Of a stretch of DNA of 64,000 bases, positions 1 through 64,000 are shown piece after piece (the first letter of the stretch is position 1; every line of letters begins with the position of its first letter). Both the position numbers and the translations under genes were made by a program. This DNA comes from Chitinophagales bacterium (GTDB lineage: Bacteria > Bacteroidota > Bacteroidia > Chitinophagales > JADIYW01). The DNA is taken from positions 776,680-840,679 of the forward strand of contig JACJXT010000011.1 in assembly GCA_020636535.1 (NCBI GenBank), in the 5' to 3' direction. Below the pieces are notes generated by a model. That model was not told where the DNA came from, ran no database searches, and saw only the letters and a list, made by a program, of their open reading frames with translations.

Positions 1-119
1 ACCAAAGGTAGTTATGATTTTAGTTTAATACAACAAATAAAAATGAAAGTAGCGTATTTGGCAAATAGCATAAATTCGGCTTGGTTTCATCATTTTAATA
101 GAAATAAAAAATATAAATA

Positions 120-1049
120 ATGAGAGTATTAATAACAGGTGGTGCAGGTTATTTAGGAACTGAATTAGTTAAAAAACTAGTTCAAATGAAATCAGTTGAT
201 GAAATTATTGTTTATGACAACTTAAGCAAAGGTGCCTACAATTTCTTTTTGTGTACTTGTATTGGTGGCGATAATATTAAATTTATTGAAGGTGATATTT
301 TAGATACTAGGAAATTAAAAAAATCGCTAGATGGAATTGATGTATTGATTCATGCTGCTGCAAAAATTTCTACACCATATGCAGAGCAAGATCCACATAT
401 GTACGAGCAAGTAAATCATTGGGGAAGTGCAGAATTAAGTTATGCCATAGAAGAAAGCAATATCAAAAAGTTTATACATATAAGTAGTGTATCGGTTTAT
501 GGTTCATCGCCAAAAAATAAATTATTAGATGAACAATCTAAACTCAATCCAAGAACAAATTATGGCATTTCTAAAATGCGTGGCGAATCTTTTTCCGAAA
601 GATTATTAGATAAACTTCCAACTTATATTCTACGATTAGGCAACTTGTATGGCTTCAATCAAACCATGCGTTTCGATGCTGTTATTAATAAGTTTGCTTT
701 TGATGCTAATTTTCTAAATAAGATTTCTATTCATGGAGATGGACGACAAGAACGCTCTTTTATTCATGTTGATAAAGCAGCAAAAGTAATTACTGGAATT
801 GTAGATACGGAATTAACTCCAGGTATTTATAATCTAGTAGATAGCAATAGATCTGTAATGGACATTGCTTTAACTTTTAAAGAGATATTTCCGCAGTTAG
901 AAATGCAATTCATCAATCAACATTTACAGTTGAGAAATCTTACGATTAATCCAAATTGTAAGATTTTTAATAGCTTGCCAATAGCGTCCACTAATTTTAA
1001 ATTAGAGATGGAACACATGTTGGCACAGTTTGCATTTCAATCTTGTTAA
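120..1049 (+). CDS. NAD-dependent epimerase/dehydratase family (extended SDR) protein
   Basis: N-terminal Rossmann motif ITGGAGYLG and a YxxxK catalytic motif (YGISK). The 309-aa length is typical of the family. Confidence 0.8.
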   Translation: MRVLITGGAGYLGTELVKKLVQMKSVDEIIVYDNLSKGAYNFFLCTCIGGDNIKFIEGDILDTRKLKKSLDGIDVLIHAAAKISTPYAEQDPHMYEQVNHWGSAELSYAIEESNIKKFIHISSVSVYGSSPKNKLLDEQSKLNPRTNYGISKMRGESFSERLLDKLPTYILRLGNLYGFNQTMRFDAVINKFAFDANFLNKISIHGDGRQERSFIHVDKAAKVITGIVDTELTPGIYNLVDSNRSVMDIALTFKEIFPQLEMQFINQHLQLRNLTINPNCKIFNSLPIASTNFKLEMEHMLAQFAFQSC

Positions 1050-1161
1050 TTTAATTCTAAGAAAAAGTTAAAAGTCAAAAAATATACTTAAGATAATCCT
1101 TCCAGCGTTATTGTATAGTATTATTGCAGTAGGGTTTTTATGTTTCTAGACTTTTAAAGTC

Positions 1162-1196
1162 AAGCGGATACGTGCAATGTGTGTCCGCTTTTTTTA
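1162..1196 (+). terminator. Rho-independent terminator after the epimerase gene
   Basis: Hairpin aagcgga(tac)...(gtg)tccgctt followed by a T7 run. It overlaps the stop of the convergent minus-strand gene. Confidence 0.6.
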
Positions 1197-2444
1197 TTTC
1201 CCTTTAATCTCAATGATAGATAATTCTGGTGGCATACCAATTCTTCCAGGATAACCAATAAAACCAATTCCTCTGTTTACATTTAAATATTGCTCACCTT
1301 TTTGATACCAACCAGCCCACTGTTTGTACAATGCTTGAAATGGTGACCATTTAATATTCATAGAAGGTATTTCTACACCAAACTGAAAACCATGAGTATG
1401 TCCAGAAAAGGTAATATCTATATCTTGATATTGTGCTTTGCTATTTACTTCCATGTCCCAATGCGATGGATCATGACTTAGTAGTAACTTTACATCAGTT
1501 GCAGGCATATTGTTTGTAGCAAGATGTAAATCACCCAAAGATTTATTATAAGCTCTGCTACCAATATAATGAACGCCAATTAGTCCAATATTTAAATTGT
1601 TAATATTTAAAACTTCATGTTCATTTTGTAGTACACGCCAACCTAAACTTTGCTGAAAACTTAAAAAATCTTTATTGTTCTGAAGTAAATCAGCTTCATT
1701 GTCCCATTCTTTATAATTACCATAATCATGATTACCATAAATAGAATAAACACCATATTTAGTTTTGATATTTTTAAATATTTCTTTATACGGAAATGCT
1801 TCCTTTGCAATAACATTCACCAAATCACCAGTAAATAATAAAAAATCTACTTGTTCTTTATTAATAGTATCCACTAGTTTTTGTATAAAATTGGTATTAG
1901 CAAAACTACCTAAATGCATATCAGAAATATGTGCTAATTTTATTCCTTTTGAATTTGATGGAATTTGTTTTAAACGAATAGTATTTCTAGTAATGTTTAA
2001 ATGATAAGCACCACGCAAAATTCCATAAATAGTACTAGCAAAAACAGTAGTACCTACAACCAAACTCGCTTTGTAAAAAAACTGTAATCGAGTAATTCCA
2101 TTACCATTTAGATTATTAGTATTAGGTTTACTAAATAACTTCTGAAATAAAAATATAATATCTGTAATAAGGAAAAACACAAGCATAAATATTTTAGTCA
2201 AAAAATATGCTTCAGAAATTCCCATCAATAAATTCTTAGTCCAACCACTCCATTCTCTATAACCTTTAAAATAAAGAACTGCTAGAGTAATATAAGGTAT
2301 AGATGCAATAATAAAAAATAATATTCTAAATAATAATTTAAAATTGTCTGATACAATGTAGTGCATCATCACTTTGTAGAAATAAATATCGGTTACTATA
2401 AAAAGTAGTAATGCTATTAAAATAAATGCCATAAAAAATTCCAT
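1194..2444 (-). CDS. Membrane-anchored metallophosphoesterase (calcineurin-like)
   Basis: Phosphoesterase motifs HISDMHLG, GDLV, GNHDY and GHTHG, preceded by several hydrophobic N-terminal helices. Confidence 0.85.
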   Translation of the reverse strand: MEFFMAFILIALLLFIVTDIYFYKVMMHYIVSDNFKLLFRILFFIIASIPYITLAVLYFKGYREWSGWTKNLLMGISEAYFLTKIFMLVFFLITDIIFLFQKLFSKPNTNNLNGNGITRLQFFYKASLVVGTTVFASTIYGILRGAYHLNITRNTIRLKQIPSNSKGIKLAHISDMHLGSFANTNFIQKLVDTINKEQVDFLLFTGDLVNVIAKEAFPYKEIFKNIKTKYGVYSIYGNHDYGNYKEWDNEADLLQNNKDFLSFQQSLGWRVLQNEHEVLNINNLNIGLIGVHYIGSRAYNKSLGDLHLATNNMPATDVKLLLSHDPSHWDMEVNSKAQYQDIDITFSGHTHGFQFGVEIPSMNIKWSPFQALYKQWAGWYQKGEQYLNVNRGIGFIGYPGRIGMPPELSIIEIKGK

Positions 2445-2516
2445 ATAATCAATTATAACACAAAACTAAGGAGCTTGTTTATAAAAATATCTACTAAATT
2501 GTATTATTTTTAAAAC

Positions 2517-4187
2517 ATGGATTTTAAATCTCTATTTAGAACAAAAAATATTGCTTCTATATTACAAGAAGCAAAACTAAAAGATGCTGCTAGTACAGAA
2601 GGCGAATTAAAAAGAAATCTTACAGTAAGAGATTTAGCAATGCTAGGAATTGCAGCCATTGTAGGTGCTGGTATTTTTAGTACTATTGGTCAAGCTTGTT
2701 TTGATGGCGGACCAGCAGTAAGTTTATTGTTTATTGGAATTGCCATAGCTTGTGGTTTTTCTGCTTTGTGTTATGCCGAGTTTGCTTCTCGCATTCCAAT
2801 TTCTGGTAGTGCTTATACTTATGCTTATGCAACTTTTGGCGAAATTATTGCTTGGATAATTGGTTGGGATTTAATTTTAGAATATGCTATAGGAAATATA
2901 ACAGTATCTATTGCTTGGTCTGGTAACTTTGTCAAATTTTTGTCCGATTGTGGTGTGCATTTACCACAGTACTTAACTACAAGTTTCTTAGAAGCACAAA
3001 AATATATGCCAGAATTATATGCATCAGCACCAAAACTATTTGGTATTCCGTTTATAATTAATATTCCGGCATTTTGTATTAATGCATTAATTACTTGGTT
3101 GGTATATATCGGAATTAAAGAATCTAAAAACTTTGCAAACGGAATGGTTATTTTTAAAGTACTAGTAATTATAGTGATTATATTAATAGGATTATTTTAT
3201 ATTCAACCAGAAAACTGGTCGCCTTTTGCTCCTAATGGTTTCGGTGGCGTTATCAAAGGTGTATCTGCTGTATTTTTTGCATATATTGGTTTTGATGCTA
3301 TTTCTACTACTGCAGAAGAATGTAAAGATCCACAAAAAGATTTACCAAAAGGTATGATTTATGCATTAATTATAGCAACAGTATTGTATGTTTTAGTCGC
3401 ACTAGTATTAACAGGAATGGTGCATTATACCAAACTCAACAACGAAGCATTTTTAGCCAATGCTTTTACAGAAATTGGTTTAAATTGGATGGGTGGTTTA
3501 ATTGCATTTAGTGCATTAATTGCTACGGCAAGTGTATTGCTTGTATTTCAAATTGGTCAACCAAGAATTTGGATGAGTATGAGTAGAGATGGTTTACTAC
3601 CTAAGAAATTTGCTACTATTCACAAACGATTTAAAACACCATCTTATGCTACTATTATAACTGGTTTAATTGTAGGTATTCCTTCTTTATTTTTAGATAT
3701 AAATTTAGTAACTGATTTATGTAGTATCGGAACACTTTTTGCATTTGTTTTAGTTTGTGGAGGTGTTTTAATTTTAAACAAAAATGATGCAGATAATCAA
3801 TATCAACCAAGTGATGATTTAAAACCAAAGTTTAAAGTAAAATATATTAATGGAAGATATTTTATTATTCTTGTTTGGATTTTAATTACACTATTTCTAG
3901 TAAAATACGAACCTAATTTTATAAACAGTGCATTTAGTTTTGAAGGTGGATTTTCTACTTGGCATCATCAAATACCATTTTGGATTTTTTTATTGGTTTC
4001 AGTTATTATAACCATATATACTATTAAAAACAAATGGTCTTTAATTCCAGTACTCGGATTTTTAAGTTGTGCATATTTACTGTCTACACTTGGAGTTGCT
4101 AATTGGCTAAGATTTATTGTTTGGATGTTAGTCGGACTACTAATTTATTTTGTTTATAGTTATAGAAAAAGTAAGCTGAATAAATAA
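2517..4187 (+). CDS. Amino acid permease (APC superfamily)
   Basis: 556 aa with about 12-14 hydrophobic segments. The N-terminal LGIAAIVGAGIF and FAYIGFD motifs are typical of APC/cationic amino acid transporters. Confidence 0.85.
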   Translation: MDFKSLFRTKNIASILQEAKLKDAASTEGELKRNLTVRDLAMLGIAAIVGAGIFSTIGQACFDGGPAVSLLFIGIAIACGFSALCYAEFASRIPISGSAYTYAYATFGEIIAWIIGWDLILEYAIGNITVSIAWSGNFVKFLSDCGVHLPQYLTTSFLEAQKYMPELYASAPKLFGIPFIINIPAFCINALITWLVYIGIKESKNFANGMVIFKVLVIIVIILIGLFYIQPENWSPFAPNGFGGVIKGVSAVFFAYIGFDAISTTAEECKDPQKDLPKGMIYALIIATVLYVLVALVLTGMVHYTKLNNEAFLANAFTEIGLNWMGGLIAFSALIATASVLLVFQIGQPRIWMSMSRDGLLPKKFATIHKRFKTPSYATIITGLIVGIPSLFLDINLVTDLCSIGTLFAFVLVCGGVLILNKNDADNQYQPSDDLKPKFKVKYINGRYFIILVWILITLFLVKYEPNFINSAFSFEGGFSTWHHQIPFWIFLLVSVIITIYTIKNKWSLIPVLGFLSCAYLLSTLGVANWLRFIVWMLVGLLIYFVYSYRKSKLNK

Positions 4188-4260
4188 CATTTTTTTATTA
4201 ATTTTAAGAAATTATCGGAAACGAAATTAAGATATTTGTAAACATCAAAATTTCAAAAAA

Positions 4261-4740
4261 ATGCGAAAGTTATTTTTGTCTATTGTCTTATCTTTATTTG
4301 TTTTTATCTCATTTGCTAAAGGTCAAGACAGATTAATTTTACCACAGCCATTAACATTTAAAGAACACGCTAACGATGTAACACAGAATAATGATGAAAC
4401 ACTAGATTTTATTGCTGATTATTTAAAGCAAAATCCACTAGTCACTAAGCTGTTGATAGAATGCCATGTTTTTACAGAAGCTAGTGAGCAAGAAAATCTT
4501 TCATTGAGTCTACAAAGAGCAGCAATTGTTGGTTACTACTTAACCGAAAAAGGAATTAATTGCAGCCGTTTAATCATAACAGGTTTTGGTAATTCTAGTC
4601 CAGCTGTAGGAGCAACTGATAATCAAGATAATACTAGAATTGAGTTTTTTCCAGCAGAATATGATGGGAAACAAACACTAGATTATAATTTAAATGATCC
4701 AAACCTTAGGCAGTACGATCCTTGTGAAATTGACAATTGA
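4261..4740 (+). CDS. Secreted OmpA-C-like domain protein
   Basis: Signal peptide, then a segment resembling an OmpA C-terminal peptidoglycan-associating domain (LSLQRAAIVGYYLTEKGI...GFGNSSP). Confidence 0.55.
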   Translation: MRKLFLSIVLSLFVFISFAKGQDRLILPQPLTFKEHANDVTQNNDETLDFIADYLKQNPLVTKLLIECHVFTEASEQENLSLSLQRAAIVGYYLTEKGINCSRLIITGFGNSSPAVGATDNQDNTRIEFFPAEYDGKQTLDYNLNDPNLRQYDPCEIDN

Positions 4741-5819
4741 TGCATAGCAAACATTCTGCTCACGAAAAAAGATATTTAAAGCAAACCATATTAAAACAAG
4801 TTGGCATTGAAGGTCAACAAAAATTAATCGAAGCTAAAATTTTAGTAGTTGGTGCTGGAGCATTGGCAAGTCCTGTACTACAATATTTAACAGCAGCTGG
4901 TATTGGTACAATAGGTATCATTGATGATGATATAGTCTCAGAAAGCAATTTACATAGACAAGTACTATTCACTACAAATGATATTGGTTTTGCTAAAGTT
5001 CAAATAGTAAAAGACAGACTAAATGCTCAAAATCCATTAGTCAATATTGAAACTTATAAAGAACGATTATCTATTAAAAATGCAATTGACATTATAAATA
5101 AATATGATATTATTGTAGATTGCACTGATAATTTTCCTACACGATATTTAGTAAACGATGCATGTATAAAATGTAATAAACCTTTTGTTTACGGAGCAAT
5201 AGAAGCTTTTTTCGGACAAGTTGCTGTGTTTAATTATCAACAAAGTGCTTCGTATCGTTGTCTTTTTCCAGAAATTCCAAAAGCCAACAAACTCAATTGT
5301 AATGAATTAGGTGTTATAGGCATTTTGCCAAATATTATTGGTAGTTTACAAGCTAATGAAGTTATTAAAATGATATTAGGAATTGGTAATATATTATCTA
5401 ATAAATTATTAACTTATAATGCACTAACTAATGAGTCCAAGCAATTTAATATCAAAAGAAATGATACTATTATTGATATAATTAAACAATATCCATTACA
5501 AGAAGAAGTAATAGAGAATTGTGAAGTACAAAACAGCATTAAAAACATTAGTAGTGATGAATTTAAATCATTACAACACAACAACGATTACACTATCTTA
5601 GATGTAAGACAAATAGGAGAACACCCAATACTACAACAAGACAATGTACTCAATATTAGTCTAGCATTATTGCCATTCAAACTACAAGATTTAGACAAGC
5701 AACAACATTATATAGTAGTTTGCCAAAGTGGAGCAAGAAGCAAACAAGCAGCACAGTTATTAGCAGACAATAACTTTAAACACATCTACAACTTAGAAAA
5801 TGGTTTATTGAGTTTGTAG
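4740..5819 (+). CDS. ThiF/MoeB-family adenylyltransferase fused to a C-terminal rhodanese domain
   Basis: Nucleotide-binding loop VVGAGALASP, an E1-like core (DCTDNFPTRYLVND) and a rhodanese active-site loop CQSGARS. The ATG at 4740 overlaps the upstream stop (TGATG); the track start at 4737 is a TTG. Confidence 0.8.
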   Translation: MHSKHSAHEKRYLKQTILKQVGIEGQQKLIEAKILVVGAGALASPVLQYLTAAGIGTIGIIDDDIVSESNLHRQVLFTTNDIGFAKVQIVKDRLNAQNPLVNIETYKERLSIKNAIDIINKYDIIVDCTDNFPTRYLVNDACIKCNKPFVYGAIEAFFGQVAVFNYQQSASYRCLFPEIPKANKLNCNELGVIGILPNIIGSLQANEVIKMILGIGNILSNKLLTYNALTNESKQFNIKRNDTIIDIIKQYPLQEEVIENCEVQNSIKNISSDEFKSLQHNNDYTILDVRQIGEHPILQQDNVLNISLALLPFKLQDLDKQQHYIVVCQSGARSKQAAQLLADNNFKHIYNLENGLLSL

Positions 5820-5832
5820 TAGAATTATCTTC

Positions 5833-6705
5833 TCAACTATTTTTCTTCCAAGGAAATAACTTAGAAACAGCATCAATATACTGCTGATAATTTTTTCTCT
5901 TTGCTAAATTTCTTTTTTCCATCAACGGAATACTAATGAAATAAAATAATCCAAACATTAATAAACTACCAATACCCAAATACCATTGATGAATATCGCA
6001 AGCAAGCATCATCACATACAATCCTAGCCAAAATAAAATTTCTCCAAAGTAATTCGGATGCCTAGAATATTGCCAAAGTCCAGTTGTAATAAATTTATCT
6101 TTAGCGTGTGTAGCTCTAAATCGTTTACTTTGTATATCAGCAATTAACTCAAATAAAATACCAACAATAGCAATTAAAACACCAATAATATATAAAGGAA
6201 CTATATTAATATGATATGCAGAAATAATATAATAGCAAGGAATTAAAGCAACAAATACTAATACCGTAGGAAATAAATGAATACCAAAAAAGTTAACCAA
6301 TGGAAACCACTTACCATTTTGATTTCTCAACTCAGTATAACGCCAGTCTTCATCATGTAAACCTTTCCAACCATAATGCCAGTTTAAAGTTAGTCGTACC
6401 GACCAAAATAAAACAACTAATAATAATATATTATTTTTGAATGATATAAAATTGCTATACTCTAAATTGTTCCAGTACATTAAAATAATTGGAGGAACAA
6501 CACTCCAATAGGCATCATAAATACTAGAATTGTTATAGATACTACTACCAATAAAAATAACAAAAGTGGCTAGCACATTAGCCAAAAAAGATTTCAATAA
6601 AATATGCGTAGTGTGTGGTAGCACAAACTGAAATAAAACAAAGGCAGAAATAGCAGCAATCAAATACCAAATAAAAACAATTATGGTCGATTTGGTTTTA
6701 TTCAT
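5833..6705 (-). CDS. DUF1295 / steroid-5-alpha-reductase-like membrane protein
   Basis: Polytopic membrane protein with the C-terminal motif YSRHPNYFGE typical of the DUF1295/ICMT-like fold. Confidence 0.7.
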   Translation of the reverse strand: MNKTKSTIIVFIWYLIAAISAFVLFQFVLPHTTHILLKSFLANVLATFVIFIGSSIYNNSSIYDAYWSVVPPIILMYWNNLEYSNFISFKNNILLLVVLFWSVRLTLNWHYGWKGLHDEDWRYTELRNQNGKWFPLVNFFGIHLFPTVLVFVALIPCYYIISAYHINIVPLYIIGVLIAIVGILFELIADIQSKRFRATHAKDKFITTGLWQYSRHPNYFGEILFWLGLYVMMLACDIHQWYLGIGSLLMFGLFYFISIPLMEKRNLAKRKNYQQYIDAVSKLFPWKKNS

Positions 6706-6812
6706 ACACTAAATATAAGCATAATTTTATAGCTTGTAACGCTAAATACAATCATAACATTAAGTAAAAGCAATTTTCTATACCTTTGATTGATAATAAA
6801 CACATTAACAAA

Positions 6813-7370
6813 ATGAAAGTATTGGTATTGGATAATTATGATTCTTTTGTATATAATTTAGTGCATTATATAGAAGAATTTAATGTTACCGTTGATGTTT
6901 TTAGAAATGATAAAATTTCATTAGAAGCTGTAGCACAGTACGATAAAATTTTACTATCACCAGGACCAGGAATTCCAGAAGAAGCTGGCATCTTATTACC
7001 ATTAATAGAAAAATATGCTGCTACAAAACCAATATTAGGTGTGTGTTTAGGTCATCAAGCAATTGGTCAGGTTTTTGGTTCAGAGCTTTATAACATAGGA
7101 GAGGTGGTGCATGGTAAAGTTAGAAATACAACTATAGTAGAAGACGATTATATATTTAATGGAATCGACAAAAATTTTGATAGCGGAAGATACCATTCAT
7201 GGGCAATTAAAAATGTAGTAGCACCATTAATTGTTACAGCAGTTGATGATGATAATATTGTACAAGCAGTAAAACACGAATTGTATGATGTAAGAGGCGT
7301 ACAATTTCATCCAGAAAGCATCATGACACCATCAGGAAAAACCATGATTAAAAATTGGTTAGAGTATTAA
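6813..7370 (+). CDS. trpG: Anthranilate synthase component II (glutamine amidotransferase, TrpG/PabA type)
   Basis: Class I GATase motifs GVCLGHQ and FHPES, directly upstream of trpD and trpC. I prefer the ATG at 6813 over the TTG at 6786. Confidence 0.85.
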   Translation: MKVLVLDNYDSFVYNLVHYIEEFNVTVDVFRNDKISLEAVAQYDKILLSPGPGIPEEAGILLPLIEKYAATKPILGVCLGHQAIGQVFGSELYNIGEVVHGKVRNTTIVEDDYIFNGIDKNFDSGRYHSWAIKNVVAPLIVTAVDDDNIVQAVKHELYDVRGVQFHPESIMTPSGKTMIKNWLEY

Positions 7371-7535
7371 AATTAAGTCTTGTCTAGTATTTTTACTTGA
7401 CAAATATTTTATAGAAAATTGTAAAATTAGCATTCATTCGTCTATGCTGAGCGAAGCGAAGTATCTCTATTAAATTTCTATTTCCTTTTAATACTCCATA
7501 AAAGTGATGTACTAATATTATTATCTTTGTTGCTT

Positions 7536-8543
7536 ATGAAAGCATTTTTAGAGACATTATATCAAGGAAAAAAACTCAATGCTAAAGATGCTGAAAAATT
7601 AATGCTTGGTGTAGCAAACGGACAATTTGAAACAGCTCAGATTGCAGCATTACTCTCTGTTTATAATATGCGAATGCCAAGTAGTCAAGAGTTAATTGGC
7701 TTTAGAAAAGCAATGTTGTCTTTAGCCAATCCAATTCAGTTTAAACAAACCGAAACACTAGATATTGTAGGTACTGGTGGTGATGGAAAGAATACATTTA
7801 ATATTTCTACACTAGCATGTTTTGTTTGTGCTGGTGCAGGAATTCCAGTTACAAAACATGGTAATTATGGTGTGTCTTCTGTTTCTGGTTCGTCTAATGT
7901 GTTAGAAGCGTTAGGCATTCGTTTTACCAACGACAAAAAGATTTTGCAAGAAGAACTAAACAATGCAAATATTACTTTTCTACATGCACCATTATTTCAT
8001 CCTGCAATGAAAACAGTAGCTCCAATTAGAAAATCACTACAAGTAAGAACCGTTTTCAACCTACTAGGACCACTAATTAATCCTTCTCAGCCAAAACATC
8101 AAATCATTGGTGTTTATCATCCAACAATTGGCAATTTATACCAACAAGTAATGGCTACAACAGCTACTAATTTTTCTATAGTACACGCTAAAGATGGCTA
8201 CGATGAAATTTCATTAACTGGCGATGCTATTATTTGGAAGAAAAGCAGTAAAACGCTGTTTCAAAAATACAATAGAGCAATCTTTAAAAAACATACTCAA
8301 AAAAGTATTCATGGTGGTACTACGCTTAAAAGTAATGCTACAATATTCACCAATATATTAAACAATAAAGCTACAGAAGCACAAAAAGAAGTAGTGTTAG
8401 CTAATGCTGCACTAGCAATTGCTTTGGTGAAAAATTTAAAATATCAAGAAGCCGTTGATATTGCAAAAGATAGTTTAGAAACTGGAAAAGCAAAAGCAAG
8501 TTTAAATAATTTAATAGCTGTTTGTAATGAATATATTAGATAA
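7536..8543 (+). CDS. trpD: Anthranilate phosphoribosyltransferase
   Basis: Motifs GTGGDG and KHGN, with the expected family-wide length. I prefer the ATG at 7536 over the TTG at 7527. Confidence 0.9.
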   Translation: MKAFLETLYQGKKLNAKDAEKLMLGVANGQFETAQIAALLSVYNMRMPSSQELIGFRKAMLSLANPIQFKQTETLDIVGTGGDGKNTFNISTLACFVCAGAGIPVTKHGNYGVSSVSGSSNVLEALGIRFTNDKKILQEELNNANITFLHAPLFHPAMKTVAPIRKSLQVRTVFNLLGPLINPSQPKHQIIGVYHPTIGNLYQQVMATTATNFSIVHAKDGYDEISLTGDAIIWKKSSKTLFQKYNRAIFKKHTQKSIHGGTTLKSNATIFTNILNNKATEAQKEVVLANAALAIALVKNLKYQEAVDIAKDSLETGKAKASLNNLIAVCNEYIR

Positions 8544-9312
8544 AATAGTAGCACATAAAAAGCAGGAAGTTTTAACTGCAAAAGAAAAGGTATCTATTAA
8601 AAAGTTAGAAAATGAAATATATTTTACTAGAGCGACTAATTCGTTAAAGCAACAGTTTATTAATAAAAATATAGGAATTATTGCAGAATTTAAACGACAG
8701 TCGCCAAGCAAAGGAATTATTAATGATGTTGTTACGCCATTAGATGTCGTACTTGGTTATGAGCAAGCTGGAGCCATTGCAAGTTCTATTTTAACCGATT
8801 CATTTTTTTTTGGTGGACAAAATCAAGATATATTAGAGGTACGAGATAGTGTAAGCATTCCAATTTTGCGTAAAGAATTCATGATAGATGAATATCAAAT
8901 TGTAGAAGCAAAAGCGATTGGTGCAGATGTTATTTTATTGATAGCAGCAATCTTAACCAAGCAAGAAATTAAATCGTTTACTACACTTGCACATCAATTA
9001 GGTTTAGAAGTATTGCTAGAGTTACACGATACTGAAGAGCTAGATAAAATTGATATTGATGTTGATTTAATAGGCATCAACAACAGAAATTTAAAAACAT
9101 TTAAGGTAGATATTGAACACAGTATTAAAATGTCGGACTATCTACAAAACGATTTTATTAAAATTGCAGAAAGTGGATTATCTGAAGTTGCTACAGTTAA
9201 AAATTTATACCAAGCAGGTTTTAAAGGATTTTTAATGGGCGAAAACTTTATGAAAACTGAAAATCCAGCTTTGAGTTGTAAAAATTTTATAGCACAAATT
9301 GATATAAACTAA
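8527..9312 (+). CDS. trpC: Indole-3-glycerol phosphate synthase
   Basis: Signature IAEFKRQSPSKG and a TIM-barrel length of 261 aa. It overlaps the trpD stop by 17 nt, which suggests coupling. Confidence 0.9.
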   Translation: MNILDKIVAHKKQEVLTAKEKVSIKKLENEIYFTRATNSLKQQFINKNIGIIAEFKRQSPSKGIINDVVTPLDVVLGYEQAGAIASSILTDSFFFGGQNQDILEVRDSVSIPILRKEFMIDEYQIVEAKAIGADVILLIAAILTKQEIKSFTTLAHQLGLEVLLELHDTEELDKIDIDVDLIGINNRNLKTFKVDIEHSIKMSDYLQNDFIKIAESGLSEVATVKNLYQAGFKGFLMGENFMKTENPALSCKNFIAQIDIN

Positions 9313-9331
9313 GCAACATAGATTCAATACA

Positions 9332-9913
9332 TTACTTCTTCTTTTTACATTTTTTCTTTTTAGAATCGGTTTTTATATCATCAGAAGAAATAGAATTGTG
9401 CTCTATAATTTCTTCTTGTTCTATATTCTGTTCTTGATTATTGTTGTCTATATCTTCAGTTGATTCAGCTACATCATTCGGATGCTCAATTTCGTAATTC
9501 ATATTCATAATCATAAGTTTGCTAAGCAATTCATCTACTGTTAGCAAACCAGAAAATCGTTCTAAAATACTATCATTGCTATCAAAAATCATGGTAGTAG
9601 GATAGATAGTTACATTGTGTTCTTCTGCTAAATCCATAAACTCAAAATAGTCTACATCAGCTTTTAATACAACAAAGTTATCGTGTAGATATTGGTTGAC
9701 TTCTTGATTGGTGAAAACTTCATTTTCTAGTTTCTTACAAGGAATACACCATTTTGCACCAAAAACAACCATCAGTTTTTTGTTTTGTTGATTGGCTATT
9801 TCATGTACTTCATCGTAGCTGCCTTTGGTATAAAATTGAGAAGCATCAAAATTTTGTGCTACAGAAGTGCTGAGTATAAGAATGGAAATTAGTGTAAAGA
9901 ATAATTGTTTCAT
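9332..9913 (-). CDS. Secreted thioredoxin-fold protein with an acidic/lysine-rich C-terminal tail
   Basis: Signal peptide starting at MKQLFFTLISIL, CxxC motif WCIPCKKL, and a low-complexity tail ending KKKKCKKKK. The start is moved to the internal Met that precedes the signal peptide. Confidence 0.7.
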   Translation of the reverse strand: MKQLFFTLISILILSTSVAQNFDASQFYTKGSYDEVHEIANQQNKKLMVVFGAKWCIPCKKLENEVFTNQEVNQYLHDNFVVLKADVDYFEFMDLAEEHNVTIYPTTMIFDSNDSILERFSGLLTVDELLSKLMIMNMNYEIEHPNDVAESTEDIDNNNQEQNIEQEEIIEHNSISSDDIKTDSKKKKCKKKK

Positions 9914-9979
9914 AGTAAAAAATAAAAAAACCGTATTACGAATATAGCAATACGGTTTCAAAATTAATGCCAAAAAAGC

Positions 9980-11053
9980 TTAATATTTAACGCCAAGTGC
10001 TTTTAGCGTTTCTATATTTAAGTTTCCAACTGGCAAGTTATTATCTTGTTGATATTTAATCAATGCTTGTCTAGTATCTTTTCCTAGAATATTATCTACT
10101 CCAGCAGGACCAACATCATAACCTCTATCTAACAATGCTTGTTGAATTTGAGAAATAGTATATGAAGTTACTTTGTCGCCACATAAAATTTCTTTCCACT
10201 CATTATAACCACCTTTTTTTACGAGTACATTTTTAGTAATAGTTTGATATTCGGCAGGAATAGTTGTTTCTTTAACAGCAGCTGGTTGATCAACTACTGT
10301 TTTCGTTACTGTTTTATATTCAGCAGGAATATCTATTTTTTTAGTGGTAGCTGGAGAAGCTAAAACTGTTTTCGTTACTGTTTTATATTCAGCAGGAATG
10401 TCAATTACTTGTTCAGCAGCTGGAGTAACTAAAACTTGTTTTGTAATAGTCTTGTATTCAGCAGGAATAGTAATTTCTTTTGTAGATGCAGGTTGGTCAA
10501 TTACTTCTTTAGACACTTTTTTGTACTGAGCTGGTACCGTTTCTAAACACATAATAATACAATCATCTGGATCTTCAGACAAACAACCTGATGTTTTTTT
10601 CTTTACCCATTTTGTAGTTTCATCTGCTACTTTAATGGTTTCTGTAACTGTTTTGTAAGTTGCAGGAATAGTTACAATTTTGCTAGACGCAGCTTTGTCT
10701 AATACTTGTTCTGTAACTGTTTTATAAACCGCTGGTGTAGTTACAATTTTTGTAGATGCTTCTTTAATTAGCACTTGTTCTGTAACTGTTTTATACTCGG
10801 CTGGTACAGCAATAAGTTTACTAGATGCTTCTTTAACCAACATTTGTTCTGTAACTGTTTTGTAAGTTGCAGGAACAACTGTTTGAACTGTTTTTGCTTC
10901 TTTTAAAAGCATTTGTTCAGTTTTAGTTTCGTACACATCTGGCATTAAACATTTTGCATAACATTTTCCTGGTTGAGCGTTTGGTGGATAATCATCTTGA
11001 CCAAATGAAATCAAAGACGCTAAAACCAAGGCGTTCAATAAAATCTTCTTCAT
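9980..11053 (-). CDS. Repeat protein with a C-terminal peptidoglycan-binding (PG_binding_1-like) domain
   Basis: Signal peptide, then about nine tandem ~19-aa repeats (PAEYKTVTxxVL). The C-terminus LLDRGYDVGPAGVDNILGKDTRQALIKYQQDNNLP matches the peptidoglycan-binding helix bundle. Confidence 0.7.
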   Translation of the reverse strand: MKKILLNALVLASLISFGQDDYPPNAQPGKCYAKCLMPDVYETKTEQMLLKEAKTVQTVVPATYKTVTEQMLVKEASSKLIAVPAEYKTVTEQVLIKEASTKIVTTPAVYKTVTEQVLDKAASSKIVTIPATYKTVTETIKVADETTKWVKKKTSGCLSEDPDDCIIMCLETVPAQYKKVSKEVIDQPASTKEITIPAEYKTITKQVLVTPAAEQVIDIPAEYKTVTKTVLASPATTKKIDIPAEYKTVTKTVVDQPAAVKETTIPAEYQTITKNVLVKKGGYNEWKEILCGDKVTSYTISQIQQALLDRGYDVGPAGVDNILGKDTRQALIKYQQDNNLPVGNLNIETLKALGVKY

Positions 11054-11153
11054 TTTTTTTTGTTTAAATTAAAAATCGATACTTGTAAAGTTATTCAAAA
11101 TTCAAGCCAAAAGTGTTAAATTTTAAGCTAAGTTATTAACAATTAAGCACATA

Positions 11154-11183
11154 AAACAAAGAGCTGTCTCATTGACAGCTCTT
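11154..11183 (-). terminator. Rho-independent terminator downstream of ilvC
   Basis: Hairpin gagctgtc-tcatt-gacagctc. On the minus strand it is followed by ttgtttt. Confidence 0.6.
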
Positions 11184-11229
11184 TACATATCGTATTTTTT
11201 CAGTATTTAATACTGATTTAAACTCAGAA

Positions 11230-12273
11230 TTACTTTCCTGGTCTTAAACTTCTTACCGTTTTACCAGCTTGCCACATTTCACTTTCTCTTAATTCTTTCA
11301 ATTCAGCTTCTAATTTTTCTCTATAATCTGGTTGTGAGTTCGTATCGATACTTCTTTGAGCTTCTTCACCTTTAGCTACTTTATCATACAATTCTTCAAA
11401 AACTGGTAAAACTGCTTCTCTAAAAGGACCTTTCCAATCTAATGCACCTCTTTGTGCTGTAGTAGAACAGTTGGCATACATCCAATCCATTCCATTTTCA
11501 GAAACCAATTTTATTAATGACTCTGTTAATTCTTCAACTGTTTCATTAAATGCTTCAGAAGGTGAGTGTCCATTTTTTCTTAAAACACTATATTGTGCTT
11601 CCATAATTCCAGCTAAAGCTCCCATTAAAACACCTCTTTCTCCTGTTAAGTCAGAGTATACTTCTTTTTGGAAAGTGGTTTCAAATAAGTAACCAGAACC
11701 AATACCAATTCCTAATGCAATCGTTCTATCAAAAGCTCTTCCTGTTGCATCTTGAAATATAGCATACGATGAGTTTAATCCTTTTCCTTCTAAGAATAAT
11801 CTTCTTAAAGAAGTACCAGAACCTTTTGGTGCAGTTAAAATTACATCTACATCTGCTGGTGGAACAATACCTGTTCTATCTTTATAAGTAACACCAAAAC
11901 CATGAGAAAAATACAATGCTTTTCCTGCAGTTAAGTGTTTTTTTACTGTTGGCCACATTTCAATTTGAGCAGCATCAGACAATAAATACATAATAATCGT
12001 AGCTTTTTCTAAAGCTTGCTCTGGTTCAAATAAAGTTTTACCTTCTACAAAACCATCATTAACAGCTTTGTCCCAAGATTTAGAAGGTCTTCTTTGTCCA
12101 ACAATGACATTAAAACCATTATCTCTTAAATTAAGTGCTTGACCTGGACCTTGAACACCATAACCAATTATTGCAATGGTTTCGTCTTTTAATACTTCTT
12201 TTGCTTTCTCAAGTGGAAATTCAGACCTTGTGATCACATTTTCTTCCATTCCACCAAAATTCATTGTTGCCAT
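11230..12273 (-). CDS. ilvC: Ketol-acid reductoisomerase (class I)
   Basis: NADP loop GYGVQGPGQALNLRDNG, with strong family-wide similarity across 347 aa. Confidence 0.95.
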   Translation of the reverse strand: MATMNFGGMEENVITRSEFPLEKAKEVLKDETIAIIGYGVQGPGQALNLRDNGFNVIVGQRRPSKSWDKAVNDGFVEGKTLFEPEQALEKATIIMYLLSDAAQIEMWPTVKKHLTAGKALYFSHGFGVTYKDRTGIVPPADVDVILTAPKGSGTSLRRLFLEGKGLNSSYAIFQDATGRAFDRTIALGIGIGSGYLFETTFQKEVYSDLTGERGVLMGALAGIMEAQYSVLRKNGHSPSEAFNETVEELTESLIKLVSENGMDWMYANCSTTAQRGALDWKGPFREAVLPVFEELYDKVAKGEEAQRSIDTNSQPDYREKLEAELKELRESEMWQAGKTVRSLRPGK

Positions 12274-12292
12274 GTTTAACTATTTTTATTTT

Positions 12293-12529
12293 TTAAATTT
12301 TATGCAATGATGCAGTAAATACATCAATTTGTTTTTGAACTTGTTTTAATAAGTTGTCTGCTTGCCATTCGTCGCTAGTAAATTCAATAGTAAAAATTCC
12401 TTCCTCATCACTTTTCTTCTGAAAACCAAAATCAGTTACATTAACTCTTCTTCTAGAAAAAATTAACATAAATCTGCCAATAAGTACAGGTTGATTGTAT
12501 GACTCAAAAACTATCTTGTAACGCTCCAT
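12293..12529 (-). CDS. ACT-domain protein resembling a short acetolactate synthase small subunit
   Basis: The 78-aa product aligns by eye to the ACT domain of IlvH/IlvN (ILSVLLEN...GLFS.RGYNI pattern here reads IVFESYN...LIFSRRRVNV). It sits 20 nt upstream of ilvC on the same strand. Confidence 0.5.
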   Translation of the reverse strand: MERYKIVFESYNQPVLIGRFMLIFSRRRVNVTDFGFQKKSDEEGIFTIEFTSDEWQADNLLKQVQKQIDVFTASLHKI

Positions 12530-12614
12530 GCTTATTTTTAGCTTGCTAAAGTTATAACTTATTTTAGATTATTTTAAAACTGTTGTATTAAGATAGTTTT
12601 AATTGGCATATTTT

Positions 12615-12988
12615 AATGAGCATAGTATAAAATTATAAACTAGATTCATTCTGAATTTATTTCAGAATCTTTTACTACATGAATATTTTCAGATTCCGAA
12701 ACGAGTTCGGAATGGAAGTGATACTAAAGCCATTTCTATAATGAGCATAGTATAAAATTATAAACTAGGTTCATTCTGAATTTATTTCAGAATCTTTTAC
12801 AACAAGAATATTTCAGATTCCGAAACGAGTTCGGAATGAGAGAAGTGATACTAAAGTCATTTCTATAATGAGCATAGTATAAAATTATAAACTAGATTCA
12901 TTCTGAATTTATTTCAGAATCTTTTACTACATGAATATTTCAGATTCCGAAACGAGTTCGGAATGGAAGTGATACTATAGCTATTTCT
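12615..12988. repeat. Tandem array of about 3 copies of a ~125-bp unit carrying two hairpins
   Basis: Unit starts at 12615, 12740 and 12867. Each unit contains attctgaa-ttta-ttcagaat and attccgaa-acgag-ttcggaat. Confidence 0.9.
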
Positions 12989-13754
12989 ATTTAGCCAAAC
13001 TAAGTATAGTTGCCACAAAATCGGTAAAATTTTCGGCATGTACCCAATGTCGTGCATTAGCAATTTCTATTAATTGTGCATTTGGAAAGTATTGTAAGCA
13101 AGCATTCCAATTATCAACTGTAATATAATCAGATAAAGCACCTTTTATAAAATAGACTTCGCTTGAAGTATCAACAGCATTTATTGTAGGAAAGTCCATG
13201 ATAATTTCATAGTCTTTTACTAGAATAGGCAAATTACATTTCCATTCAAAACCAGTACTATCTCTTTTCAAATTTTTCAAGACCAATTGTACAATGGCAT
13301 TACTTTTTATTTGTTGATGCAATTCAACTTCTATATCTTTTCGTTGATGATATTGACCAAGTTGCAAGTGTTGCATTGCATCGAGAATGATTTGATGGTC
13401 GCCTTTGTATTTTACTGGTGCAATATCTACCATAAACAATTGATGAATTAATGCTGGTTGAATTAATGCTAAATATGCAGCTGTTTTTCCACCCATTGAG
13501 TGTCCAATAATACTTGTTTTTGTAATTTGGTGTTGTTGACAAAAATCGATAATATCATTTGCCATTAACTCGTAAGACATTGAATTTGTATGTGGCGACT
13601 TACCATGATTTCTCGCATCAATTAAATAAATTGTAAACTGTTCTTCTAATGCTTTGGCTATGGTTTGAAAATTGTCTAAACTGCCTAAAAAACCGTGCAG
13701 AATAATTAAATGTTGATTACCAGAACCAAATTTTTTATAATTGAGTTGTAGCAT
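12987..13754 (-). CDS. Alpha/beta-fold hydrolase (esterase-like)
   Basis: Nucleophile elbow GHSMGG, an HG oxyanion motif (ILHGFLGS) and a C-terminal His (ARHWVH). Confidence 0.85.
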   Translation of the reverse strand: MLQLNYKKFGSGNQHLIILHGFLGSLDNFQTIAKALEEQFTIYLIDARNHGKSPHTNSMSYELMANDIIDFCQQHQITKTSIIGHSMGGKTAAYLALIQPALIHQLFMVDIAPVKYKGDHQIILDAMQHLQLGQYHQRKDIEVELHQQIKSNAIVQLVLKNLKRDSTGFEWKCNLPILVKDYEIIMDFPTINAVDTSSEVYFIKGALSDYITVDNWNACLQYFPNAQLIEIANARHWVHAENFTDFVATILSLAK

Positions 13755-14668
13755 TATTGCATCTTTTTTCTTTTGAGTAAATATGCCATCAGTATTGGAT
13801 AATAGCCTTCATTGATATCTGCTTCTACTAAATCTATTTTATACTGTGTACATTTTACTTTAAGTTGCAATTTTTTATCCTTCATTTTTTTGATGTAATT
13901 GTCTTTGATTTGATTGGGTTGTAACTTAATCGTTTCACCAGTTTCTAAATCTTCAAACAAATAAGGGCGATTTTCAAAATTAAAGTCAATCTCTTTGCTT
14001 TTATCTACTACATGAAACAGTACAACTTCGTGTTTATTGTGTTTAAGATGTTGTAGTGCTAAGAATAAATCTTCTTCATTTTCATTGTCTAACATATCGC
14101 TAAAAATTACAATTAACGACCTTTTGTGTACCGTTTCTGCTATTAAATGCAACGATTTTGCTGCTTGTGTTTGTTTAAGTTGTGGTGTTTGTTTGAGCAT
14201 TTGATACAACTCGTTCATCAACAGTTGATGGTGTTGTGCATTGGTTTTGCTTTTGGTATTGGTGTGAATACGGTCATCGAAAATAGATAAACCAACAGCA
14301 TCTCTTTGTTTTTTTAGTAGATACATGATAGCTGCAGCAGACAATGCCGAAAATTCTATTTTACTAATCTGACCTTTGGTTTTTTCTAATGGAAAGTACA
14401 TAGAAGAAGAAGCATCTATTACAATTTGGCATCGTAGATTAGTTTCTTCTTCAAACTTTTTGGTATAGAGTTTTTCAGTTCTGGCGTAAACTTTCCAATC
14501 GATTTCTTTAATACTATCGCCGACATTATGCAAGCGATGCTCTGCAAACTCTACTGAAAAGCCATGATACGGACTTTTATGTAAGCCAATAATAAAACCT
14601 TCTACAACTTGTTTTGCAAGAATATCGAGTTGGTCGAGTTGAAAATAAGACTGTTGATCTAAAACCAT
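13754..14668 (-). CDS. DUF58 domain protein (vWA-like, MoxR-associated family)
   Basis: Signature DWKVYARTEKLYTKKFEEE followed by a vWA-like region. Confidence 0.75.
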   Translation of the reverse strand: MVLDQQSYFQLDQLDILAKQVVEGFIIGLHKSPYHGFSVEFAEHRLHNVGDSIKEIDWKVYARTEKLYTKKFEEETNLRCQIVIDASSSMYFPLEKTKGQISKIEFSALSAAAIMYLLKKQRDAVGLSIFDDRIHTNTKSKTNAQHHQLLMNELYQMLKQTPQLKQTQAAKSLHLIAETVHKRSLIVIFSDMLDNENEEDLFLALQHLKHNKHEVVLFHVVDKSKEIDFNFENRPYLFEDLETGETIKLQPNQIKDNYIKKMKDKKLQLKVKCTQYKIDLVEADINEGYYPILMAYLLKRKKMQ

Positions 14669-14760
14669 GTTGCAAAATACAAATTTTTGTTGTTAGCATG
14701 CGTTAATAAGGTTTAATGTGTGTTCTACTTGAATAATATTAAAGTGCATTAATGCCTATT

Positions 14761-15465
14761 TGGAGACACTTCGCTATCGCTCAGTGTGACGGTCTGTTGT
14801 TTGGGTGTGACGGTTTGCCTGCTGTGCATAAGACAATGTTGGCTCGGCACAGTGTAATGTTACTTGGGCATAGTTGTATGTCTAGCTGGAGACGCTTCGC
14901 TATTGCTCAGTGTGACTGTTTGTTGTTTGGGTGTGACGGTTTGCCTGCTGGACATAAGACAATGTTGGCTCGGCAAAGTGTAATGTTACTTGGGCATAGT
15001 TGTATGTCTAGCTGGAGACACTTCGTTATTGCTCAGTGTGACTGTTTGTTGTTTGGGTGTGACGGTTTGCCTGCTGGTCATAAGACAATGTTGGCTCGGC
15101 ACAGTATAATGTTACTTGGGCATAGTTGTATGTCTAGCTGGAGACGCTTCGCTATTGCTCAGTGTGACTGTTTGTTGTTTGGGCGTGACGGTTTGCCTTT
15201 TGGGCATAAGACAATGTTGGCTCGGCACAGTATAATGTTACTTGGGCATAGTTGTATGTCTAGCTGGAGACACTTCGCTATTGCTCAGTGTGACGGTCTG
15301 TTGTTTGGGTGTGACGGTTTGCCTGCTGGTCATAAGACAATGTTGGCTCGGCACAGTGTAATGTTACTTGGGCATAGTTGTATGTCTAGCTAGAGACATT
15401 TCGCTATCGCTCAGTGTGATGGTTTGTTGTTTGGATATAGCTTGTTGTCGGCTAGGCAATGAGGT
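14761..15465. repeat. 126-bp tandem repeat: 5 full copies plus a degenerate partial copy
   Basis: The word tggagac recurs at 14761, 14887, 15013, 15139 and 15265, and degenerately at 15391, giving an exact 126-bp period. Copies differ by a few substitutions. Confidence 0.95.
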
Positions 15466-15481
15466 ATTAAAATATAAAAAT

Positions 15482-15517
15482 GCGGAGCGGAAGCCACAAA
15501 GTGGCTTCCGCTCCGCA
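15482..15517 (-). terminator. Strong rho-independent terminator downstream of trxA
   Basis: Perfect 16-bp stem gcggagcggaagccac-aaa-gtggcttccgctccgc, with a T-rich tract on the minus strand. Confidence 0.8.
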
Positions 15518-15543
15518 AAAACAATTTTTGTTTATTAAATAAA

Positions 15544-15864
15544 TTAACCAATTACTGCATCTAACTTCCTTTTTAAGTCAGCTTTAGATGCTAATCCAAC
15601 ATGTTTCTCTACAATTTCTCCATTTTTGAAAAACAATAGGGTAGGAATACTCATTATACCATATTCTGCTGCTATATCTCTGTTCTCATCTACATTGAGT
15701 TTGCCAATTACAGCTTTACCTTCATATTCTGTAGCTAATTCTTCAATAACTGGTCCAATCATTTTACATGGACCACACCACTCTGCCCAAAAGTCTACTA
15801 AAGCCACCGTGTTATCGGCCAAAGCTGTAGCTTTGAAATTTTGTGTGTTTAATTCAGTTGCCAT
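15544..15864 (-). CDS. trxA: Thioredoxin
   Basis: 106 aa with the canonical WCGPC active site. Confidence 0.95.
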
Positions 15865-15932
15865 TTTTTAAATTTATTTAGTTAAGTAATTTTACTAACA
15901 AATCTAATCAAAATATGTTCCAAATACTAATT

Positions 15933-16232
15933 TTATTTAATTATGACTTCATTAACAAATGTTCCGTTCATTTTGTCATTTAATCGCTGACAAATTTTCT
16001 GTCGTGCCATAAACAATTCTTGTTTTAACACAGCAGAGTTTACATAAACAATTAATTTGCCTTTGTGATAATAGAGTTTGTCTGTTTTATTGGCTATAAA
16101 ATTGCCCATTTCGCTTTTCCATAGCTGATGAATTTTAATGCTGTCCATTTGTTGGTCTAAACGCATTTCTTTTATCATGGCTTTAAAGACATGATTTAAA
16201 TCTACAAAGTTGCTACTTCCAATTTTACTCAA
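15933..16232 (-). CDS. DUF721 domain protein (recF-associated)
   Basis: Small protein immediately downstream of, and overlapping, recF. This is the typical Bacteroidota arrangement. Confidence 0.65.
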   Translation of the reverse strand: MSKIGSSNFVDLNHVFKAMIKEMRLDQQMDSIKIHQLWKSEMGNFIANKTDKLYYHKGKLIVYVNSAVLKQELFMARQKICQRLNDKMNGTFVNEVIIK

Positions 16233-17322
16233 TGTTTATAATTTTAAAGTCACTAATTGCATTTCGTTCAAATAAATCAGATAGTCTATTTGCCGAAGTG
16301 TCTGTAATAATGGTTTGTCCAATTTGATTGGAAGATACTACTTTTATCAATTGATTAATTCTATTTTCATCTAATTTGTCAAAAATATCATCTAACAATA
16401 ATATAGGTAGTATTTGTAATTTTTCTGCAATGTATTGATATTGTGCTAGTTTTAATGCTAGTAACATAGTTTTTAACTGTCCTTGCGAACCAATTTTTTT
16501 TATAGGATTGTCGTTTAGAGATAAATGCCAATCGTCTGTATGAATGCCTTTACTTGTTCTTTGAGCTGCTAAATCGTAAGCCAATTGTTCTTTAAAAATA
16601 GCTTTAGCACTGTTTTGTAATAAAGCAGAATCGTAAGTTATATTAATGTCTTCATTGCCATTAAAAATAGCATGGTAAATTTCGTTTACGGCTTCTTTAA
16701 AATTGGGTGCATGGTGTTGTCTGTATTCAAATATTTTATCGGCCAATGGGGCTAATCTTTCATCGTAGGTAGCTAATAAGCTTAGGTTTTGCTTTTTGTT
16801 AAGAGCAAACTGTTTGAGTAGTGCATTTCTATTTTGTAGTAGTTTATTGTACTGTAAAAGGAGTCTCAAATAATTTAAATCAGTCTGACAATAACTGGCA
16901 TCAAAAAATTTTCTTCGTTGCTCGCTTCCTGCTAAAATTAGCTGTACATCATCTGGTGCAATAAATACTATGGGAAACTGTCCAACTAATTCACTTTGTT
17001 TTTCTACTACAATATCATCAATAATAAATTCTTTTTTGCTTTGTTTTGCATTTTTAATTACAATATGTTTTTCTAGTGAACCAATGCTAAAATGGGTAGC
17101 AATTCTAAAAAAATCTGAATCAAATTTAAAGTTTAAAGCATCGTGAGCCGTAAAATAACTTTTGCCAATACAGCTATAATAAATAGCATCTATTAAGTTG
17201 GTTTTTCCTTTACCATTATTGCCAACAATTCCAATAAAATTAGCAGCTACATCAAAAGATTGTGTAGTATAATTTTTAAAATGATTAAGTGTTATATGTT
17301 TTACTTTTAAGGTTTGATGCAT
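16225..17322 (-). CDS. recF: DNA replication/repair protein RecF
   Basis: Walker A GNNGKGKTN, an SMC-like signature and Walker B LLLDDIFDKLD. The start is set at the internal Met (MHQTLKVKHITL) because homologs begin there. Confidence 0.9.
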   Translation of the reverse strand: MHQTLKVKHITLNHFKNYTTQSFDVAANFIGIVGNNGKGKTNLIDAIYYSCIGKSYFTAHDALNFKFDSDFFRIATHFSIGSLEKHIVIKNAKQSKKEFIIDDIVVEKQSELVGQFPIVFIAPDDVQLILAGSEQRRKFFDASYCQTDLNYLRLLLQYNKLLQNRNALLKQFALNKKQNLSLLATYDERLAPLADKIFEYRQHHAPNFKEAVNEIYHAIFNGNEDINITYDSALLQNSAKAIFKEQLAYDLAAQRTSKGIHTDDWHLSLNDNPIKKIGSQGQLKTMLLALKLAQYQYIAEKLQILPILLLDDIFDKLDENRINQLIKVVSSNQIGQTIITDTSANRLSDLFERNAISDFKIINIE

Positions 17323-17410
17323 TGATAATGTTGCCAAAATATAAAATTGACACAATTAATTGCATCATTTTAATATAAAATAGTAATTTTGTGGGCTAAA
17401 AAATATTTTC

Positions 17411-18085
17411 ATGGCAAAGCAAAAAGCAAATGAGGCAGACCAATTAAGAGATTTTGTAGATAATGCAGAACATTTTTATGAGCAATATAAATTTGTCATC
17501 TTAGGTGTATTGGTAGCTTTAATTGTTGCAGTAGGTGGTTTTTGGGTTTATAAAAACATGATTAAAGCTCCAAAAGAAGAGAAAGCACAAAATGCAATTT
17601 ATGGTGCACAGGAATTGTTTGCAAGAGATTCTTTTGCATTGGCTTTGAAAGGTGATGGTACTGCATTAGGATTTGAAACTATTGCTTCGAAATATAAAGG
17701 TACTGCTGCTGGAAATACGGCTAAGTTTTATGCTGGTGTTTGTGAATTGCAAACGGGTAATTTTACTGGTGCTATTAAATATTTAGAAGATTTTGATACA
17801 GAAGATGAAATTTTAACAGCTAGAAAATTTGGTTGTATTGGTGATGCTTATGCAGAACAAGAACAAATTGATAAGGCAATAGACAATTATAAAAAAGCAA
17901 TTGATGCAACAGATAATGAGGTGATTGCTCCTTCATATATTTACAGATTGGCAGCAGCTTATGAGTTTAAGAAAGATTATAAAAGTGCTTTAGAGCAATA
18001 TAAAAATGTATTTGACAATTATCCGAATACACAAGAAGCTAGTGCTGCTGAAATGGTGATTGCTAAATTAGAGCAAATGCAGTAA
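17411..18085 (+). CDS. Tetratricopeptide-repeat membrane-anchored protein
   Basis: One N-terminal TM helix followed by TPR-like helical repeats. It lies immediately upstream of ribH. Confidence 0.65.
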   Translation: MAKQKANEADQLRDFVDNAEHFYEQYKFVILGVLVALIVAVGGFWVYKNMIKAPKEEKAQNAIYGAQELFARDSFALALKGDGTALGFETIASKYKGTAAGNTAKFYAGVCELQTGNFTGAIKYLEDFDTEDEILTARKFGCIGDAYAEQEQIDKAIDNYKKAIDATDNEVIAPSYIYRLAAAYEFKKDYKSALEQYKNVFDNYPNTQEASAAEMVIAKLEQMQ

Positions 18086-18086
18086 A

Positions 18087-18563
18087 ATGGCGTCTAGCTT
18101 AAAAAATTTATCAGCATATAATAAAGAAGCAGTACCTACTGTACAAAACAAAAAAATAGGTATTGCCGTTTCTGAGTGGAATGAACACATTACTTTTGCC
18201 ATGCTAGCTGCTTGTATTGAAACACTACAGCAATATGGTTTAACAGATGATACTATTTTTGTTCAAAGAGTTCCTGGAACATTTGAATTGCCGTTTGCTG
18301 CTCAGCAAATGTTAGTACAGCATCAAGTAGATGGTGTTATTTGCATAGGTTGTGTGATAAAAGGCGAAACAGACCACGACATATACATCAATCAGTCGGT
18401 AGCTAATGCATTGCAACAACTTAATATTACACAAAATAAGCCAGTTATTTTTGGTGTACTAACACCTAATAATGAACAACAAGCATTAGATAGAGCTGGT
18501 GGAAAACATGGCAACAAAGGTGTAGAAGCAGCTATTACATTACTCAAAATGCTAGAAGTGTAA
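18087..18563 (+). CDS. ribH: 6,7-dimethyl-8-ribityllumazine synthase
   Basis: 158 aa with the family pattern VPGTFELP...GCVIKGETDHD...GVLT. Confidence 0.93.
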   Translation: MASSLKNLSAYNKEAVPTVQNKKIGIAVSEWNEHITFAMLAACIETLQQYGLTDDTIFVQRVPGTFELPFAAQQMLVQHQVDGVICIGCVIKGETDHDIYINQSVANALQQLNITQNKPVIFGVLTPNNEQQALDRAGGKHGNKGVEAAITLLKMLEV

Positions 18564-18855
18564 GAACTAAGCTTGTTTTATTAGTTTATACTTTATAATA
18601 ATTTACTTTGGTATTATTACCCTTTTAACCTGAGTTCGGTTTAAGTAAATTAACAAAACGCAATAACCAAAATGACTTTTCGTCTTTACGAGCAAATGAA
18701 AGTAGCAAAGTCTACCTGTTCGGTAGATAGGTAATTTACTTTATAGCAGTTCATAGTTTGAGATTGCCACAATTTTGTTCGTTCCTCTCAAAATTTCGCA
18801 ATGGACGCATTGATTTTTAATGGTTTATAATTACAATTAAACTGAATTCAAGTTA

Positions 18856-19983
18856 TTAGTTCTCTTCTTTCAATAAATCTTTTAATGCTTCTTCAAGTGC
18901 TTTGCCTCGTAAGTTTTTTTGTATGATAACTAAGTTTTTGTCTAATAAAAAAGTACTAGGTATTGATTGGACACCGTAGGTTTGTGCTGCTACAGAACTC
19001 CAACCTTTTAAATCAGATACATGATTTTTCCAAACTAAACCATCTTTTGCAATAGCATTTTTCCATGGTCCAAGATTGTTATCTAACGAAACAGAAAATA
19101 TTTCAAATCCTTTGTCTTTATACTTATTATAAGTTTTAACTACATTTGGATTTTCTTGTCGACATGGTCCACACCACGACGCCCAAAAATCTATCAATAC
19201 ATATTTGCCTTTTAAATCGTAGAGCGAAAGCGTATCGCCATTTGGACTTGGCAACATAATATTTGGTGCTTTTGAACCAACAGCAACGCCAGACACTTGT
19301 TCTTGCATCAAGGCATCTTTATACGATTGCAAACTTTGACTCCATAAGTTGACATAAGTTGATTCTTTATCTTTTGCTACGGCTTTATCTACTGTTTTAA
19401 TAAAAAATGCTGCTTCATCTTGAAAGAAACTTGCTAAATAATTTAAACCAAAACAGGCAACTTCTACATTGTCTTCTTTTTCTATAAATGATTTAATTGC
19501 ATTAACATAATTCTCTTTTGCTAGTACTTGATTTTGGTCTAATGAATCTTTTAGTTTAGCATTAGTGTTGTTTTTAAATTCTGAATAAGCACTATCTAAT
19601 AAAATTGCTTTTTCGTTGGCAATAGCATTTAAAGCAGCTAAGTCTTCGCTACCTTTATTACCTTTAATTTCGTAAGCAGGAAATTGATTTAAATCTAAAG
19701 ATACTTCTAGTTTATCTCCGTTTTCTACATATATAATGATGTCTTTTTTATCACCAAATCGTAGACGCATTAATTTATTTAAAGAATAATTTTTAATATG
19801 AAATTTATTGTTCACTATAGTAACGGTGTCAATAGTTTCTACATTATTGGTAGAAATATCTTCTAATGCAACTTGAGTTCCGTTGGCATTTAAAACAGTT
19901 CCATCGATAGTAAACCCTTTAAACTTATTACATGATGAAAATAATATTAATGATAGTATTATGAATAAATATTTTGATTTCAT
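18856..19983 (-). CDS. TlpA/ResA-like thiol:disulfide oxidoreductase lipoprotein with an N-terminal extension
   Basis: Lipobox FSSC and a C-terminal thioredoxin fold with FWASWCGPCRQENP. Confidence 0.85.
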   Translation of the reverse strand: MKSKYLFIILSLILFSSCNKFKGFTIDGTVLNANGTQVALEDISTNNVETIDTVTIVNNKFHIKNYSLNKLMRLRFGDKKDIIIYVENGDKLEVSLDLNQFPAYEIKGNKGSEDLAALNAIANEKAILLDSAYSEFKNNTNAKLKDSLDQNQVLAKENYVNAIKSFIEKEDNVEVACFGLNYLASFFQDEAAFFIKTVDKAVAKDKESTYVNLWSQSLQSYKDALMQEQVSGVAVGSKAPNIMLPSPNGDTLSLYDLKGKYVLIDFWASWCGPCRQENPNVVKTYNKYKDKGFEIFSVSLDNNLGPWKNAIAKDGLVWKNHVSDLKGWSSVAAQTYGVQSIPSTFLLDKNLVIIQKNLRGKALEEALKDLLKEEN

Positions 19984-19984
19984 A

Positions 19985-21430
19985 TTAGTTGTTTAGTTTT
20001 TTACTCAATATTTGATTGGTTAATTTTGGATCTGCTTTTCCTTTAGACACTTTCATTACTTCGCCCATAAACAAACCAATTAATCCTTTTTTGCCTTTTT
20101 TATATTCTTCTACTTTTTCTGGTAGTTGATTCAATACACTATCAATCCATTGTTCTAATTCGTCTGCATTAGATGACTGAATTAAATTGAGTTGTTCTGC
20201 TAATGCTTTTGGTGTTTGACTAGGTTGCTCTAACAAGTGCTGAAATATAGTTTTTGCAGCAGATGAGTTGATTAAATTCTCATCGGTTAAGGCAATTAAA
20301 GCAGCAATTTTATCTGTTTGAATTGGAAACTCGTTGATGCTTAATCCTTTATCGTTTAAATACGATTTAACTTCACCCATTATCCAGTTGGCAGCAGATT
20401 TATAATTTTTGGTTTGCTGTGTTAAATCAACAAAATACAAAGCAATATCTTTTTCGTCTGTAAGTACCGTAGCATCATAGTCAGATAAACCCAACTCATT
20501 CGTAAATTGTAAATACAATTGTTTTGGTAGTGGAGGCATATTGGCTTTTATCGTTTCAATTTGTGCATCTGTAACAACAGCAGGTGGTAAGTCTGGTTCT
20601 GGAAAATAACGATAATCATGTGCAAACTCTTTGCTTCGCAAGACAAAAGAACTACCATCAGTTGCTACAAAACTTCTCGTTTCTTGATCAACAGTTCCAC
20701 CAGCTTCAACAATATCTACTTGTCTGATAATTTCGTTGTCGATAGCTCTTTTTACATTACGAATAGAGTTCATGTTTTTAACTTCGACTCTAGTATTTAG
20801 AATTTTTTCGCCTTTTAAACGAATAGAAATATTGGCATCACAACGCATAGAACCTTCTTCCATATTTCCATCACATATATCTAAATAACGCACTAATTTT
20901 CTAACTTCTGTAAGGTACGCATAGGCTTCATCACTAGAAGTAATACAAGGTTCAGACACAATTTCTACCAAAGGTGTACCTGCTCTGTTTAAATCGACCA
21001 AAGAATAAAATGGATCTAACTCGTGGTTGTTTTTACCAGCATCTTCTTCCATGTGTACTCTTGTTAATTCTATTTCTTTTTTAGTACCATTGATTTCAAT
21101 TTCAACAGTTCCACCAACACAAATTGGCGTTTTATCTTGTGTAATTTGGTAACCTTTAGGTAGATCGGCATAGTAGTAATTTTTTCTAGCAAATTCATTG
21201 ACTTTAGTAATATTTGAACCACAAGCAATACCCATTTTAATAGCTTTTTCTAAAACAGCTTTGTTGAGTTTTGGCAAAACACCAGGCATGCCAAGCGTAA
21301 TAGCACCAACTTGCGTGTTTGGTTCGGCACCAAAAGTGGTAGCATCTGCTGCGAAAATTTTTGTAGTAGTATTTAATTGAGCGTGTACTTCTAAACCAAT
21401 CACCGCTTCGTATTTATCGTAAACAGACAT
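19985..21430 (-). CDS. gatB: Asp-tRNA(Asn)/Glu-tRNA(Gln) amidotransferase subunit B
   Basis: N-terminus YEAVIGLEVHAQL and a C-terminal YqeY-like tail, 481 aa. Confidence 0.95.
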   Translation of the reverse strand: MSVYDKYEAVIGLEVHAQLNTTTKIFAADATTFGAEPNTQVGAITLGMPGVLPKLNKAVLEKAIKMGIACGSNITKVNEFARKNYYYADLPKGYQITQDKTPICVGGTVEIEINGTKKEIELTRVHMEEDAGKNNHELDPFYSLVDLNRAGTPLVEIVSEPCITSSDEAYAYLTEVRKLVRYLDICDGNMEEGSMRCDANISIRLKGEKILNTRVEVKNMNSIRNVKRAIDNEIIRQVDIVEAGGTVDQETRSFVATDGSSFVLRSKEFAHDYRYFPEPDLPPAVVTDAQIETIKANMPPLPKQLYLQFTNELGLSDYDATVLTDEKDIALYFVDLTQQTKNYKSAANWIMGEVKSYLNDKGLSINEFPIQTDKIAALIALTDENLINSSAAKTIFQHLLEQPSQTPKALAEQLNLIQSSNADELEQWIDSVLNQLPEKVEEYKKGKKGLIGLFMGEVMKVSKGKADPKLTNQILSKKLNN

Positions 21431-21963
21431 GTATTTAATTTAAGTGGCTAATTTCGTTAAAATGCATTGAATTATAAAATTTAAGGTATTAAATTAGTAT
21501 TGAGATTGTTGGATTACAAGTAGTAAGTACTAAGAATTTTTGTATTTAGACTGTTGGATTGTTAGATTTTTATTTCAATTGGTTATAAAGCCAACAAACA
21601 TGTACTACTAGCTGCCATGACCTACAACTTACAGAAGTACTTAAAGTTTATTACCCAAACCAGAAAAATAGCCATAAAAGCAATAGAAATAGCCAAAAAA
21701 TAGCTAAAAAATGCTATAAAAAGCTTAATTTTTAACATTTGTGTACCAGTAAGCTACCAAAAGTACCACACAAAAATACCAAAACCAAAATATAATTTAT
21801 ATAAATAAGTATATGTAATAGTGTATACTTATATTTTTTAGCATTTTTTACCCAGTTGTGCAACGGTCATCCGTGTTATGTATCGTATTTTTTATTTTTG
21901 TTGTTTTATTTGTGAATTTGTATTTTACTTCTCATATTTGCAAATAATAAAAAAGTTTTGATT

Positions 21964-22269
21964 ATGTCTGAATGGAATAATAAAGTCAAACGAATACTAA
22001 AATCTGAATTGGTTAAGAGAGGTTTATCAACGGAAGATTTAGTCCATTTGTTGAATGAAAATGGCTGTACAGAAACCAAATCAAGTGTTGATAGTAAAAT
22101 TAGTCGTGGTACTTTTAGTGCTTCCTTTTTTATGCAATGTTTGTTTGTTATCGGTTGTACTAAAATTGAAATTGAAGAATATCGTTCAGTTGTTCCAATT
22201 TATGAAACATCAAATTTAATGGTCGCAGAACCCAATGTTGAATATAAAGCAGTAAAAGATGAAAACTAA
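21964..22269 (+). CDS. Small R-M-associated protein (DUF6471-like by recollection), possible regulator
   Basis: About 100 aa. The segment KSSVDSKISRGTFSASFFMQCL resembles, from memory, a family found next to methyltransferases. It overlaps the methyltransferase start by 11 nt. I prefer the ATG at 21964. Confidence 0.4.
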   Translation: MSEWNNKVKRILKSELVKRGLSTEDLVHLLNENGCTETKSSVDSKISRGTFSASFFMQCLFVIGCTKIEIEEYRSVVPIYETSNLMVAEPNVEYKAVKDEN

Positions 22270-23629
22270 ATTAAAATTTATTGATTTATTTGCAGGTCTT
22301 GGTGGTATTCGTCTTGGTTTTGAACAAGCTTGTCAAGAAAGGGGAATTGAAGCTGAATGTGTTTTGACCTCGGAAATCAAACCTTATGCAATCGAAACAC
22401 TTAAACACAATTATCATCACGAAAATTTTGTAGGAGATATTTTTCAGGTTAAAAATGAAGATATTCCGCAATTTGATTTTTTATTTGGTGGTTTTCCTTG
22501 TCAGCCGTTTAGTGCAAGCGGAAAACGAAATGGTTTTGCAGATACAAGAGGAACTTTATTTTTTGAAATCGAAAGAATTATCAAATATCATCAGCCAAAA
22601 GGTTTTATTCTTGAAAATGTTGAAGGATTGGTAAAGCACGATTTGGAAGATAAAAATGACGAAATTGGAAGAACGCTAAAGACAATTTTAGACAAACTTG
22701 AAAACGAATTGGAGTATCAAGTGACTTGGAAAGTTTTGGATAGCGTTCATTTTGGAGTACCACAATCGAGAAAGCGTATTTTTATCGTTGGTACTAAAAA
22801 CGAAAAAGTATCATTAGATAATTTTGAATCTACTTTTAAAGTTTTAAAAGATGTTTTAGAAACTTCTAAACCAACAATGAATACTGATTTTACAAAAAAG
22901 TTGCTTTCTCATTTTTCAGTTGAGGAACTTTATGGAAAGTCAATTAAGGACAAGCGAGGTGGGGAAAATAATATTCATAGTTGGGATATTGGTGTAAAAG
23001 GCGAATGTACAAAAGACCAAATAAATTTGTTAAATAGACTTTTTAAAGAGCGTAGAAAAAAGCAATGGGCAAGTGAAATAGGGATTGATTGGATGGACGG
23101 AATGCCTTTGACTTTAAGCCAAATTCAAACATTTTTTCCTGACAATAATTTATTTAAAAACATTGATATACAAGCACTTTTAGATGATTTGGTGGAAAAA
23201 GGATATATAAAATTTGAACATCCTAAAAAATTAGTAACCGAAATTACAGAGAGCGGGACAATTACATCTCGTGTATATGACGAAACAAAACCGAAAGGTT
23301 ACAATATTGTAACAGGAAAATTAAGTTTTGAAATCAATAAAATTTTAAATCCGAATGAAATTGCACCAACTTTGGTTGCAACCGATATGGTTAAAATTGT
23401 TGTCCCTGACGGAAAAGGCGTAAGAAGATTGACGATAAGGGAAGGGTTAAGAATTTTCGGTTATCCCGAAAATTACGAAATTCCTGTAAAAGAAAGTTTG
23501 GCTTTCGATTTGTTAGGAAATACAGTTGTTGTTCCTGTCATCAAAGCTGTTTCAGAGCGAATTTTAGATGCTATGAAAGTCGAAGAATACGAATTATTAG
23601 AAACAGAAAACGCAGGAGTTAGAGTTTAA
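22259..23629 (+). CDS. DNA (cytosine-5)-methyltransferase
   Basis: Motif I FAGLGG, motif IV FPCQPFS, motif VI ENV, motif VIII QSRKRIF and motif X GNTV, with a long variable target-recognition region. Confidence 0.92.
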   Translation: MKTKLKFIDLFAGLGGIRLGFEQACQERGIEAECVLTSEIKPYAIETLKHNYHHENFVGDIFQVKNEDIPQFDFLFGGFPCQPFSASGKRNGFADTRGTLFFEIERIIKYHQPKGFILENVEGLVKHDLEDKNDEIGRTLKTILDKLENELEYQVTWKVLDSVHFGVPQSRKRIFIVGTKNEKVSLDNFESTFKVLKDVLETSKPTMNTDFTKKLLSHFSVEELYGKSIKDKRGGENNIHSWDIGVKGECTKDQINLLNRLFKERRKKQWASEIGIDWMDGMPLTLSQIQTFFPDNNLFKNIDIQALLDDLVEKGYIKFEHPKKLVTEITESGTITSRVYDETKPKGYNIVTGKLSFEINKILNPNEIAPTLVATDMVKIVVPDGKGVRRLTIREGLRIFGYPENYEIPVKESLAFDLLGNTVVVPVIKAVSERILDAMKVEEYELLETENAGVRV

Positions 23630-24308
23630 TTCCTGTATTTTCAAAATATTTTTCCTTTACATTTTTAAGCCAATTTTCGCTGTAACTGCTTGTACTGTGC
23701 GAATATTTTTCAAGCGTTTGAGAGATAGCGTTTATAAATTCTGTTTTGTTTGCAAAAGGTTTGTTTCTTGCCGTTTTTGCATACCATTTTATAGGTCTTA
23801 AATTGTAGGGTTGACTGTTTTTAGTTTGCATATTTACAGGATTTGTTCCTGAAGTTCCTGCAATTTCCCATACTTTTTTGAGCCATAAATTGTCCACACT
23901 CAAAACAGAATCAACCATTTTATAACCAAAAATCAAATAATCAGCATCAATCCTTTCAGGTTTTACAAGTAAAGATTTATTGTAAGAATCAAAGTTTGCA
24001 ATATCAAATGCTGGTGTAGCATTTGCGTTAAAAGTTTTGATTTCTAAAAATCCACTTTTATCGTTTTCAGCAAGTAAAAAGTCTGGAAATTCTTGTGTAT
24101 TTACTCTTGTTCTAAAATAAAAATTCTTTTGCTTTAGCCATTCACCAAGCCATTCTTGTAGTAAATCTCCGATTGCATCTTTTCCGTTGTATTTTGCAGA
24201 AATTCCACCAAGTATAATTTCAACACTTCCGATTTGTTCTTTGATTTTAAACTCGTTTAATAACAAGTCGTAAATTTCATTCGCTGTTACTTTTTTCTTT
24301 TCTGCCAT
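23619..24308 (-). CDS. Putative type II restriction endonuclease (PD-(D/E)xK)
   Basis: Convergent with the C5-MTase, with the two 3' ends overlapping by 11 nt. Candidate catalytic motif FPDFLL...(13 aa)...FLEIKTF. The start is set at the ATG of MAEKKK. Confidence 0.55.
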   Translation of the reverse strand: MAEKKKVTANEIYDLLLNEFKIKEQIGSVEIILGGISAKYNGKDAIGDLLQEWLGEWLKQKNFYFRTRVNTQEFPDFLLAENDKSGFLEIKTFNANATPAFDIANFDSYNKSLLVKPERIDADYLIFGYKMVDSVLSVDNLWLKKVWEIAGTSGTNPVNMQTKNSQPYNLRPIKWYAKTARNKPFANKTEFINAISQTLEKYSHSTSSYSENWLKNVKEKYFENTGIKL

Positions 24309-24503
24309 TCGTTCATTTGGTAATGTTAAAATTCTGTCGCAAATGTACAAATATTTTGTTGATGTTCATTATTGTTATGCGTTTGGTAATATGGCATACA
24401 ACGTTTTGCGTGTATGAGAAGTAGCGGATTAAAAAGCACTTCACTTTCAGTTTGGCACTGACTTTTATTAAAAGTACTGACCTTTGATTTAGCACTGAAC
24501 CCG

Positions 24504-24752
24504 CTATTTCTTATACACGCTGTTACCTGCTGGCTTTTCTTCTTTCGCATTTTCATTAATCAGTTCTTTAACAGATACATTTAGTATTTCGGCTATTTGA
24601 AAAAGTGTCTCAATAGATGGTTGCATATCATTAGTACACCACCTTGAAACTGTTGATTTGTCTTTTTCTATTTTTTCGGCAAGCCACTTGCTAGACCTGT
24701 CTTGTTCTGTCAGAACTATTTTTATGCGATTATATTTAAAATTGATTTTCAC
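24504..24752 (-). CDS. XRE-family helix-turn-helix protein, candidate R-M controller (C protein)
   Basis: HTH segment SKWLAEKIEKDKSTVSRWCTNDMQPSIETLFQIAEIL. It has a GTG start and is divergent from the second R-M pair. Confidence 0.75.
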   Translation of the reverse strand: MKINFKYNRIKIVLTEQDRSSKWLAEKIEKDKSTVSRWCTNDMQPSIETLFQIAEILNVSVKELINENAKEEKPAGNSVYKK

Positions 24753-24872
24753 GAAAATTAATTTGCGTATTACGAAACTTTAGTTTATATTTGTGAAATA
24801 TATTCAAAGTTAGGCGAATTTTGCCATATAAATTGAGTTTCTTTGTAAAATAATCAAAGAAATATTATAAGT

Positions 24873-25436
24873 ATGTGCAAAATCGAGGACAAATTAAATG
24901 AGGTTTTAGGTAAATATGCTGATAGTTTTACAGATAAAGTTTACGTTGATGATTTTAACGATTCAGATGTATTAATGGAGGCGTTTGGTATTACTCAGAA
25001 ACTTAAAAGTGAAAACAAACAATATTGGGGTCGAGAACTTGGTAAGTGTTGGGAAAATTTGTTACGAGATTTGTTTGAAGTCACTTGTGTAAATTTTGCA
25101 CCACCCAAAAGATTTGGGCAAGATGAACCTGCTGATTTCTTTTGTGGGAAAGATGCGATTGATACAAAATATAGAGTTGGTTCAGGAGATTCAGGGACTT
25201 TAAAGAAATTTGAATCTTATGGCAAACTTCTACAAGAAGAAGGATATAGACCTGTTTTCTTGTTTTTAAGGTCTGATAATCTAAATGCGGCTTTAAGCAA
25301 AATGGATGCTGGTGGCTGGACAAGATATGTTGGTGATGACACTTTTGAATATATAAAGGAGAAGACAGGTTTTGATTTGAAACGCTGGCTAATTGATTTG
25401 AAAGATAAAGGAACATTTAAAATTATTAGAAAATGA
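24873..25436 (+). CDS. Putative type II restriction endonuclease
   Basis: 187 aa, overlapping the downstream methyltransferase start by 4 nt. Candidate PD..D-x-K motif EPADFFCGKDAIDTKY. The call rests mainly on position. Confidence 0.45.
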   Translation: MCKIEDKLNEVLGKYADSFTDKVYVDDFNDSDVLMEAFGITQKLKSENKQYWGRELGKCWENLLRDLFEVTCVNFAPPKRFGQDEPADFFCGKDAIDTKYRVGSGDSGTLKKFESYGKLLQEEGYRPVFLFLRSDNLNAALSKMDAGGWTRYVGDDTFEYIKEKTGFDLKRWLIDLKDKGTFKIIRK

Positions 25437-26365
25437 AATTTGAATTAAATAAGGTTTATTCTGGGGATTGTATTGATGTTATGAAAAAGTTTCCCGAAGA
25501 ATCTATTGCTTGTTGTATTACTGACCCACCATATAACTATGAGTTCATTGGTCATAAGTGGAGCGACTCAGAAGTTAAGCGAAGAACAGAACGGGTTCAA
25601 GACAGTAAAACAATGGTAAAAAATATACCTTATGGAAGTGGTCTAGCTGGTGGCGTTCGCAATGCTCGTTGGTATGAGAAAAATAGAAACAATGATTTAG
25701 AATATATGCGTTGGTGTCAATTGTGGACAGATGAATTGTTTAGAATCTGTAAAGCTGGAGCACCTGTTGCTGTTTTTAATAGTAATCGTTCTATTGCTCA
25801 CGTTCAAATTGCACTAGAAAATAGTGGGTTTTATACAAGAGATGTCCTTGTTTATAGAAGAAATTCAGGTATTCCTAGAGGTCTTAATTTAGAAGGTAAA
25901 TTAGAAAAAATGGAAAATCCTGATGCTGAAAAGTGGAGCGGTTGGCATAGTGCTTTTAGAAATGAATGGGAAGGAATTGTTTTGGTTCAGAAGCCATTAG
26001 AGAATAATTATTGGGAAACTTTACAGAAAACTAATGTCGGTGTTTTTAAAACTGTCAATCAAGATGGTTCTTTCCAATCAAATATTCTTGAAAATCTAAG
26101 TAAGAAAGATAAGTCTGAAAAATATAGTCATTGTACTGTTAAGCCATTGACTTTGATTAAAAAACTGGTCGATACTCTTTGTCCACTGCACGAAGAGAAT
26201 ATAATTTTTGACCCATTTGCTGGAAGTGGTACTACCTTAGTTGCTGCACAAGAATTAGGTTTCAATTTTGTTGGTGTCGAAATTGAGGAAAACTATATTC
26301 CAATAATTAATGAAAGGTTGAAATCGTCAAAACTTCATAAGGAGTTGAATCCGTCTCTCTTTTAA
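25433..26365 (+). CDS. DNA methyltransferase, N6-adenine/N4-cytosine type (beta-class motif order)
   Basis: Catalytic motif IV TDPPYN near the N-terminus and the AdoMet motif I FDPFAGSGTT near the C-terminus. Confidence 0.9.
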   Translation: MKFELNKVYSGDCIDVMKKFPEESIACCITDPPYNYEFIGHKWSDSEVKRRTERVQDSKTMVKNIPYGSGLAGGVRNARWYEKNRNNDLEYMRWCQLWTDELFRICKAGAPVAVFNSNRSIAHVQIALENSGFYTRDVLVYRRNSGIPRGLNLEGKLEKMENPDAEKWSGWHSAFRNEWEGIVLVQKPLENNYWETLQKTNVGVFKTVNQDGSFQSNILENLSKKDKSEKYSHCTVKPLTLIKKLVDTLCPLHEENIIFDPFAGSGTTLVAAQELGFNFVGVEIEENYIPIINERLKSSKLHKELNPSLF

Positions 26366-26585
26366 GCTTGCAGGTAACTATTATATTACCGCAAGAATTT
26401 GCTGTAATATTTTTATATATCGGCAAGTTTTAGCTATAACAAGATACGCGATTATTTTTAATGGATAAATATTTTATTTGTAATTTATAGTTTTTTATTT
26501 GTAAGCATCAGCGTCCTCTACGAGTGACACTGATGGGAAGAGAATGCACCCAAATGCACAACAGGATTTTAATTCAATTATAAAA

Positions 26586-27113
26586 TTACTGGTCGTGTTT
26601 AACCCATAAAAGCTCCTCAGTGTTATATCCTATGTCTTTTGCTATTTTTAAATATTCTTGTTTTATGTTGTTAGGTATATTGGTTTCACGCGAAAGTATC
26701 CATAAATATTTTAGATTTGATCCTGCAACCAAAGCATATTTATAATCTTTATCAATAGCAATTACATTATATCCAGCATAAAATGGACCAAAAAAAGATA
26801 CTTTTAATCTAGCAATATTATCATCTCCAACAAATTTTGCTTTACCAATAGCTTGTTCCCATTTATCTTTTACTGTATTATATCCTTTGTTATCAACTTT
26901 TATCGATCCATTATCATTTAACGAATATTCTGCGGTAGTATTATTTAGATCTTTTTCATATTTAAAATCTAATCTTGCAATTTCATACCATTTACCAAGA
27001 TATTTTTCTTTGTCAAAAGATTTTACGGCAGTAGCACCTTTAGGTATAGACACACATGAGTTAAATGCAACAACAACTATAAATAGTATATAAATTAATT
27101 TTTTATTTTTCAT
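26586..27113 (-). CDS. blc: Bacterial lipocalin (outer membrane lipoprotein Blc)
   Basis: Lipobox AFNSC and the lipocalin signature GKWYEIARLDFKYE. Length is 175 aa. Confidence 0.85.
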   Translation of the reverse strand: MKNKKLIYILFIVVVAFNSCVSIPKGATAVKSFDKEKYLGKWYEIARLDFKYEKDLNNTTAEYSLNDNGSIKVDNKGYNTVKDKWEQAIGKAKFVGDDNIARLKVSFFGPFYAGYNVIAIDKDYKYALVAGSNLKYLWILSRETNIPNNIKQEYLKIAKDIGYNTEELLWVKHDQ

Positions 27114-27322
27114 TTTGATTATAGTTTTAAAATGACGGTTTTGTTTTGATTATAATTAACCAATAAGTTACTCTTTAATTTTTAATAATAATGTTTTTAT
27201 TAACAGTAAAAAGACTAAAATGTTTTTATACAAACTGTTTTTTTATTAATTTTTAGAGATTATTACTGTTTAGTTGGTACTGCTCAAAATTTTGCAATGA
27301 TTATTGATTGCTAATTAATAGT

Positions 27323-28210
27323 TTACTCTTTTATTTGAATGGGTTTGTCAAAAATATTTATGCCACCTTTTACGCCAAAATCTAAAGTAGTAACAGGATA
27401 AGCAATAGAAATATTTTCTTGTTCAAATCGTTTTTTTATTTGCATAATGGCATCATTCATGCCTCTACAATAATCATCGTTGCTATCGAATTGTACCCAA
27501 AATCGCAACATAAAATTATAAGTTGAACCACCAATATTGGTATAGTAGAAGTCTACGCCTTCATTAGGTAAATAGTGCTTAATGTTTTTCACTTCATCTA
27601 AAGCTACTGTTCGTACATGCTCTAAATCATCGCCATAAGAAACACCTGTTTCTAGTATAATTCTTCTTTTTCTCCACGAAGAGTAATTAGTAAAAGTATT
27701 ATTATATACATTTTGATTAGGTACAAAAACTTCTTGTCCAGGAACTGTTTTAATTTTTGTAGTAACTGAACCAATTTCTAATACTACACCATAATTGCCA
27801 TCAATATCTACCCAGTCGTTTTTTTTATATGGTCGTTGAATTTTTAATAATAATCCTGCAAAAAAATTGCTACCAATATCTTTAAATGCAAAACCAGCTA
27901 CTACGCCAACCACTCCTGCACCAGCTAAAACATGCTTTAGCATTATTTCTAAACCAGCTACTTGTAATGCGATAATTGTTCCTGAAAGTATTAAAAAGAA
28001 ATAAATTACAGTAGAAATTAGATATGCTGCATCGGTGTATTTTTTTATAGTACGACTGTAAAATGCAAAGCTTATTTTTCTTGCAATTTTAGCAACAAAA
28101 ATAAATACAATAAAAACAATTGCTGCTAAAAATAGTTTTGGTAAATGATGATAAACAACATCTTTCCAATCGTATAAAATTTTAGATAAACTATTTAATG
28201 ACTCGTTCAT
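27323..28210 (-). CDS. Mechanosensitive ion channel (MscS family)
   Basis: Three N-terminal TM helices, the pore-helix glycine/alanine pattern AGAGVVGVVAGFAFKD and a beta-domain. Confidence 0.85.
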   Translation of the reverse strand: MNESLNSLSKILYDWKDVVYHHLPKLFLAAIVFIVFIFVAKIARKISFAFYSRTIKKYTDAAYLISTVIYFFLILSGTIIALQVAGLEIMLKHVLAGAGVVGVVAGFAFKDIGSNFFAGLLLKIQRPYKKNDWVDIDGNYGVVLEIGSVTTKIKTVPGQEVFVPNQNVYNNTFTNYSSWRKRRIILETGVSYGDDLEHVRTVALDEVKNIKHYLPNEGVDFYYTNIGGSTYNFMLRFWVQFDSNDDYCRGMNDAIMQIKKRFEQENISIAYPVTTLDFGVKGGINIFDKPIQIKE

Positions 28211-28221
28211 AAAATTATTAA

Positions 28222-29511
28222 TTAAGCATTGATGTTACTTTTTCTTCTGTGTATCCATTCAATGATAAAACAGAAAACAATAATTCCTAAAGAAACAAAA
28301 ATACCTGTAATATTGCTTTGTATTTGTTGTTTAATTAATATTATGAGTGCTATAATGCATAAAATAAATCCAGCCATTGGTATTATTTTATTGGCATTAA
28401 TTTTATTAGCTAGTTTATATGCTACTAGATTTACAATTCCGAATATAAGAATAAAACCAATACTTCCTGTTGTAGAAATACTTTCTAGGTTTAATACATT
28501 AACTAATATTAGTGTTGCTACTGTGGTAACGACTAGTCCAATTGGTTGTCCCCAAAGTTTTGCCAAATAATGTTTTGGTAGCTGGTTGTCTTTAGCAATT
28601 TCGTAGTTTACTTGACTTCCTCCATATATTGTAGCGTTGATAGCCGAAAAGGTAGAAATTAATGCAGCAATAGTAATTATGGTGAAGCCAATTTGTCCTA
28701 GCATTGGTTTAGCTGCTTCTGCTAATACATAATCTTGAGCATTGGCAATTTGATTAAATGGTAGTGAACCTACTGTTACAAATGCAATGGTAATGTATAG
28801 TATTATTACAAATATAACTGAATAGTAGTATGCTTTAGGTATATTTTTTATTGGATTAACTATATCTGGTGCTGCATTGGCAATGAGTTCAAAACCTTCG
28901 TATGCTACAAAAATGACCATACCACCAGCAAATAATTTTATAGGATTTTCCCAATGTGATATAGATAATTGTTCTAAGTTTGGATTACCAATTAGTCCGT
29001 ATGCTCCAATAATTACAAAACCGATTAATATAATTAATTTTATTATAACTGCAAATGATTCAATTTTTCCTACAATAGCAATGCTATAATAGTTGATTGC
29101 TGTAGCTATGATTATAATAGCACTAGCATATATATGAAAATTAATAGTTTTGTTAGAAGTAATTTCCCAAAGATTTGGAGCATATGACCCAAATGCAGAT
29201 GCGTATAACGATAGCATGATAATATAACTCAACCACAGCAAGTTATTTATTGCTCCACTAAAAACGGTAATGCCAAATCCTTGATTAATGAATTTTACAG
29301 TGCCACCTCTGTCTGGAAAGGTTAAAGACATTTTTGCATAACTATATGCTGTTAGTATTGCAACAATTCCTGCGAAAAGGAAAGCAATTGGCGTACCACC
29401 TTTGGCTAATTCTACAGCAAGACCAAGTACTGCGAAGATTCCACCACCAACCATTCCACCAATTCCAATAGCTATGGCATCTTTAAGTGCTAGTTTTTTG
29501 TTAATAGACAT
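28222..29511 (-). CDS. Amino acid permease (APC family)
   Basis: 429 aa with about 12 TM segments and the N-terminal motif GIGGMVGGGIF. Confidence 0.8.
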   Translation of the reverse strand: MSINKKLALKDAIAIGIGGMVGGGIFAVLGLAVELAKGGTPIAFLFAGIVAILTAYSYAKMSLTFPDRGGTVKFINQGFGITVFSGAINNLLWLSYIIMLSLYASAFGSYAPNLWEITSNKTINFHIYASAIIIIATAINYYSIAIVGKIESFAVIIKLIILIGFVIIGAYGLIGNPNLEQLSISHWENPIKLFAGGMVIFVAYEGFELIANAAPDIVNPIKNIPKAYYYSVIFVIILYITIAFVTVGSLPFNQIANAQDYVLAEAAKPMLGQIGFTIITIAALISTFSAINATIYGGSQVNYEIAKDNQLPKHYLAKLWGQPIGLVVTTVATLILVNVLNLESISTTGSIGFILIFGIVNLVAYKLANKINANKIIPMAGFILCIIALIILIKQQIQSNITGIFVSLGIIVFCFIIEWIHRRKSNINA

Positions 29512-29784
29512 TTTAATTGTTTAGTACAAGATATGATAAATAGTAATTATATCTAAGCGGTTGTGCATACTTCTCAAAATTTTGCAATGATTTCTATGAT
29601 AATACCAAATAGATTTATTTACTGTTAGTATTATAACATTATTTGTTTTCTGTATTCTTTCCAAATTTTACAAAGGGTATAATTGGGCAAGAAAGTTAGT
29701 TTTATCAACAATGCAATCTTTGCTTATTATCTTTTGTTTAGTGCTTTTTTTGGCATTTTAATATACTTTAGATAAAAAAATAAC

Positions 29785-30630
29785 ATGACCACTCGACCAG
29801 AAGCTAAAATTAGAAAGGTCAATTTTGTTTTCGAAAAACCTTTTCCTAAGCATTGGTACAATGACAATCCAATTGCTACACATTTTATGAATGCACAACA
29901 TTTGGCATTTCCAGATGGTGAAAAATTCTTTATTAGAAGTGTAAAAGCTTTCGCCGATGCCTATAAGAATGACCCAGAGTTAAAGAAAAGAGTCAATAAT
30001 TTTATAGGACAAGAAGGCACACACTATGCAGAACATCAAAAGTTTTGGGACATTATGGAAAGTCAAAACTTAAATCCAATGAAGTTTGTAAAAGTATTTA
30101 GAAACTCTGCTTGGAATGGTCTAGAAGCGTATGCAAGAAAGCAATTCAATAAAAATAAATTCGCAGACAAAATGTGTCTAAGTATTACTGTTGCACTAGA
30201 ACATTATACAGCTATGCTAGCAGAAAGTGGCATTTTAGCACCAGAAATTACACAAAATATGCCTGCAGAAATGAAAGACTTATTTATGTGGCATGCTGCA
30301 GAAGAAATTGAGCACAAAGCCATTCCTTTTGATGTACTCAAAAAAGTAGATGATAGCTATGCATTACGAATTGGTGGAATGGCAATAGCTTCGTGGGGAC
30401 TTTGGTTTTACTTAGGATTAGGTACTGTAATGTTATCTATCGAAGATGAAGACATTAAAGCAAAAGATGTTCCTAAAAATCTGTTGATGTTTTTATTTGG
30501 GTTTAATCGAACTTTTGGAGGCACATTAAGAAAACAGTTTTTTCAATATTTTAAAAAAGATTTTCATCCAGACCAAATTGACAATTATTATTTGGCTGAA
30601 GAACTATTAGCAGGAAAAAATTATGCATAA
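29785..30630 (+). CDS. Predicted metal-dependent hydrolase family protein (paralog 1)
   Basis: Conserved WHAAEEIEHK and GQEGTHYAEH motifs. It is homologous along its length to the next gene. Confidence 0.6.
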   Translation: MTTRPEAKIRKVNFVFEKPFPKHWYNDNPIATHFMNAQHLAFPDGEKFFIRSVKAFADAYKNDPELKKRVNNFIGQEGTHYAEHQKFWDIMESQNLNPMKFVKVFRNSAWNGLEAYARKQFNKNKFADKMCLSITVALEHYTAMLAESGILAPEITQNMPAEMKDLFMWHAAEEIEHKAIPFDVLKKVDDSYALRIGGMAIASWGLWFYLGLGTVMLSIEDEDIKAKDVPKNLLMFLFGFNRTFGGTLRKQFFQYFKKDFHPDQIDNYYLAEELLAGKNYA

Positions 30631-30662
30631 CAAATAAAATTATTAATCTAAAAAATATTAAT

Positions 30663-31535
30663 ATGAAAACTAAACAAAAAGAAAACAATAAAAAAGCATA
30701 TAATCATGAAGAAATAAAAGTGCGTAGAGTAAACTTTAAGTTTGATAAAGGTACACCACGATTTTATTATGATGACAATCCTTTTAGTACACATTTTATT
30801 AATGTACTACATATTGTATTTCCAACTGGTGAAAGATTTTTTGTCAATTCGGTTTTAAATCATATGAATGATATTGAAGATGAGAAGCTAAAGAAACAAA
30901 TGAAAAACTTTTGTGGGCAAGAAGGCATTCATTCTACTATGCACGAAAGATTTTGGCAAATATTAAAAGACAATAATTATGAAATAAAAGGATTTGAAAA
31001 TCATATTGACAATTTGTTACATAAAGTGATGGCAAAAATTAAATTGCCATTCTTAAAAGAAGATAATCTTAATTTGGCAGTAACTGCTTGTCTAGAACAT
31101 TTTACTGCTTTGTTTGGTCATGCTATTTTTGAAAGTGTAGATACTAGTGCTGATACTGTTCCAGAAGATATTTCAGAATTATTTAGATGGCATGCAGCAG
31201 AAGAAATTGAACATAAAAGTGTTGCCTTTGATGTAATGCAACAAGTAGACGACCAAGAATATGGAAAACGAGTTGCCTTAATGCCAATAGCTACTGCTTT
31301 GTTGTATGCAGAATTAACCGCTGGTACTTTAATGTTATTATATCAAGATAGAAAATATTTAGAAGCTAAAAAATTACCTAAACAATTATATGAATTTGGC
31401 ACAGGTTTATTTATGGACTTACACAAAACGGTATTTAAAGATTACTTGAAATTCTTTAAAAGAGATTTTCATCCTAGCGATTTAAATGATTATCACTACG
31501 CAGAAGATTTCTTTAAAGACAAAGCTTATGCATAA
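30663..31535 (+). CDS. Predicted metal-dependent hydrolase family protein (paralog 2)
   Basis: Same motifs as paralog 1 (WHAAEEIEHK, GQEGIHSTMH); this is a tandem duplicate. Confidence 0.6.
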   Translation: MKTKQKENNKKAYNHEEIKVRRVNFKFDKGTPRFYYDDNPFSTHFINVLHIVFPTGERFFVNSVLNHMNDIEDEKLKKQMKNFCGQEGIHSTMHERFWQILKDNNYEIKGFENHIDNLLHKVMAKIKLPFLKEDNLNLAVTACLEHFTALFGHAIFESVDTSADTVPEDISELFRWHAAEEIEHKSVAFDVMQQVDDQEYGKRVALMPIATALLYAELTAGTLMLLYQDRKYLEAKKLPKQLYEFGTGLFMDLHKTVFKDYLKFFKRDFHPSDLNDYHYAEDFFKDKAYA

Positions 31536-31556
31536 GTAGAATATAGATAGAACTAC

Positions 31557-31585
31557 ATTCTGAATTTATTTCAGAATCTTTTTTA
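31557..31585 (+). terminator. Terminator hairpin identical to hairpin 1 of the 125-bp repeat
   Basis: attctgaa-ttta-ttcagaat followed by cttttttaat, 22 nt after the stop codon. Confidence 0.6.
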
Positions 31586-31852
31586 ATCTTCGTTAGCAAA
31601 AAACGACTAAGCAATTTATGTTTTTTATAGATTTGATACAGAATTCTAATTAAATAATAATATAGAATAATATATTTGTGTTATAATTTAATTGTATAAT
31701 ATAGCAAGCATCACCTAGCACTCAACAAACTCAAAACAAATACACCAAAAAAAATAAAATAAATATTTATATTTGATTATAACTATCCGATGTCAACTGT
31801 TATTGATGATAGTAGTATTTAGTTGTAAGCTTGAAAAATATATAATAGATAA

Positions 31853-32413
31853 ATGAACATCAGAAAAGTAAATATACAGGACATTGAAAAACTAAAAGAA
31901 ATTGGGAGATTGACCTTTGCTGAGACTTTTTCTTCTGAAAATAGCGAACAGAATATGAAAGAATATTTGGAAAACGGATTTTCTACTGAAAAACTGACTG
32001 TGGAACTGACCGATCAAAATGCTGAATTCTACTTTGCGGAGCTTGAGGGGAATACAATCGGTTATTTAAAAATAAATATAGGACAATCTCAGACGGAAAT
32101 AAAAGACAAAAACGCACTAGAAATTGAACGGATTTATGTGCTAAAAGAATTCCATGGAAAAAAAGTTGGACAAATCCTTTATGACAAAGCGATTGAATTG
32201 GCAAAAGAAAAAAACATAGAATATATTTGGTTGGGAGTTTGGGAACAAAACCTGAGAGCAATTAGATTTTATGAAAAAAATGGATTTGTGGCTTTTGATA
32301 AACACATTTTCAAACTTGGAAACGATAAACAAACAGATATAATGATGAAATTAAAGCTGAATAAAAAAACAACCACGACATCAACACCAATTCCACCACT
32401 AAGTAAAAAATAA
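31853..32413 (+). CDS. GNAT-family N-acetyltransferase
   Basis: Acetyl-CoA binding pattern VLKEFHGKKVGQILYDKAIELA and YEKNGF. Confidence 0.85.
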   Translation: MNIRKVNIQDIEKLKEIGRLTFAETFSSENSEQNMKEYLENGFSTEKLTVELTDQNAEFYFAELEGNTIGYLKINIGQSQTEIKDKNALEIERIYVLKEFHGKKVGQILYDKAIELAKEKNIEYIWLGVWEQNLRAIRFYEKNGFVAFDKHIFKLGNDKQTDIMMKLKLNKKTTTTSTPIPPLSKK

Positions 32414-32513
32414 ACAAAAACTATACAAATATTTTATTGTATTAAAAACTTCTCAGCAACATCTTTCTTAAAAGATACTACAAAAAAATAAAAGCTACCT
32501 AATTTTGCTTTCG

Positions 32514-33161
32514 CTAAATCAATCCTTTGTCGTTGGCAATTTTTACTAGTGCCGTAGTATTTTTTACATTCAATTTAGACAGCATATTTTTTCTATGTGT
32601 CTCTACAGTATTTTTGCTAATATATAATTTCGCTGCAATATCTTGGCTAGTCAAACCATCTGCAATTAACTTCAAAATTTCTAATTCTCTTTGTGTAATT
32701 AAGTTACTTATTTCTTCAGCAGTTCTCTCATTATCATTATTCGATAAAGAATTGAGTAATTTTTCTTGAACATCTTCACCTAAAAACGACTTATTTTCTG
32801 CTACATGATGAATCCCTTTGATAATATCTTCTTGAGCAATCGTTTTTAAAACATATCCTTTAGCACCAATTTCTAAGCAAGTCTTTATAAATCTAGACTC
32901 ATTATGCATCGTCAAAATCAACACTTTAAGCTGATTGTTTTTTGCTAAAATAGCTTTTGTTGCTTCAATACCATCCATTTCTGGCATCGTAATATCCATT
33001 AAAACAACATCAATATCTAGTGATAGAATTTTTTCAACAGCAATTTTTCCATTTTCGGCAGTGCCTACAACTTCAAAATCTTTTTGTTCTTCAAGCACAT
33101 CAACCAAACCTTTTAAATATAAAGGATGATCATCTGCTATAAAAATCTTTATAGTTTTCAT
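32514..33161 (-). CDS. Response regulator, NarL/LuxR family
   Basis: Receiver domain (IADDHPL..., DVVLMDITMPEMDG, K at LKT) plus the LuxR HTH LTQRELEILKLIADGLTSQDIAAKLYISKNTVETHRKNM. Confidence 0.9.
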   Translation of the reverse strand: MKTIKIFIADDHPLYLKGLVDVLEEQKDFEVVGTAENGKIAVEKILSLDIDVVLMDITMPEMDGIEATKAILAKNNQLKVLILTMHNESRFIKTCLEIGAKGYVLKTIAQEDIIKGIHHVAENKSFLGEDVQEKLLNSLSNNDNERTAEEISNLITQRELEILKLIADGLTSQDIAAKLYISKNTVETHRKNMLSKLNVKNTTALVKIANDKGLI

Positions 33162-33181
33162 ATAACAAAGGTAAGAAAGAA

Positions 33182-33520
33182 TTACAGATATTTAATAAAA
33201 GCCCATATTTTTCTATCAAGTATATATTGCTGATTTTTCTCATTGGCATATGCTTCTCGCTCAAAAGAAATATTTTTATATGCTAAATTGGCATTTCTGT
33301 ACTGTATCAATCTAATAAAATACTCAATACTATACCATAGATAAAAAAACAATATAAATAATTCCAGCTGTTGATGTATGTGTATGCGTTCGTGATTTAC
33401 AAACACTTGGTCGTTCGCTAAACCTTTCGATTTAATAAAAATAAAAGGAAAAATAGTAATACCAGCTATGTTTTTTGGTGTAAACCATTTTAGAAATGAC
33501 TGACTAATAATAATCCACAT
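33182..33520 (-). CDS. Small membrane protein with an HExxH motif (function unknown)
   Basis: The motif HERIH lies between hydrophobic segments. It sits 20 nt upstream of the response regulator on the same strand. Confidence 0.35.
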   Translation of the reverse strand: MWIIISQSFLKWFTPKNIAGITIFPFIFIKSKGLANDQVFVNHERIHIHQQLELFILFFYLWYSIEYFIRLIQYRNANLAYKNISFEREAYANEKNQQYILDRKIWAFIKYL

Positions 33521-33581
33521 ACTACATAAAATTACAACAATACAATTAAATTTTTTACATTTACTTTTTTAGATAAATAAA

Positions 33582-34751
33582 ATGAGTAAAAGAAAATACA
33601 ATATAGTAGTGTTTGGTGCTACTGGTTTTACAGGAAGTTTAGTAGCCGAATATCTTGCAAAAAATGCCACTGAAAACAATATTTTATGGGCAATTGCAGG
33701 AAGAAACAAAAACAAGTTACAAGCAGTAAAAGATAAATTAATTGCTATCAATAATAATTGTAAATCGCTAGATATTTTAATTGCTGATGTAGATGATTAT
33801 AGCAGTTTACTTGATGTTTGCAAACAAACCGATGCTGTAGTTACTACTGTTGGTCCTTTTATTTTATATGGCGAAAATTTAGTAAAAGCTTGTGTTGAAG
33901 CAAAAACTCATTACTGCGATATTACTGGCGAACCTGAGTTTGTAAAAAATATGTATAAAAAATATAATGAACAAGCTAAAACTAATAAAGTATATATTGT
34001 CAACTGTTGTGGTTTTGATAGTATTCCTGCTGATGCTGGTGCCTTTTATACAGCCATGCAATTACCAGCCAACGAACAAAAAACAATTCGTGGTTTTGTA
34101 AGTACCAATGCTTCATTTTCTGGTGGTACTTTTGCTTCGGCCTTACATGCATTCTCTGATGTTGCTAAACTCACTGCTTCTAACAAAGCCAGTAAAAAAT
34201 CAACAAACGATAAACCTGTCAATTTTCAACCATTATATTTTGAAAAAGAATTGAAAAAATGGGCTTTAACCATGCCAGTTATCGATAATAGTATTGTTGC
34301 ACAGACAGCAAAACTTAGACCTACAATTTTTGGTAAAAACTTTCATTATAATCAATACTTAGCTTTAAAATCACTAGGACAAGCAATAGGCATTACTTCT
34401 GTTGTAAGTGCTATGGTAATTGGTGCTCAGTTAAAATTTACTAGAGATTTATTACTCAATTATAGAAAAAGTGGCGAAGGACCAAGTGAACAAGAAAGAA
34501 ACAAATATTATTTTAAAGTGATTTTTATTGGCGAAAGCGAAACAAAAAAAGTAATGACAAAAGTTTCTGGTGGCGATCCTGGTTATACCGAAACTTCTAA
34601 AATGTTGAGCGAAACAGCAATGCTCATCATCAATCAAAAAGACCAATTAACACTAGAAGGTGGTGTAGTAACACCTAGTGGTTTATTGGGTCAGTTATTG
34701 ATTGAAAAACTGAACAGCAAAGGTATTAAATTTGAAATATTAGAACAATAA
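33582..34751 (+). CDS. Saccharopine dehydrogenase-like NAD(P)-binding oxidoreductase
   Basis: N-terminus VVFGATGFTGSLVAEYL. The 389-aa length and layout are typical of the family. Confidence 0.75.
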   Translation: MSKRKYNIVVFGATGFTGSLVAEYLAKNATENNILWAIAGRNKNKLQAVKDKLIAINNNCKSLDILIADVDDYSSLLDVCKQTDAVVTTVGPFILYGENLVKACVEAKTHYCDITGEPEFVKNMYKKYNEQAKTNKVYIVNCCGFDSIPADAGAFYTAMQLPANEQKTIRGFVSTNASFSGGTFASALHAFSDVAKLTASNKASKKSTNDKPVNFQPLYFEKELKKWALTMPVIDNSIVAQTAKLRPTIFGKNFHYNQYLALKSLGQAIGITSVVSAMVIGAQLKFTRDLLLNYRKSGEGPSEQERNKYYFKVIFIGESETKKVMTKVSGGDPGYTETSKMLSETAMLIINQKDQLTLEGGVVTPSGLLGQLLIEKLNSKGIKFEILEQ

Positions 34752-34753
34752 AT

Positions 34754-35248
34754 ATGAGTTTAGTTGAAACCATTACACAGTATTTAGACAAGATAAAGTG
34801 GAAGTACCATTTAGAAAATGAACAGCAAATTAAGTTTGGTGTTAAGCTAGATAAAATAAAACTGGACTGTCTTTTTGATGTTCAACAAGAAAATAATATT
34901 GTGCTTTTTTATAGTGTATTTCCAATAATGGTAGATTATAATTTAAGAAATACAATTTCAGAATATATTACTAGAGCTAATTTTGGATTAAAAATTGGCA
35001 ATCTAGAAATGGATTTTAAAGATGGCGAAATAAGATATAAAACTTATGCCAATACCGATTTCAACTGTTTTAATGAAGCCATCGTGCGACATATATTACA
35101 TGCCAATATTCAAACTTTCGATAGATATATACAAGGTATCGTAAAAATATTATTTGCCAACTATACGGCAGAAGAAGCCATACATTTAGTAGAACAATTA
35201 ATAGATGTAAATGATATAGACATCAGTGAATTAAAAAATTTGTTGTAA
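34754..35248 (+). CDS. YbjN-like domain protein (tentative)
   Basis: The 164-aa size and alternating beta/alpha pattern resemble the YbjN/T3SS-chaperone-like fold. This is recollection-level evidence only. Confidence 0.35.
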   Translation: MSLVETITQYLDKIKWKYHLENEQQIKFGVKLDKIKLDCLFDVQQENNIVLFYSVFPIMVDYNLRNTISEYITRANFGLKIGNLEMDFKDGEIRYKTYANTDFNCFNEAIVRHILHANIQTFDRYIQGIVKILFANYTAEEAIHLVEQLIDVNDIDISELKNLL

Positions 35249-35265
35249 ATATTAATTAAATAACT

Positions 35266-35760
35266 ATGGGACAATACAACGCAAACTCTACAAATTCTAA
35301 AAATTTTAGTTTGATTTCTGACAATGAAAAAATTGGAGAATTAATTTATAAAAAATGGTATTCATTTGATGCTGAAATTCTAATGACTGATGGCAAAAAA
35401 TATCAGCTTGAACCTAAAGGATTTTGGGATTCAAAAATTGAATTAAAAGAGCAGAATGAAACTTTATTAGAATTTAAAATGGGTTGGAAAGGAATACTTA
35501 TCACCACTTATTTTGATAAAAAAGAAAAGCACTATTTACTAAAACTAAAAGGACTTTTGAGCAGTAAGTACATTCTACTTAACAATGACAATGAAGAGTT
35601 AATGGTTGTTGAAACTAAATTTAAATGGACTAAACTCAACTTTGACTATAATATTGAAACAACTCAAAATTTTGATCATTTAGACAATGAAAAATTATTA
35701 GTGCTAACAGTATTACATTGCATAAATTATTATATGACAGTTATTGCAGCAACAGTATAA
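35266..35760 (+). CDS. Hypothetical protein
   Basis: Clean 164-aa ORF, 18 nt after the previous gene. It is beta-rich with a hydrophobic C-terminal helix. No family recognised. Confidence 0.4.
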   Translation: MGQYNANSTNSKNFSLISDNEKIGELIYKKWYSFDAEILMTDGKKYQLEPKGFWDSKIELKEQNETLLEFKMGWKGILITTYFDKKEKHYLLKLKGLLSSKYILLNNDNEELMVVETKFKWTKLNFDYNIETTQNFDHLDNEKLLVLTVLHCINYYMTVIAATV

Positions 35761-35958
35761 TATAAAAACCAATATACAATTGATATTCTTAATAACATGA
35801 GTTTAGTTTAAGCGTGAATGAAAACTAGTTGATTAAATTGCTGAATAAAAATACTAAGACATAGCTTAACTAAAATAATCTATCACTGATATTTAATTCC
35901 AAATCCTGATTATCTACTTTTTTAGTTCTTTAGATTTATGCCTTTTTATATGGAATAG

Positions 35959-36171
35959 CCAATATTAGTAGCAGATATGCAAGGTATTAACTATACTACG
36001 ATTAATTTTCCTAAAAAAGGAATTTTGTTGATTGGCAATGAAGGCAATGGTGTAAAAACTGCTTTGCTTGATTTAGCACAACACATTATTACAATTCCAA
36101 AAATTGGACAAGCAGAATCGTTGAATGCAGCCATTGCTACGAGTTTAATTTGTGCCAAGATTAGGTTGTAG
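35959..36171 (+). pseudogene. Remnant of a SpoU/TrmH-family RNA 2'-O-methyltransferase (C-terminal ~65 aa only)
   Basis: GILLIGNEGNGV...IPKIGQAESLNAAIATSLI matches SpoU motifs 2-3. The frame closes with TAG at 35956 and no N-terminal portion exists upstream. Confidence 0.6.
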
Positions 36172-36363
36172 TGATTTATTATAAAACAATCTCGTTTAAA
36201 TAGCGATACTATATAATAAAGCAAATCTCGTTTAATGTGATAATAAATACATTGTATAAATACCTATATTTTGGTATTTTAAAAATAAATTTGTTAAATT
36301 ATTTTTTTACAGATACATGATATTGGTTTTCTAACATATATTTGTCAGCAAATAAATATTATG

Positions 36364-36396
36364 AAGAATCAAGAATCAAGAATCAAGAATCAAGAA
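36364..36396 (+). repeat. Heptanucleotide tract (AAGAATC)x4 plus a partial fifth unit, directly after an ATG
   Basis: Read directly: atg aagaatc aagaatc aagaatc aagaatc aagaa. Confidence 0.95.
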
Positions 36397-36457
36397 GTAT
36401 ACATTAGTAGTACTACTTTGTTTACTTGCAGTATGTAGTTGCAAAAAAGACAATGAA

Positions 36458-38074
36458 ATGTCTGTTACTCCAAATATTGCCAACGAAAACAGTGTTCACT
36501 ACGGAGCAGGTGAACAAATGATAGTTGGTGAAAAGCTACCCAATCCATTTTCCATAGAAAATATGTGGAAGGCATACTATAGTTTGGTAGAAAAAGCAAA
36601 AAGCAGTAAAGTAATGTGGATTTATCCACCAGAACCAGTAATGGAAGAAATTTTGGATGAGCCAACTAATAAATATATTAGAATTTTACCAACAGATGAA
36701 GCTGCTTATACGCAATTAAAAGAATTACAAAATGTAAATATATTCGATTTTCCTTTAGATCATGAGATGGCAGAGGGTGGTAATTATTATCATGATCCAA
36801 GTTTACCAGATACTGTTATTACTTGGCAGTATACGGTATTAAAAAATAATGAGTTTATACCTATAAGTATTGGACAGCAACAAATTTTGAATACAGATAT
36901 TTTTTTGTACGAGAATAGCCCTTATTATCCAAATTATGATGAAGCATTTTGGGAGGCATTAGAAGACGAAGCACTATTACTTACAAATGCTACTTATTAT
37001 ATGCGAACAAGCACACCCACAACTACCTTAGCGAGCAAATGGACACCAAGTGGCAGAATTATGATTAAAGATGACCAGCTTGGTTATGATGTTGGTTTAG
37101 AAGGTGCCAAAGTGATGATAAAAAAGTTTTGGAGACATGAGGCCGCTTATACCAATGCTAATGGTTATTTTACTTCGGGTAAACAATTTAGAGGCAAAGT
37201 AGATTACTCTATAAAATGGGAAAGCAACCAAGGTGCAAATGGTTGGGATATAAGAAGTGGTTGGTATGTTCAAGCATATACGGATGGACCCAATAATAAA
37301 GAAGGTAGTTGGAATAGAACATTACATGGAACAGGAAATGATGAACTAGAGATTTTTTATGGTTCCATTCATAGAGGTGTTTACGATGTTTTGGTAAAAG
37401 ACCCTTTTGGTTTGTATAAAGGATTACTGCCTCGATTAAAGATTGGAGGAATGAATAAAAATGGAACAGGCATAACATTGCATGTTACTTCTATTGTAGC
37501 AGGTCCAGATATAAGAATTTATAGAAAAGATGACAATGGTAATATTAAACCAACTTTGCAAGTATATGGAACTACTGCACATGAAGTAGGTCATTCTATA
37601 CAAAGGTCTTATGGTCCAATGAAGTTTGTAACAGGTTCTGGCTTAATAAGAGAGAGTTGGGCTAATGCTGTAGAATGGGCTTTTTGTAATTGGCGGTATA
37701 ATAATAATAATATATACACTACGAATAGTTCTATGCTTAAATGGTATTATTGCAATGATTTTCTAAATATAAAAACGGATGATGATGAAGGGTCTATATA
37801 TACACCTTTGTTTATAGATTTAATGGATAATATTCCGAACAATTCTTTATTAAAATTAGACGGAATAACAGACAGAACTTTAAATGATAATGTTGGTGGC
37901 TATACTTTAGTGCAAATAAGTAATGCTCTAAGATATAAAGGTTGGTTAACGCAACCAGATAAGGTATTAGAAGATATTGAGAACTACCTTATAGATAACT
38001 ATACCAATTCTACCGAAAACAATATAGGTACCTACTTTGATGAGTATAATACTTACAATTACCCTAATAGATAA
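36458..38074 (+). CDS. Putative zinc metallopeptidase (gluzincin-like) lipoprotein. The coordinates give the ORF as it stands; the full form probably starts at ATG 36361 when the repeat number is in frame.
   Basis: HEVGH followed 19 residues later by E (RESWANAVEW), the same spacing as the thermolysin ligands H142/H146/E166. The upstream in-frame sequence encodes the signal/lipobox LLCLLAVCSC. Confidence 0.7.
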   Translation: MSVTPNIANENSVHYGAGEQMIVGEKLPNPFSIENMWKAYYSLVEKAKSSKVMWIYPPEPVMEEILDEPTNKYIRILPTDEAAYTQLKELQNVNIFDFPLDHEMAEGGNYYHDPSLPDTVITWQYTVLKNNEFIPISIGQQQILNTDIFLYENSPYYPNYDEAFWEALEDEALLLTNATYYMRTSTPTTTLASKWTPSGRIMIKDDQLGYDVGLEGAKVMIKKFWRHEAAYTNANGYFTSGKQFRGKVDYSIKWESNQGANGWDIRSGWYVQAYTDGPNNKEGSWNRTLHGTGNDELEIFYGSIHRGVYDVLVKDPFGLYKGLLPRLKIGGMNKNGTGITLHVTSIVAGPDIRIYRKDDNGNIKPTLQVYGTTAHEVGHSIQRSYGPMKFVTGSGLIRESWANAVEWAFCNWRYNNNNIYTTNSSMLKWYYCNDFLNIKTDDDEGSIYTPLFIDLMDNIPNNSLLKLDGITDRTLNDNVGGYTLVQISNALRYKGWLTQPDKVLEDIENYLIDNYTNSTENNIGTYFDEYNTYNYPNR

Positions 38075-38086
38075 AATTTTAGAAAT

Positions 38087-38524
38087 ATGAAAAATTTAAT
38101 CATTTTATTTGTAGTATTTGTAGCTATATCTTGTAAAACAATTTATCCCATACCGAATGAAAGAATAGTTGGCTTTTTTAATAATACCAATAAGGTATTA
38201 TTGTTTAAGTTCTACGATTTGGATGGTTATACAGATAGTTTGACATTTACTTTACAGCCAAATACTGAAATATATCCTGCAGCATTTAATGATAGAGAAC
38301 CATCTGATTTATTACAAGATTCTTTGTATTTAATGTATGATAATACAAAACACCAAATATTTCTAAAATCAGACACTAATTATAATAGCACTAATAGAAA
38401 TGTTTTTTTTACTGATTCCATAAGTTATAAGCGAGAAGATATATTTCAAGGAAAGAATTATCTTTATAAATACACCTACACATTTACCGAAGCAGATTAT
38501 GCAGCAGCAGATTCTATTCCTTAA
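38087..38524 (+). CDS. Small lipoprotein, paralog 1 of 4, ending in TEADYAAADSIP
   Basis: Signal peptide plus lipobox (VAISC). It starts 13 nt after the metallopeptidase stop and carries the shared C-terminal dodecapeptide. Confidence 0.75.
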   Translation: MKNLIILFVVFVAISCKTIYPIPNERIVGFFNNTNKVLLFKFYDLDGYTDSLTFTLQPNTEIYPAAFNDREPSDLLQDSLYLMYDNTKHQIFLKSDTNYNSTNRNVFFTDSISYKREDIFQGKNYLYKYTYTFTEADYAAADSIP

Positions 38525-38549
38525 AATAATTTAATTGGCTAATTAAAAT

Positions 38550-38615
38550 CCAACAGAGAATAATATTGAAACTTATTTTGATGAGTATAGTGATTATAAT
38601 TACCCAAATAGATAA
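38550..38615 (+). pseudogene. Relic copy of the last ~21 codons plus stop of the metallopeptidase gene
   Basis: The stretch tccaacagagaataatattgaaacttattttgatgagtatagtgattataattacccaaatagataa encodes PTENNIETYFDEYSDYNYPNR*. Gene 36458..38074 ends STENNIGTYFDEYNTYNYPNR*. Confidence 0.8.
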
Positions 38616-38626
38616 AGCTAATAAAT

Positions 38627-39055
38627 ATGAAAAATTCAATAATTTTATTTTTAGTTCTTATAATAACATCTTGTGTTAAAGATAAAAATTATACAGATAT
38701 TTATAAATTTAGAAATGAAAGCACTACACTAGTAACTGTTGCCTTATTTAATAATGGTATTCTAAATGATTCATTTTCTCTACAAAATGGAAGAGATACT
38801 GTTTTAGAAGAAGTAAGTAGCATTGGTGGCGGTATACCAAGATTTATTGATGAAAGTGATAGTATCATAATAGTTTTTAATGATATGAAAAAGGTAGTTT
38901 TTTACAAAGATATTTTAAATAATAGGAACATTTTTTTCTCTTCAGCAAATATATATGATATTGAAGTGCAAAGCAATAATAAAAAAGATAAAACTACAAT
39001 ATACACTTATACATTTACCGAAGCAGATTATGCAGCAGCAGATAGTATACCTTAA
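38627..39055 (+). CDS. Small lipoprotein, paralog 2 of 4, ending in TEADYAAADSIP
   Basis: Signal peptide plus lipobox (ITSC). The core is divergent and the last 17 aa are identical to paralog 1. Confidence 0.75.
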   Translation: MKNSIILFLVLIITSCVKDKNYTDIYKFRNESTTLVTVALFNNGILNDSFSLQNGRDTVLEEVSSIGGGIPRFIDESDSIIIVFNDMKKVVFYKDILNNRNIFFSSANIYDIEVQSNNKKDKTTIYTYTFTEADYAAADSIP

Positions 39056-39100
39056 AATAATTTGTATATTTATCAATTATTTAATTGACTAATTATAACT

Positions 39101-39529
39101 ATGAAAACAATATTTTATTTAGTGCTAGCAGTATTCTTGATAATAGCTTGTGAAGAGCCAACAGATACAGGTTATAGTTCAATTTATCATATATATGAAA
39201 ATAAAAGTTCTGTACCTATAACAATCTCATACAAAAATGGTAGTGAAACTGCTTTGGTCTTTTATATTGACAATAATAAAGAAGAAGTTTTTTTTGTTAG
39301 AAAAGGCATGTTAGAAAATTTAGCATTTATTGATACTGCATATATTTATTTTAATAATGAAAAACAGTTGGTATATTCAAAAAGCAATATTACGAATGAA
39401 AGTAGAAGCATTTTTAATGAACAAAATAATTTTACCAAAGAAACTATTACCATTAACGGAAAAGAAGAAACAGCATATAGGTATATCATCACCGAAGCAG
39501 ATTACGCAGCAGCAGATAGTATACCTTAA
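39101..39529 (+). CDS. Small lipoprotein, paralog 3 of 4, ending in TEADYAAADSIP
   Basis: Signal peptide plus lipobox (IIAC). Its N-terminal ~40 aa and C-terminal ~45 aa match paralog 4 almost exactly, while the core is divergent. Confidence 0.75.
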   Translation: MKTIFYLVLAVFLIIACEEPTDTGYSSIYHIYENKSSVPITISYKNGSETALVFYIDNNKEEVFFVRKGMLENLAFIDTAYIYFNNEKQLVYSKSNITNESRSIFNEQNNFTKETITINGKEETAYRYIITEADYAAADSIP

Positions 39530-39575
39530 TAATAATTTGTAAATTTATCAATTATTTAATTGACTAATTATAACT

Positions 39576-40007
39576 ATGAAAACAATATTTTATTTAGTGC
39601 TAGCAGTATTCTTGATAATAGCTTGTGAAGAGCCAACAGATACAGGTTATAGTTCAATTTATCATATATACGAAAATAAAAGTTCTGTTCCTATAGTGAT
39701 ATTATACAAAAATAATAATGGTTCTTTCTTGGATATTGATATTGCTAACAATGAAGAAAAAGAGTATTTAGCAATAAAAGGTATGATTGTTTATATTGCA
39801 TTTGATACTGCTTATATTTACTTTAATAATGAAAAGCAATTAGTATATAATGCTTATAATAGCAATGGTACAAATGGGAATAGAAGTATTTTTGATGAGC
39901 AAAATAATTTTACAAAAGAAACCATTACCATTAACGGAAAAGAAGAAACAGCATATCGATATATTATTACCGAAGCAGATTATGCAGCAGCAGATAGTAT
40001 ACCTTAA
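39576..40007 (+). CDS. Small lipoprotein, paralog 4 of 4, ending in TEADYAAADSIP
   Basis: Same features as paralog 3. The start is offset by 475 bp from paralog 3. Confidence 0.75.
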   Translation: MKTIFYLVLAVFLIIACEEPTDTGYSSIYHIYENKSSVPIVILYKNNNGSFLDIDIANNEEKEYLAIKGMIVYIAFDTAYIYFNNEKQLVYNAYNSNGTNGNRSIFDEQNNFTKETITINGKEETAYRYIITEADYAAADSIP

Positions 40008-40020
40008 CAAGAGACCAACT

Positions 40021-40046
40021 ATGTCAAAATTTTAAACTTTTGACAT
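40021..40046 (+). terminator. Possible terminator hairpin after the lipoprotein array
   Basis: atgtcaaaa-ttttaaac-ttttgacat forms a 9-bp AT-rich stem. The T tract after it is weak. Confidence 0.35.
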
Positions 40047-40055
40047 CCTTATTTA

Positions 40056-40122
40056 ATTCCAAGCTTGTTTCGGAATCTGTAGTAAAAATGGATTAAGAGA
40101 GATTCTGAAATAAATTCAGAAT
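40056..40122 (-). repeat. Solo, inverted, diverged copy of the two-hairpin 125-bp element
   Basis: Contains gtttcggaatctg and attctgaaataaattcagaat, the exact reverse complement of hairpin 1 at 12.6 kb. It lies just downstream of the carboxylase alpha gene. Confidence 0.75.
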
Positions 40123-40136
40123 GGTACTTTAATTTA

Positions 40137-42122
40137 TTACTCTACCATTTTTAATAGTAGTGTTCCTGTTTCTACAAATTGTTTGTCGCTTACAAAAACA
40201 GCTTCTATTGTTCCGTCGCTGTGTGCTTCTATGGTGTTTTCCATTTTCATAGATACCATTACTAATAATGCATCGCCTCGTTTTATACTATCGCCTTCTT
40301 TTACCAATACTTTGCTAATTTCTCCAGGCATTGGTGCTACATACGCTCCTTTTACTTGTTCTTCTGTTGGATTTGGAAATTTATTGACTGTATGCAATAC
40401 AATTTGTCCTAAATTGCTACAATGTATAAAGTAAGTACTATCTAATTGATTAATAGCATATGTTCTTCGTATATTATTAATTTCTAAAATAATAGTATTG
40501 TCTTGTATATCAATTAATGTTGATTGAAATGATTTTTCTGCAAATTGAATTTGTAGTACATTATTATCTACTGTATATTGAATAGGAAATTCAAAGCCAT
40601 TATAACTGTACTTTTCTTGTTGTGCTTGATACAAATTATTTCGCCAAGCAGCAGGAACGCCTTTTGCTAATATTCGTTCTTGTTGTCTTTGTGCAAATCT
40701 AAAATGAATTAAAGCACATGTCAAGTTATCTAATGTATATTGATTATATGCTTCTCCTTTATATTGAAATATCTTATCTAAAAAATGCGTATCGAAATTA
40801 CCTGCTTTAAAATCTTCATTTTCTAACAAAGCAATTAGAAAGTTTTTATTCGTAGTAAATCCACTAATAACTGTTTCTTGCAAAGCCAAATGTAATCGTT
40901 GTATAGCTGTAGCTCTGTCTTTTCCTTTTGCAATAATTTTAGCAATCATTGGATCGTAAAAAGTAGAAATCTCGCTACCTTTTTCAATACCAGTATCGTA
41001 ACGCAAACCTTTTAATTTTGCAGGTTGCCAATCTATAATTTTTCCACTAACAGGCAAGAAATTATTGGCTGGATCTTCTGCATACAATCTAACTTCTATA
41101 GCATGATTTTTTTGATGAATGTCGTTTTGTTGTTTGGGTAAAGCATTGCCTTCTGCTACTACAATTTGCCATTCTACTAAATCTAATCCAGTTATTGCTT
41201 CTGTAACAGGATGTTCTACTTGTAATCTTGTATTAACTTCTAAAAAATAATAATTTTGTTGATGATCTACTATAAATTCAACTGTTCCAGCATTATCATA
41301 ATTGATAGCTTTACAAGCAGCAACAGCAGCAACACCCATTTTATTTCTGGTTTCTTCTAATAAAAATGGAGACGGACTTTCTTCTACTACTTTTTGATAG
41401 CGTCGTTGAATGCTACATTCTCTCTCATATAAATGAACAGCATTGCCTTGTTTGTCTCCAAAAATCTGAAATTCAATATGTCGTGAAGCATCAAAATATT
41501 TTTCGATAAGCAAAGTATCATCACCAAAACTATTTCTCGCTTCATTTTTTGCAGCTTGAATGGCTTTGTCTAATTCGTTTTCAGCTCGTACAATACGCAT
41601 TCCTTTTCCACCACCACCAGCACTTGCTTTTAGTAAAACAGGAAATCCAATTTTAATGGCTTCTTGTTTAATAGTGACTTCGCTTTGGTCATCGCCTTGA
41701 TAACCAGGAATAGTTGGCACACCATTGCTTTGCATAATTTTTTTAGCTTCAATCTTAGAACCCATTGTAGCAATAGCATTAGGATTTGGTCCAACCCAAA
41801 TGATGTTGTTGTCGATGACTTGTTGAGCAAATGCAGCATTTTCAGATAAAAAACCATAACCAGGATGAATAGCATTAGCACCAGTTTGTTTAGCCACATC
41901 TAAAATTTTATCTATAATAAGATATGATTCGTTTGCTTGATTACCACCAATGCGTACTGCTTCATCTGCATATTTTACAAACAAGCTATTGGCATCGGCA
42001 TCAGAATAAACAGCTACAGTAGCAATGCCCATTTTTTTGCACGATTTAAAAATGCGTATGGCAATTTCACCACGATTGGCAACAAGCAGTTTAGTGATTT
42101 TATTTGGAGTTGTCATTTTCAT
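40137..42122 (-). CDS. Biotin-dependent acyl-CoA carboxylase alpha subunit (biotin carboxylase + BCCP), probably 3-methylcrotonyl-CoA carboxylase
   Basis: ATP-grasp motifs (GGGGKGMR, EVNTRLQVEHPVTE) and a C-terminal biotinyl-lysine motif SMKMEN. It is paired with an MCC-type beta subunit. Confidence 0.85.
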   Translation of the reverse strand: MKMTTPNKITKLLVANRGEIAIRIFKSCKKMGIATVAVYSDADANSLFVKYADEAVRIGGNQANESYLIIDKILDVAKQTGANAIHPGYGFLSENAAFAQQVIDNNIIWVGPNPNAIATMGSKIEAKKIMQSNGVPTIPGYQGDDQSEVTIKQEAIKIGFPVLLKASAGGGGKGMRIVRAENELDKAIQAAKNEARNSFGDDTLLIEKYFDASRHIEFQIFGDKQGNAVHLYERECSIQRRYQKVVEESPSPFLLEETRNKMGVAAVAACKAINYDNAGTVEFIVDHQQNYYFLEVNTRLQVEHPVTEAITGLDLVEWQIVVAEGNALPKQQNDIHQKNHAIEVRLYAEDPANNFLPVSGKIIDWQPAKLKGLRYDTGIEKGSEISTFYDPMIAKIIAKGKDRATAIQRLHLALQETVISGFTTNKNFLIALLENEDFKAGNFDTHFLDKIFQYKGEAYNQYTLDNLTCALIHFRFAQRQQERILAKGVPAAWRNNLYQAQQEKYSYNGFEFPIQYTVDNNVLQIQFAEKSFQSTLIDIQDNTIILEINNIRRTYAINQLDSTYFIHCSNLGQIVLHTVNKFPNPTEEQVKGAYVAPMPGEISKVLVKEGDSIKRGDALLVMVSMKMENTIEAHSDGTIEAVFVSDKQFVETGTLLLKMVE

Positions 42123-42227
42123 CTTTTTTATTTAATTTTGTAGTAGAGAGAACTATACAATAAGGAAGCGTTTTGGGCGTGTGAGAAAAGGCATTATGCA
42201 TAATTCGCCTTATTTGAAGTTCTCTTT

Positions 42228-42662
42228 TTATTTTTTCTTTTTATACATAGTTGTAAAAATAAGTTTATATCCTCTTTTAGAAACTCTTAATGCCTCAATT
42301 ATTAATAAAGATTCGTCTATCTTTTTACTGTATCTCAATAAATCTTGTTTCAATGAATTTTTTCCAATGTATTCTATTTTATCAGGATGAATATAAACTT
42401 CAGGTAACAGTATAAAATCATCTATAGTAATAGCTATTTGTCCTTGTTTTGCTTCTTTTGTAGGACTTCCGTGTTTTCCTAAAGCATGTCGAATCATATA
42501 ACTATCAATAATTCTTTCTACACCTTCTAAATTTATATTTATTAAACCTTCAATTTCTTTAGCTTGTTTTTTAGATACTTTGCCTATAACCAACTCTCTT
42601 TTTTTATTTGTTTCAGATGTTAAAGCATATTCTACTAAATCTTGTATATCTTTCTTCATCAT
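42228..42662 (-). CDS. Hypothetical protein, possibly a small nuclease-like domain
   Basis: 144-aa ORF between the hotdog gene and the carboxylase alpha gene. It carries the motif MIRHALGKHGSP...GQIAITIDDF and a lysine tail. Confidence 0.4.
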   Translation of the reverse strand: MMKKDIQDLVEYALTSETNKKRELVIGKVSKKQAKEIEGLININLEGVERIIDSYMIRHALGKHGSPTKEAKQGQIAITIDDFILLPEVYIHPDKIEYIGKNSLKQDLLRYSKKIDESLLIIEALRVSKRGYKLIFTTMYKKKK

Positions 42663-42676
42663 AATAATAAATAAAA

Positions 42677-43159
42677 TTATTTCTTTTTAGGAATCCAAGC
42701 CCAAATCATTTCTGCTTTAATGACTTCATTATCGGTTTCGTCGGTAACTTTTACAGCTACACTTACTTCGCCTTTATCGGTTTCCATAATATTTAATATT
42801 TGTTCATCTGTTAGCGTAGCAACTGCTTTAATAGCCCCTTTGGTTCTTCTAACAAAATTAATGTTCATAGTTTTAATTAAAGGCAATTTGTCGTCAGGTA
42901 AATTATAACCTACTAAAATTCCCGTAGCAGTTTCTGCCAATAAAGCCATGGCTGCTGCATGTACTTGTCCGATATGATTACGAACTTTTCTCTTATTAGC
43001 AACACTTACTATTAATTCGTTATTGGTAATTTTTTCAAAATGGATATTGCTAGTTCCTACAAAAGGTACAACGGTACCTATTAAAGTAGAAACACCTTTC
43101 ATTTGTAAAAAATCTGGTAAAAAATTAAGTTGATTTAGTGATTTATTTAATTTATTCAT
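42677..43159 (-). CDS. Hotdog-fold thioesterase (PaaI/DUF4442-like)
   Basis: 160 aa. The GQVHAAAMALLAETATG pattern is typical of PaaI-type hotdog proteins. Confidence 0.65.
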   Translation of the reverse strand: MNKLNKSLNQLNFLPDFLQMKGVSTLIGTVVPFVGTSNIHFEKITNNELIVSVANKRKVRNHIGQVHAAAMALLAETATGILVGYNLPDDKLPLIKTMNINFVRRTKGAIKAVATLTDEQILNIMETDKGEVSVAVKVTDETDNEVIKAEMIWAWIPKKK

Positions 43160-43170
43160 ATTATATATAA

Positions 43171-44769
43171 TTACATTCTAAAAATTCCCCACGACTGTTT
43201 GCCTTCAATATCATTGAGATAAGTCAAGGCCAATACAAAGCTCATCACTGTTCTAGTATCTCTTGGATCGATAATGCCATCGTCCCACAACTGACCAGAA
43301 GCAAAAAAGGCATTGCTTTGTTTTTCAATTTCCATTTTCATAAACTGTTTCATTTGCTCTGCCTGTTGTTCGTCAATGGTTTTACCTTGTTTTATTGCTG
43401 CTTCGGTACTTACCATTTGCATTACACCAGCCAATTGTTCAGCACCCATTACGGCAATCATAGAGTTTGGATAAGTAAACAAAAATCGTGGATTATAAGC
43501 TCTACCACACATAGCATAATTACCAGCACCATAACTTGCACCCATTATAATGGTAAACATTGGAACAGTAGAATTAGACACTGCATTAATCATTTTAGCA
43601 CCATCTTTAATCATACCATTTTGTTCGTAATCTTTACCAACCATAAATCCAGTAATATTTTGTAAAAACAATATAGGTGTATTATTCATATTACATAGTT
43701 GAATAAAATGAGCACCTTTATTGGCAGAATCATTGAATAAAACACCATTGTTAGCAAGTATAGCAATTGGATAACCTTGAATCTTAGCAAAACCACAAAC
43801 GAGAGTAGTGCCATAATCTTTTTTAAATTCGTGAAAATCAGAAGCATCTACAATTCTTGCAATGACTTCTCTTGCATCGAAAGGCACTTTTGGATCTGCC
43901 GAAACAATACCTAGTAATTCTTCTTTATTATATAAAGGTTCTTTATAATGATTAATCGTATAATGATTGTCAACTACATTTAGTTGTTCAATTAATTCTC
44001 TAGCAATGCGAATACCATCTAATTCATCTTGAGCCAAATAATCGCAAACGCCAGAAATTTTGCTATGCATATCAGCACCACCTAAAGTTTCATCATCTAC
44101 AATTTCGTTAGTAGCCATTTTAACCAATGGTGGTCCAGCTAAAAACACTTTAGCTTTATCTTTAATAAAAATAGTATAATCGGACATACCAGGAATGTAT
44201 GCACCACCAGCAGTAGAATTTCCAAACACAATAGAAATAGTAGGAATTCCTTTTTTAGAACGCCTTGTAATTTCTTTAAAATTATTTCCACCTAAATTAA
44301 ACACTTGAGCTTGGTCTGGTAAATTAGCACCAGCACTTTCTACCAAATTTATAGAAGGCAAATTGTTTTCATTAGCAATTTCACCAATACGCAATGCTTT
44401 TTTAAGTGTAGCAATATCGATAGCACCACCTTTGTTAGTACCAACATTGGCTGTAATCATACACAATTTATTACTTACAAAACCAATACCAGCAACCATA
44501 GTTCCACCAGTACCAAAACCACCTTTAACACCTAATCCAGCTAAAGGCAATAATTCTAAAAAAGGTGAGTCTTGGTCTAATAACAACTCAATGCGTTCTC
44601 TAGCTAAGAACTTGCCTTTAGACTTTGCTTTTTCGATGTGTCTATCTTCACCTTGATATAAAGATTTATCTAAATGTTTTTTTAACTCGTCCAATTTCTC
44701 CAGCATTTTTTGATAGTTCTCTTTATATGCTGTACCATTGGTGTTTACTTTTGTTTTGATTATTGCCAT
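43171..44769 (-). CDS. Acyl-CoA carboxylase carboxyltransferase (beta) subunit, methylcrotonyl-CoA carboxylase type
   Basis: GKFLARERIELLLDQDSPFLELLPLAG and two crotonase-like halves. The start is set at the ATG of MAIIKTK. Confidence 0.88.
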   Translation of the reverse strand: MAIIKTKVNTNGTAYKENYQKMLEKLDELKKHLDKSLYQGEDRHIEKAKSKGKFLARERIELLLDQDSPFLELLPLAGLGVKGGFGTGGTMVAGIGFVSNKLCMITANVGTNKGGAIDIATLKKALRIGEIANENNLPSINLVESAGANLPDQAQVFNLGGNNFKEITRRSKKGIPTISIVFGNSTAGGAYIPGMSDYTIFIKDKAKVFLAGPPLVKMATNEIVDDETLGGADMHSKISGVCDYLAQDELDGIRIARELIEQLNVVDNHYTINHYKEPLYNKEELLGIVSADPKVPFDAREVIARIVDASDFHEFKKDYGTTLVCGFAKIQGYPIAILANNGVLFNDSANKGAHFIQLCNMNNTPILFLQNITGFMVGKDYEQNGMIKDGAKMINAVSNSTVPMFTIIMGASYGAGNYAMCGRAYNPRFLFTYPNSMIAVMGAEQLAGVMQMVSTEAAIKQGKTIDEQQAEQMKQFMKMEIEKQSNAFFASGQLWDDGIIDPRDTRTVMSFVLALTYLNDIEGKQSWGIFRM

Positions 44770-44963
44770 AGTAATTAATCTAACCAAATTTATAATTAAT
44801 GTGTTTTTTTACCAAACGATTGTTCAATAAATTTAGACAATGTATATTATGTAAAGGTTAATAATTAATAATTGCAATACTTTTAGCGTATTTTTTTACC
44901 AAACGATTGGTAGAATGTTTGTTTATTCTTTAAAAATATTTATGTTTGATAAAAAATTAATTT

Positions 44964-45287
44964 ATGACAGCAAAAGAAATAATTTTGGCATTGCCAGAAA
45001 GACTTAAACAAGAAGAAGCACAAGATGCTCAAGGTGTGTTTCATTTTCAGATTGAAGGTGAAGGTGGTGGCGATTTTACAGTTAAAGTAGATCATGGAAC
45101 TTGTACTGTAGAAGAAGGTTTAGTTGGTGAAGCAAATTGTGTAATTACTTCTACAGCTACTGATTTTGAAGATGCTGAACTAGGTAGAGAGAATAAACAA
45201 ATGAGCGTAATGATGGGAAAAATTAAGATTAGCAACTTAGGAGCGATGCTTCAGTTTATGACTTTATTTAAAGATTTGGAAGTGTAA
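44964..45287 (+). CDS. SCP2 sterol-binding-domain protein
   Basis: 107 aa. The pattern GVFHFQIEGEGGGDFTVKVDHG...MGKIKISN is typical of SCP2. Confidence 0.7.
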   Translation: MTAKEIILALPERLKQEEAQDAQGVFHFQIEGEGGGDFTVKVDHGTCTVEEGLVGEANCVITSTATDFEDAELGRENKQMSVMMGKIKISNLGAMLQFMTLFKDLEV

Positions 45288-45325
45288 TAAGGTTTAAAAA
45301 TAAAATCCAAAATGGATTTAGAAAA

Positions 45326-45355
45326 AAGCTATCGTTTAATGCGATAGCTTTTTTG
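45326..45355. terminator. Bidirectional rho-independent terminator
   Basis: aagctatcg-tttaat-gcgatagctt flanked by an A6 run and a T6 run, between convergent genes. Confidence 0.7.
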
Positions 45356-45396
45356 TTGGAATATGTTAAGTGGAAAGACACTTGACATGACGGAAA

Positions 45397-46134
45397 TTAC
45401 TTAAACTGATTTATAGCTGCTTTAATAGTTGCTTTATCTGCTAAACCATTTTGTCTCCAAACTTCTTTGCCAGCTTTGTATAAAATTAAAACAGGAATTG
45501 CTACAACGCCATTACTTTTTGCTAAATCTTTATTATCGTCGTAATTAATTTTTTGTAGTTTAAATGTGCCATTCATTGTTTGTTCTAATTCTTCTACAAT
45601 TGGACTTAATTTTTTACAAGGAGCACACCATGGAGCAAAGAAATCTACTAATACCAAATTGCTACTTGTAGTTAATTTTTGATAGTCATCAGTACTTAAT
45701 GTATTCTCTTTTTCTGTATTTGATGTTGATTGTGTTAAGGTTTTTCCTGCATTTTCCCAAGCCATAACACCACCTTGTAAATTGTACACTTCTTTAAAAC
45801 CTTGCGATTGTAAATAGTTCATTGCTTGTCCACTTCTTCCACCAGAAAGACAGTAAATAAAAACAGGTTGGTCTTTATCTAAATTTTCAATCTGTGTTTT
45901 AAAATCGCCATTCCAATTATAATTAATAGCATTTTCAATGTGTCCACCATTATATTCTTCTGGTGTTCTTACATCAATTAACTGTGCATTTGTTGCTTCG
46001 TGTAGTTTGGTGTCGAAATCAGTTATATTAATTGTTGTAGCAATTGGCGATTGACTTTCTGCATTTTGATTGTTATTGCTTTTGCACGCACTAGTTAAAA
46101 AAACTAAGGCAATAAATATGTTTACTATTTTCAT
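45397..46134 (-). CDS. Lipoprotein fusing a rhodanese domain to a thioredoxin domain
   Basis: Lipobox LTSAC, rhodanese loop CLSGGRSGQ and thioredoxin CxxC WCAPCKKL. Confidence 0.8.
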   Translation of the reverse strand: MKIVNIFIALVFLTSACKSNNNQNAESQSPIATTINITDFDTKLHEATNAQLIDVRTPEEYNGGHIENAINYNWNGDFKTQIENLDKDQPVFIYCLSGGRSGQAMNYLQSQGFKEVYNLQGGVMAWENAGKTLTQSTSNTEKENTLSTDDYQKLTTSSNLVLVDFFAPWCAPCKKLSPIVEELEQTMNGTFKLQKINYDDNKDLAKSNGVVAIPVLILYKAGKEVWRQNGLADKATIKAAINQFK

Positions 46135-46158
46135 CTTGATATATTTAACAAAATAAGT

Positions 46159-48756
46159 TTACAATTGTTTAAGTGTTTCTTGTAATGCTTGTAGTTTATC
46201 TAAACCATCTTGCAATTTTTTTCTTTCGGTTTCTACAATTTCTGCTTTGGCATTTTGTACAAACTTTTCGTTGCTTAGTTTCTTTTGTATGGAAGCAATG
46301 AATCCTTCAAAATATTGAATGTCTTTTTCAATTTTTTCTTTTTCTGCTTCCACATCAATTTCAATTCCAGTTTCTATATATAATTTATCTTTATCTACTA
46401 ATTGTGTAATGGTATTTTCTACTTCTTGATTAACAAACTCAATGGAAGATAAATTGGCAGTCTTTTTAATTAAATACTCATAATTATTATATAATGATTG
46501 ATTATTAGTATCTATATAAACTTTAAGTTCTACTTTTGGCGAAATTTGATTTTTGTTTCTAACTTCTCTTATACTTGTAATAGCAGCTTTTATATGTTCT
46601 CCATCATTAATTATAGTAGCATCGTATTTATTAATTGCAGGATATTTTGCTACAATAATATCTTCATTAGTTTCATTTAATTGATGATAAATTTCTTCTG
46701 TTAAAAATGGCATAAACGGATGCAATAAAATCATCAATTCATTAAATATATTGATAGTTTTATTATAAGTTGTTTGATCTATAGCATCACCAAAGTTTGG
46801 TTTAATAAATTCTAAGTACCAAGAACAAAAATCATCCCAAATAAATTTATACAATTCCATTAATGCTTCTGATAATCTAAACTGACTATGCAATTGCTCT
46901 AAATTTTCTTTAAGCTGTTGTAGTTTGTTTTCTATCAAAGCAATTGCAGGTTCTAAGTTATTATTAGTTCTAGCTTCAACTTGCCAACCTTTAATTAAAC
47001 GAAGTGCATTCCATATTTTATTAGAGAAATTTCTACCTTGTTCACAGAGTTTTTCATCAAACAAAATATCATTTCCTGCAGGTGCTGCTAGTAAAATTCC
47101 AACTCGTACACCATCAGCACTAAATCGGTCGATTAATTCTAAAGGATCTGGAGAGTTACCAAGTGATTTAGACATTTTTCTGCCTTTATTATCTCTAACC
47201 ATTCCAGTAAAATATACTTGTTGAAATGGTTTTTCATTTTTAAACTCATAACCAGCCATTATCATTCTAGCCACCCAAAAGAAAATAATATCCCAACCTG
47301 TTACTAATACATTAGTTGGATAGTAATAATTTATTTCCTTATCAGATTCAAATCCATCGAAAACAGAAATTGGCCACAACCAAGAAGAAAACCAAGTATC
47401 TACCACATCTTCATCTTGTGTTAAGTTTGCTGTTTTATTATATTTTTCTTGATATAATTTTTGAGCACTTGCTAAATCTTTTGCTATAACATAGTTTTCA
47501 TTTTCATCGTAGAAAGCAGGAATTTGTTGTCCCCACCATAATTGACGAGAAATACACCAATCTCTAATATTTTCTAGCCAATGCTTGTATAAATTTTTGA
47601 ATCGTGGTGGAAAAAATTGTATATCATCATTCATTACATGTTCTAAAGCTGGTTTTGCCAAATCATCCATCTTTAAAAACCATTGCTTAGTTAATCTAGG
47701 TTCAATAACAGCATCAGTTCTTTCACTAAATCCTACTTTATTTTTAATTGGCTCGGTTTTTACTAATAAACCTTGTTCTTCTAAATCTGCTGCTACTTTT
47801 TTTCTAGCAACAAACCTATCTAAACCTTCATATTGCAGACCATGTTTATTAATAGTTCCATCGTCGTTCAATACATCTATTGTAGCAATATTGTGTTTTT
47901 GTCCTATATTATAATCGTTAATATCATGAGCTGGTGTTACTTTAAGTGTTCCAGTACCAAAATCAATTTCAATATAATCATCAGCAATAACTGGCACACT
48001 ACGATTTACAATTGGAACAATAACATTTTTTCCTATAAGTTGTTTATATCTTTCATCATTTGGGTTGACACAAACAGCAGTATCGCCCATAATAGTTTCT
48101 GGTCGTGTTGTAGCAATGGTTATAAATTCTTCGCTATTTTCTATTTGATATTTTACATAATATAAATTAGAATTTACTTCTTTGTGAATAACTTCTTCAT
48201 CAGAAACAGCAGTTTTAGCAACAGGATCCCAATTGGTCATTCGTACACCACGATAAATTAAACCTTTATTATATAAATCTATAAATGATTGAATGACAGC
48301 TTTAGATAAACTTTCGTCCATAGTAAAACGAGTTCTTTTCCAATCGCAAGAAGCACCTAATTTTTTTAATTGGTCTAAGATAATGCCACCATATTTTTCT
48401 TTCCAATCGAAGGCCAATTTTAAAAATTCGGCTCTGCCAATTTCTTGTTTGGTTTTACCTTGTTGCTCTTTTAATAGATTGACAACTTTAGCTTCGGTAG
48501 CAATAGAAGCATGATCTGTTCCTGGAACCCAACAGGCATTATAACCTTGTAATCTTGCTTTACGAATTAAAATATCTTGTATGGTATTGTTAAGCATGTG
48601 TCCCATGTGTAAAACACCTGTAACATTTGGTGGTGGAATGACTATGGTAAAAGGTGTTCTTTCATCTGGAATAGAGGAGAAGTAGTCTTTATCTAACCAA
48701 TGTTGATACCATTTTTTTTCAATCTCTGCATAAATCAAATTCTTAGGCAATTCCAT
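46159..48756 (-). CDS. valS: Valine--tRNA ligase
   Basis: HIGH-type motif HMGH, a KMSKS motif, an editing domain and a C-terminal coiled coil. Length is 865 aa. Confidence 0.97.
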   Translation of the reverse strand: MELPKNLIYAEIEKKWYQHWLDKDYFSSIPDERTPFTIVIPPPNVTGVLHMGHMLNNTIQDILIRKARLQGYNACWVPGTDHASIATEAKVVNLLKEQQGKTKQEIGRAEFLKLAFDWKEKYGGIILDQLKKLGASCDWKRTRFTMDESLSKAVIQSFIDLYNKGLIYRGVRMTNWDPVAKTAVSDEEVIHKEVNSNLYYVKYQIENSEEFITIATTRPETIMGDTAVCVNPNDERYKQLIGKNVIVPIVNRSVPVIADDYIEIDFGTGTLKVTPAHDINDYNIGQKHNIATIDVLNDDGTINKHGLQYEGLDRFVARKKVAADLEEQGLLVKTEPIKNKVGFSERTDAVIEPRLTKQWFLKMDDLAKPALEHVMNDDIQFFPPRFKNLYKHWLENIRDWCISRQLWWGQQIPAFYDENENYVIAKDLASAQKLYQEKYNKTANLTQDEDVVDTWFSSWLWPISVFDGFESDKEINYYYPTNVLVTGWDIIFFWVARMIMAGYEFKNEKPFQQVYFTGMVRDNKGRKMSKSLGNSPDPLELIDRFSADGVRVGILLAAPAGNDILFDEKLCEQGRNFSNKIWNALRLIKGWQVEARTNNNLEPAIALIENKLQQLKENLEQLHSQFRLSEALMELYKFIWDDFCSWYLEFIKPNFGDAIDQTTYNKTINIFNELMILLHPFMPFLTEEIYHQLNETNEDIIVAKYPAINKYDATIINDGEHIKAAITSIREVRNKNQISPKVELKVYIDTNNQSLYNNYEYLIKKTANLSSIEFVNQEVENTITQLVDKDKLYIETGIEIDVEAEKEKIEKDIQYFEGFIASIQKKLSNEKFVQNAKAEIVETERKKLQDGLDKLQALQETLKQL

Positions 48757-49079
48757 ATAAAATATTTAATTGCAAATATAAAAATTTGAATTTGTAGTTG
48801 GATTAAGTTGGTATTAATGAAAAAGGTAGTGCATTATGATATTATAATAATTATGTTTTAGTAAAACAATAATATGATTTATTTTGGACTAGAATATTTT
48901 CTTTTAACTATTAGCAACTATTTTTTACAAATTTTCATCTTTAATAATATTAATAGTTCTTTTTGTTTGTGTGTTTTATTCATATTATATTTATTTTACA
49001 TATAATAGGAATATTTTTCTTATCTAAAGATAACAAAACTAACTTTTTCTTTAACTAATTTTAACCAATAATTAATATT

Positions 49080-52000
49080 ATGAAGCGAACAATACTAATT
49101 ACACTTTTGTTTACTCTACTCTATTTTTCAGTAAACGCTCAATCTCCAGGCGGAGTAAATGATAGTTTAAAGGCATGGTATAAGGCAGATGCAGGTGTTC
49201 AAAATACAAGTGTAAATGCTACAAATGGTCAAACCGTTGATGCTTGGTTAAATCAAGCTGGTTCTTATAATTTAGCACAACCAACAACAACTAAACAGCC
49301 TGTTTTTTATAGTACAGCAGCTAATCAGCTAATCAACTATAATCCATCATTGCGTTTTGATGGTACAGACGATTGTATAGGAAATGCTACAAGATTAATG
49401 CCTAAAGATTCTAGCTATGCTTTTTTTATAGTTGCATTAGACAGTGCAACAGATGTTGGTTATAATGCATTTTTTAGCTCACACACAGTATTGGATTATT
49501 TTTCTTTATATAAGAATAATGACAATTTAACTGATAACTCAATAACACCTTATGGTATTGTAGGTAGCGGAGATAGAGGCACATTTGGAAAAGGAACATC
49601 TTATGGTATTTCTACTGGTGCTTATTGGAATGGAACTAATTTTACAAGAGATGAAAAAGTGCAAAAAGCACAAACACAAATTGTAGGGATGCGTTCTGCA
49701 AACAAATTAGCAACAGATACCATGTTCACTTATACAGATGGCTATAAAAGTGCACCTATTCCATTTTGGTCTTATATAAATCAAAATGCTGCATCTACTG
49801 GTCGCGATTATCATTTTGGGGCTTTTGTAGTCGGAGCAGATGCAACCTCACCAGCCAATTCTGCAGAACATTGGGTAGGCAATATTGCAGAAGTTATTGC
49901 TTATGATAGAAACATTACAGATGCAGAAGCTAATAAAATTCAATCTTACCTTGCAATTAAATATGGTATCACACTAGGTCAAGGCAATGGCTTCATCAAT
50001 CAAAATGGTAATAATTTTAATTATGTAGCCAGTAATGGAACTGTAATTTGGGATGGAACAGCAAATACTACTTATGCTTATGATATTTTTGGTATAGGTC
50101 AAGATAATACTGCTGGTTTAAATCAAAAACAGTCTAAAAGTATAAATGGTGGTTTCCAACCTGCTATTAGCTTAAATGATGGATTGGCTACAAGTAATAC
50201 TACCAACACAAATATATTTGCAGCAGACAATAGCTTTCTTGTTGCAGGTCACAATGGTGCAGATGTAGATTTTACCAACATGTACACACCAATTACGTTT
50301 TCTTCTACCACACCTATTTATATATTAGATAGAGTATGGAAAGTACAAGAAACAGGAACTGTGGGTACTGTTACTGTTTCTTTTCCTACTACAACGGCAT
50401 CTACGGCTACATCTACTTACCTTGTAATTAATAATGTAGCTACATTTGGTGCTGGAACTACAGAAATCTTAATGACAAGTGATGGTAATGGTAATCTTAC
50501 TGCACAATATGATTTTCAAGATGGAGACTATTTTACTATTGTTCAACCATTATTTGCACCTGGTTGTGTGTCTGCCAATTTACTCGCGTGGTATAAAGCA
50601 GATGCAGGTGTTGTAGGTGGTCCAGTAAGTACATGGGAAGATCAAACAGTTCCAGCTTATAATTTGCAACAGCCAACAGCAGGTAGCAGACCAACTACAG
50701 GTGCTTTAATGAATTTTAATCCAACACTTACTTTCGATGCCAATTATTATTTAACTTACCAAGCAGGTCGTTTTATAAGTACAACTTCACCAGGTACGGT
50801 ATTTGGTGCTGCTAATAACAATATAGATGCTGGTGGCTATGAAAACTTAGCAGACTTAGGAATTGATAATCCACACATGGGTATTCAAAATAGTACAATG
50901 ATGATGTACATGAATGGAAGTTCGCCAATACAAGTAAATCATGCTAATACCATTACAAAAGATATTAATCAAGTATACGGATGGTCATGGAATGGTGGAT
51001 CAAACGCAGGTAGTCAATTAAGGTTAGATGGAATATTAAATGATTTTCCAACAACAGATTTTACTCTTGTAGGAAATGGAGGTGTTTCAGATGGTATGTT
51101 TTCAGTAGGTTCTTATCAAGGTGTGGAAATTTGGAATGGAGATATAGCAGAAGTTATATTATATGATAGAAATTTAACAGAAGAAGAGAAACAAAGAGTA
51201 GAAACTTATATGGCACTTCGCTATGGTACAACTTTATCTCACAACTATTTGTCAGGTAAAAGTGATACCATATGGTATACAGGTGGTGGATACGATAATA
51301 ATATAGCAGGTATAGGTCGAGAAGATTGTCAATTACTACTACAAAAACAATCACAATCCACCAATACTACAAATGTTATAACTATATATAATGGTGACCA
51401 AACTGCTGGTTTACCAACAGATAATGTTTCTAATACAAGTGCCTTTAGTACAAATGAAAGTTTCATGGTTTGGGGAGATAACGGAAGTTCCACAAGTTAT
51501 GGTGTGTCTTATAGTCCAAATACATTCTCAAATAGTTCTTTCTATCATATGAGTAGAATTTGGAATGTACAAGAAACAGGAACTGTAGGAACAGTTACTA
51601 TTAAAGCTCCTGCTAATGCAGAATATTTACTAGTACATAATAGTGCAGATTTCTCAACAGGTACACCAACAGAAATTCCTCTAGTAGATGATGGTAATGG
51701 TAATTTATTGGCTACTGTAGATTTAACCGATGGTCAATACTTTACCTTTGGAGCAGCTGTTACTGGTCCAGGTTGTGTAACTGCTAACTTATTAGCATGG
51801 TATAAAGCAGATGCAGGTGTTATAGGAAATCCAGTAAGCTCATGGGAAGATCAAACACTTACGCCATATAATCTATCTCAAACAACTGTAGGAAGTCGTC
51901 CTACAGCAGATAGTTTAATGAATTTTAATCCAACATTGACTTTTGATGCTTTAAAATATTTAACTTATCAATCAACACGATTTATTACCACAACATCTTC

Positions 52001-55000
52001 AGGTACAGTATTCGGTGCAGCTAATAATAATATAGATAACGGAGGTTACGAAAATCTAGCAGTATTAGGAATAGATAATCCACACATGGGAATCTTAAAT
52101 AATCAAATGATGCTTTGGATGAATGGTAGTTCTCCAAATCCAACATATCATAGTAATTCAATTAAAAAAGATATTAATCAAGTATATGGATGGGCTTGGA
52201 ATGGAGGAACAAATGGTGGTAGCCAAATGCGATTAGATGGAACATTAAATGACTTTGCCAATACAGACTTTACACTAGTAGGAAATGGTGGTGTTTCAGA
52301 TGGTATGTTTTCAGTAGGTTCTTATCAAGGTGTGGAAATTTGGAATGGAGATATAGCAGAAGTAATCTTATATGATAGAAATTTAACGGAATTAGAAAAA
52401 CAGCGTGTAGAAACTTACTTAGCTATTCGCTATGGTACAACTTTATCACACAATTATTTATCAGGTAAAGGAGATACTATTTGGTTAGTAGGTAGTGGAT
52501 ATGACAATAATATAGCAGGTATAGGTCGAGAAGATTGTCAATCATTATTACAAAAACAATCACAATCTACCAATACTACAAATGTTATTACTATTTATAA
52601 TGATAATCAAACTGCTGGTTTACCAACAGATAATGCTTCAAATACAAGTACTTTTACAGATGAAAGTTTTATGATTTGGGGCGATAATGGAGCTGCTGCA
52701 ACTTATGGCGTAAATTATACACTAAATTCATTCTCAGGTATTTGTATTTATCACATGAATAGAATTTGGAATGTACAAGAAACAGGAAGCGTAGGAACTG
52801 TAACTGTTCAAGCACCAGCCAATGCTCAATATTTATTGGTACACAATAGTGATGATTTCTCAACTGGTACACCAACAGAGATTCCTTTGGTAGATGATGG
52901 TAATGGTAACTTATTAGCTACAGTAGATTTTACCGATGGTCAATTCTTTACTTTTGCAGGAACGGTATATGCTCCAGGTGGAGTAGGTGGAAACTTGGCG
53001 GCTTGGTACAAAGCCAATGATATTAACTACGAGAATAATGGAGATACCATAGGTCTTTGGAAAAATAGCGTTAGTGGAAGTACTTACAATGTAGCAACAA
53101 CTACTGCAACATACAAGCCAATATTTTATAACACAACAGCAAATAAATTAGTCAACAATAATCCATCTATAGAATTTGATGGAACTGATGATCGTTTAGA
53201 AAATACAACTAGATTATTTCCTAGCACAGATGGTTTTGAGATGTTGGCTGTTGGTGTACAACAAAAAGCAAAAAACTCTCCTAGTGAAATCTTAGGAATG
53301 GGAGGTGGAAATATTCCTGCTTTTGGTATGAATGACTATTCTACTTCAGGTTGGTTACCTTATATGGCTGGTGGAGGTGCTGGTTGGTATGGATCTAATG
53401 CAATACTATATAATGGTTTTGCAGGCGGTAATAATCAGCAAGCACAAATTTATAGTATGTCCACTCCAAATGGAGGTGCTGCAAATAATATATTCTCAAA
53501 TGTTGATGGATATAGAGAACAAACTGATTTAGTTGCAAATGGAGTTACTAATACTAGCATAGGTGATGGAGTAGATGTTGGGAATACAGGAGGAGAGTAT
53601 TTTAAAGGTCTCGTTAATGAAGTTATTATATACAACAGAAAATTAGATTCGGTAGAATTACTAAAAGTAAACTCTTATCTCGCCATTAAATATGGTATTA
53701 CTTTAGATCAAAGACAAATCAACGATTATATAGCAAGTAATGGAACTTCGCTTTATGCTGCTTCTACTTATGGAGCTTACGACCACGACATTGCAGGTAT
53801 TGGTATCGATTCTTGTTCTAGTTTAATACAATTAAAATCAACTAGTGCTAACGAGGATGCAGTAGTAACTATGACTGCAGATACAGCTAATGTTACTAAC
53901 TTTGAGTTTCTTCTTTGGGCAAACAATGATTCAGCATTAACTTTAAATACAACAAACTTACCAACTATAGATTTACTATGTCCAAGTCGTCTCGAAAGAA
54001 TTTGGCATACACAAGAAACTGGAGATGTAGGTTTGGTAGATTTAGATTTTAATCTCAATAAACTACCATACAAAAGTTCATTATCAGATTGGAAATTATT
54101 AATTAGAAATGGAGATGATGATATGAGTGGAGCAACAGTATCAACCATAATACCAATTTTATTAAATGATTCAACAGTAAGATTTGAAGATGTTTCACTC
54201 TCTAATGATGATTATTTTACACTAGCAGGAAACTCAATAGGTCCAGGTGGTGTGCTTTCAAATCTCGTAGCATGGTACAAAGCAGGAGAAAATGTTTTAG
54301 ATGCTAGCAATAATCAAATAACTACAAATGGTGGTTCAGTGTCAACATGGAAAGATGCCATAGGAAAAAGAAATTTAACCAATCATCCAACTCAAGGAGT
54401 CAATAAACCAACATTAATGTTGAACGACTCATTGATGAACAATAATCCTGCTCTTTATTTTGCATACTATCCAGGTTCAGTTTCAAGAATATTATATAAC
54501 TCAACTAGATACTTTGACAATACTAGTGCTTTCCAATTAATAAGTGTAGCCAAAGATTTAGATGCTCCTGCTAATGTATTCCGTTTAAAAGGTTTTATGG
54601 GAATGGGTAGCACAGGTGATTATCCAACATTCGATTTTAATGGTGCTACTGCTCCAGATAATTCAACTGGAAATTATTGGACACCATATTTGGGTGGCTC
54701 TTCTCCATTCGGAGATTATAATTCTAGTTTTATTACATATAATGGAACCAATGGAGGTACAAATCAACAATCTCAAATATTTGGATCCTCATCTTTAAAT
54801 ACAGTAGGTGGAACAAATAATGTAAATAGTCAAGTTGATGGATATAGTGCAATGATGCAATTAGATGCAGCTCAGCAAGCACAACTCGGAAATCAACTAT
54901 ATGTTGGTAATAGTGGTGGATTACTAGAGGAAGATTGGCATGGTCTCGTAGGTGAAATTTTAATTTACGATAGAGTACTTACAGCAGCAGAACAACTAAA

Positions 55001-58000
55001 AGTAAACTCTTATCTCGCAATTAAATATGGTATTACTTTAGATCAAAGACAATATAATGATTATACAGCAAGTGATGGTACAGTAGTATATGCTGCTTCT
55101 ACTTATGGAGCTTACAATCACGATATTGCAGGTATTGGCGTTGATACTTGTTCTGGCTTAATTCAAAAACAATCAAAAAGTGTAAATATTGGTTTCCAAC
55201 CTGCAGTCAGCTTAAATGATGGTTTAGCAACTTCAAATAGTGCTAATATGAATTCATTTGATGCAAATAATAGTTATTGGGTTGCTGGTCACAATGGTCA
55301 AGATACTACATTTACAGAAGCATATACTTCCCAAACACTTGCTACACTTAGTTGTATGAAAATTATGGATAGAAAATGGAAAGTAGAAGAAACAGGATCT
55401 ATTGGAAATGTTACCATTACTATTCCAGATATCACTACAGCAACAATAACAGCTATTTATTTGGTAATTGATAGTACTGGAAACAATGATGATTTTACGG
55501 CTAATACTACAGAAATATTAATGACTGATGCAGGTGCTGGATTATTGTCTGCTCAGTACGATTTTGTCGATGGTCAATACTATTCGTTTGCTTATGTATT
55601 AGCACCAATTGATACTTTTGAAATAGCAGACACTATCTGTGCAACTTCAACTTATCTATTCAATGAACAAGAATTAAATACAAGTGGTGTCTACTTAGAT
55701 ACTATTCCAAGAATAGGTAATTGCGATAGTATAGTGAGATTAACACTTACCGTAGTACCACAAGACACATTCGACATAGCAGATACTATTTGCTCCAATG
55801 AAACATATACATTTGGTGCATTAACACTGAATACCACAGGCGTTTACTTAGATACAATAGAACGACCAACAGAAGTATGCGATAGCATAGTACGATTAAC
55901 ACTTACCGTAATACCACAAGACACATTCGACATAGTAGATACTATTTGTGCAACAACAACTGATTATACATTTGGAGGATTAGTATTAACCGAGTCAGGA
56001 ATTTACTTAGATACAATAGCACGACCAACAGAATACTGCGATAGTATAGTAAGATTAACACTTACCGTAGTACCACAAGACACCTTTGAAATATCAGCTT
56101 CAATCTGCACAGGTCAAACATACAGTTTTGGAGGAATGTCACTCAATGCCACAGGCGTATACTTAGACACTATATTACAACCAACTAAACCATGCGATAG
56201 CATAGTACGATTAACTTTAACAGTAGTAGATAAAGATACATTTGACATAGTAGATACCATTTGTTCAATCGAATCGTATAGCTTCGATGGTATGTTATTG
56301 AATATCACAGGCGTTTACTTTAAAACAGTAACTCGTCCAATGTCATGCGACAGTATCGTACGATTAACCTTAACAGTAATCCAACAAGACACAACAGACA
56401 TAAGTGCAACAATATGTTCAAACGAGAACTATAGTTTCGATGGAATGTCACTCAATACCACAGGCGTATACTTAGCTACAATAGCACGACCAACGGAAGT
56501 ATGCGATAGTATAGTGAGATTAACACTTACCGTAGTACCACAAGACACATTCGACATAGCAGATACTATTTGCTCCAATGAAACATATACATTTGGTGCA
56601 TTAACACTGAATACCACAGGCGTTTATTTAGATACAATAGAACGACCAACAGAAGTATGCGATAGCATAGTACGATTAACACTTACCGTAATACCACAAG
56701 ACACATTCGACATAGCAGATACTATTTGTGCAACAACAACTGATTATACATTTGGTGGATTAGTATTAACCGAGTCAGGAATTTACTTAGATACAATAGC
56801 ACGACCAACAGAATACTGCGATAGTATAGTAAGATTAACACTTACCGTAGTACCACAAGACACCTTTGAAATATCAGCTTCAATCTGCACAGGTCAAACA
56901 TACAGTTTTGGAGGAATGTCACTCAATGCCACAGGCGTATACTTAGACACTATATTACAACCAACTAAACCATGCGATAGCATAGTACGATTAACTTTAA
57001 CAGTAGTAGATAAAGATACATTTGACATAGTAGATACCATTTGTTCAATCGAATCGTATAGCTTCGATGGTATGTTATTGAATATCACAGGCGTTTACTT
57101 TAAAACAGTAACTCGTCCAATGTCATGCGACAGTATCGTACGATTAACCTTAACAGTAATCCAACAAGACACAACAGACATAAGTGCAACAATATGTTCA
57201 AACGAGAACTATAGTTTCGATGGAATGTCACTCAATACCACAGGCGTATACTTAGCTACAATAGCACGACCAACGGAAGTATGCGATAGTATAGTGAGAT
57301 TAACACTTACCGTAGTACCACAAGACACATTCGACATAGCAGATACTATTTGCTCCAATGAAACATATACATTTGGTGCATTAACACTGAATACCACAGG
57401 CGTTTATTTAGATACAATAGAACGACCAACAGAAGTATGCGATAGCATAGTACGATTAACACTTACCGTAATACCACAAGACACATTCGACATAGCAGAT
57501 ACTATTTGTGCAACAACAACTGATTATACATTTGGTGGATTAGTATTAACCGAGTCAGGAATTTACTTAGATACAATAGCACGACCAACAGAATACTGCG
57601 ATAGTATAGTAAGATTAACACTTACCGTAGTACCACAAGACACCTTTGAAATATCAGCTTCAATCTGCACAGGTCAAACATACAGTTTTGGAGGAATGTC
57701 ACTCAATGCCACAGGCGTATACTTAGACACTATATTACAACCAACTAAACCATGCGATAGCATAGTACGATTAACTTTAACAGTAGTAGATAAAGATACA
57801 TTTGACATAGTAGATACCATTTGTTCAATCGAATCGTATAGCTTCGATGGTATGTTATTGAATATCACAGGCGTTTACTTTAAAACAGTAACTCGTCCAA
57901 TGTCATGCGACAGTATCGTACGATTAACCTTAACAGTAATCCAACAAGACACAACAGACATAAGTGCAACAATATGTTCAAACGAGAACTATAGTTTCGA

Positions 58001-61000
58001 TGGAATGTCACTCAATACCACAGGCGTATACTTAGCTACAATAGCACGACCAACGGAAGTATGCGATAGTATAGTGAGATTAACACTTACCGTAGTACCA
58101 CAAGACACATTCGACATAGCAGATACTATTTGCTCCAATGAAACATATACATTTGGTGCATTAACACTGAATACCACAGGCGTTTATTTAGATACAATAG
58201 AACGACCAACAGAAGTATGCGATAGCATAGTACGATTAACACTTACCGTAATACCACAAGACACATTCGACATATCAGATACCATTTGTGCAACAACAAC
58301 TGATTATACATTTGGTGGATTAGTATTAACCGAGTCAGGTATTTACTTAGATACAATAGCACGACCAACAGAATACTGCGATAGTATAGTAAGATTAACA
58401 CTTACCGTAGTACCACAAGACACCTTTGAAATAGCAGCTTCAATCTGCACAGGTCAAACATACAGTTTTGGAGGAATGTCACTCAATGCCACAGGCGTAT
58501 ACTTAGACACTATATTACAACCAACTAAACCATGCGATAGTATAGTTCGATTAACGCTTATTGTAGATGATTATATTAGAAATACAGAAAATGTAACATT
58601 ATGTTATGGCGATAGTATAATAATGTGTACGGGTAATGTATATAAAACAGCCGGAGCTTATAATGATACTTGTAAAACTACAGCTGGTTGTGATAGCATT
58701 ACTACTACAATTATTACTTTAGATGTATGTAGTAAAGATACTGTACCAGTAATAGATGTTTGTGATACATGTACAACAACAGTATGTTTAGATACTATCT
58801 ATGATATTACTAATGGACATTGGACATTATGCGATGGTAGTCAAACAGCAACATCTAGCTTAGGAAGCTACACTATAGATAGCACTACAGGATGCATTAC
58901 TTATACTGCAAATGGAGCAATAGGTAGAGATACACTTTGTATATTAATTTGTGATTCAGCACAAACTGTTTGTGATTCTCAAACAGTAGTAGTAGCTATA
59001 ATACCAAGTACAGAAACAATTACAGATACAATAGAAATTGGTACAACAGATAGTATATGTGTAGCAATAGAAGATGGTATGACACCAGACAATGTAACGA
59101 TTGTAGCATGCGATGGAGGAACACTAGACAATATCACAACACCAACATATACTATTAATGGCAACTGCGTAATGGTAACTTACACAGGGACAAATATTGG
59201 AACAGATGAAGTATGTGTAATCATCTGCGATACCGACTTAGACATCTGCGACACGAACAGAGTTGTAATCACAGTAACAACACAAGACACAGTACCAATT
59301 ATAGAAGTACCATGCGATACCTGTACAGTAACCGTATGTTTAGATACGATCTACGATATCAATAATGGTGTATGGACACTTTGCGACGGAACACAACAAA
59401 CCACTACAGCAATGGGTACTTATGGTATAGACCAAACTTCAGGTTGTGTAACTTATACAGGAAACGGAATCGTAGGACGAGATACACTATGTATAGTAGT
59501 TTGTGATGCAACACAAACAACTTGCGATACCATTAAACCAGTAGTAGTAGTTTTACCAACTAACGATACTATAACAGACAGTATAGCAATAGGTGTAACT
59601 GATAGCATTTGCGTACCAATAGAAGATGGTATGACACCAGACAATGTAACGATTGTAGCATGCGATGGAGGAACACTAGACAATATCACAACACCAACAT
59701 ATACTATTAATGGCAACTGTGTAATGGTAACTTACACAGGGACAAATATTGGAACAGATGAAGTATGTGTAATCATCTGCGATACCGACTTAGACATCTG
59801 CGACACGAACAGAGTTGTAATCACAGTAACAACACAAGACACAGTACCAATTATAGAAGTACCATGCGATACCTGTACAGTAACCGTATGTTTAGATACG
59901 ATCTACGATATCAATAATGGTGTATGGACACTTTGCGATGGAACACAACAAACCACTACAGCAATGGGTACTTATGGTATAGACCAAACTTCAGGTTGTG
60001 TAACTTATACAGGAAACGGAATCGTAGGACGAGATACACTATGTATAGTAGTTTGTGATGCAACACAAACAACTTGCGATACCATTAAACCAGTAGTAGT
60101 AGTTTTACCAACTAACGATACTATAACAGACAGTATAGCAATAGGTGTAACTGATAGCATTTGCGTACCAATAGAAGATGGTATGACACCAGACAATGTA
60201 ACGATTGTAGCATGCGATGGAGGAACACTAGACAATATCACAACACCAACATATACTATTAATGGCAACTGTGTAATGGTAACTTACACAGGAACAAATA
60301 TTGGAACAGATGAAGTATGTGTAATCATCTGCGATACCGACTTAGACATGTGCGACACGAACAGAATTGTAATCACAGTAACAACACAAGACACAGTACC
60401 AATAATAGAAGTACCATGCGATACCTGTACAGTAACCGTATGTTTAGATACGATCTACGATATCAATAATGGCGTATGGACACTTTGCGATGGAACACAA
60501 CAAACCACTACAGCAATGGGTACTTATGGTATAGACCAAACTACAGGTTGTGTAACTTATACAGGAAACGGAATTGTAGGACGAGATACACTATGTATAG
60601 TAGTTTGTGATGCCACTCTAAGCACATGCGATACAATTCATCCAGTAGTGGTTGTTTTACCTACAACAGAAACAATTACAGATACTATAAAAGTTGGTGC
60701 AACAGACAGTATTTGCATTCCAATAGAAAATGGCATGACAGCAGATTATGCAACCATAGTAATGTGTAATGGAACGCTTGATAATATTACATTACCAGTA
60801 GTAACATCAGTAAGTGCAACATGTGTAACTATTACATATACAGGTACTAGCATTGGTACAGATGATTTCTGTGTAGTTGTTTGTGATGTAGATTTAGCAA
60901 TGTGCGATACAACAAAAGTATCAATCACAGTAATAGCAAAAGATACAATACCAGTAATAGAAGTCTGCGACACTTGTACCGAAACGGTATGTTTAGATAC

Positions 61001-61655
61001 AATATTTGATATTACAGACGGAGTATGGACACTATGCGATGGTAGCCAAACAACAACAAGTGGTTTAGGAACTTATAGTATAGATGCTACAACAGGTTGT
61101 GTAACTTATACAGCAAATGGAATTATAGGTCAAGACACACTTTGTATAGTAGTATGTGATGCAACACAAACCAATTGCGACACTATAGAAATTATAATTG
61201 ATATAGTATGTAGTGAACGAAACTCAGTTTATGTTGATACAACGATTTGCTCTAATAAACCAATAGTGATCAATGGACAAACTATTTCAACTGCTGGAAC
61301 TTATGAAATTCATTATACAGCAAACAACTCATGCGATAGTATAGTAATGCTTACAGTTACCACTGTAGATTGTAGTTGCGATATTGCCAAAGGTATTTCG
61401 CCAAATGGTGATGGAATGAATGATTATTTAGATGTAGAATGTTTGAAACTATTAGCTAAAGATGGCGTTATTAGATTTAGAGTATACAACAGATGGGGAA
61501 TTGAAGTATACAGAAACGATAATTATAACAGTGAATTTAATGGTATTTATAAAGGAGAAGAATTACCAGACGGAACTTACTATTATATATTAGAGTACAC
61601 TAATCTATTAGATGAAGATGTTAATATATCTAGTTATTTAACAATATTTAGATAG
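49080..61655 (+). CDS. Giant (4191 aa) T9SS-secreted cell-surface protein: five LamG-like modules, ~20 Cys-containing 52-aa repeats, ~5 Cys-rich 184-aa repeats and a type-B C-terminal sorting domain
   Basis: Signal peptide. The motif (L/V)AWYKA...IAEVI(L/A)YDR.L...YLAIKYGITL recurs five times. The C-terminus ISPNGDGMNDYL...YNRWGIEVY...LPDGTYYYIL matches the gliding-motility-associated CTD. Confidence 0.88.
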   Translation: MKRTILITLLFTLLYFSVNAQSPGGVNDSLKAWYKADAGVQNTSVNATNGQTVDAWLNQAGSYNLAQPTTTKQPVFYSTAANQLINYNPSLRFDGTDDCIGNATRLMPKDSSYAFFIVALDSATDVGYNAFFSSHTVLDYFSLYKNNDNLTDNSITPYGIVGSGDRGTFGKGTSYGISTGAYWNGTNFTRDEKVQKAQTQIVGMRSANKLATDTMFTYTDGYKSAPIPFWSYINQNAASTGRDYHFGAFVVGADATSPANSAEHWVGNIAEVIAYDRNITDAEANKIQSYLAIKYGITLGQGNGFINQNGNNFNYVASNGTVIWDGTANTTYAYDIFGIGQDNTAGLNQKQSKSINGGFQPAISLNDGLATSNTTNTNIFAADNSFLVAGHNGADVDFTNMYTPITFSSTTPIYILDRVWKVQETGTVGTVTVSFPTTTASTATSTYLVINNVATFGAGTTEILMTSDGNGNLTAQYDFQDGDYFTIVQPLFAPGCVSANLLAWYKADAGVVGGPVSTWEDQTVPAYNLQQPTAGSRPTTGALMNFNPTLTFDANYYLTYQAGRFISTTSPGTVFGAANNNIDAGGYENLADLGIDNPHMGIQNSTMMMYMNGSSPIQVNHANTITKDINQVYGWSWNGGSNAGSQLRLDGILNDFPTTDFTLVGNGGVSDGMFSVGSYQGVEIWNGDIAEVILYDRNLTEEEKQRVETYMALRYGTTLSHNYLSGKSDTIWYTGGGYDNNIAGIGREDCQLLLQKQSQSTNTTNVITIYNGDQTAGLPTDNVSNTSAFSTNESFMVWGDNGSSTSYGVSYSPNTFSNSSFYHMSRIWNVQETGTVGTVTIKAPANAEYLLVHNSADFSTGTPTEIPLVDDGNGNLLATVDLTDGQYFTFGAAVTGPGCVTANLLAWYKADAGVIGNPVSSWEDQTLTPYNLSQTTVGSRPTADSLMNFNPTLTFDALKYLTYQSTRFITTTSSGTVFGAANNNIDNGGYENLAVLGIDNPHMGILNNQMMLWMNGSSPNPTYHSNSIKKDINQVYGWAWNGGTNGGSQMRLDGTLNDFANTDFTLVGNGGVSDGMFSVGSYQGVEIWNGDIAEVILYDRNLTELEKQRVETYLAIRYGTTLSHNYLSGKGDTIWLVGSGYDNNIAGIGREDCQSLLQKQSQSTNTTNVITIYNDNQTAGLPTDNASNTSTFTDESFMIWGDNGAAATYGVNYTLNSFSGICIYHMNRIWNVQETGSVGTVTVQAPANAQYLLVHNSDDFSTGTPTEIPLVDDGNGNLLATVDFTDGQFFTFAGTVYAPGGVGGNLAAWYKANDINYENNGDTIGLWKNSVSGSTYNVATTTATYKPIFYNTTANKLVNNNPSIEFDGTDDRLENTTRLFPSTDGFEMLAVGVQQKAKNSPSEILGMGGGNIPAFGMNDYSTSGWLPYMAGGGAGWYGSNAILYNGFAGGNNQQAQIYSMSTPNGGAANNIFSNVDGYREQTDLVANGVTNTSIGDGVDVGNTGGEYFKGLVNEVIIYNRKLDSVELLKVNSYLAIKYGITLDQRQINDYIASNGTSLYAASTYGAYDHDIAGIGIDSCSSLIQLKSTSANEDAVVTMTADTANVTNFEFLLWANNDSALTLNTTNLPTIDLLCPSRLERIWHTQETGDVGLVDLDFNLNKLPYKSSLSDWKLLIRNGDDDMSGATVSTIIPILLNDSTVRFEDVSLSNDDYFTLAGNSIGPGGVLSNLVAWYKAGENVLDASNNQITTNGGSVSTWKDAIGKRNLTNHPTQGVNKPTLMLNDSLMNNNPALYFAYYPGSVSRILYNSTRYFDNTSAFQLISVAKDLDAPANVFRLKGFMGMGSTGDYPTFDFNGATAPDNSTGNYWTPYLGGSSPFGDYNSSFITYNGTNGGTNQQSQIFGSSSLNTVGGTNNVNSQVDGYSAMMQLDAAQQAQLGNQLYVGNSGGLLEEDWHGLVGEILIYDRVLTAAEQLKVNSYLAIKYGITLDQRQYNDYTASDGTVVYAASTYGAYNHDIAGIGVDTCSGLIQKQSKSVNIGFQPAVSLNDGLATSNSANMNSFDANNSYWVAGHNGQDTTFTEAYTSQTLATLSCMKIMDRKWKVEETGSIGNVTITIPDITTATITAIYLVIDSTGNNDDFTANTTEILMTDAGAGLLSAQYDFVDGQYYSFAYVLAPIDTFEIADTICATSTYLFNEQELNTSGVYLDTIPRIGNCDSIVRLTLTVVPQDTFDIADTICSNETYTFGALTLNTTGVYLDTIERPTEVCDSIVRLTLTVIPQDTFDIVDTICATTTDYTFGGLVLTESGIYLDTIARPTEYCDSIVRLTLTVVPQDTFEISASICTGQTYSFGGMSLNATGVYLDTILQPTKPCDSIVRLTLTVVDKDTFDIVDTICSIESYSFDGMLLNITGVYFKTVTRPMSCDSIVRLTLTVIQQDTTDISATICSNENYSFDGMSLNTTGVYLATIARPTEVCDSIVRLTLTVVPQDTFDIADTICSNETYTFGALTLNTTGVYLDTIERPTEVCDSIVRLTLTVIPQDTFDIADTICATTTDYTFGGLVLTESGIYLDTIARPTEYCDSIVRLTLTVVPQDTFEISASICTGQTYSFGGMSLNATGVYLDTILQPTKPCDSIVRLTLTVVDKDTFDIVDTICSIESYSFDGMLLNITGVYFKTVTRPMSCDSIVRLTLTVIQQDTTDISATICSNENYSFDGMSLNTTGVYLATIARPTEVCDSIVRLTLTVVPQDTFDIADTICSNETYTFGALTLNTTGVYLDTIERPTEVCDSIVRLTLTVIPQDTFDIADTICATTTDYTFGGLVLTESGIYLDTIARPTEYCDSIVRLTLTVVPQDTFEISASICTGQTYSFGGMSLNATGVYLDTILQPTKPCDSIVRLTLTVVDKDTFDIVDTICSIESYSFDGMLLNITGVYFKTVTRPMSCDSIVRLTLTVIQQDTTDISATICSNENYSFDGMSLNTTGVYLATIARPTEVCDSIVRLTLTVVPQDTFDIADTICSNETYTFGALTLNTTGVYLDTIERPTEVCDSIVRLTLTVIPQDTFDISDTICATTTDYTFGGLVLTESGIYLDTIARPTEYCDSIVRLTLTVVPQDTFEIAASICTGQTYSFGGMSLNATGVYLDTILQPTKPCDSIVRLTLIVDDYIRNTENVTLCYGDSIIMCTGNVYKTAGAYNDTCKTTAGCDSITTTIITLDVCSKDTVPVIDVCDTCTTTVCLDTIYDITNGHWTLCDGSQTATSSLGSYTIDSTTGCITYTANGAIGRDTLCILICDSAQTVCDSQTVVVAIIPSTETITDTIEIGTTDSICVAIEDGMTPDNVTIVACDGGTLDNITTPTYTINGNCVMVTYTGTNIGTDEVCVIICDTDLDICDTNRVVITVTTQDTVPIIEVPCDTCTVTVCLDTIYDINNGVWTLCDGTQQTTTAMGTYGIDQTSGCVTYTGNGIVGRDTLCIVVCDATQTTCDTIKPVVVVLPTNDTITDSIAIGVTDSICVPIEDGMTPDNVTIVACDGGTLDNITTPTYTINGNCVMVTYTGTNIGTDEVCVIICDTDLDICDTNRVVITVTTQDTVPIIEVPCDTCTVTVCLDTIYDINNGVWTLCDGTQQTTTAMGTYGIDQTSGCVTYTGNGIVGRDTLCIVVCDATQTTCDTIKPVVVVLPTNDTITDSIAIGVTDSICVPIEDGMTPDNVTIVACDGGTLDNITTPTYTINGNCVMVTYTGTNIGTDEVCVIICDTDLDMCDTNRIVITVTTQDTVPIIEVPCDTCTVTVCLDTIYDINNGVWTLCDGTQQTTTAMGTYGIDQTTGCVTYTGNGIVGRDTLCIVVCDATLSTCDTIHPVVVVLPTTETITDTIKVGATDSICIPIENGMTADYATIVMCNGTLDNITLPVVTSVSATCVTITYTGTSIGTDDFCVVVCDVDLAMCDTTKVSITVIAKDTIPVIEVCDTCTETVCLDTIFDITDGVWTLCDGSQTTTSGLGTYSIDATTGCVTYTANGIIGQDTLCIVVCDATQTNCDTIEIIIDIVCSERNSVYVDTTICSNKPIVINGQTISTAGTYEIHYTANNSCDSIVMLTVTTVDCSCDIAKGISPNGDGMNDYLDVECLKLLAKDGVIRFRVYNRWGIEVYRNDNYNSEFNGIYKGEELPDGTYYYILEYTNLLDEDVNISSYLTIFR
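55722..58560 (+). repeat. Nearly identical 780-bp tandem superrepeat, ~3.6 copies, inside the giant gene
   Basis: Sequence lines 780 bp apart are identical or differ by single bases (for example 55741 vs 56521 vs 57301 vs 58081). Antisense shadow ORFs recur with a 780-bp period. Confidence 0.95.
58731..61200 (+). repeat. 552-bp tandem repeat, ~4.5 copies, with the central copies nearly identical
   Basis: Shadow ORF starts at 59164, 59716 and 60268 give a 552-bp period. The protein unit KDTVP(V/I)I(D/E)V(P)CDTCT...VITVTT recurs. Confidence 0.9.
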
Positions 61656-61684
61656 AAAAATTTATAAAAGATAATATAAAAGAT

Positions 61685-62692
61685 ATGAAAATAAAATATA
61701 GTATATTATTCCTTATTTTGTTTGTTTCGATGAACAAAATAAATGCCCAACAAGAACCTCAATATACACAGTTTATGTTCAATAAATTGCCAATCAATGC
61801 TGGTTATACTGGCTCAAGAGAGGTACTAAGTATTAGAGCAATTTATAGAGACCAATGGACAGGTATTGATGGTGCCCCTAAAACAGCTGGTCTTAGTTTA
61901 AACAGTCCATTTAAAAATGAAAATTCTGCTATGGGTTTTTATATGGTCAATGATAGATTAGGTGTAACCAACCAAACTTGGTTCGATGTTAGTTATGCTT
62001 ATAGAATACCATTAACTAAAGACAAAAAATGGAAATTAGGCATTGGTATTAATGCAGGTATTTTGTGGCATAAAAGCAATTTAACAGAAGTGCCATTAAA
62101 AGACGATGGAGATGTAATATATCAAAATAATGTATCTAAAATAATGCCAGATGTTGGTGCAGGACTATATTTACATCATACCAATTTTTATTTCGGAGTA
62201 AGTGTGCCAAACTTTATAAAGTACAATGTATTTAGTAAAGATGTAAGAGATCAACTTCAAAGTAATAATTCCGATTTAGTAGCTGTTGCACATAGAACAC
62301 CACATTTATTTATTATGACTGGTGGTGTAATTCCTGCAGGAAAAATACTAGATATTAGACCACAAATCTTAGGAAAATACATTACAGCAACCGATCAAAA
62401 AATTCCATTTGAGTTAGATTTAAATTTGAGTTTAATGTTCTTACAACGATTTAATATCGGAGCTACTTATAGAACTACATTCAAAAATAAATCACTAAAT
62501 ACTACACTACAAGCTAATGATGCTATTGCTGCCATGTTAGAAATTTGGGCAACCAAACAATTAATGATTGGCTACTCTTACGATTATTCATTGTCAGAAT
62601 TACAACACTACAATCACGGAAGTCATGAAGTAATTCTCGGATACGATTTTGCATTCAATAAAGAGAAATTAAATACACCAAGATTCTTCTAA
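61685..62692 (+). CDS. Type IX secretion system membrane protein, PorP/SprF family
   Basis: Signal peptide, then QQEPQYTQFMFNKLPINAGYTGS and a beta-barrel length of 335 aa. It lies immediately downstream of a type-B CTD protein. Confidence 0.88.
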   Translation: MKIKYSILFLILFVSMNKINAQQEPQYTQFMFNKLPINAGYTGSREVLSIRAIYRDQWTGIDGAPKTAGLSLNSPFKNENSAMGFYMVNDRLGVTNQTWFDVSYAYRIPLTKDKKWKLGIGINAGILWHKSNLTEVPLKDDGDVIYQNNVSKIMPDVGAGLYLHHTNFYFGVSVPNFIKYNVFSKDVRDQLQSNNSDLVAVAHRTPHLFIMTGGVIPAGKILDIRPQILGKYITATDQKIPFELDLNLSLMFLQRFNIGATYRTTFKNKSLNTTLQANDAIAAMLEIWATKQLMIGYSYDYSLSELQHYNHGSHEVILGYDFAFNKEKLNTPRFF

Positions 62693-62706
62693 GAAAAAAT
62701 TAATCT

Positions 62707-64000
62707 ATGAAAAAGAATATAAGCATATATACATTATTTTTATTATTGATTTTAAGTGTTGGATCAAAAGCACAAGATGCCACTAATTCAAGCAGTATTA
62801 ATAAAGCCAACGAAGCATATAACAATTTGAATTATGCCGATGCAATTCCATTGTACAATACTTATCTAAAAAAAAACAGTACAGATGCCGATGCGTATGC
62901 AAAATTAGGCGACTGCTATAAATTAACTTTAGATTTTGAAAATGCAAAAGAAGCATATGCTAATGCAACACTCAATAAAGTTACTAGTGCAGACTATGTT
63001 TTAAAGTATGCAGAAATGTTGCATGCAACAGGCAATTACGATAAAGCTTTAGCACAATATCAAAACTATTTGGTATTAAATGAAAATGGCAATCAAATTG
63101 TAAGTAACCAAATTAAAGTGCTAGAAAATATAGACAATTATGCATCTGATAAAAATAGATTCTCATTACAAAATTTAGACTTTAATTCTGCACAATATGA
63201 TTTTTCACCAGTTTTATATAAAGACGGATTAATATATACTTCGTCTAAAGGTGGTTCTGGTGCTATTAAAAATACAAGTGCATGGACAGGTATATCTTTT
63301 TTTAATATGTATTTTGTAGAAGGAAGCAATCTCAATTTTAAAGATAAGTCGTCTGTTTTTTTTAGTGATAAAAATACCAAACTACACGATGGTGTGATAG
63401 CATTTTTACCAAATCAAGAACAATTTTACTATACTAGAAATAATTACTACGATGGAAAAGTAAAAACAGCTAAAAACTTAAAGCCAACTCAAAATATGTA
63501 TTTGGCTAATGTAGATGGAAGCGAAGAAACACCTTTTGAGTTTAATAGCGATGATTATAATGTAGGACAACCAACACTTTCTTCAGATGGAAATACCATG
63601 TATTTTGTAAGCGATATGCCTGGTGGTTTTGGAGGAAAAGATATATATGTTACTACCAAAGAAGATGGAAAATGGTCAACACCAAAAAACTTAGGAAATA
63701 AAATCAATACAGCAGGAGATGAGATGTTTCCTTTCTTATATAAAGATGATAAATCTTTTTATTTTTCAAGTGATGGACTTGGCGGTTTAGGTGGACTAGA
63801 TGTTTTTAGAACTACAATAGAAAATGGAAGTGTCGCAACAGTTCGAAATATGAAATCACCAATTAATAGTGCTTACGATGATTTTGGTATTTACTATGGC
63901 AATGCAAGAAACATAGGTTATTTATCTTCAAACAGAAGTGGAGGAAAAGGTCTAGATGATATCTATGCATTTAAAGATGCTGGAATTTACTACGAAGGAC
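62707..64000 (+). CDS. TPR plus TolB-like beta-propeller repeat protein, truncated by the window end (members of this family usually end in an OmpA domain)
   Basis: My own translation runs from ATG 62707 (MKKNISIYTLFLLL) to the window end without a stop. It contains TPR-like helices and repeated (Q/S)P.LS.DG...YF.SD motifs. It is absent from the ORF track because it has no stop in the window. Confidence 0.7.
   Translation, partial: MKKNISIYTLFLLLILSVGSKAQDATNSSSINKANEAYNNLNYADAIPLYNTYLKKNSTDADAYAKLGDCYKLTLDFENAKEAYANATLNKVTSADYVLKYAEMLHATGNYDKALAQYQNYLVLNENGNQIVSNQIKVLENIDNYASDKNRFSLQNLDFNSAQYDFSPVLYKDGLIYTSSKGGSGAIKNTSAWTGISFFNMYFVEGSNLNFKDKSSVFFSDKNTKLHDGVIAFLPNQEQFYYTRNNYYDGKVKTAKNLKPTQNMYLANVDGSEETPFEFNSDDYNVGQPTLSSDGNTMYFVSDMPGGFGGKDIYVTTKEDGKWSTPKNLGNKINTAGDEMFPFLYKDDKSFYFSSDGLGGLGGLDVFRTTIENGSVATVRNMKSPINSAYDDFGIYYGNARNIGYLSSNRSGGKGLDDIYAFKDAGIYYEG

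What the first reader, a model, noticed from the sequence alone, without database searches (positions are those of the whole stretch)
36361..36460. Heptanucleotide (AAGAATC)n tract uncouples the start codon from the lipoprotein signal peptide: a likely phase-variation switch, currently OFF
The ATG at 36361 is followed directly by four full AAGAATC units (36364-36391) plus a partial fifth unit. In the ATG frame, translation stops at TAG 36436-36438 after 25 codons. The long ORF listed from 36458 lies in a different frame. Read upstream of 36458, that frame encodes ...RIKKYTLVVLLCLLAVCSCKKDNE, a hydrophobic signal with a lipobox cysteine. It contains no ATG, GTG or TTG and is closed by TGA at 36362. 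The distance 36458-36361 is 97 nt. Losing one 7-nt unit makes it 90 nt and gives MKNQESRIKKYTLVVLLCLLAVCSCKK... fused to the whole 538-aa protein. Gaining two units also restores the frame. This geometry matches slipped-strand translational phase variation as known in Neisseria, Haemophilus and Campylobacter surface genes. As sequenced, the gene would yield nothing, or at most a signal-less product from 36458. A direct repeat aatctcgtttaa (36188-36199 and 36224-36235) lies upstream and may be regulatory.
Basis: partly seen in the sequence, partly recalled or inferred. Interest (0 to 1): 0.85.

Follow-up and report, generated by a model that had tools for sequence, protein, structure and literature searches.

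The report
Repeat-driven on/off switch in protease gene
A run of four 7-base repeats right after the start codon knocks a surface-anchored protease gene out of frame, and relatives of this gene in other uncultured Bacteroidota carry similar repeats at the same spot that differ in copy number between samples, so this is very likely a reversible genetic on/off switch caught in the OFF state.

Summary
ATG 36361 is followed by a perfect (AAGAATC)x4.7 tract. The ATG frame stops after 25 codons. The lipoprotein signal peptide and the 538-codon body lie in the +1 frame with no start codon of their own.

The interpretation, slipped-strand phase variation currently OFF, is strongly supported by comparison, but tract variation was not observed for this tract itself because only one genome of this lineage exists in the searched collections.

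Key evidence:
- Nearly all homologues start with the same M-K-K...S-C-K-K-[DE] lipoprotein leader.
- At least seven other lineages of this family carry non-triplet repeats (4, 7 or 8 nt, different sequences) directly after ATG-AAx. All have intact ORFs of 547-634 codons that keep HExxH.
- Such repeats are enriched at this gene's 5' end (P about 9e-5).
- In two lineages, contigs otherwise identical over kilobases differ only in unit number: 2 vs 3 (OFF vs ON) and 4 vs 5.

The switched gene encodes an unannotated thermolysin-like zinc metalloprotease lipoprotein. It is always followed by a small partner lipoprotein gene. Assembly error and simple pseudogene decay are unlikely. The mechanism is classical; the gene family and the environmental Bacteroidota setting are new.

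The parts
36337..36344 (+). TATATTTG, a match to the Bacteroidota -7 promoter motif TAnnTTTG, 24 nt upstream of the start codon
   Evidence: Other genes in the window that have the motif carry it 23-32 nt upstream of their ATG. Promoter function is inferred, not shown.
36361..36363 (+). Native start codon ATG of the lipoprotein gene
   Evidence: Homologous loci have ATG-AAx directly before their repeats.
36364..36396 (+). Heptanucleotide tract (AAGAATC)x4 plus AAGAA. This is the proposed slipped-strand switch. Gene ON at n=0, 3, 6 and OFF at n=1, 2, 4, 5, 7; n=4 here.
36361..36438 (+). OFF-state product: a 25-codon ORF (MKNQESRIKNQEVYISSTTLFTCSM) ending at TAG 36436-36438
36392..36442 (+). Signal peptide with lipobox in the +1 frame: KKYTLVVLLCLLAVCSC (candidate lipidated Cys at 36440-36442)
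   Evidence: It is homologous to the N-termini of family members. The lipobox Cys column is at least 90% conserved in the family alignment.
36443..36457 (+). KKDNE after the Cys: resembles the Bacteroidota lipoprotein surface-export signal K-(D/E)2 (partial match)
   Evidence: The signal is as defined in PMC5080379. Surface exposure is inferred.
36458..38074 (+). The 538-codon ORF as annotated in the source MAG (H6553_03890). It is the mature body of a thermolysin-like zinc metalloprotease and lacks its leader as annotated.
   Evidence: P0001, 100% identity. AF2 model pLDDT 87.6. Best PDB matches are thermolysin and vibriolysin.
37580..37654 (+). Catalytic motif HEVGH (37580-37594) and the invariant Glu 20 residues after the second His (37652-37654)
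   Evidence: H375, E376, H379, E399 and S400 are invariant in 54 family members.
38087..38524 (+). Small partner lipoprotein gene (145 aa), 12 nt after the protease stop. A partner is present downstream of the protease gene in every homologous locus where the downstream gene calls were inspected.
38627..40007 (+). Three further paralogues of the small lipoprotein (38627-39055, 39101-39529, 39576-40007). The last two form a 475-nt tandem duplication.
36188..36235 (+). Two exact copies of AATCTCGTTTAA (36188-36199, 36224-36235) in the upstream intergenic region; function unknown
   Evidence: only two exact copies in the window.

Best explanation
The locus is a simple-sequence contingency locus, that is, a translational phase-variation switch. 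A gene for a lipoprotein thermolysin-like zinc metalloprotease, probably surface-exposed, starts at ATG 36361. A perfect heptanucleotide tract lies between the start codon and the Lys-Lys that begins the signal peptide. Seven is not divisible by three, so each gain or loss of a unit by slipped-strand mispairing during replication shifts the leader and the whole enzyme relative to the ATG. With 0, 3 or 6 units a full precursor is made; the extra KNQESRI residues sit in the n-region of the signal peptide and are removed with it, so the mature protein would not change. With 4 units, as assembled, ribosomes stop after 25 codons and no exported enzyme is made. Loss of one unit would switch it ON. 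Shown here: the anatomy, the frames, homology of the hidden leader, recurrence of the architecture in the family, and natural unit-number polymorphism in two homologous lineages. Inferred: that this particular tract varies, its switching rate, the protease activity, surface exposure, and any polar effect on the downstream partner gene.
For: Anatomy and frames. Hidden leader is the family's real N-terminus. ATG 36361 has a -7 box at the modal distance. Recurrence at the same site in other lineages, all out of frame as assembled, with both +1 and +2 offsets, ORFs of 547-634 codons and HExxH kept: L124 (CTTCCCA)x8.4; L122/L123 (CAGCCCA)x2; L130 (ATCAAACG)x3.9; L178 (CAAACCAC)x4.9; L161 (AAAACAC)x4.7; L173 (AAAC)x10.2; L153 (TCTA)x4.5. 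L129 (AAGAACC)x4.7 or more is cut by the contig end. Enrichment: 4 of the 9 perfect non-triplet repeats in 214 kb of 54 non-redundant family loci lie in the 120 nt around this gene's start, binomial P=9.3e-5. No triplet-unit repeat was seen in any leader. Direct polymorphism: L222 has 3 units (a 557-aa full precursor, P0124) and L122/L123 have 2 units (frameshifted), with 0 mismatches in 1,326 nt upstream and 3,676 nt downstream. L224 has 5 units of AAAACAC and five other contigs have 4, with 0 mismatches in 2,473 nt downstream. The gene is not decaying: it keeps all 11 invariant family residues and the nearly invariant residues of the mature part. The assembly looks accurate: a 4,196-codon ORF is intact and ten adjacent ORFs are complete, separate genes.
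Against: There is no second sample of this lineage, so length variation of this tract was not observed. Four units is at the short end for phase-variable tracts, so switching may be slow. A remnant of a SpoU/TrmH gene lies just upstream, so some gene decay does occur in this genome. Ten of the eleven tract states seen across lineages are OFF (P about 0.08 under a one-third ON expectation, and part of the sample was chosen for truncated gene calls), which could also fit frequent inactivation. No expression, rate or phenotype data exist.
Confidence: 0.8

Rival explanations
1. Fixed pseudogene: a one-off slippage added a unit and killed the gene. The tract does not switch at a biologically useful rate, and the gene is on its way to decay.
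For: Only four units. A single genome. A SpoU/TrmH remnant lies directly upstream. The genome is small and AT-rich (2.1 Mb contig, 31% GC), which would be compatible with genome reduction. Most repeat-bearing relatives are OFF.
Against: The 569-codon frame has no other lesion and keeps all invariant catalytic and structural residues. Eight independent OFF alleles in the family all have intact ORFs. An equally short four-unit heptamer at the same position is polymorphic in nature, and a 2/3-unit tract toggles ON/OFF. A perfect 4.7-copy tract itself needs repeated slippage to arise.
Confidence: 0.12
2. Assembly or sequencing artefact: the true genome has 3 (or 6) units and the gene is simply intact.
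For: The source is a MAG and its sequencing technology is unknown to me. Repeats are classic sites of consensus errors.
Against: The tract is only 33 nt, and an error of exactly one 7-nt unit is unusual. No other frameshifted gene was found among the checked neighbours, and a 12.6-kb ORF is intact. The same out-of-frame architecture occurs in independent assemblies from NCBI, ENA, JGI, Tara and Logan. The 2-unit state was reproduced in two unrelated runs.
Confidence: 0.05
3. The gene is expressed as it stands, by programmed ribosomal frameshifting on the repeat or by initiation at a non-canonical codon (for example ATC 36389, giving (M)KKYTL...).
For: ATC-AAG-AAG-TAT at 36389 would give a family-typical leader. 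The repeat has no stop in any frame.
Against: The units do not form a known slippery site. Homologous loci need either +1 or +2 shifts and use 4-, 7- and 8-nt units, so no single recoding rule fits. No Rfam element or notable structure was found in the region. From general knowledge, ATC initiation is very inefficient. The natural 3-unit allele restores the frame conventionally.
Confidence: 0.03

Closest known systems
Neisseria opa (protein II) genes: CTCTT pentanucleotide repeats in the signal-peptide coding region (own knowledge; SSR control of phase variation in Neisseria is listed in review PMC11868660)
   Same: A non-triplet repeat lies inside the leader-peptide coding region just after the start codon. 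Unit gain or loss by slipped-strand mispairing shifts the frame of the whole protein. The repeat-encoded residues are removed with the leader, so the mature surface protein is unchanged. Translational ON/OFF switching.
   Different: The unit is 5 nt rather than 7 nt, and opa tracts are usually longer. The product is a beta-barrel adhesin, not a lipoprotein protease. The host is a pathogenic proteobacterium, not an uncultured environmental Chitinophagales. opa is a multigene family within one genome, whereas here a single gene plus partner genes is involved.
Haemophilus influenzae tetranucleotide contingency loci (lic1A CAAT, hgp CCAA) and Campylobacter poly-G genes (own knowledge; general concept in PMC11868660 and PMC3315296)
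   Same: Intragenic 5'-proximal non-triplet repeats give reversible frameshifts. Repeats are enriched at N-termini. The genes encode surface-related functions.
   Different: Unit lengths are 1 or 4 nt. Tracts are typically longer. Many such loci occur per genome, whereas only one was found in this 64-kb window.
Haemophilus influenzae hmw1A/hmw2A 7-bp repeats (own knowledge)
   Same: A heptanucleotide unit controls a surface protein.
   Different: Those repeats lie in the promoter region and grade transcription. Here the tract is inside the ORF and acts on the reading frame.
Invertible-promoter (inverton) phase variation in Bacteroides (PMC11868660)
   Same: Same phylum, and it gives stochastic ON/OFF of surface structures and outer-membrane proteins.
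   Different: That mechanism is site-specific recombination by invertases. Here there are no inverted repeats and no recombinase at the locus, and the switch is a replication-slippage tract.
Thermolysin/vibriolysin (peptidase family M4)
   Same: HExxH plus a Glu 20 residues after the second His (the spacing in thermolysin, H146/E166, is from my own knowledge). The best structural matches are 1kei and 3nqx.
   Different: No Pfam or NCBIfam model hits the protein and a PDB sequence-profile search is negative. TM-score is only about 0.5 on the target. There is an extra N-terminal region and an extra beta domain, and the protein is lipid-anchored.

Membership tests
SSR-mediated translational phase-variable (contingency) locus | Perfect tandem repeat whose unit length is not a multiple of three, inside the ORF | tested here: met
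   (AAGAATC)x4.7, 100% perfect, 36364-36396.
SSR-mediated translational phase-variable (contingency) locus | A change in unit number toggles between a full-length product and early termination | tested here: met
   In silico: n=0, 3, 6 give 561, 568 and 575 aa; n=1, 2, 4, 5, 7 give 10-32 aa.
SSR-mediated translational phase-variable (contingency) locus | Tract-length polymorphism among cells or strains of the same lineage | not testable with these tools
   No second sample of this lineage was found. In homologous loci the feature is met: 2 vs 3 units and 4 vs 5 units in otherwise identical DNA.
SSR-mediated translational phase-variable (contingency) locus | The ORF is otherwise intact, meaning it is maintained by selection despite being OFF | tested here: met
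   A 569-codon open frame. All 11 invariant family residues are present, as are the nearly invariant residues of the mature part. The same holds for seven other OFF alleles.
SSR-mediated translational phase-variable (contingency) locus | High-frequency, reversible switching with a phenotypic ON/OFF | not testable with these tools
   This needs read-level counts or a fluctuation assay.
Bacterial lipoprotein, surface-exposed Bacteroidota type | Positively charged n-region, hydrophobic h-region, and a lipobox ending in Cys | tested here: met
   KKYTLVVLLCLLAVCSC, aligned with the family leaders. No dedicated predictor was run.
Bacterial lipoprotein, surface-exposed Bacteroidota type | Lipoprotein export signal K-(D/E)2 or Q-A-(D/E)2 after the Cys (PMC5080379) | tested here: inconclusive
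   C-K-K-D-N-E is a partial match. The family consensus is C-x-K-[DE].
Thermolysin-like gluzincin (peptidase M4) | HExxH zinc-binding motif with a third ligand Glu about 20 residues downstream | tested here: met
   H375, E376, H379 and E399 are invariant in 54 sequences.
Thermolysin-like gluzincin (peptidase M4) | Match to the family's sequence profiles (Pfam Peptidase_M4 models) | tested here: not met
   No Pfam or NCBIfam hit at E<=0.01. The PDB profile search gave nothing significant. I therefore do not file it as an M4 member, only as thermolysin-like.
Thermolysin-like gluzincin (peptidase M4) | Thermolysin fold | tested here: inconclusive
   Foldseek top hit is thermolysin 1kei, E=4.6e-4, probability 1.00, TM 0.52 on the target and 0.33 on the query; vibriolysin 3nqx is third. 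The model pLDDT is 87.6.

The most novel reading that the evidence does not exclude
The protease plus small-lipoprotein module belongs to a large, unannotated Bacteroidota family (about 1,500 clusters at 50% identity with E<=1e-30). In this family 5' frame-shifting repeats of 4, 7 or 8 nt have arisen or been kept many times independently. That would make it a widespread contingency locus in free-living or loosely host-associated marine and other environmental bacteria. It would imply strong fluctuating selection on this surface enzyme, for example as a phage receptor, a target of grazers or hosts, or a costly public good. It would also show that repeat-based bet-hedging is common outside host-adapted pathogens and outside the inverton paradigm of Bacteroidota.
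Probability: 0.45. Interest if true: 0.7.

Novelty: new member of a known kind. Interest (0 to 1): 0.6.

Why it matters
Slipped-strand switches are textbook biology for pathogens such as Neisseria, Haemophilus and Campylobacter. For Bacteroidota, the 2025 review I read (PMC11868660) describes phase variation only through DNA inversion.

This locus and its relatives show a repeat-based switch in uncultured Bacteroidota from several independent public assemblies (NCBI MAGs, ENA, JGI, Tara, Logan). The switch has evolved repeatedly on one unannotated surface protease family, and natural ON and OFF alleles are visible in public assemblies.

This matters in three ways:
- It marks the family as a likely target of fluctuating selection and worth biochemical study.
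- It gives a concrete set of samples (SRR14932640 and SRR14932642; ERZ27292878 against its sister assemblies) in which switching can be quantified from reads.
- Annotation pipelines routinely mis-annotate such genes as leaderless proteins. The source record starts H6553_03890 at Met 36458, and about 15% of family representatives lack a leader.

Tried and rejected
- **Close relatives in metagenomes.** A scan with P0001 found none. The exact 538-aa product is not in the contig index, and its 90% cluster has one member. Read- or strain-level variation of this tract was therefore out of reach.
- **The tract in reference genomes.** None comes from this genome. The contexts are mixed: 5' ends, in-frame coding repeats, and intergenic hairpin arrays. 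It gave no help for this locus.
- **Family and RNA libraries.** Pfam, NCBIfam, PADLOC and PHROGs gave nothing for the protease or for the two small lipoprotein paralogues tested, apart from one marginal PADLOC hit that I treat as chance. Rfam gave nothing in the leader region or anywhere in the window. There are no tRNAs.
- **Sigma-70 scan.** The promoter and terminator scan is uninformative in this AT-rich Bacteroidota DNA: 36 hits against 33 expected.
- **Partner structure.** A model of the small partner lipoprotein built from four window paralogues had pLDDT 49.6, too poor to search with.
- **Negative controls.** Two truncated gene calls had ordinary causes: P0011 has an upstream GTG start, and P0102 has an in-frame ATG that the gene call skipped.
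- **Other mechanisms.** An inverted partner of the heptamer array, as seen in Acidobacteria loci, is absent here. Programmed frameshifting was rejected because relatives need different shifts and use different unit lengths.
Full report
**1. The observation**

The window reads ATG (36361-36363), then four complete AAGAATC units (36364-36391), then AAGAA. Tandem Repeats Finder reports 36364-36396, period 7, 4.7 copies, 100% matches.

- The ATG frame gives MKNQESRIKNQEVYISSTTLFTCSM and stops at TAG 36436-36438.
- The frame of the long ORF, read upstream from 36458, is *RIKNQESRIKKYTLVVLLCLLAVCSCKKDNEM. It is closed by TGA at 36362 and has no ATG, GTG or TTG before 36458.
- The tract is not a chance feature. 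No shuffle reaches the observed matches. None of 200 Markov simulations of the window has a heptamer of four or more copies, and it is the only non-triplet repeat of four or more copies in 64 kb.

**2. What the gene is**

The 538-aa ORF is identical to 'MAG: hypothetical protein H6553_03890 [Chitinophagales bacterium]' on a 2.15-Mb contig. The window has 31% G+C.

- No Pfam, NCBIfam, PADLOC or PHROGs model matches the protein.
- The family is nevertheless large: 1,526 representatives of 50%-identity clusters at E<=1e-30 and 3,339 at E<=0.001.
- In an alignment of 54 members, H375, E376, H379, E399 and S400 are invariant. This is HEVGH at 37580-37594, with the Glu 20 residues after the second His. 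From my own knowledge, that spacing is the thermolysin arrangement.
- An AlphaFold model is confident (pLDDT 87.6, pTM 0.90). Its best solved-structure match is thermolysin (E 4.6e-4, TM 0.52 on the target), with vibriolysin third.

I call it a thermolysin-like gluzincin. I do not file it in family M4, because the sequence profiles do not match.

Almost all homologues begin with a lipoprotein leader, M-K-K...hydrophobic...S-C-K-K-[DE], and the Cys column is at least 90% conserved. The residues after the Cys (C-K-K-D-N-E here) resemble, but only partly match, the Bacteroidota surface-export signal K-(D/E)2 (PMC5080379).

The gene is followed 12 nt later by a 145-aa lipoprotein gene and three paralogues of it. 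A small partner gene of 134-155 aa follows the protease gene in every homologous locus where I inspected the downstream gene calls.

**3. Where the gene really starts**

The hidden leader in the +1 frame is homologous to the family's N-termini, so the protein does not naturally start at Met 36458. ATG 36361 is the native start for three reasons:

- A match to the Bacteroidota -7 promoter motif TAnnTTTG lies 24 nt upstream (36337-36344). Other genes in the window that carry this motif have it at 23-32 nt.
- Deleting the tract gives ATG-AAG-AAG-TAT, that is MKKYTL..., the family-typical start.
- Homologous loci place their repeats directly after ATG-AAx.

So the tract is an insertion between Met and the Lys-Lys of the signal peptide's n-region. 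In silico, n=0, 3 and 6 give precursors of 561, 568 and 575 aa, while n=1, 2, 4, 5 and 7 give peptides of 10-32 aa. The assembled state, n=4, is OFF. Loss of one unit would turn it ON.

**4. Comparative evidence**

This is the decisive part. Several homologues had been called without their leader, like P0001, so I fetched their DNA. I then surveyed 80 further family loci from metagenomes, a set not selected for truncation. Non-triplet perfect repeats sit directly after the start codon in the following lineages:

| Locus | Repeat | Note |
|---|---|---|
| L124 | (CTTCCCA)x8.4 | SpoU/TrmH gene end just upstream, as in the window, so probably a positional orthologue |
| L122 / L123 | (CAGCCCA)x2 | |
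| L130 | (ATCAAACG)x3.9 | |
| L178 | (CAAACCAC)x4.9 | |
| L161 | (AAAACAC)x4.7 | |
| L173 | (AAAC)x10.2 | |
| L153 | (TCTA)x4.5 | |
| L129 | (AAGAACC)x4.7 or more, then AAGAAG | one base different from the window's arrangement; cut by the contig end |
| L166 | (CTTA)x7.2 | lies just upstream of the ATG instead |

In all eight loci where both the ATG and the leader are visible (the window and the first seven rows):

- the leader is out of frame with the ATG;
- both +1 and +2 offsets occur;
- the ORF is intact over 547-634 codons, with HExxH kept.

In 54 non-redundant loci (214 kb) there are nine perfect non-triplet repeats of three or more copies, and four of them fall in the 120 nt around this gene's start (binomial P = 9.3e-5). 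No triplet-unit repeat was found in any leader. That argues against mere tolerance of insertions in the n-region and for selection of frame-shifting units.

The repeat-bearing members are scattered in the family. The window's nearest relatives (P0002 and P0003, about 50% identity) have none. Two sister pairs (68% and 61% identity) share the repeat's position and unit length but have diverged in unit sequence.

**5. Direct polymorphism**

- The cluster of the frameshifted P0008 contains a 557-aa member, P0124, that starts MKQPTAHSPLLLAICLV... and is 515/515 identical over the rest. At the DNA level, contig L222 (SRR14932640) has three CAGCCCA units, while L122 (SRR14932642) and L123 (SRR22752046) have two. 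L122 and L222 show no mismatch in 1,326 nt upstream or 3,676 nt downstream. These are ON and OFF alleles of one strain.
- In the AAAACAC lineage, L224 has five units and five other contigs have four, again with no mismatch over 2,473 nt downstream. That tract is a four-unit heptamer directly after ATG, the same size as the one in the window. So a tract this short is unstable enough to be polymorphic in nature.

**6. Rival explanations**

- *Assembly error.* This is unlikely. The tract is 33 nt, a 4,196-codon ORF is intact, and ten adjacent ORFs are complete, separate genes. The same architecture appears in independent assemblies from five sources.
- *Fixed pseudogene.* This cannot be excluded for this one genome. 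A SpoU/TrmH remnant lies directly upstream and only four units are present. Against it, the ORF keeps every conserved residue, and eight OFF alleles across the family are all otherwise intact.
- *Programmed frameshifting or non-canonical initiation.* This does not fit the mixture of unit lengths and frame offsets, and no RNA element was found.

Ten of the eleven tract states seen are OFF. That is not significant, given how part of the sample was chosen, but it suggests that expression is usually disfavoured, as is common for contingency genes.

**7. Comparison with known systems and verdict**

The closest known design is that of the Neisseria opa genes: a non-triplet repeat inside the leader-peptide coding region, translational ON/OFF, and an unchanged mature protein (own knowledge; see also PMC11868660).

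The mechanism is therefore classical. What is new:

- the gene family, an unannotated thermolysin-like lipoprotein with a partner lipoprotein;
- the repeated evolution of the switch within that family;
- the setting. In the review I read, Bacteroides phase variation is described only through invertases, and my literature searches found no report of this family or of repeat switches in Chitinophagales.

I rate it a new member of a known kind, with 0.8 confidence in the switch reading for this locus and an interest of 0.6.

Noticed in passing
L004, L022, L083, L089, L118, L120 (e.g. L089 about 2253-2344 minus strand; L120 about 3200-3286 minus strand): In G+C-rich genomes (64-65% G+C for most of these loci, 59% for L118; the Vicinamibacterales MAG SMAG_U4494 alone has at least six contigs) the AT-rich AAGAATC tract is the 3' arm of an inverted pair of heptamer arrays, (GATTCNT)n ... 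(ANGAATC)n. These form hairpin-like elements just upstream of long ORFs. Each unit contains a GANTC site. This is not the same thing as the window locus.
   Followed up: partly
window 35977-36171 (+): Only the C-terminal ~65 residues of a SpoU/TrmH-type methyltransferase are present (…IPKIGQAESLNAAIATSLICAKIRL*). The region 35761-35960 upstream is closed in all frames, so this is a gene remnant. The same gene end lies upstream of the homologous protease gene in L124, which indicates conserved gene order.
   Followed up: partly
window 12614-12990: Intergenic tandem array of 127 nt x 3.0 (93% identity). Each unit contains two short hairpins. No Rfam family matches.
   Followed up: no
window 14761-15434: Tandem array of 126 nt x 5.3 (94% identity) that looks much more G+C-rich than the 31% G+C window. 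A strong terminator-like hairpin follows at about 15483-15518. No Rfam match.
   Followed up: no
window 38087-40007 (+): Four paralogous small lipoproteins of 142-145 aa share an invariant C-terminal motif, TEADYAAADSIP. The last two form a 475-nt tandem duplication. A homologous partner gene follows the protease gene in the related loci I inspected. Function unknown; the AF2 model was unusable.
   Followed up: partly
window 36188-36199 and 36224-36235: An exact 12-nt direct repeat, AATCTCGTTTAA, spaced 36 nt apart in the intergenic region upstream of the switch gene. There are no other exact copies in the window. Its role is unknown.
   Followed up: partly
L166 1349-1377: In one family member a (CTTA)x7.2 tract lies 13-42 nt upstream of the ATG rather than inside the ORF. 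It may be a promoter- or leader-length switch.
   Followed up: no
L133 about 1455-1470; L183 about 1390-1400: Two other family loci carry single-base frameshifts in or just after the leader (in CCCTCCTC and in a T6 run) relative to sister contigs or the expected frame. These could be natural variants or assembly errors.
   Followed up: no
L122/L222 (3887-4304 minus strand) and L130 (1-1090 minus strand): Neighbours of repeat-bearing homologues include a SET-domain protein and a very large WD40-repeat protein. These are eukaryote-like domains that may hint at a host-associated lifestyle for these lineages.
   Followed up: no
window 49065-61655 (+): A single 4,196-codon ORF with about 18 internal repeats of 156 nt (55722-58560), probably a giant surface or adhesin-like protein. 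I used it here only as evidence of assembly accuracy.
   Followed up: no
window 36458 (annotation of H6553_03890): The public annotation starts the protein at Met 36458 without its leader. About 15% (20 of 131) of the family representatives returned by the profile search likewise lack a lipoprotein leader. Some of these may be further phase-OFF alleles.
   Followed up: partly

Follow-up and report, generated by a model that had tools for sequence, protein, structure and literature searches.

A putative polymorphic surface peptidase and its candidate inhibitor lipoproteins, cognate and orphan, in Bacteroidota

Why would a gene for a predicted zinc peptidase be followed by four small, highly divergent lipoprotein genes that share one C-terminal tail? 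The genes lie in a 64,000-nucleotide stretch of Chitinophagales DNA, here called the window. An earlier, sequence-only reading took the large protein for a gluzincin-type metallopeptidase and proposed that the small proteins are polymorphic inhibitors or immunity proteins, substrates carrying a processing tag, or surface antigens co-switched with the first gene. This interpretation was partly supported. The gluzincin call stands, and of the three roles comparative evidence favors the first, whereas the substrate and antigen roles were weakened.

Anatomy of the peptidase gene

The anatomy of the locus was confirmed with small corrections. The peptidase gene contains the following features.

36361..38074, + strand: lipoprotein peptidase gene, full extent (ORF list, sequence, homologue N termini)
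36458-38074, + strand: annotated in-frame ORF of the peptidase, 538 aa
36364..36396, + strand: perfect heptanucleotide repeat, (AAGAATC)x4.7 (TRF score 66, 100% matches)
36392..36442, + strand: signal-peptide h-region and lipobox KKYTLVVLLCLLAVCSC in the main frame (translation upstream of 36458, homologue alignment)
37040..37327, + strand: transthyretin/CarboxypepD_reg-like beta-sandwich insert, residues ~195-290 (AF2 secondary structure, Foldseek and HMM matches)
37355..38071, + strand: polymorphic C-terminal catalytic module, residues ~300-538 (windowed identity within mosaic pairs)
37580..37594, + strand: HEVGH zinc-binding/catalytic motif, H375, E376, and H379 (alignments; model helix 366-383)
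37652..37663, + strand: ESWA motif, with E399 as predicted third zinc ligand (conservation; model helix 395-415)

In this assembly, the peptidase gene is frameshifted (OFF): the ATG at 36361, right behind which the repeat begins, and the ORF are out of register by one base. When one repeat unit is removed, the start reads MKNQESRIKKYTLVVLLCLLAVCSC followed by KKDNEMSVT..., a lipoprotein signal peptide. Such a signal peptide opens all homologues and aligns with the out-of-frame segment upstream in the window. Frame arithmetic indicates that the frame is restored at 3 or 6 full repeat units. The repeat is the sole such microsatellite in 64 kb (3 overlapping 14-mer matches versus 0.05 expected) and is specific to this genome, none being found in the alignment of close peptidase homologues. 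Judged from one consensus assembly, it is a candidate slipped-strand phase-variation switch.

The codon of the lipidated Cys (36440-36442) is directly followed by KKDNE, which resembles a surface-export signal; homologue N termini read ..SCKKD... Across the peptidases, the residues after the lipidated Cys are K/R at +3 in 65%, D/E at +4 in 71%, and D/E at +5 in 46%. The family consensus x-K-[DE]-[DE] agrees with the surface-export signal QKDDE (Lauber 2016, PMC5080379), and this K-(D/E)2-type signal predicts that the peptidase resides on the cell surface, possibly also on outer-membrane vesicles. The small proteins had no conserved motif after the Cys, resembling the periplasm-facing set of that study (PMC5080379).

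Family and predicted fold of the peptidase

Searches with Pfam and NCBIfam profiles returned no match for the peptidase and none of the PDB sequences was matched, in agreement with the earlier statement that it belongs to no named family; no profile placed it in a well-characterised non-peptidase family. Its own family, counted in clusters of 50% identity, has 1,277 representatives with a cutoff of E<=1e-3 and 798 with E<=1e-10. In some homologues, additional lectin-like domains lie at the C terminus. Many of the host organisms are free-living environmental bacteria.

Among 291 aligned members, the HExxH motif and the downstream Glu are near-invariant (H 291/291, E 289/291, H 290/291, E 290/291). 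That Glu is the E of ESWA (E 290/291, S 281, W 279, A 274), and the motif at the HEVGH position is invariant in an alignment of 35 sequences. E399 lies 20 positions past H379, leaving the 19 intervening residues that are typical of thermolysin. The best PDB matches of the AlphaFold2 model (pLDDT 85, pTM 0.88) were thermolysin, aureolysin, and vibriolysin (E 3.9e-4), with TM-scores against M4 enzymes that were modest (0.34 on query, 0.53 on target). The gluzincin-type assignment is supported by this conservation and by these structural matches. The protein is thus predicted to be a lipid-anchored zinc protease of thermolysin shape that had not been described before.

With the thermolysin family (MEROPS M4; inhibitors IMPI and SMPI), the peptidase shares HExxH plus Glu at equal 19-residue spacing and a two-lobed fold with zinc ligands on two helices, and its best structural matches include an aureolysin-inhibitor complex entry. 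At the sequence level, however, the Peptidase_M4 and M4_C profiles did not match it. Unlike M4 enzymes, it has no FTP/PepSY propeptide and carries a lipid anchor and a transthyretin-like insert. This insert, which matched transthyretin-like and cohesin-adjacent domains in Foldseek and HMM searches, forms the end of the constant N-terminal module.

Small lipoprotein genes and their common tail

38087-38524, + strand: small lipoprotein 1, 145 aa, presumed cognate partner (family HMM 84 bits)
38486..38521, + strand: tail TEADYAAADSIP of lipoprotein 1 (alignment; pS/pN; AF2 model)
38547..38615, + strand: orphan relic of a second peptidase copy, the last 22 codons NPTENNIETYFDEYSDYNYPNR and the stop codon (tblastn)
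38627-39055, + strand: small lipoprotein 2, 142 aa (family HMM 94 bits; AF2 model)
39101-39529, + strand: small lipoprotein 3, 142 aa (family HMM; pS/pN)
39576-40007, + strand: small lipoprotein 4, 143 aa (475-nt tandem period at 84%; windowed pS/pN)
39017-39052, 39491-39526, and 39969-40004, + strand: tail TEADYAAADSIP of lipoproteins 2, 3, and 4 (alignment)
40021..40046, + strand: candidate terminator of the five-gene unit, a 9-bp perfect hairpin and then a U-rich stretch (fold -7.4 kcal/mol, z -2.45)

The first small gene closely follows the peptidase stop codon, as had been noted, at a measured gap of 12 nt instead of 13 nt. The hairpin at the other end plausibly terminates the five-gene unit; it was not called by the consensus terminator scan because it is A+T-rich.

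All four small genes end in TEADYAAADSIP, and the codon differences reported earlier (tct-att versus agt-ata; tac versus tat) are present. The cores had been described as nearly unalignable, but all four proteins score 75-94 bits against the family HMM and can thus be aligned at the profile level. According to Nei-Gojobori estimates for the pairs of paralogs 1, 2, and 3, pN is 0.05-0.15 in the tail versus 0.47-0.58 in the core, where pN ~ pS. Lipoprotein 4 is a mosaic paralog of lipoprotein 3, with an identical 5' end, a divergent center, and a protein-identical tail. Their first ~30 codons are identical (pS 0), a sign of recent gene conversion. Their last 16 codons have a pS of 0.45 and a pN of 0. 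The tail is therefore held by selection at the protein level and not by recent copying, as had been proposed.

In the AF2 model of lipoprotein 2, the tail forms the last beta-strand and a capping helix (pLDDT 87-89). Because the tail is predicted to be integral to the fold, its conservation could be purely structural. It is identical inside a genome and differs among genomes, with the family consensus Y-x-Y-x-F-T-E/D-x-D-Y-x-x-A; some family members, e.g., those ending in ..EWEFEIQQ, do not have the motif. Foldseek matched the small-protein model to no known inhibitor, potempins included (best E 7e-3, TM ~0.3), and profile searches found no match to known immunity families. Nor did the small proteins fall into a known family unrelated to the neighboring gene; for the most part, they are found only beside the peptidase.

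Linkage of peptidase and small lipoprotein across Bacteroidota

The pairing of the peptidase with small lipoproteins recurs phylum-wide in Bacteroidota; this cassette architecture had not been part of the sequence-only reading. Among peptidase genes with downstream DNA, 62 of 79 are directly followed by one to four members of the small family, all of them lipoproteins whose genes share the strand of the peptidase. The first small gene begins -53 to +22 nt from the peptidase stop in 48 of 51 cases. In look-ups seeded independently with the small protein, 3 of 4 lay directly behind a peptidase gene. A metagenome search seeded with the tail only, which bears on the earlier proposal to survey whether tail and peptidase co-occur, yielded 27 loci. 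In 21 of them, the peptidase or a fragment of its C terminus lies upstream, and arrays contain up to 7 small genes. Most genomes have a single small gene, a few small genes are solo, and a distant peptidase branch of gut Bacteroidales is without any.

Pointing to mobility, a mobilizable plasmid of Chryseobacterium carries the module, which also lies on contigs with Rep_3/ParE and, elsewhere, between transposases. No further gene family recurred in the peptidase neighborhoods. Delivery machinery (T6SS, T9SS signal, CDI) was not linked to the module in the neighborhoods examined, so an antagonistic role would be without a demonstrated route into a target cell.

Mosaic peptidases, co-varying partners, and orphan fragments

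Sequence comparison indicates that recombination has assembled the peptidases as mosaics, in which the N-terminal half is constant and the catalytic C-terminal half varies. When identity within mosaic pairs is followed in sliding windows, the breakpoint falls at HMM columns ~255-320. The last two pairs listed represent the reverse case.

Two copies in L085: N-half 97%, C-half 36%
L013 and L023, two contigs of one MAG: N-half 85%, C-half 27%
P0016 and P0174: N-half 99%, C-half 45%
L031_5998 and L085_2343: N-half 58%, C-half 88%
L025_574 and P0181: N-half 38%, C-half 74%

Small proteins share 44-73% identity if the C-halves of their peptidases are at least 73% identical. If the N-halves are at least 60% identical but the C-halves less than 45%, small-protein identity is 20-33%, equal to the background of 24 +/- 4%. 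Judged by these identities, the small protein tracks the C-terminal half of the peptidase. The signal stems from a minority of closely related locus pairs: over all 989 pairs, small-protein identity is weakly correlated with either half (Spearman 0.06-0.08; partial r 0.30 versus 0.12).

The relic between paralogs 1 and 2, whose codons (38547-38612) precede small lipoprotein 2, is 82% identical to residues 517-538 of the resident peptidase. This 3' end of a second peptidase had escaped the sequence-only reading. Including the window, 18 loci contain in-frame fragments of the peptidase C terminus (20-90 aa) ahead of extra small genes, and in the loci inspected, fragment starts fall at conserved motifs. 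In the clearest cases (L012, L041, L043, and L036), full-length genes from other genomes resemble the fragments more closely than the resident gene does, with identities of 78-80% versus 48% for L043 and 71% versus 41% for L012. The orphan paralogs have remained intact, with purifying selection acting on the tails.

Discussion

The reading that we favor, with somewhat better than even confidence, is that the locus encodes a putative polymorphic surface peptidase together with lipoproteins, one cognate and others orphan, that would act as inhibitors or immunity proteins. By analogy, the module appears to be organized like a cassette-swapping toxin-and-antidote or protease-and-inhibitor system.

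The tight coupling of the genes and the co-variation with the C-terminal module would also be expected if the small lipoproteins were obligate accessory subunits, i.e., chaperones, surface-export or anchoring partners, or interchangeable substrate-recruiting adaptors, whose conserved tail docks on the peptidase and whose variable cores offer different binding surfaces. An unchanging tail for docking and a core that varies would suit an adaptor, and the lectin-like domains of some homologues suggest that target recognition matters. We nevertheless consider accessory subunits unlikely. Even where a cognate catalytic module is missing, orphan small genes have stayed intact and purifying selection maintains them, which is hard to reconcile with a subunit and easy with an immunity protein. 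Moreover, the small proteins do not carry the export signal of the peptidase, so the compartments may differ, and an entire peptidase branch manages without a small gene.

Several paralogs with one common C-terminal motif beside a dedicated peptidase have the genomic signature of a sorting signal, and the tail is the same within a genome and different between genomes. Both would suit substrates or cargo recognized or processed through the tail, by analogy with sortase-type sorting. We judge this quite improbable because the tail is modeled within the fold and not as a free, detachable extension; in addition, the entire small protein co-varies with the polymorphic peptidase half, most genomes have one small gene, and some members are without the motif. 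Hyperdivergent cores with pN ~ pS, a tandem array behind a gene with a 5' microsatellite, and the gene conversion suggested by paralogs 3 and 4 would fit variable surface antigens whose linkage to a phase-variable peptidase is functionally incidental. This explanation seems the most doubtful, since a conserved surface-export signal is absent from the small proteins and the norm in the phylum is a single copy tied to the C-terminal allele. The microsatellite, besides, is confined to this genome, and many hosts live freely in the environment.

The inhibitor reading has a precedent in the same phylum. Potempins are small lipoprotein inhibitors of the KLIKK peptidases of Tannerella forsythia that inhibit the linked peptidase and protect the outer membrane of the producer (Ksiazek et al. 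2022, PMC9890683). They are likewise small (98-132 residues) and mutually divergent (4-14% identity), and their genes likewise adjoin the peptidase gene, overlapping or a few bp apart, and are co-transcribed; an uncharacterised small lipoprotein beside a thermolysin-like protease is also mentioned (PMC9890683). However, potempin genes lie upstream of the peptidase gene, KLIKK peptidases are secreted and not lipid anchored, and potempins are OB-folds or 8-stranded up-and-down barrels, which Foldseek did not match to the small-protein model. No common C-terminal motif, orphan peptidase fragments, or mosaic peptidase has been reported for them.

Polymorphic toxin-immunity systems with orphan cassettes (CDI, Rhs, and others) include the zincin metallopeptidase toxin domains Tox-MPTase1-5, and lipoprotein immunity occurs in only one family of the survey (Zhang et al. 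2012, PMC3482391). They share with the present module a constant N-terminal and a recombining C-terminal part, a cognate small gene directly downstream that follows the C-terminal allele, and arrays of displaced C-terminal fragments plus small genes with junctions in conserved motifs. Toxicity of the peptidase is putative in this comparison. The module differs in having no Rhs/filamentous repeats or T5, T6, or T7 secretion signal, in export by Sec/SPII lipidation, in its lipoprotein partner, and in its variable unit, which is half of one catalytic domain and not an autonomous toxin domain.

SitA/SitI of Myxococcus xanthus, a member of another phylum, are reportedly polymorphic outer-membrane lipoprotein toxins with a downstream immunity gene, spread on mobile elements (as described by Vassallo et al. 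in 2017), and resemble the module in these respects. SitA toxins are said to be mostly nucleases acting in the cytoplasm after TraAB-mediated outer-membrane exchange, with cytoplasmic SitI proteins, unlike the lipoprotein partners here. We know of no comparable exchange system in Bacteroidota. In the serralysin-Inh/AprI system, the analogy drawn in the sequence-only reading, a small periplasmic beta-barrel inhibitor encoded beside a secreted zinc protease protects the producer. Serralysins, however, are T1SS-exported metzincins, whereas the peptidase here is a gluzincin-like lipoprotein; Inh is soluble and single-copy and inserts its N terminus rather than a C-terminal element. To our knowledge, that system has neither polymorphism nor orphan cassettes.

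On the inhibitor reading, the locus would represent a module that is widespread in Bacteroidota and has no annotation. Its first gene would encode a Sec/SPII-exported, lipid-anchored zinc endopeptidase of thermolysin-like (gluzincin) fold, in which the anchor, N-subdomain, and transthyretin-like insert form the constant half, and the polymorphic half with the zinc site is swapped among alleles by recombination. In this genome, the heptanucleotide repeat in the signal-peptide codons may toggle the peptidase on and off, the assembly capturing the OFF state. The second gene, overlapping or abutting the peptidase stop codon, would encode a small beta-sandwich lipoprotein that is a specific partner of the C-terminal half and, we infer, most likely blocks the peptidase by binding to it; as an inhibitor or "immunity" protein, it would shield the producer's own envelope. 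The acidic capping helix of the tail is the candidate contact with the invariant zinc site, and the variable core would give allele specificity. Paralogs 2-4 would be orphan cassettes that remained after an incoming unit of C terminus plus partner displaced an older one, and they may be retained by selection, plausibly through neutralizing the variant peptidases of neighbors.

Organization of the locus and reading frame of the peptidase gene

The large ORF, which encodes a predicted zincin (HExxH) lipoprotein, comes from a Chitinophagales metagenome-assembled genome (MAG) and is deposited as protein H6553_03890. The presence of one large gene and four downstream genes for small lipoproteins with a common C-terminal tail, as described in a sequence-only reading, was confirmed. 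The locus contains the following elements.

Elements of the peptidase locus (window positions)
36364-36396, plus strand: perfect heptanucleotide repeat (AAGAATC)x4.7, directly after an ATG at 36361
36458-38074, plus strand: large ORF (peptidase), 538 aa in the ORF list
38087, co-oriented with the large ORF: small gene 1, 145 aa
38547-38615, in frame, between small genes 1 and 2: orphan relic, the last 22 codons of a second peptidase copy, NPTENNIETYFDEYSDYNYPNR, and their stop codon
38627, co-oriented: small gene 2, 142 aa
39101, co-oriented: small gene 3, 142 aa
39576, co-oriented: small gene 4, 143 aa
40021-40046, apparent end of the five-gene unit: 9-bp hairpin, -7.4 kcal/mol, z -2.45

The heptanucleotide repeat had no comparable microsatellite elsewhere in the 64 kb, and chance would not be expected to produce it. 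Removal of one 7-nt unit joined the ATG at 36361 to the large ORF, yielding an N-terminus that reads MKNQESRIKKYTLVVLLCLLAVCSC-KKDNE-MSVT with the lipoprotein signal peptide intact. In an alignment, this frame-restored N-terminus corresponded to the lipoprotein signal peptide (..SCKKD..) that every full-length homologue has. Since the ATG and the ORF are offset by one base in the assembled sequence, the peptidase gene as assembled is in the OFF frame, and three or six full units would switch it ON. As in phase-variable genes that are governed by simple sequence repeats, the repeat unit is not divisible by 3 and lies inside the 5' coding region. The repeat is covered by one assembly only; a second contig of the same species, represented by the homologue P0124, begins inside small gene 1.

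Tandem arrays of other kinds were also observed in the window. An array of 5.3 units of 126 bp (94% identity, 14761-15434) has a G+C content of 0.37 to 0.38, compared with about 0.30 in the surrounding DNA; two minus-strand ORFs flank the array, and a 213-aa plus-strand ORF (14752-15393) spans it. Three 127-bp units (x3.0, 93% identity, 12614-12990) are located just downstream of the minus-strand ORF at 12987-13754, and 18 units of 156 bp, or 52 codons, with about 72% identity (55722-58560) resemble coding repeats of a large surface protein. Across the 64 kb, no Rfam family scored as high as its gathering threshold.

The five genes appear to form one unit that ends at the hairpin at 40021-40046. 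Promoter and terminator scans did not differ from shuffled sequence. The small-gene array coincides with the G+C minimum of the window (0.245 to 0.258 at 38001-40000 versus about 0.30), and its flanks are of the housekeeping type, with an RNA methyltransferase-like ORF upstream and a convergent biotin carboxylase-type gene downstream.

The peptidase family

Residues H375, E376, H379, E399, and S400 were invariant in a 35-sequence alignment, and the first four of them were kept in 289 to 291 of the 291 aligned family members, giving the motif HExxH-19-ESWA. In a confident AlphaFold2 model derived from the 35-sequence alignment (pLDDT 85, pTM 0.88), the zinc-motif residues are located on helices 366-383 and 395-415, and residues ~195-290 form an inserted transthyretin-like sandwich. 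The top matches of this model among PDB structures in Foldseek were thermolysin 1kei (E 3.9e-4, probability 1.00, TM 0.53 on target), aureolysin, and vibriolysin, spanning E values of 3.9e-4 to 2e-3 at a probability of 1.00 and TM values of 0.49 to 0.54 on target; fungalysins (M36) ranked lower. The similarity to the two-lobed thermolysin-like fold is moderate. On the basis of motif and model, we file the peptidase as a gluzincin with a predicted thermolysin-like fold, which agrees with the gluzincin call made earlier from the zinc-ligand spacing.

The protein falls outside family M4, because M4 sequence profiles and the propeptide are absent. Pfam gave no match to Peptidase_M4 or Peptidase_M4_C for the window protein at E ≤ 1 or for 35 homologues at E ≤ 0.01, nor did it find FTP/PepSY propeptide domains in any of these proteins. 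The N-terminus consists of the lipoprotein signal peptide, directly followed by the conserved mature region. The window protein had no match in Pfam, NCBIfam, or PDB sequences. When the 35 homologues were scanned singly, three weak matches to WLM, a zincin family, and one to CarboxypepD_reg were obtained; the WLM matches (E 2e-4 in 3/35) were far below family cutoffs and were set aside. In the searches of the two families, matches to a T6SS-immunity lipoprotein (E 0.047) and to BSAP-5i (E 0.009) were weak, far below cutoffs, and set aside as well.

Uncharacterized relatives in Bacteroidota are numerous: 194 were retrieved in an indexed search, and an exhaustive search returned 1,277 cluster representatives at E ≤ 1e-3 and 798 at the stricter threshold of E ≤ 1e-10. 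In the exhaustive search, a read-through of the peptidase and small gene 1 served as query, and nearly all of the matches listed hit the peptidase part. In the homologues P0261, P0287, P0251, P0246, and P0264, the C-terminus is extended by additional domains (bulb-lectin-like repeats, FG-GAP-like repeats, and other beta domains), which hints at carbohydrate or surface targeting. One further homologue, P0266, was considered as a natural fusion of peptidase and small protein and was rejected, as the signal peptide and lipobox of the small protein in mid-sequence reveal a gene-call read-through.

Sequence, selection, and predicted fold of the small lipoproteins

All four small proteins have a signal peptide with a lipobox Cys and end in TEADYAAADSIP. 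Over the last 16 codons, paralogs 3 and 4 differ by five synonymous and no non-synonymous changes (Nei-Gojobori; pS 0.45, pN 0), and among paralogs 1, 2, and 3 the tail pN is 0.05 to 0.15 versus 0.47 to 0.58 in the core, where pN approximates pS. The codon differences in the tail that the sequence-only reading had cited are present. The tail is thus held constant by selection at the protein level. Over their first ~30 codons, paralogs 3 and 4 have the same DNA sequence, which indicates that their 5' ends were homogenized recently.

A search with the four paralogs retrieved five outside relatives only, which directly follow peptidase homologues or sit at contig ends and whose tails include ..FTDADYAAADSIK, ..FTEADYAIADSIP, ..SGADYAAADTIR, and ..FTEADYEFAKD. 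With the peptidase as bait, 80 loci were fetched from species-representative genomes. A regular expression for the tail was too strict (28/82), and an iterated HMM was used instead. It identified about 100 small proteins, all encoded downstream of a peptidase on the same strand. All 93 distinct sequences that scored below an E value of 1e-13 and passed the signal-peptide check have lipoprotein signal peptides. Members of the family share an N-x-S/T turn with an invariant Asn close to the N-terminus, a strand of the form D-S/T-x-x-I-x-F, and the motif Y-x-Y/F-x-F/I-T-x-E/D-D-Y/F-x-x-A at the C-terminus. Within one genome, the tails of paralogs are near-identical; between genomes, they differ. 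The family is absent from Pfam, NCBIfam, and PDB sequences.

The AlphaFold2 model of mature paralog 2 (pLDDT 79, pTM 0.73) consists of eight strands and a short C-terminal helix. Its tail supplies the last strand (TIYTYTFT) and the helix (EADYAA), both at a pLDDT of 87 to 89, and the tail is for this reason predicted to be an integral part of the fold. A Foldseek comparison of the model with the PDB gave unrelated sandwiches at best (E 7e-3, TM ~0.3) and neither a potempin nor any known inhibitor. The acidic helix of the tail is a reasonable candidate for a contact to the invariant zinc site; conservation of the tail could equally be structural. The general O-glycosylation sequon of Bacteroidota is D-(S/T)-(A/I/L/V/M/T). 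The conserved D-S/T-[AILV] strand of the small proteins matches it, and consequently they may be glycoproteins.

Linkage of the two families

Downstream DNA of at least 500 nt was available for 79 peptidase genes, and 62 of these were directly followed by one to four members of the small family (38, 16, 5, and 3 cases, respectively). Most of the exceptions (12/17) had low HMM scores of 190 to 265 and were mostly found in gut-Bacteroidales MAGs, within conserved housekeeping surroundings. One distant branch of the peptidase family, from gut Bacteroidales (loci L052, L053, L056, L060-L062, L065, L067, L075, L077, and L083), has no small lipoprotein gene after the peptidase; in L053 and L062 the peptidase is followed by different lipoprotein-like genes.

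The first small gene starts -53 to +22 nt from the peptidase stop in 48/51 cases, with a median of 0; in the window the gap is 12 nt. Linkage was also recovered from the opposite direction. Look-ups of small proteins placed 3/4 directly after a peptidase gene. In a metagenome scan with the tail pattern only, a peptidase gene or a C-terminal fragment of it lay upstream in 21 of the 27 loci whose upstream DNA extended for 400 nt or more. Arrays contain up to seven small genes (locus L093), and a few small genes are solo, e.g., in L107 among housekeeping genes. Only these two families recur in 90 neighborhoods, with no third gene family.

The module also occurs on mobile DNA. It is carried by the mobilizable plasmid NZ_CP044508.1 of Chryseobacterium sp. 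SNU WT7 (L091, 41518-43708), where both genes (F7R58_RS12800 and RS12805) are annotated "hypothetical protein," and by small Rep_3/ParE contigs (L089/L090). On one long contig (L085), three modules are separated by DDE_5 transposases.

Mosaic peptidases and orphan fragments

Pairwise comparison of peptidase halves revealed strongly discordant identities.

Identity of peptidase halves in mosaic pairs (N-half / C-half; L, fetched loci; P, homologous proteins)
Two copies on one long contig (L085): 97-100% / ~36%
L013 / L023, two contigs of one MAG: 85% / 27%
P0016 / P0174: 99% / 45%
L031_5998 / L085_2343, reverse: 58% / 88%
L025_574 / P0181, reverse: 38% / 74%

A plain difference in rate between the halves was rejected as the cause, since discordance occurs in both directions. 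The pairs share a breakpoint at HMM columns ~255-320, and the full-length peptidases are, judging from these identities, recombinant mosaics.

The small protein follows the C-terminal half of the peptidase. Where C-halves were at least 73% identical, the small proteins were 44 to 73% identical; where only the N-halves were similar, small-protein identity was 20 to 33%, which equals background (24 ± 4%). Only closely related, discordant pairs are informative for this co-variation. Over all 989 pairs, most of which are at the noise floor, the correlation with either half was for this reason weak; the partial correlation still favored the C-half, with 0.30 versus 0.12 for the N-half.

The relic in the window shares 82% identity with the end of the resident peptidase. 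The same arrangement of an extra small gene after a fragment was found in 17 further loci (18 with the window), the fragments comprising 20 to 90 aa of the peptidase C-terminus. In nine loci that were inspected, each fragment keeps the reading frame up to the natural stop, and homology begins at conserved motifs (YTPLFIDL, V-x-GYT). In the clearest cases, listed below, the fragments were closer to the ends of full-length genes from other genomes than to the resident one.

Identity of orphan fragments (foreign full-length gene versus resident gene)
L043: 78-80% versus 48%
L012: 71% versus 41%
L041: 55-60% versus 29%
L036: 53-59% versus 42%

We considered decay in situ of tandem duplicates as their general origin and rejected it, given that the fragments are in frame and the clearest cases are nearer to foreign alleles. 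It is a possible origin of the 22-codon relic in the window, for which the resident gene is the best match.

Export signals

After the lipidated Cys, the peptidase family has the consensus x-K-[DE]-[DE], with K/R at +3 in 65%, D/E at +4 in 71%, and D/E at +5 in 46% of sequences; the window peptidase reads C-K-K-D-N-E. The surface-lipoprotein export signal of Capnocytophaga canimorsus is QKDDE, with conservation of 16/72/48/44/23% (PMC5080379). The family thus carries a K-(D/E)2-type signal as found in surface-exposed, LES-dependent lipoproteins, and the near equality of the two consensus sequences predicts that the peptidase is exposed on the cell surface. The contrast in export signals between the two families suggests that the peptidase travels to the surface whereas its partners may stay on the periplasmic side.

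Comparison with known systems and proposed function

Polymorphic toxin-immunity systems are defined by a constant N-terminal and a recombining C-terminal module, a coupled downstream gene, and trailing orphan cassettes (PMC3482391). The present module shares with them the constant N-terminal and recombining C-terminal region, a small gene downstream whose product co-varies with the C-terminal allele, and orphan cassettes with C-terminal fragments, here in 18 loci. It differs in lacking their delivery apparatus or trafficking domain: no dedicated apparatus (T5/T6/T7SS, Rhs, and the like) recurs in the 90 neighborhoods, and for trafficking the peptidase has a lipoprotein signal peptide together with K-(D/E)2. 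A second precedent is provided by the potempins of Tannerella forsythia, lipoproteins that inhibit their linked peptidases (PMC9890683). Here, too, a small lipoprotein gene abuts a co-oriented peptidase gene; however, the gene order is reversed, and the fold search matched the small-protein model to neither potempin scaffold (OB-fold or eight-stranded up-and-down barrel). Pairs of peptidases and inhibitor lipoproteins, like polymorphic effector-immunity cassettes, are already known concepts. The two families themselves, the split of a thermolysin-like catalytic domain into a constant and a swappable half, the two lipoprotein partners, and the common C-terminal motif were found in no library or literature that was searched.

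From the toxin-immunity organization and the potempin precedent we conclude that the small proteins are likely partners that are specific for the peptidase's catalytic half. By analogy, they are most probably inhibitors that guard the envelope of the producer. The peptidase itself may act on competitors or on host or environmental proteins, or it may simply require latency control. An obligate accessory subunit would also account for the gene coupling and the co-variation, but not for the maintained orphans: paralogs 2 to 4 are orphan copies, and their intact ORFs and purifying selection are better explained by a protective role than by that of a subunit.

Two other roles, both raised in the sequence-only reading, are considered unlikely. 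A tail serving as a substrate tag for the peptidase conflicts with its predicted structured state and with co-variation that involves the whole small protein. Variable surface antigens conflict with the missing conserved export signal in the small proteins and with single copy being the norm.

Going beyond inhibition as such, we tentatively propose, as a possibility that we ourselves consider rather unlikely, a new class of secretion-system-independent interbacterial effector-immunity systems in Bacteroidota. A lipid-anchored peptidase of thermolysin fold would be displayed on the surface or on vesicles, its catalytic half would be swapped, envelope lipoproteins would neutralize it, and orphan arrays would protect against neighbors, with the effector being phase variable in the present genome.

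Public data contain ~800 to 1,300 clusters of the peptidase family at the 50% identity level, yet both families are outside Pfam, NCBIfam, and PDB. Should the small proteins prove to be inhibitors, they would represent a new metalloprotease-inhibitor scaffold with a compact conserved motif and a second example from Bacteroidota, independent of potempins, of lipoprotein control over an adjoining peptidase. The module on the plasmid of a cultured Chryseobacterium makes this prediction directly testable. If the module is antagonistic, the logic of cassette-swapping toxin-immunity systems would extend to a lipoprotein protease without a specialized secretion apparatus, and this would matter for competition in the soils, waters, and guts in which Bacteroidota abound.
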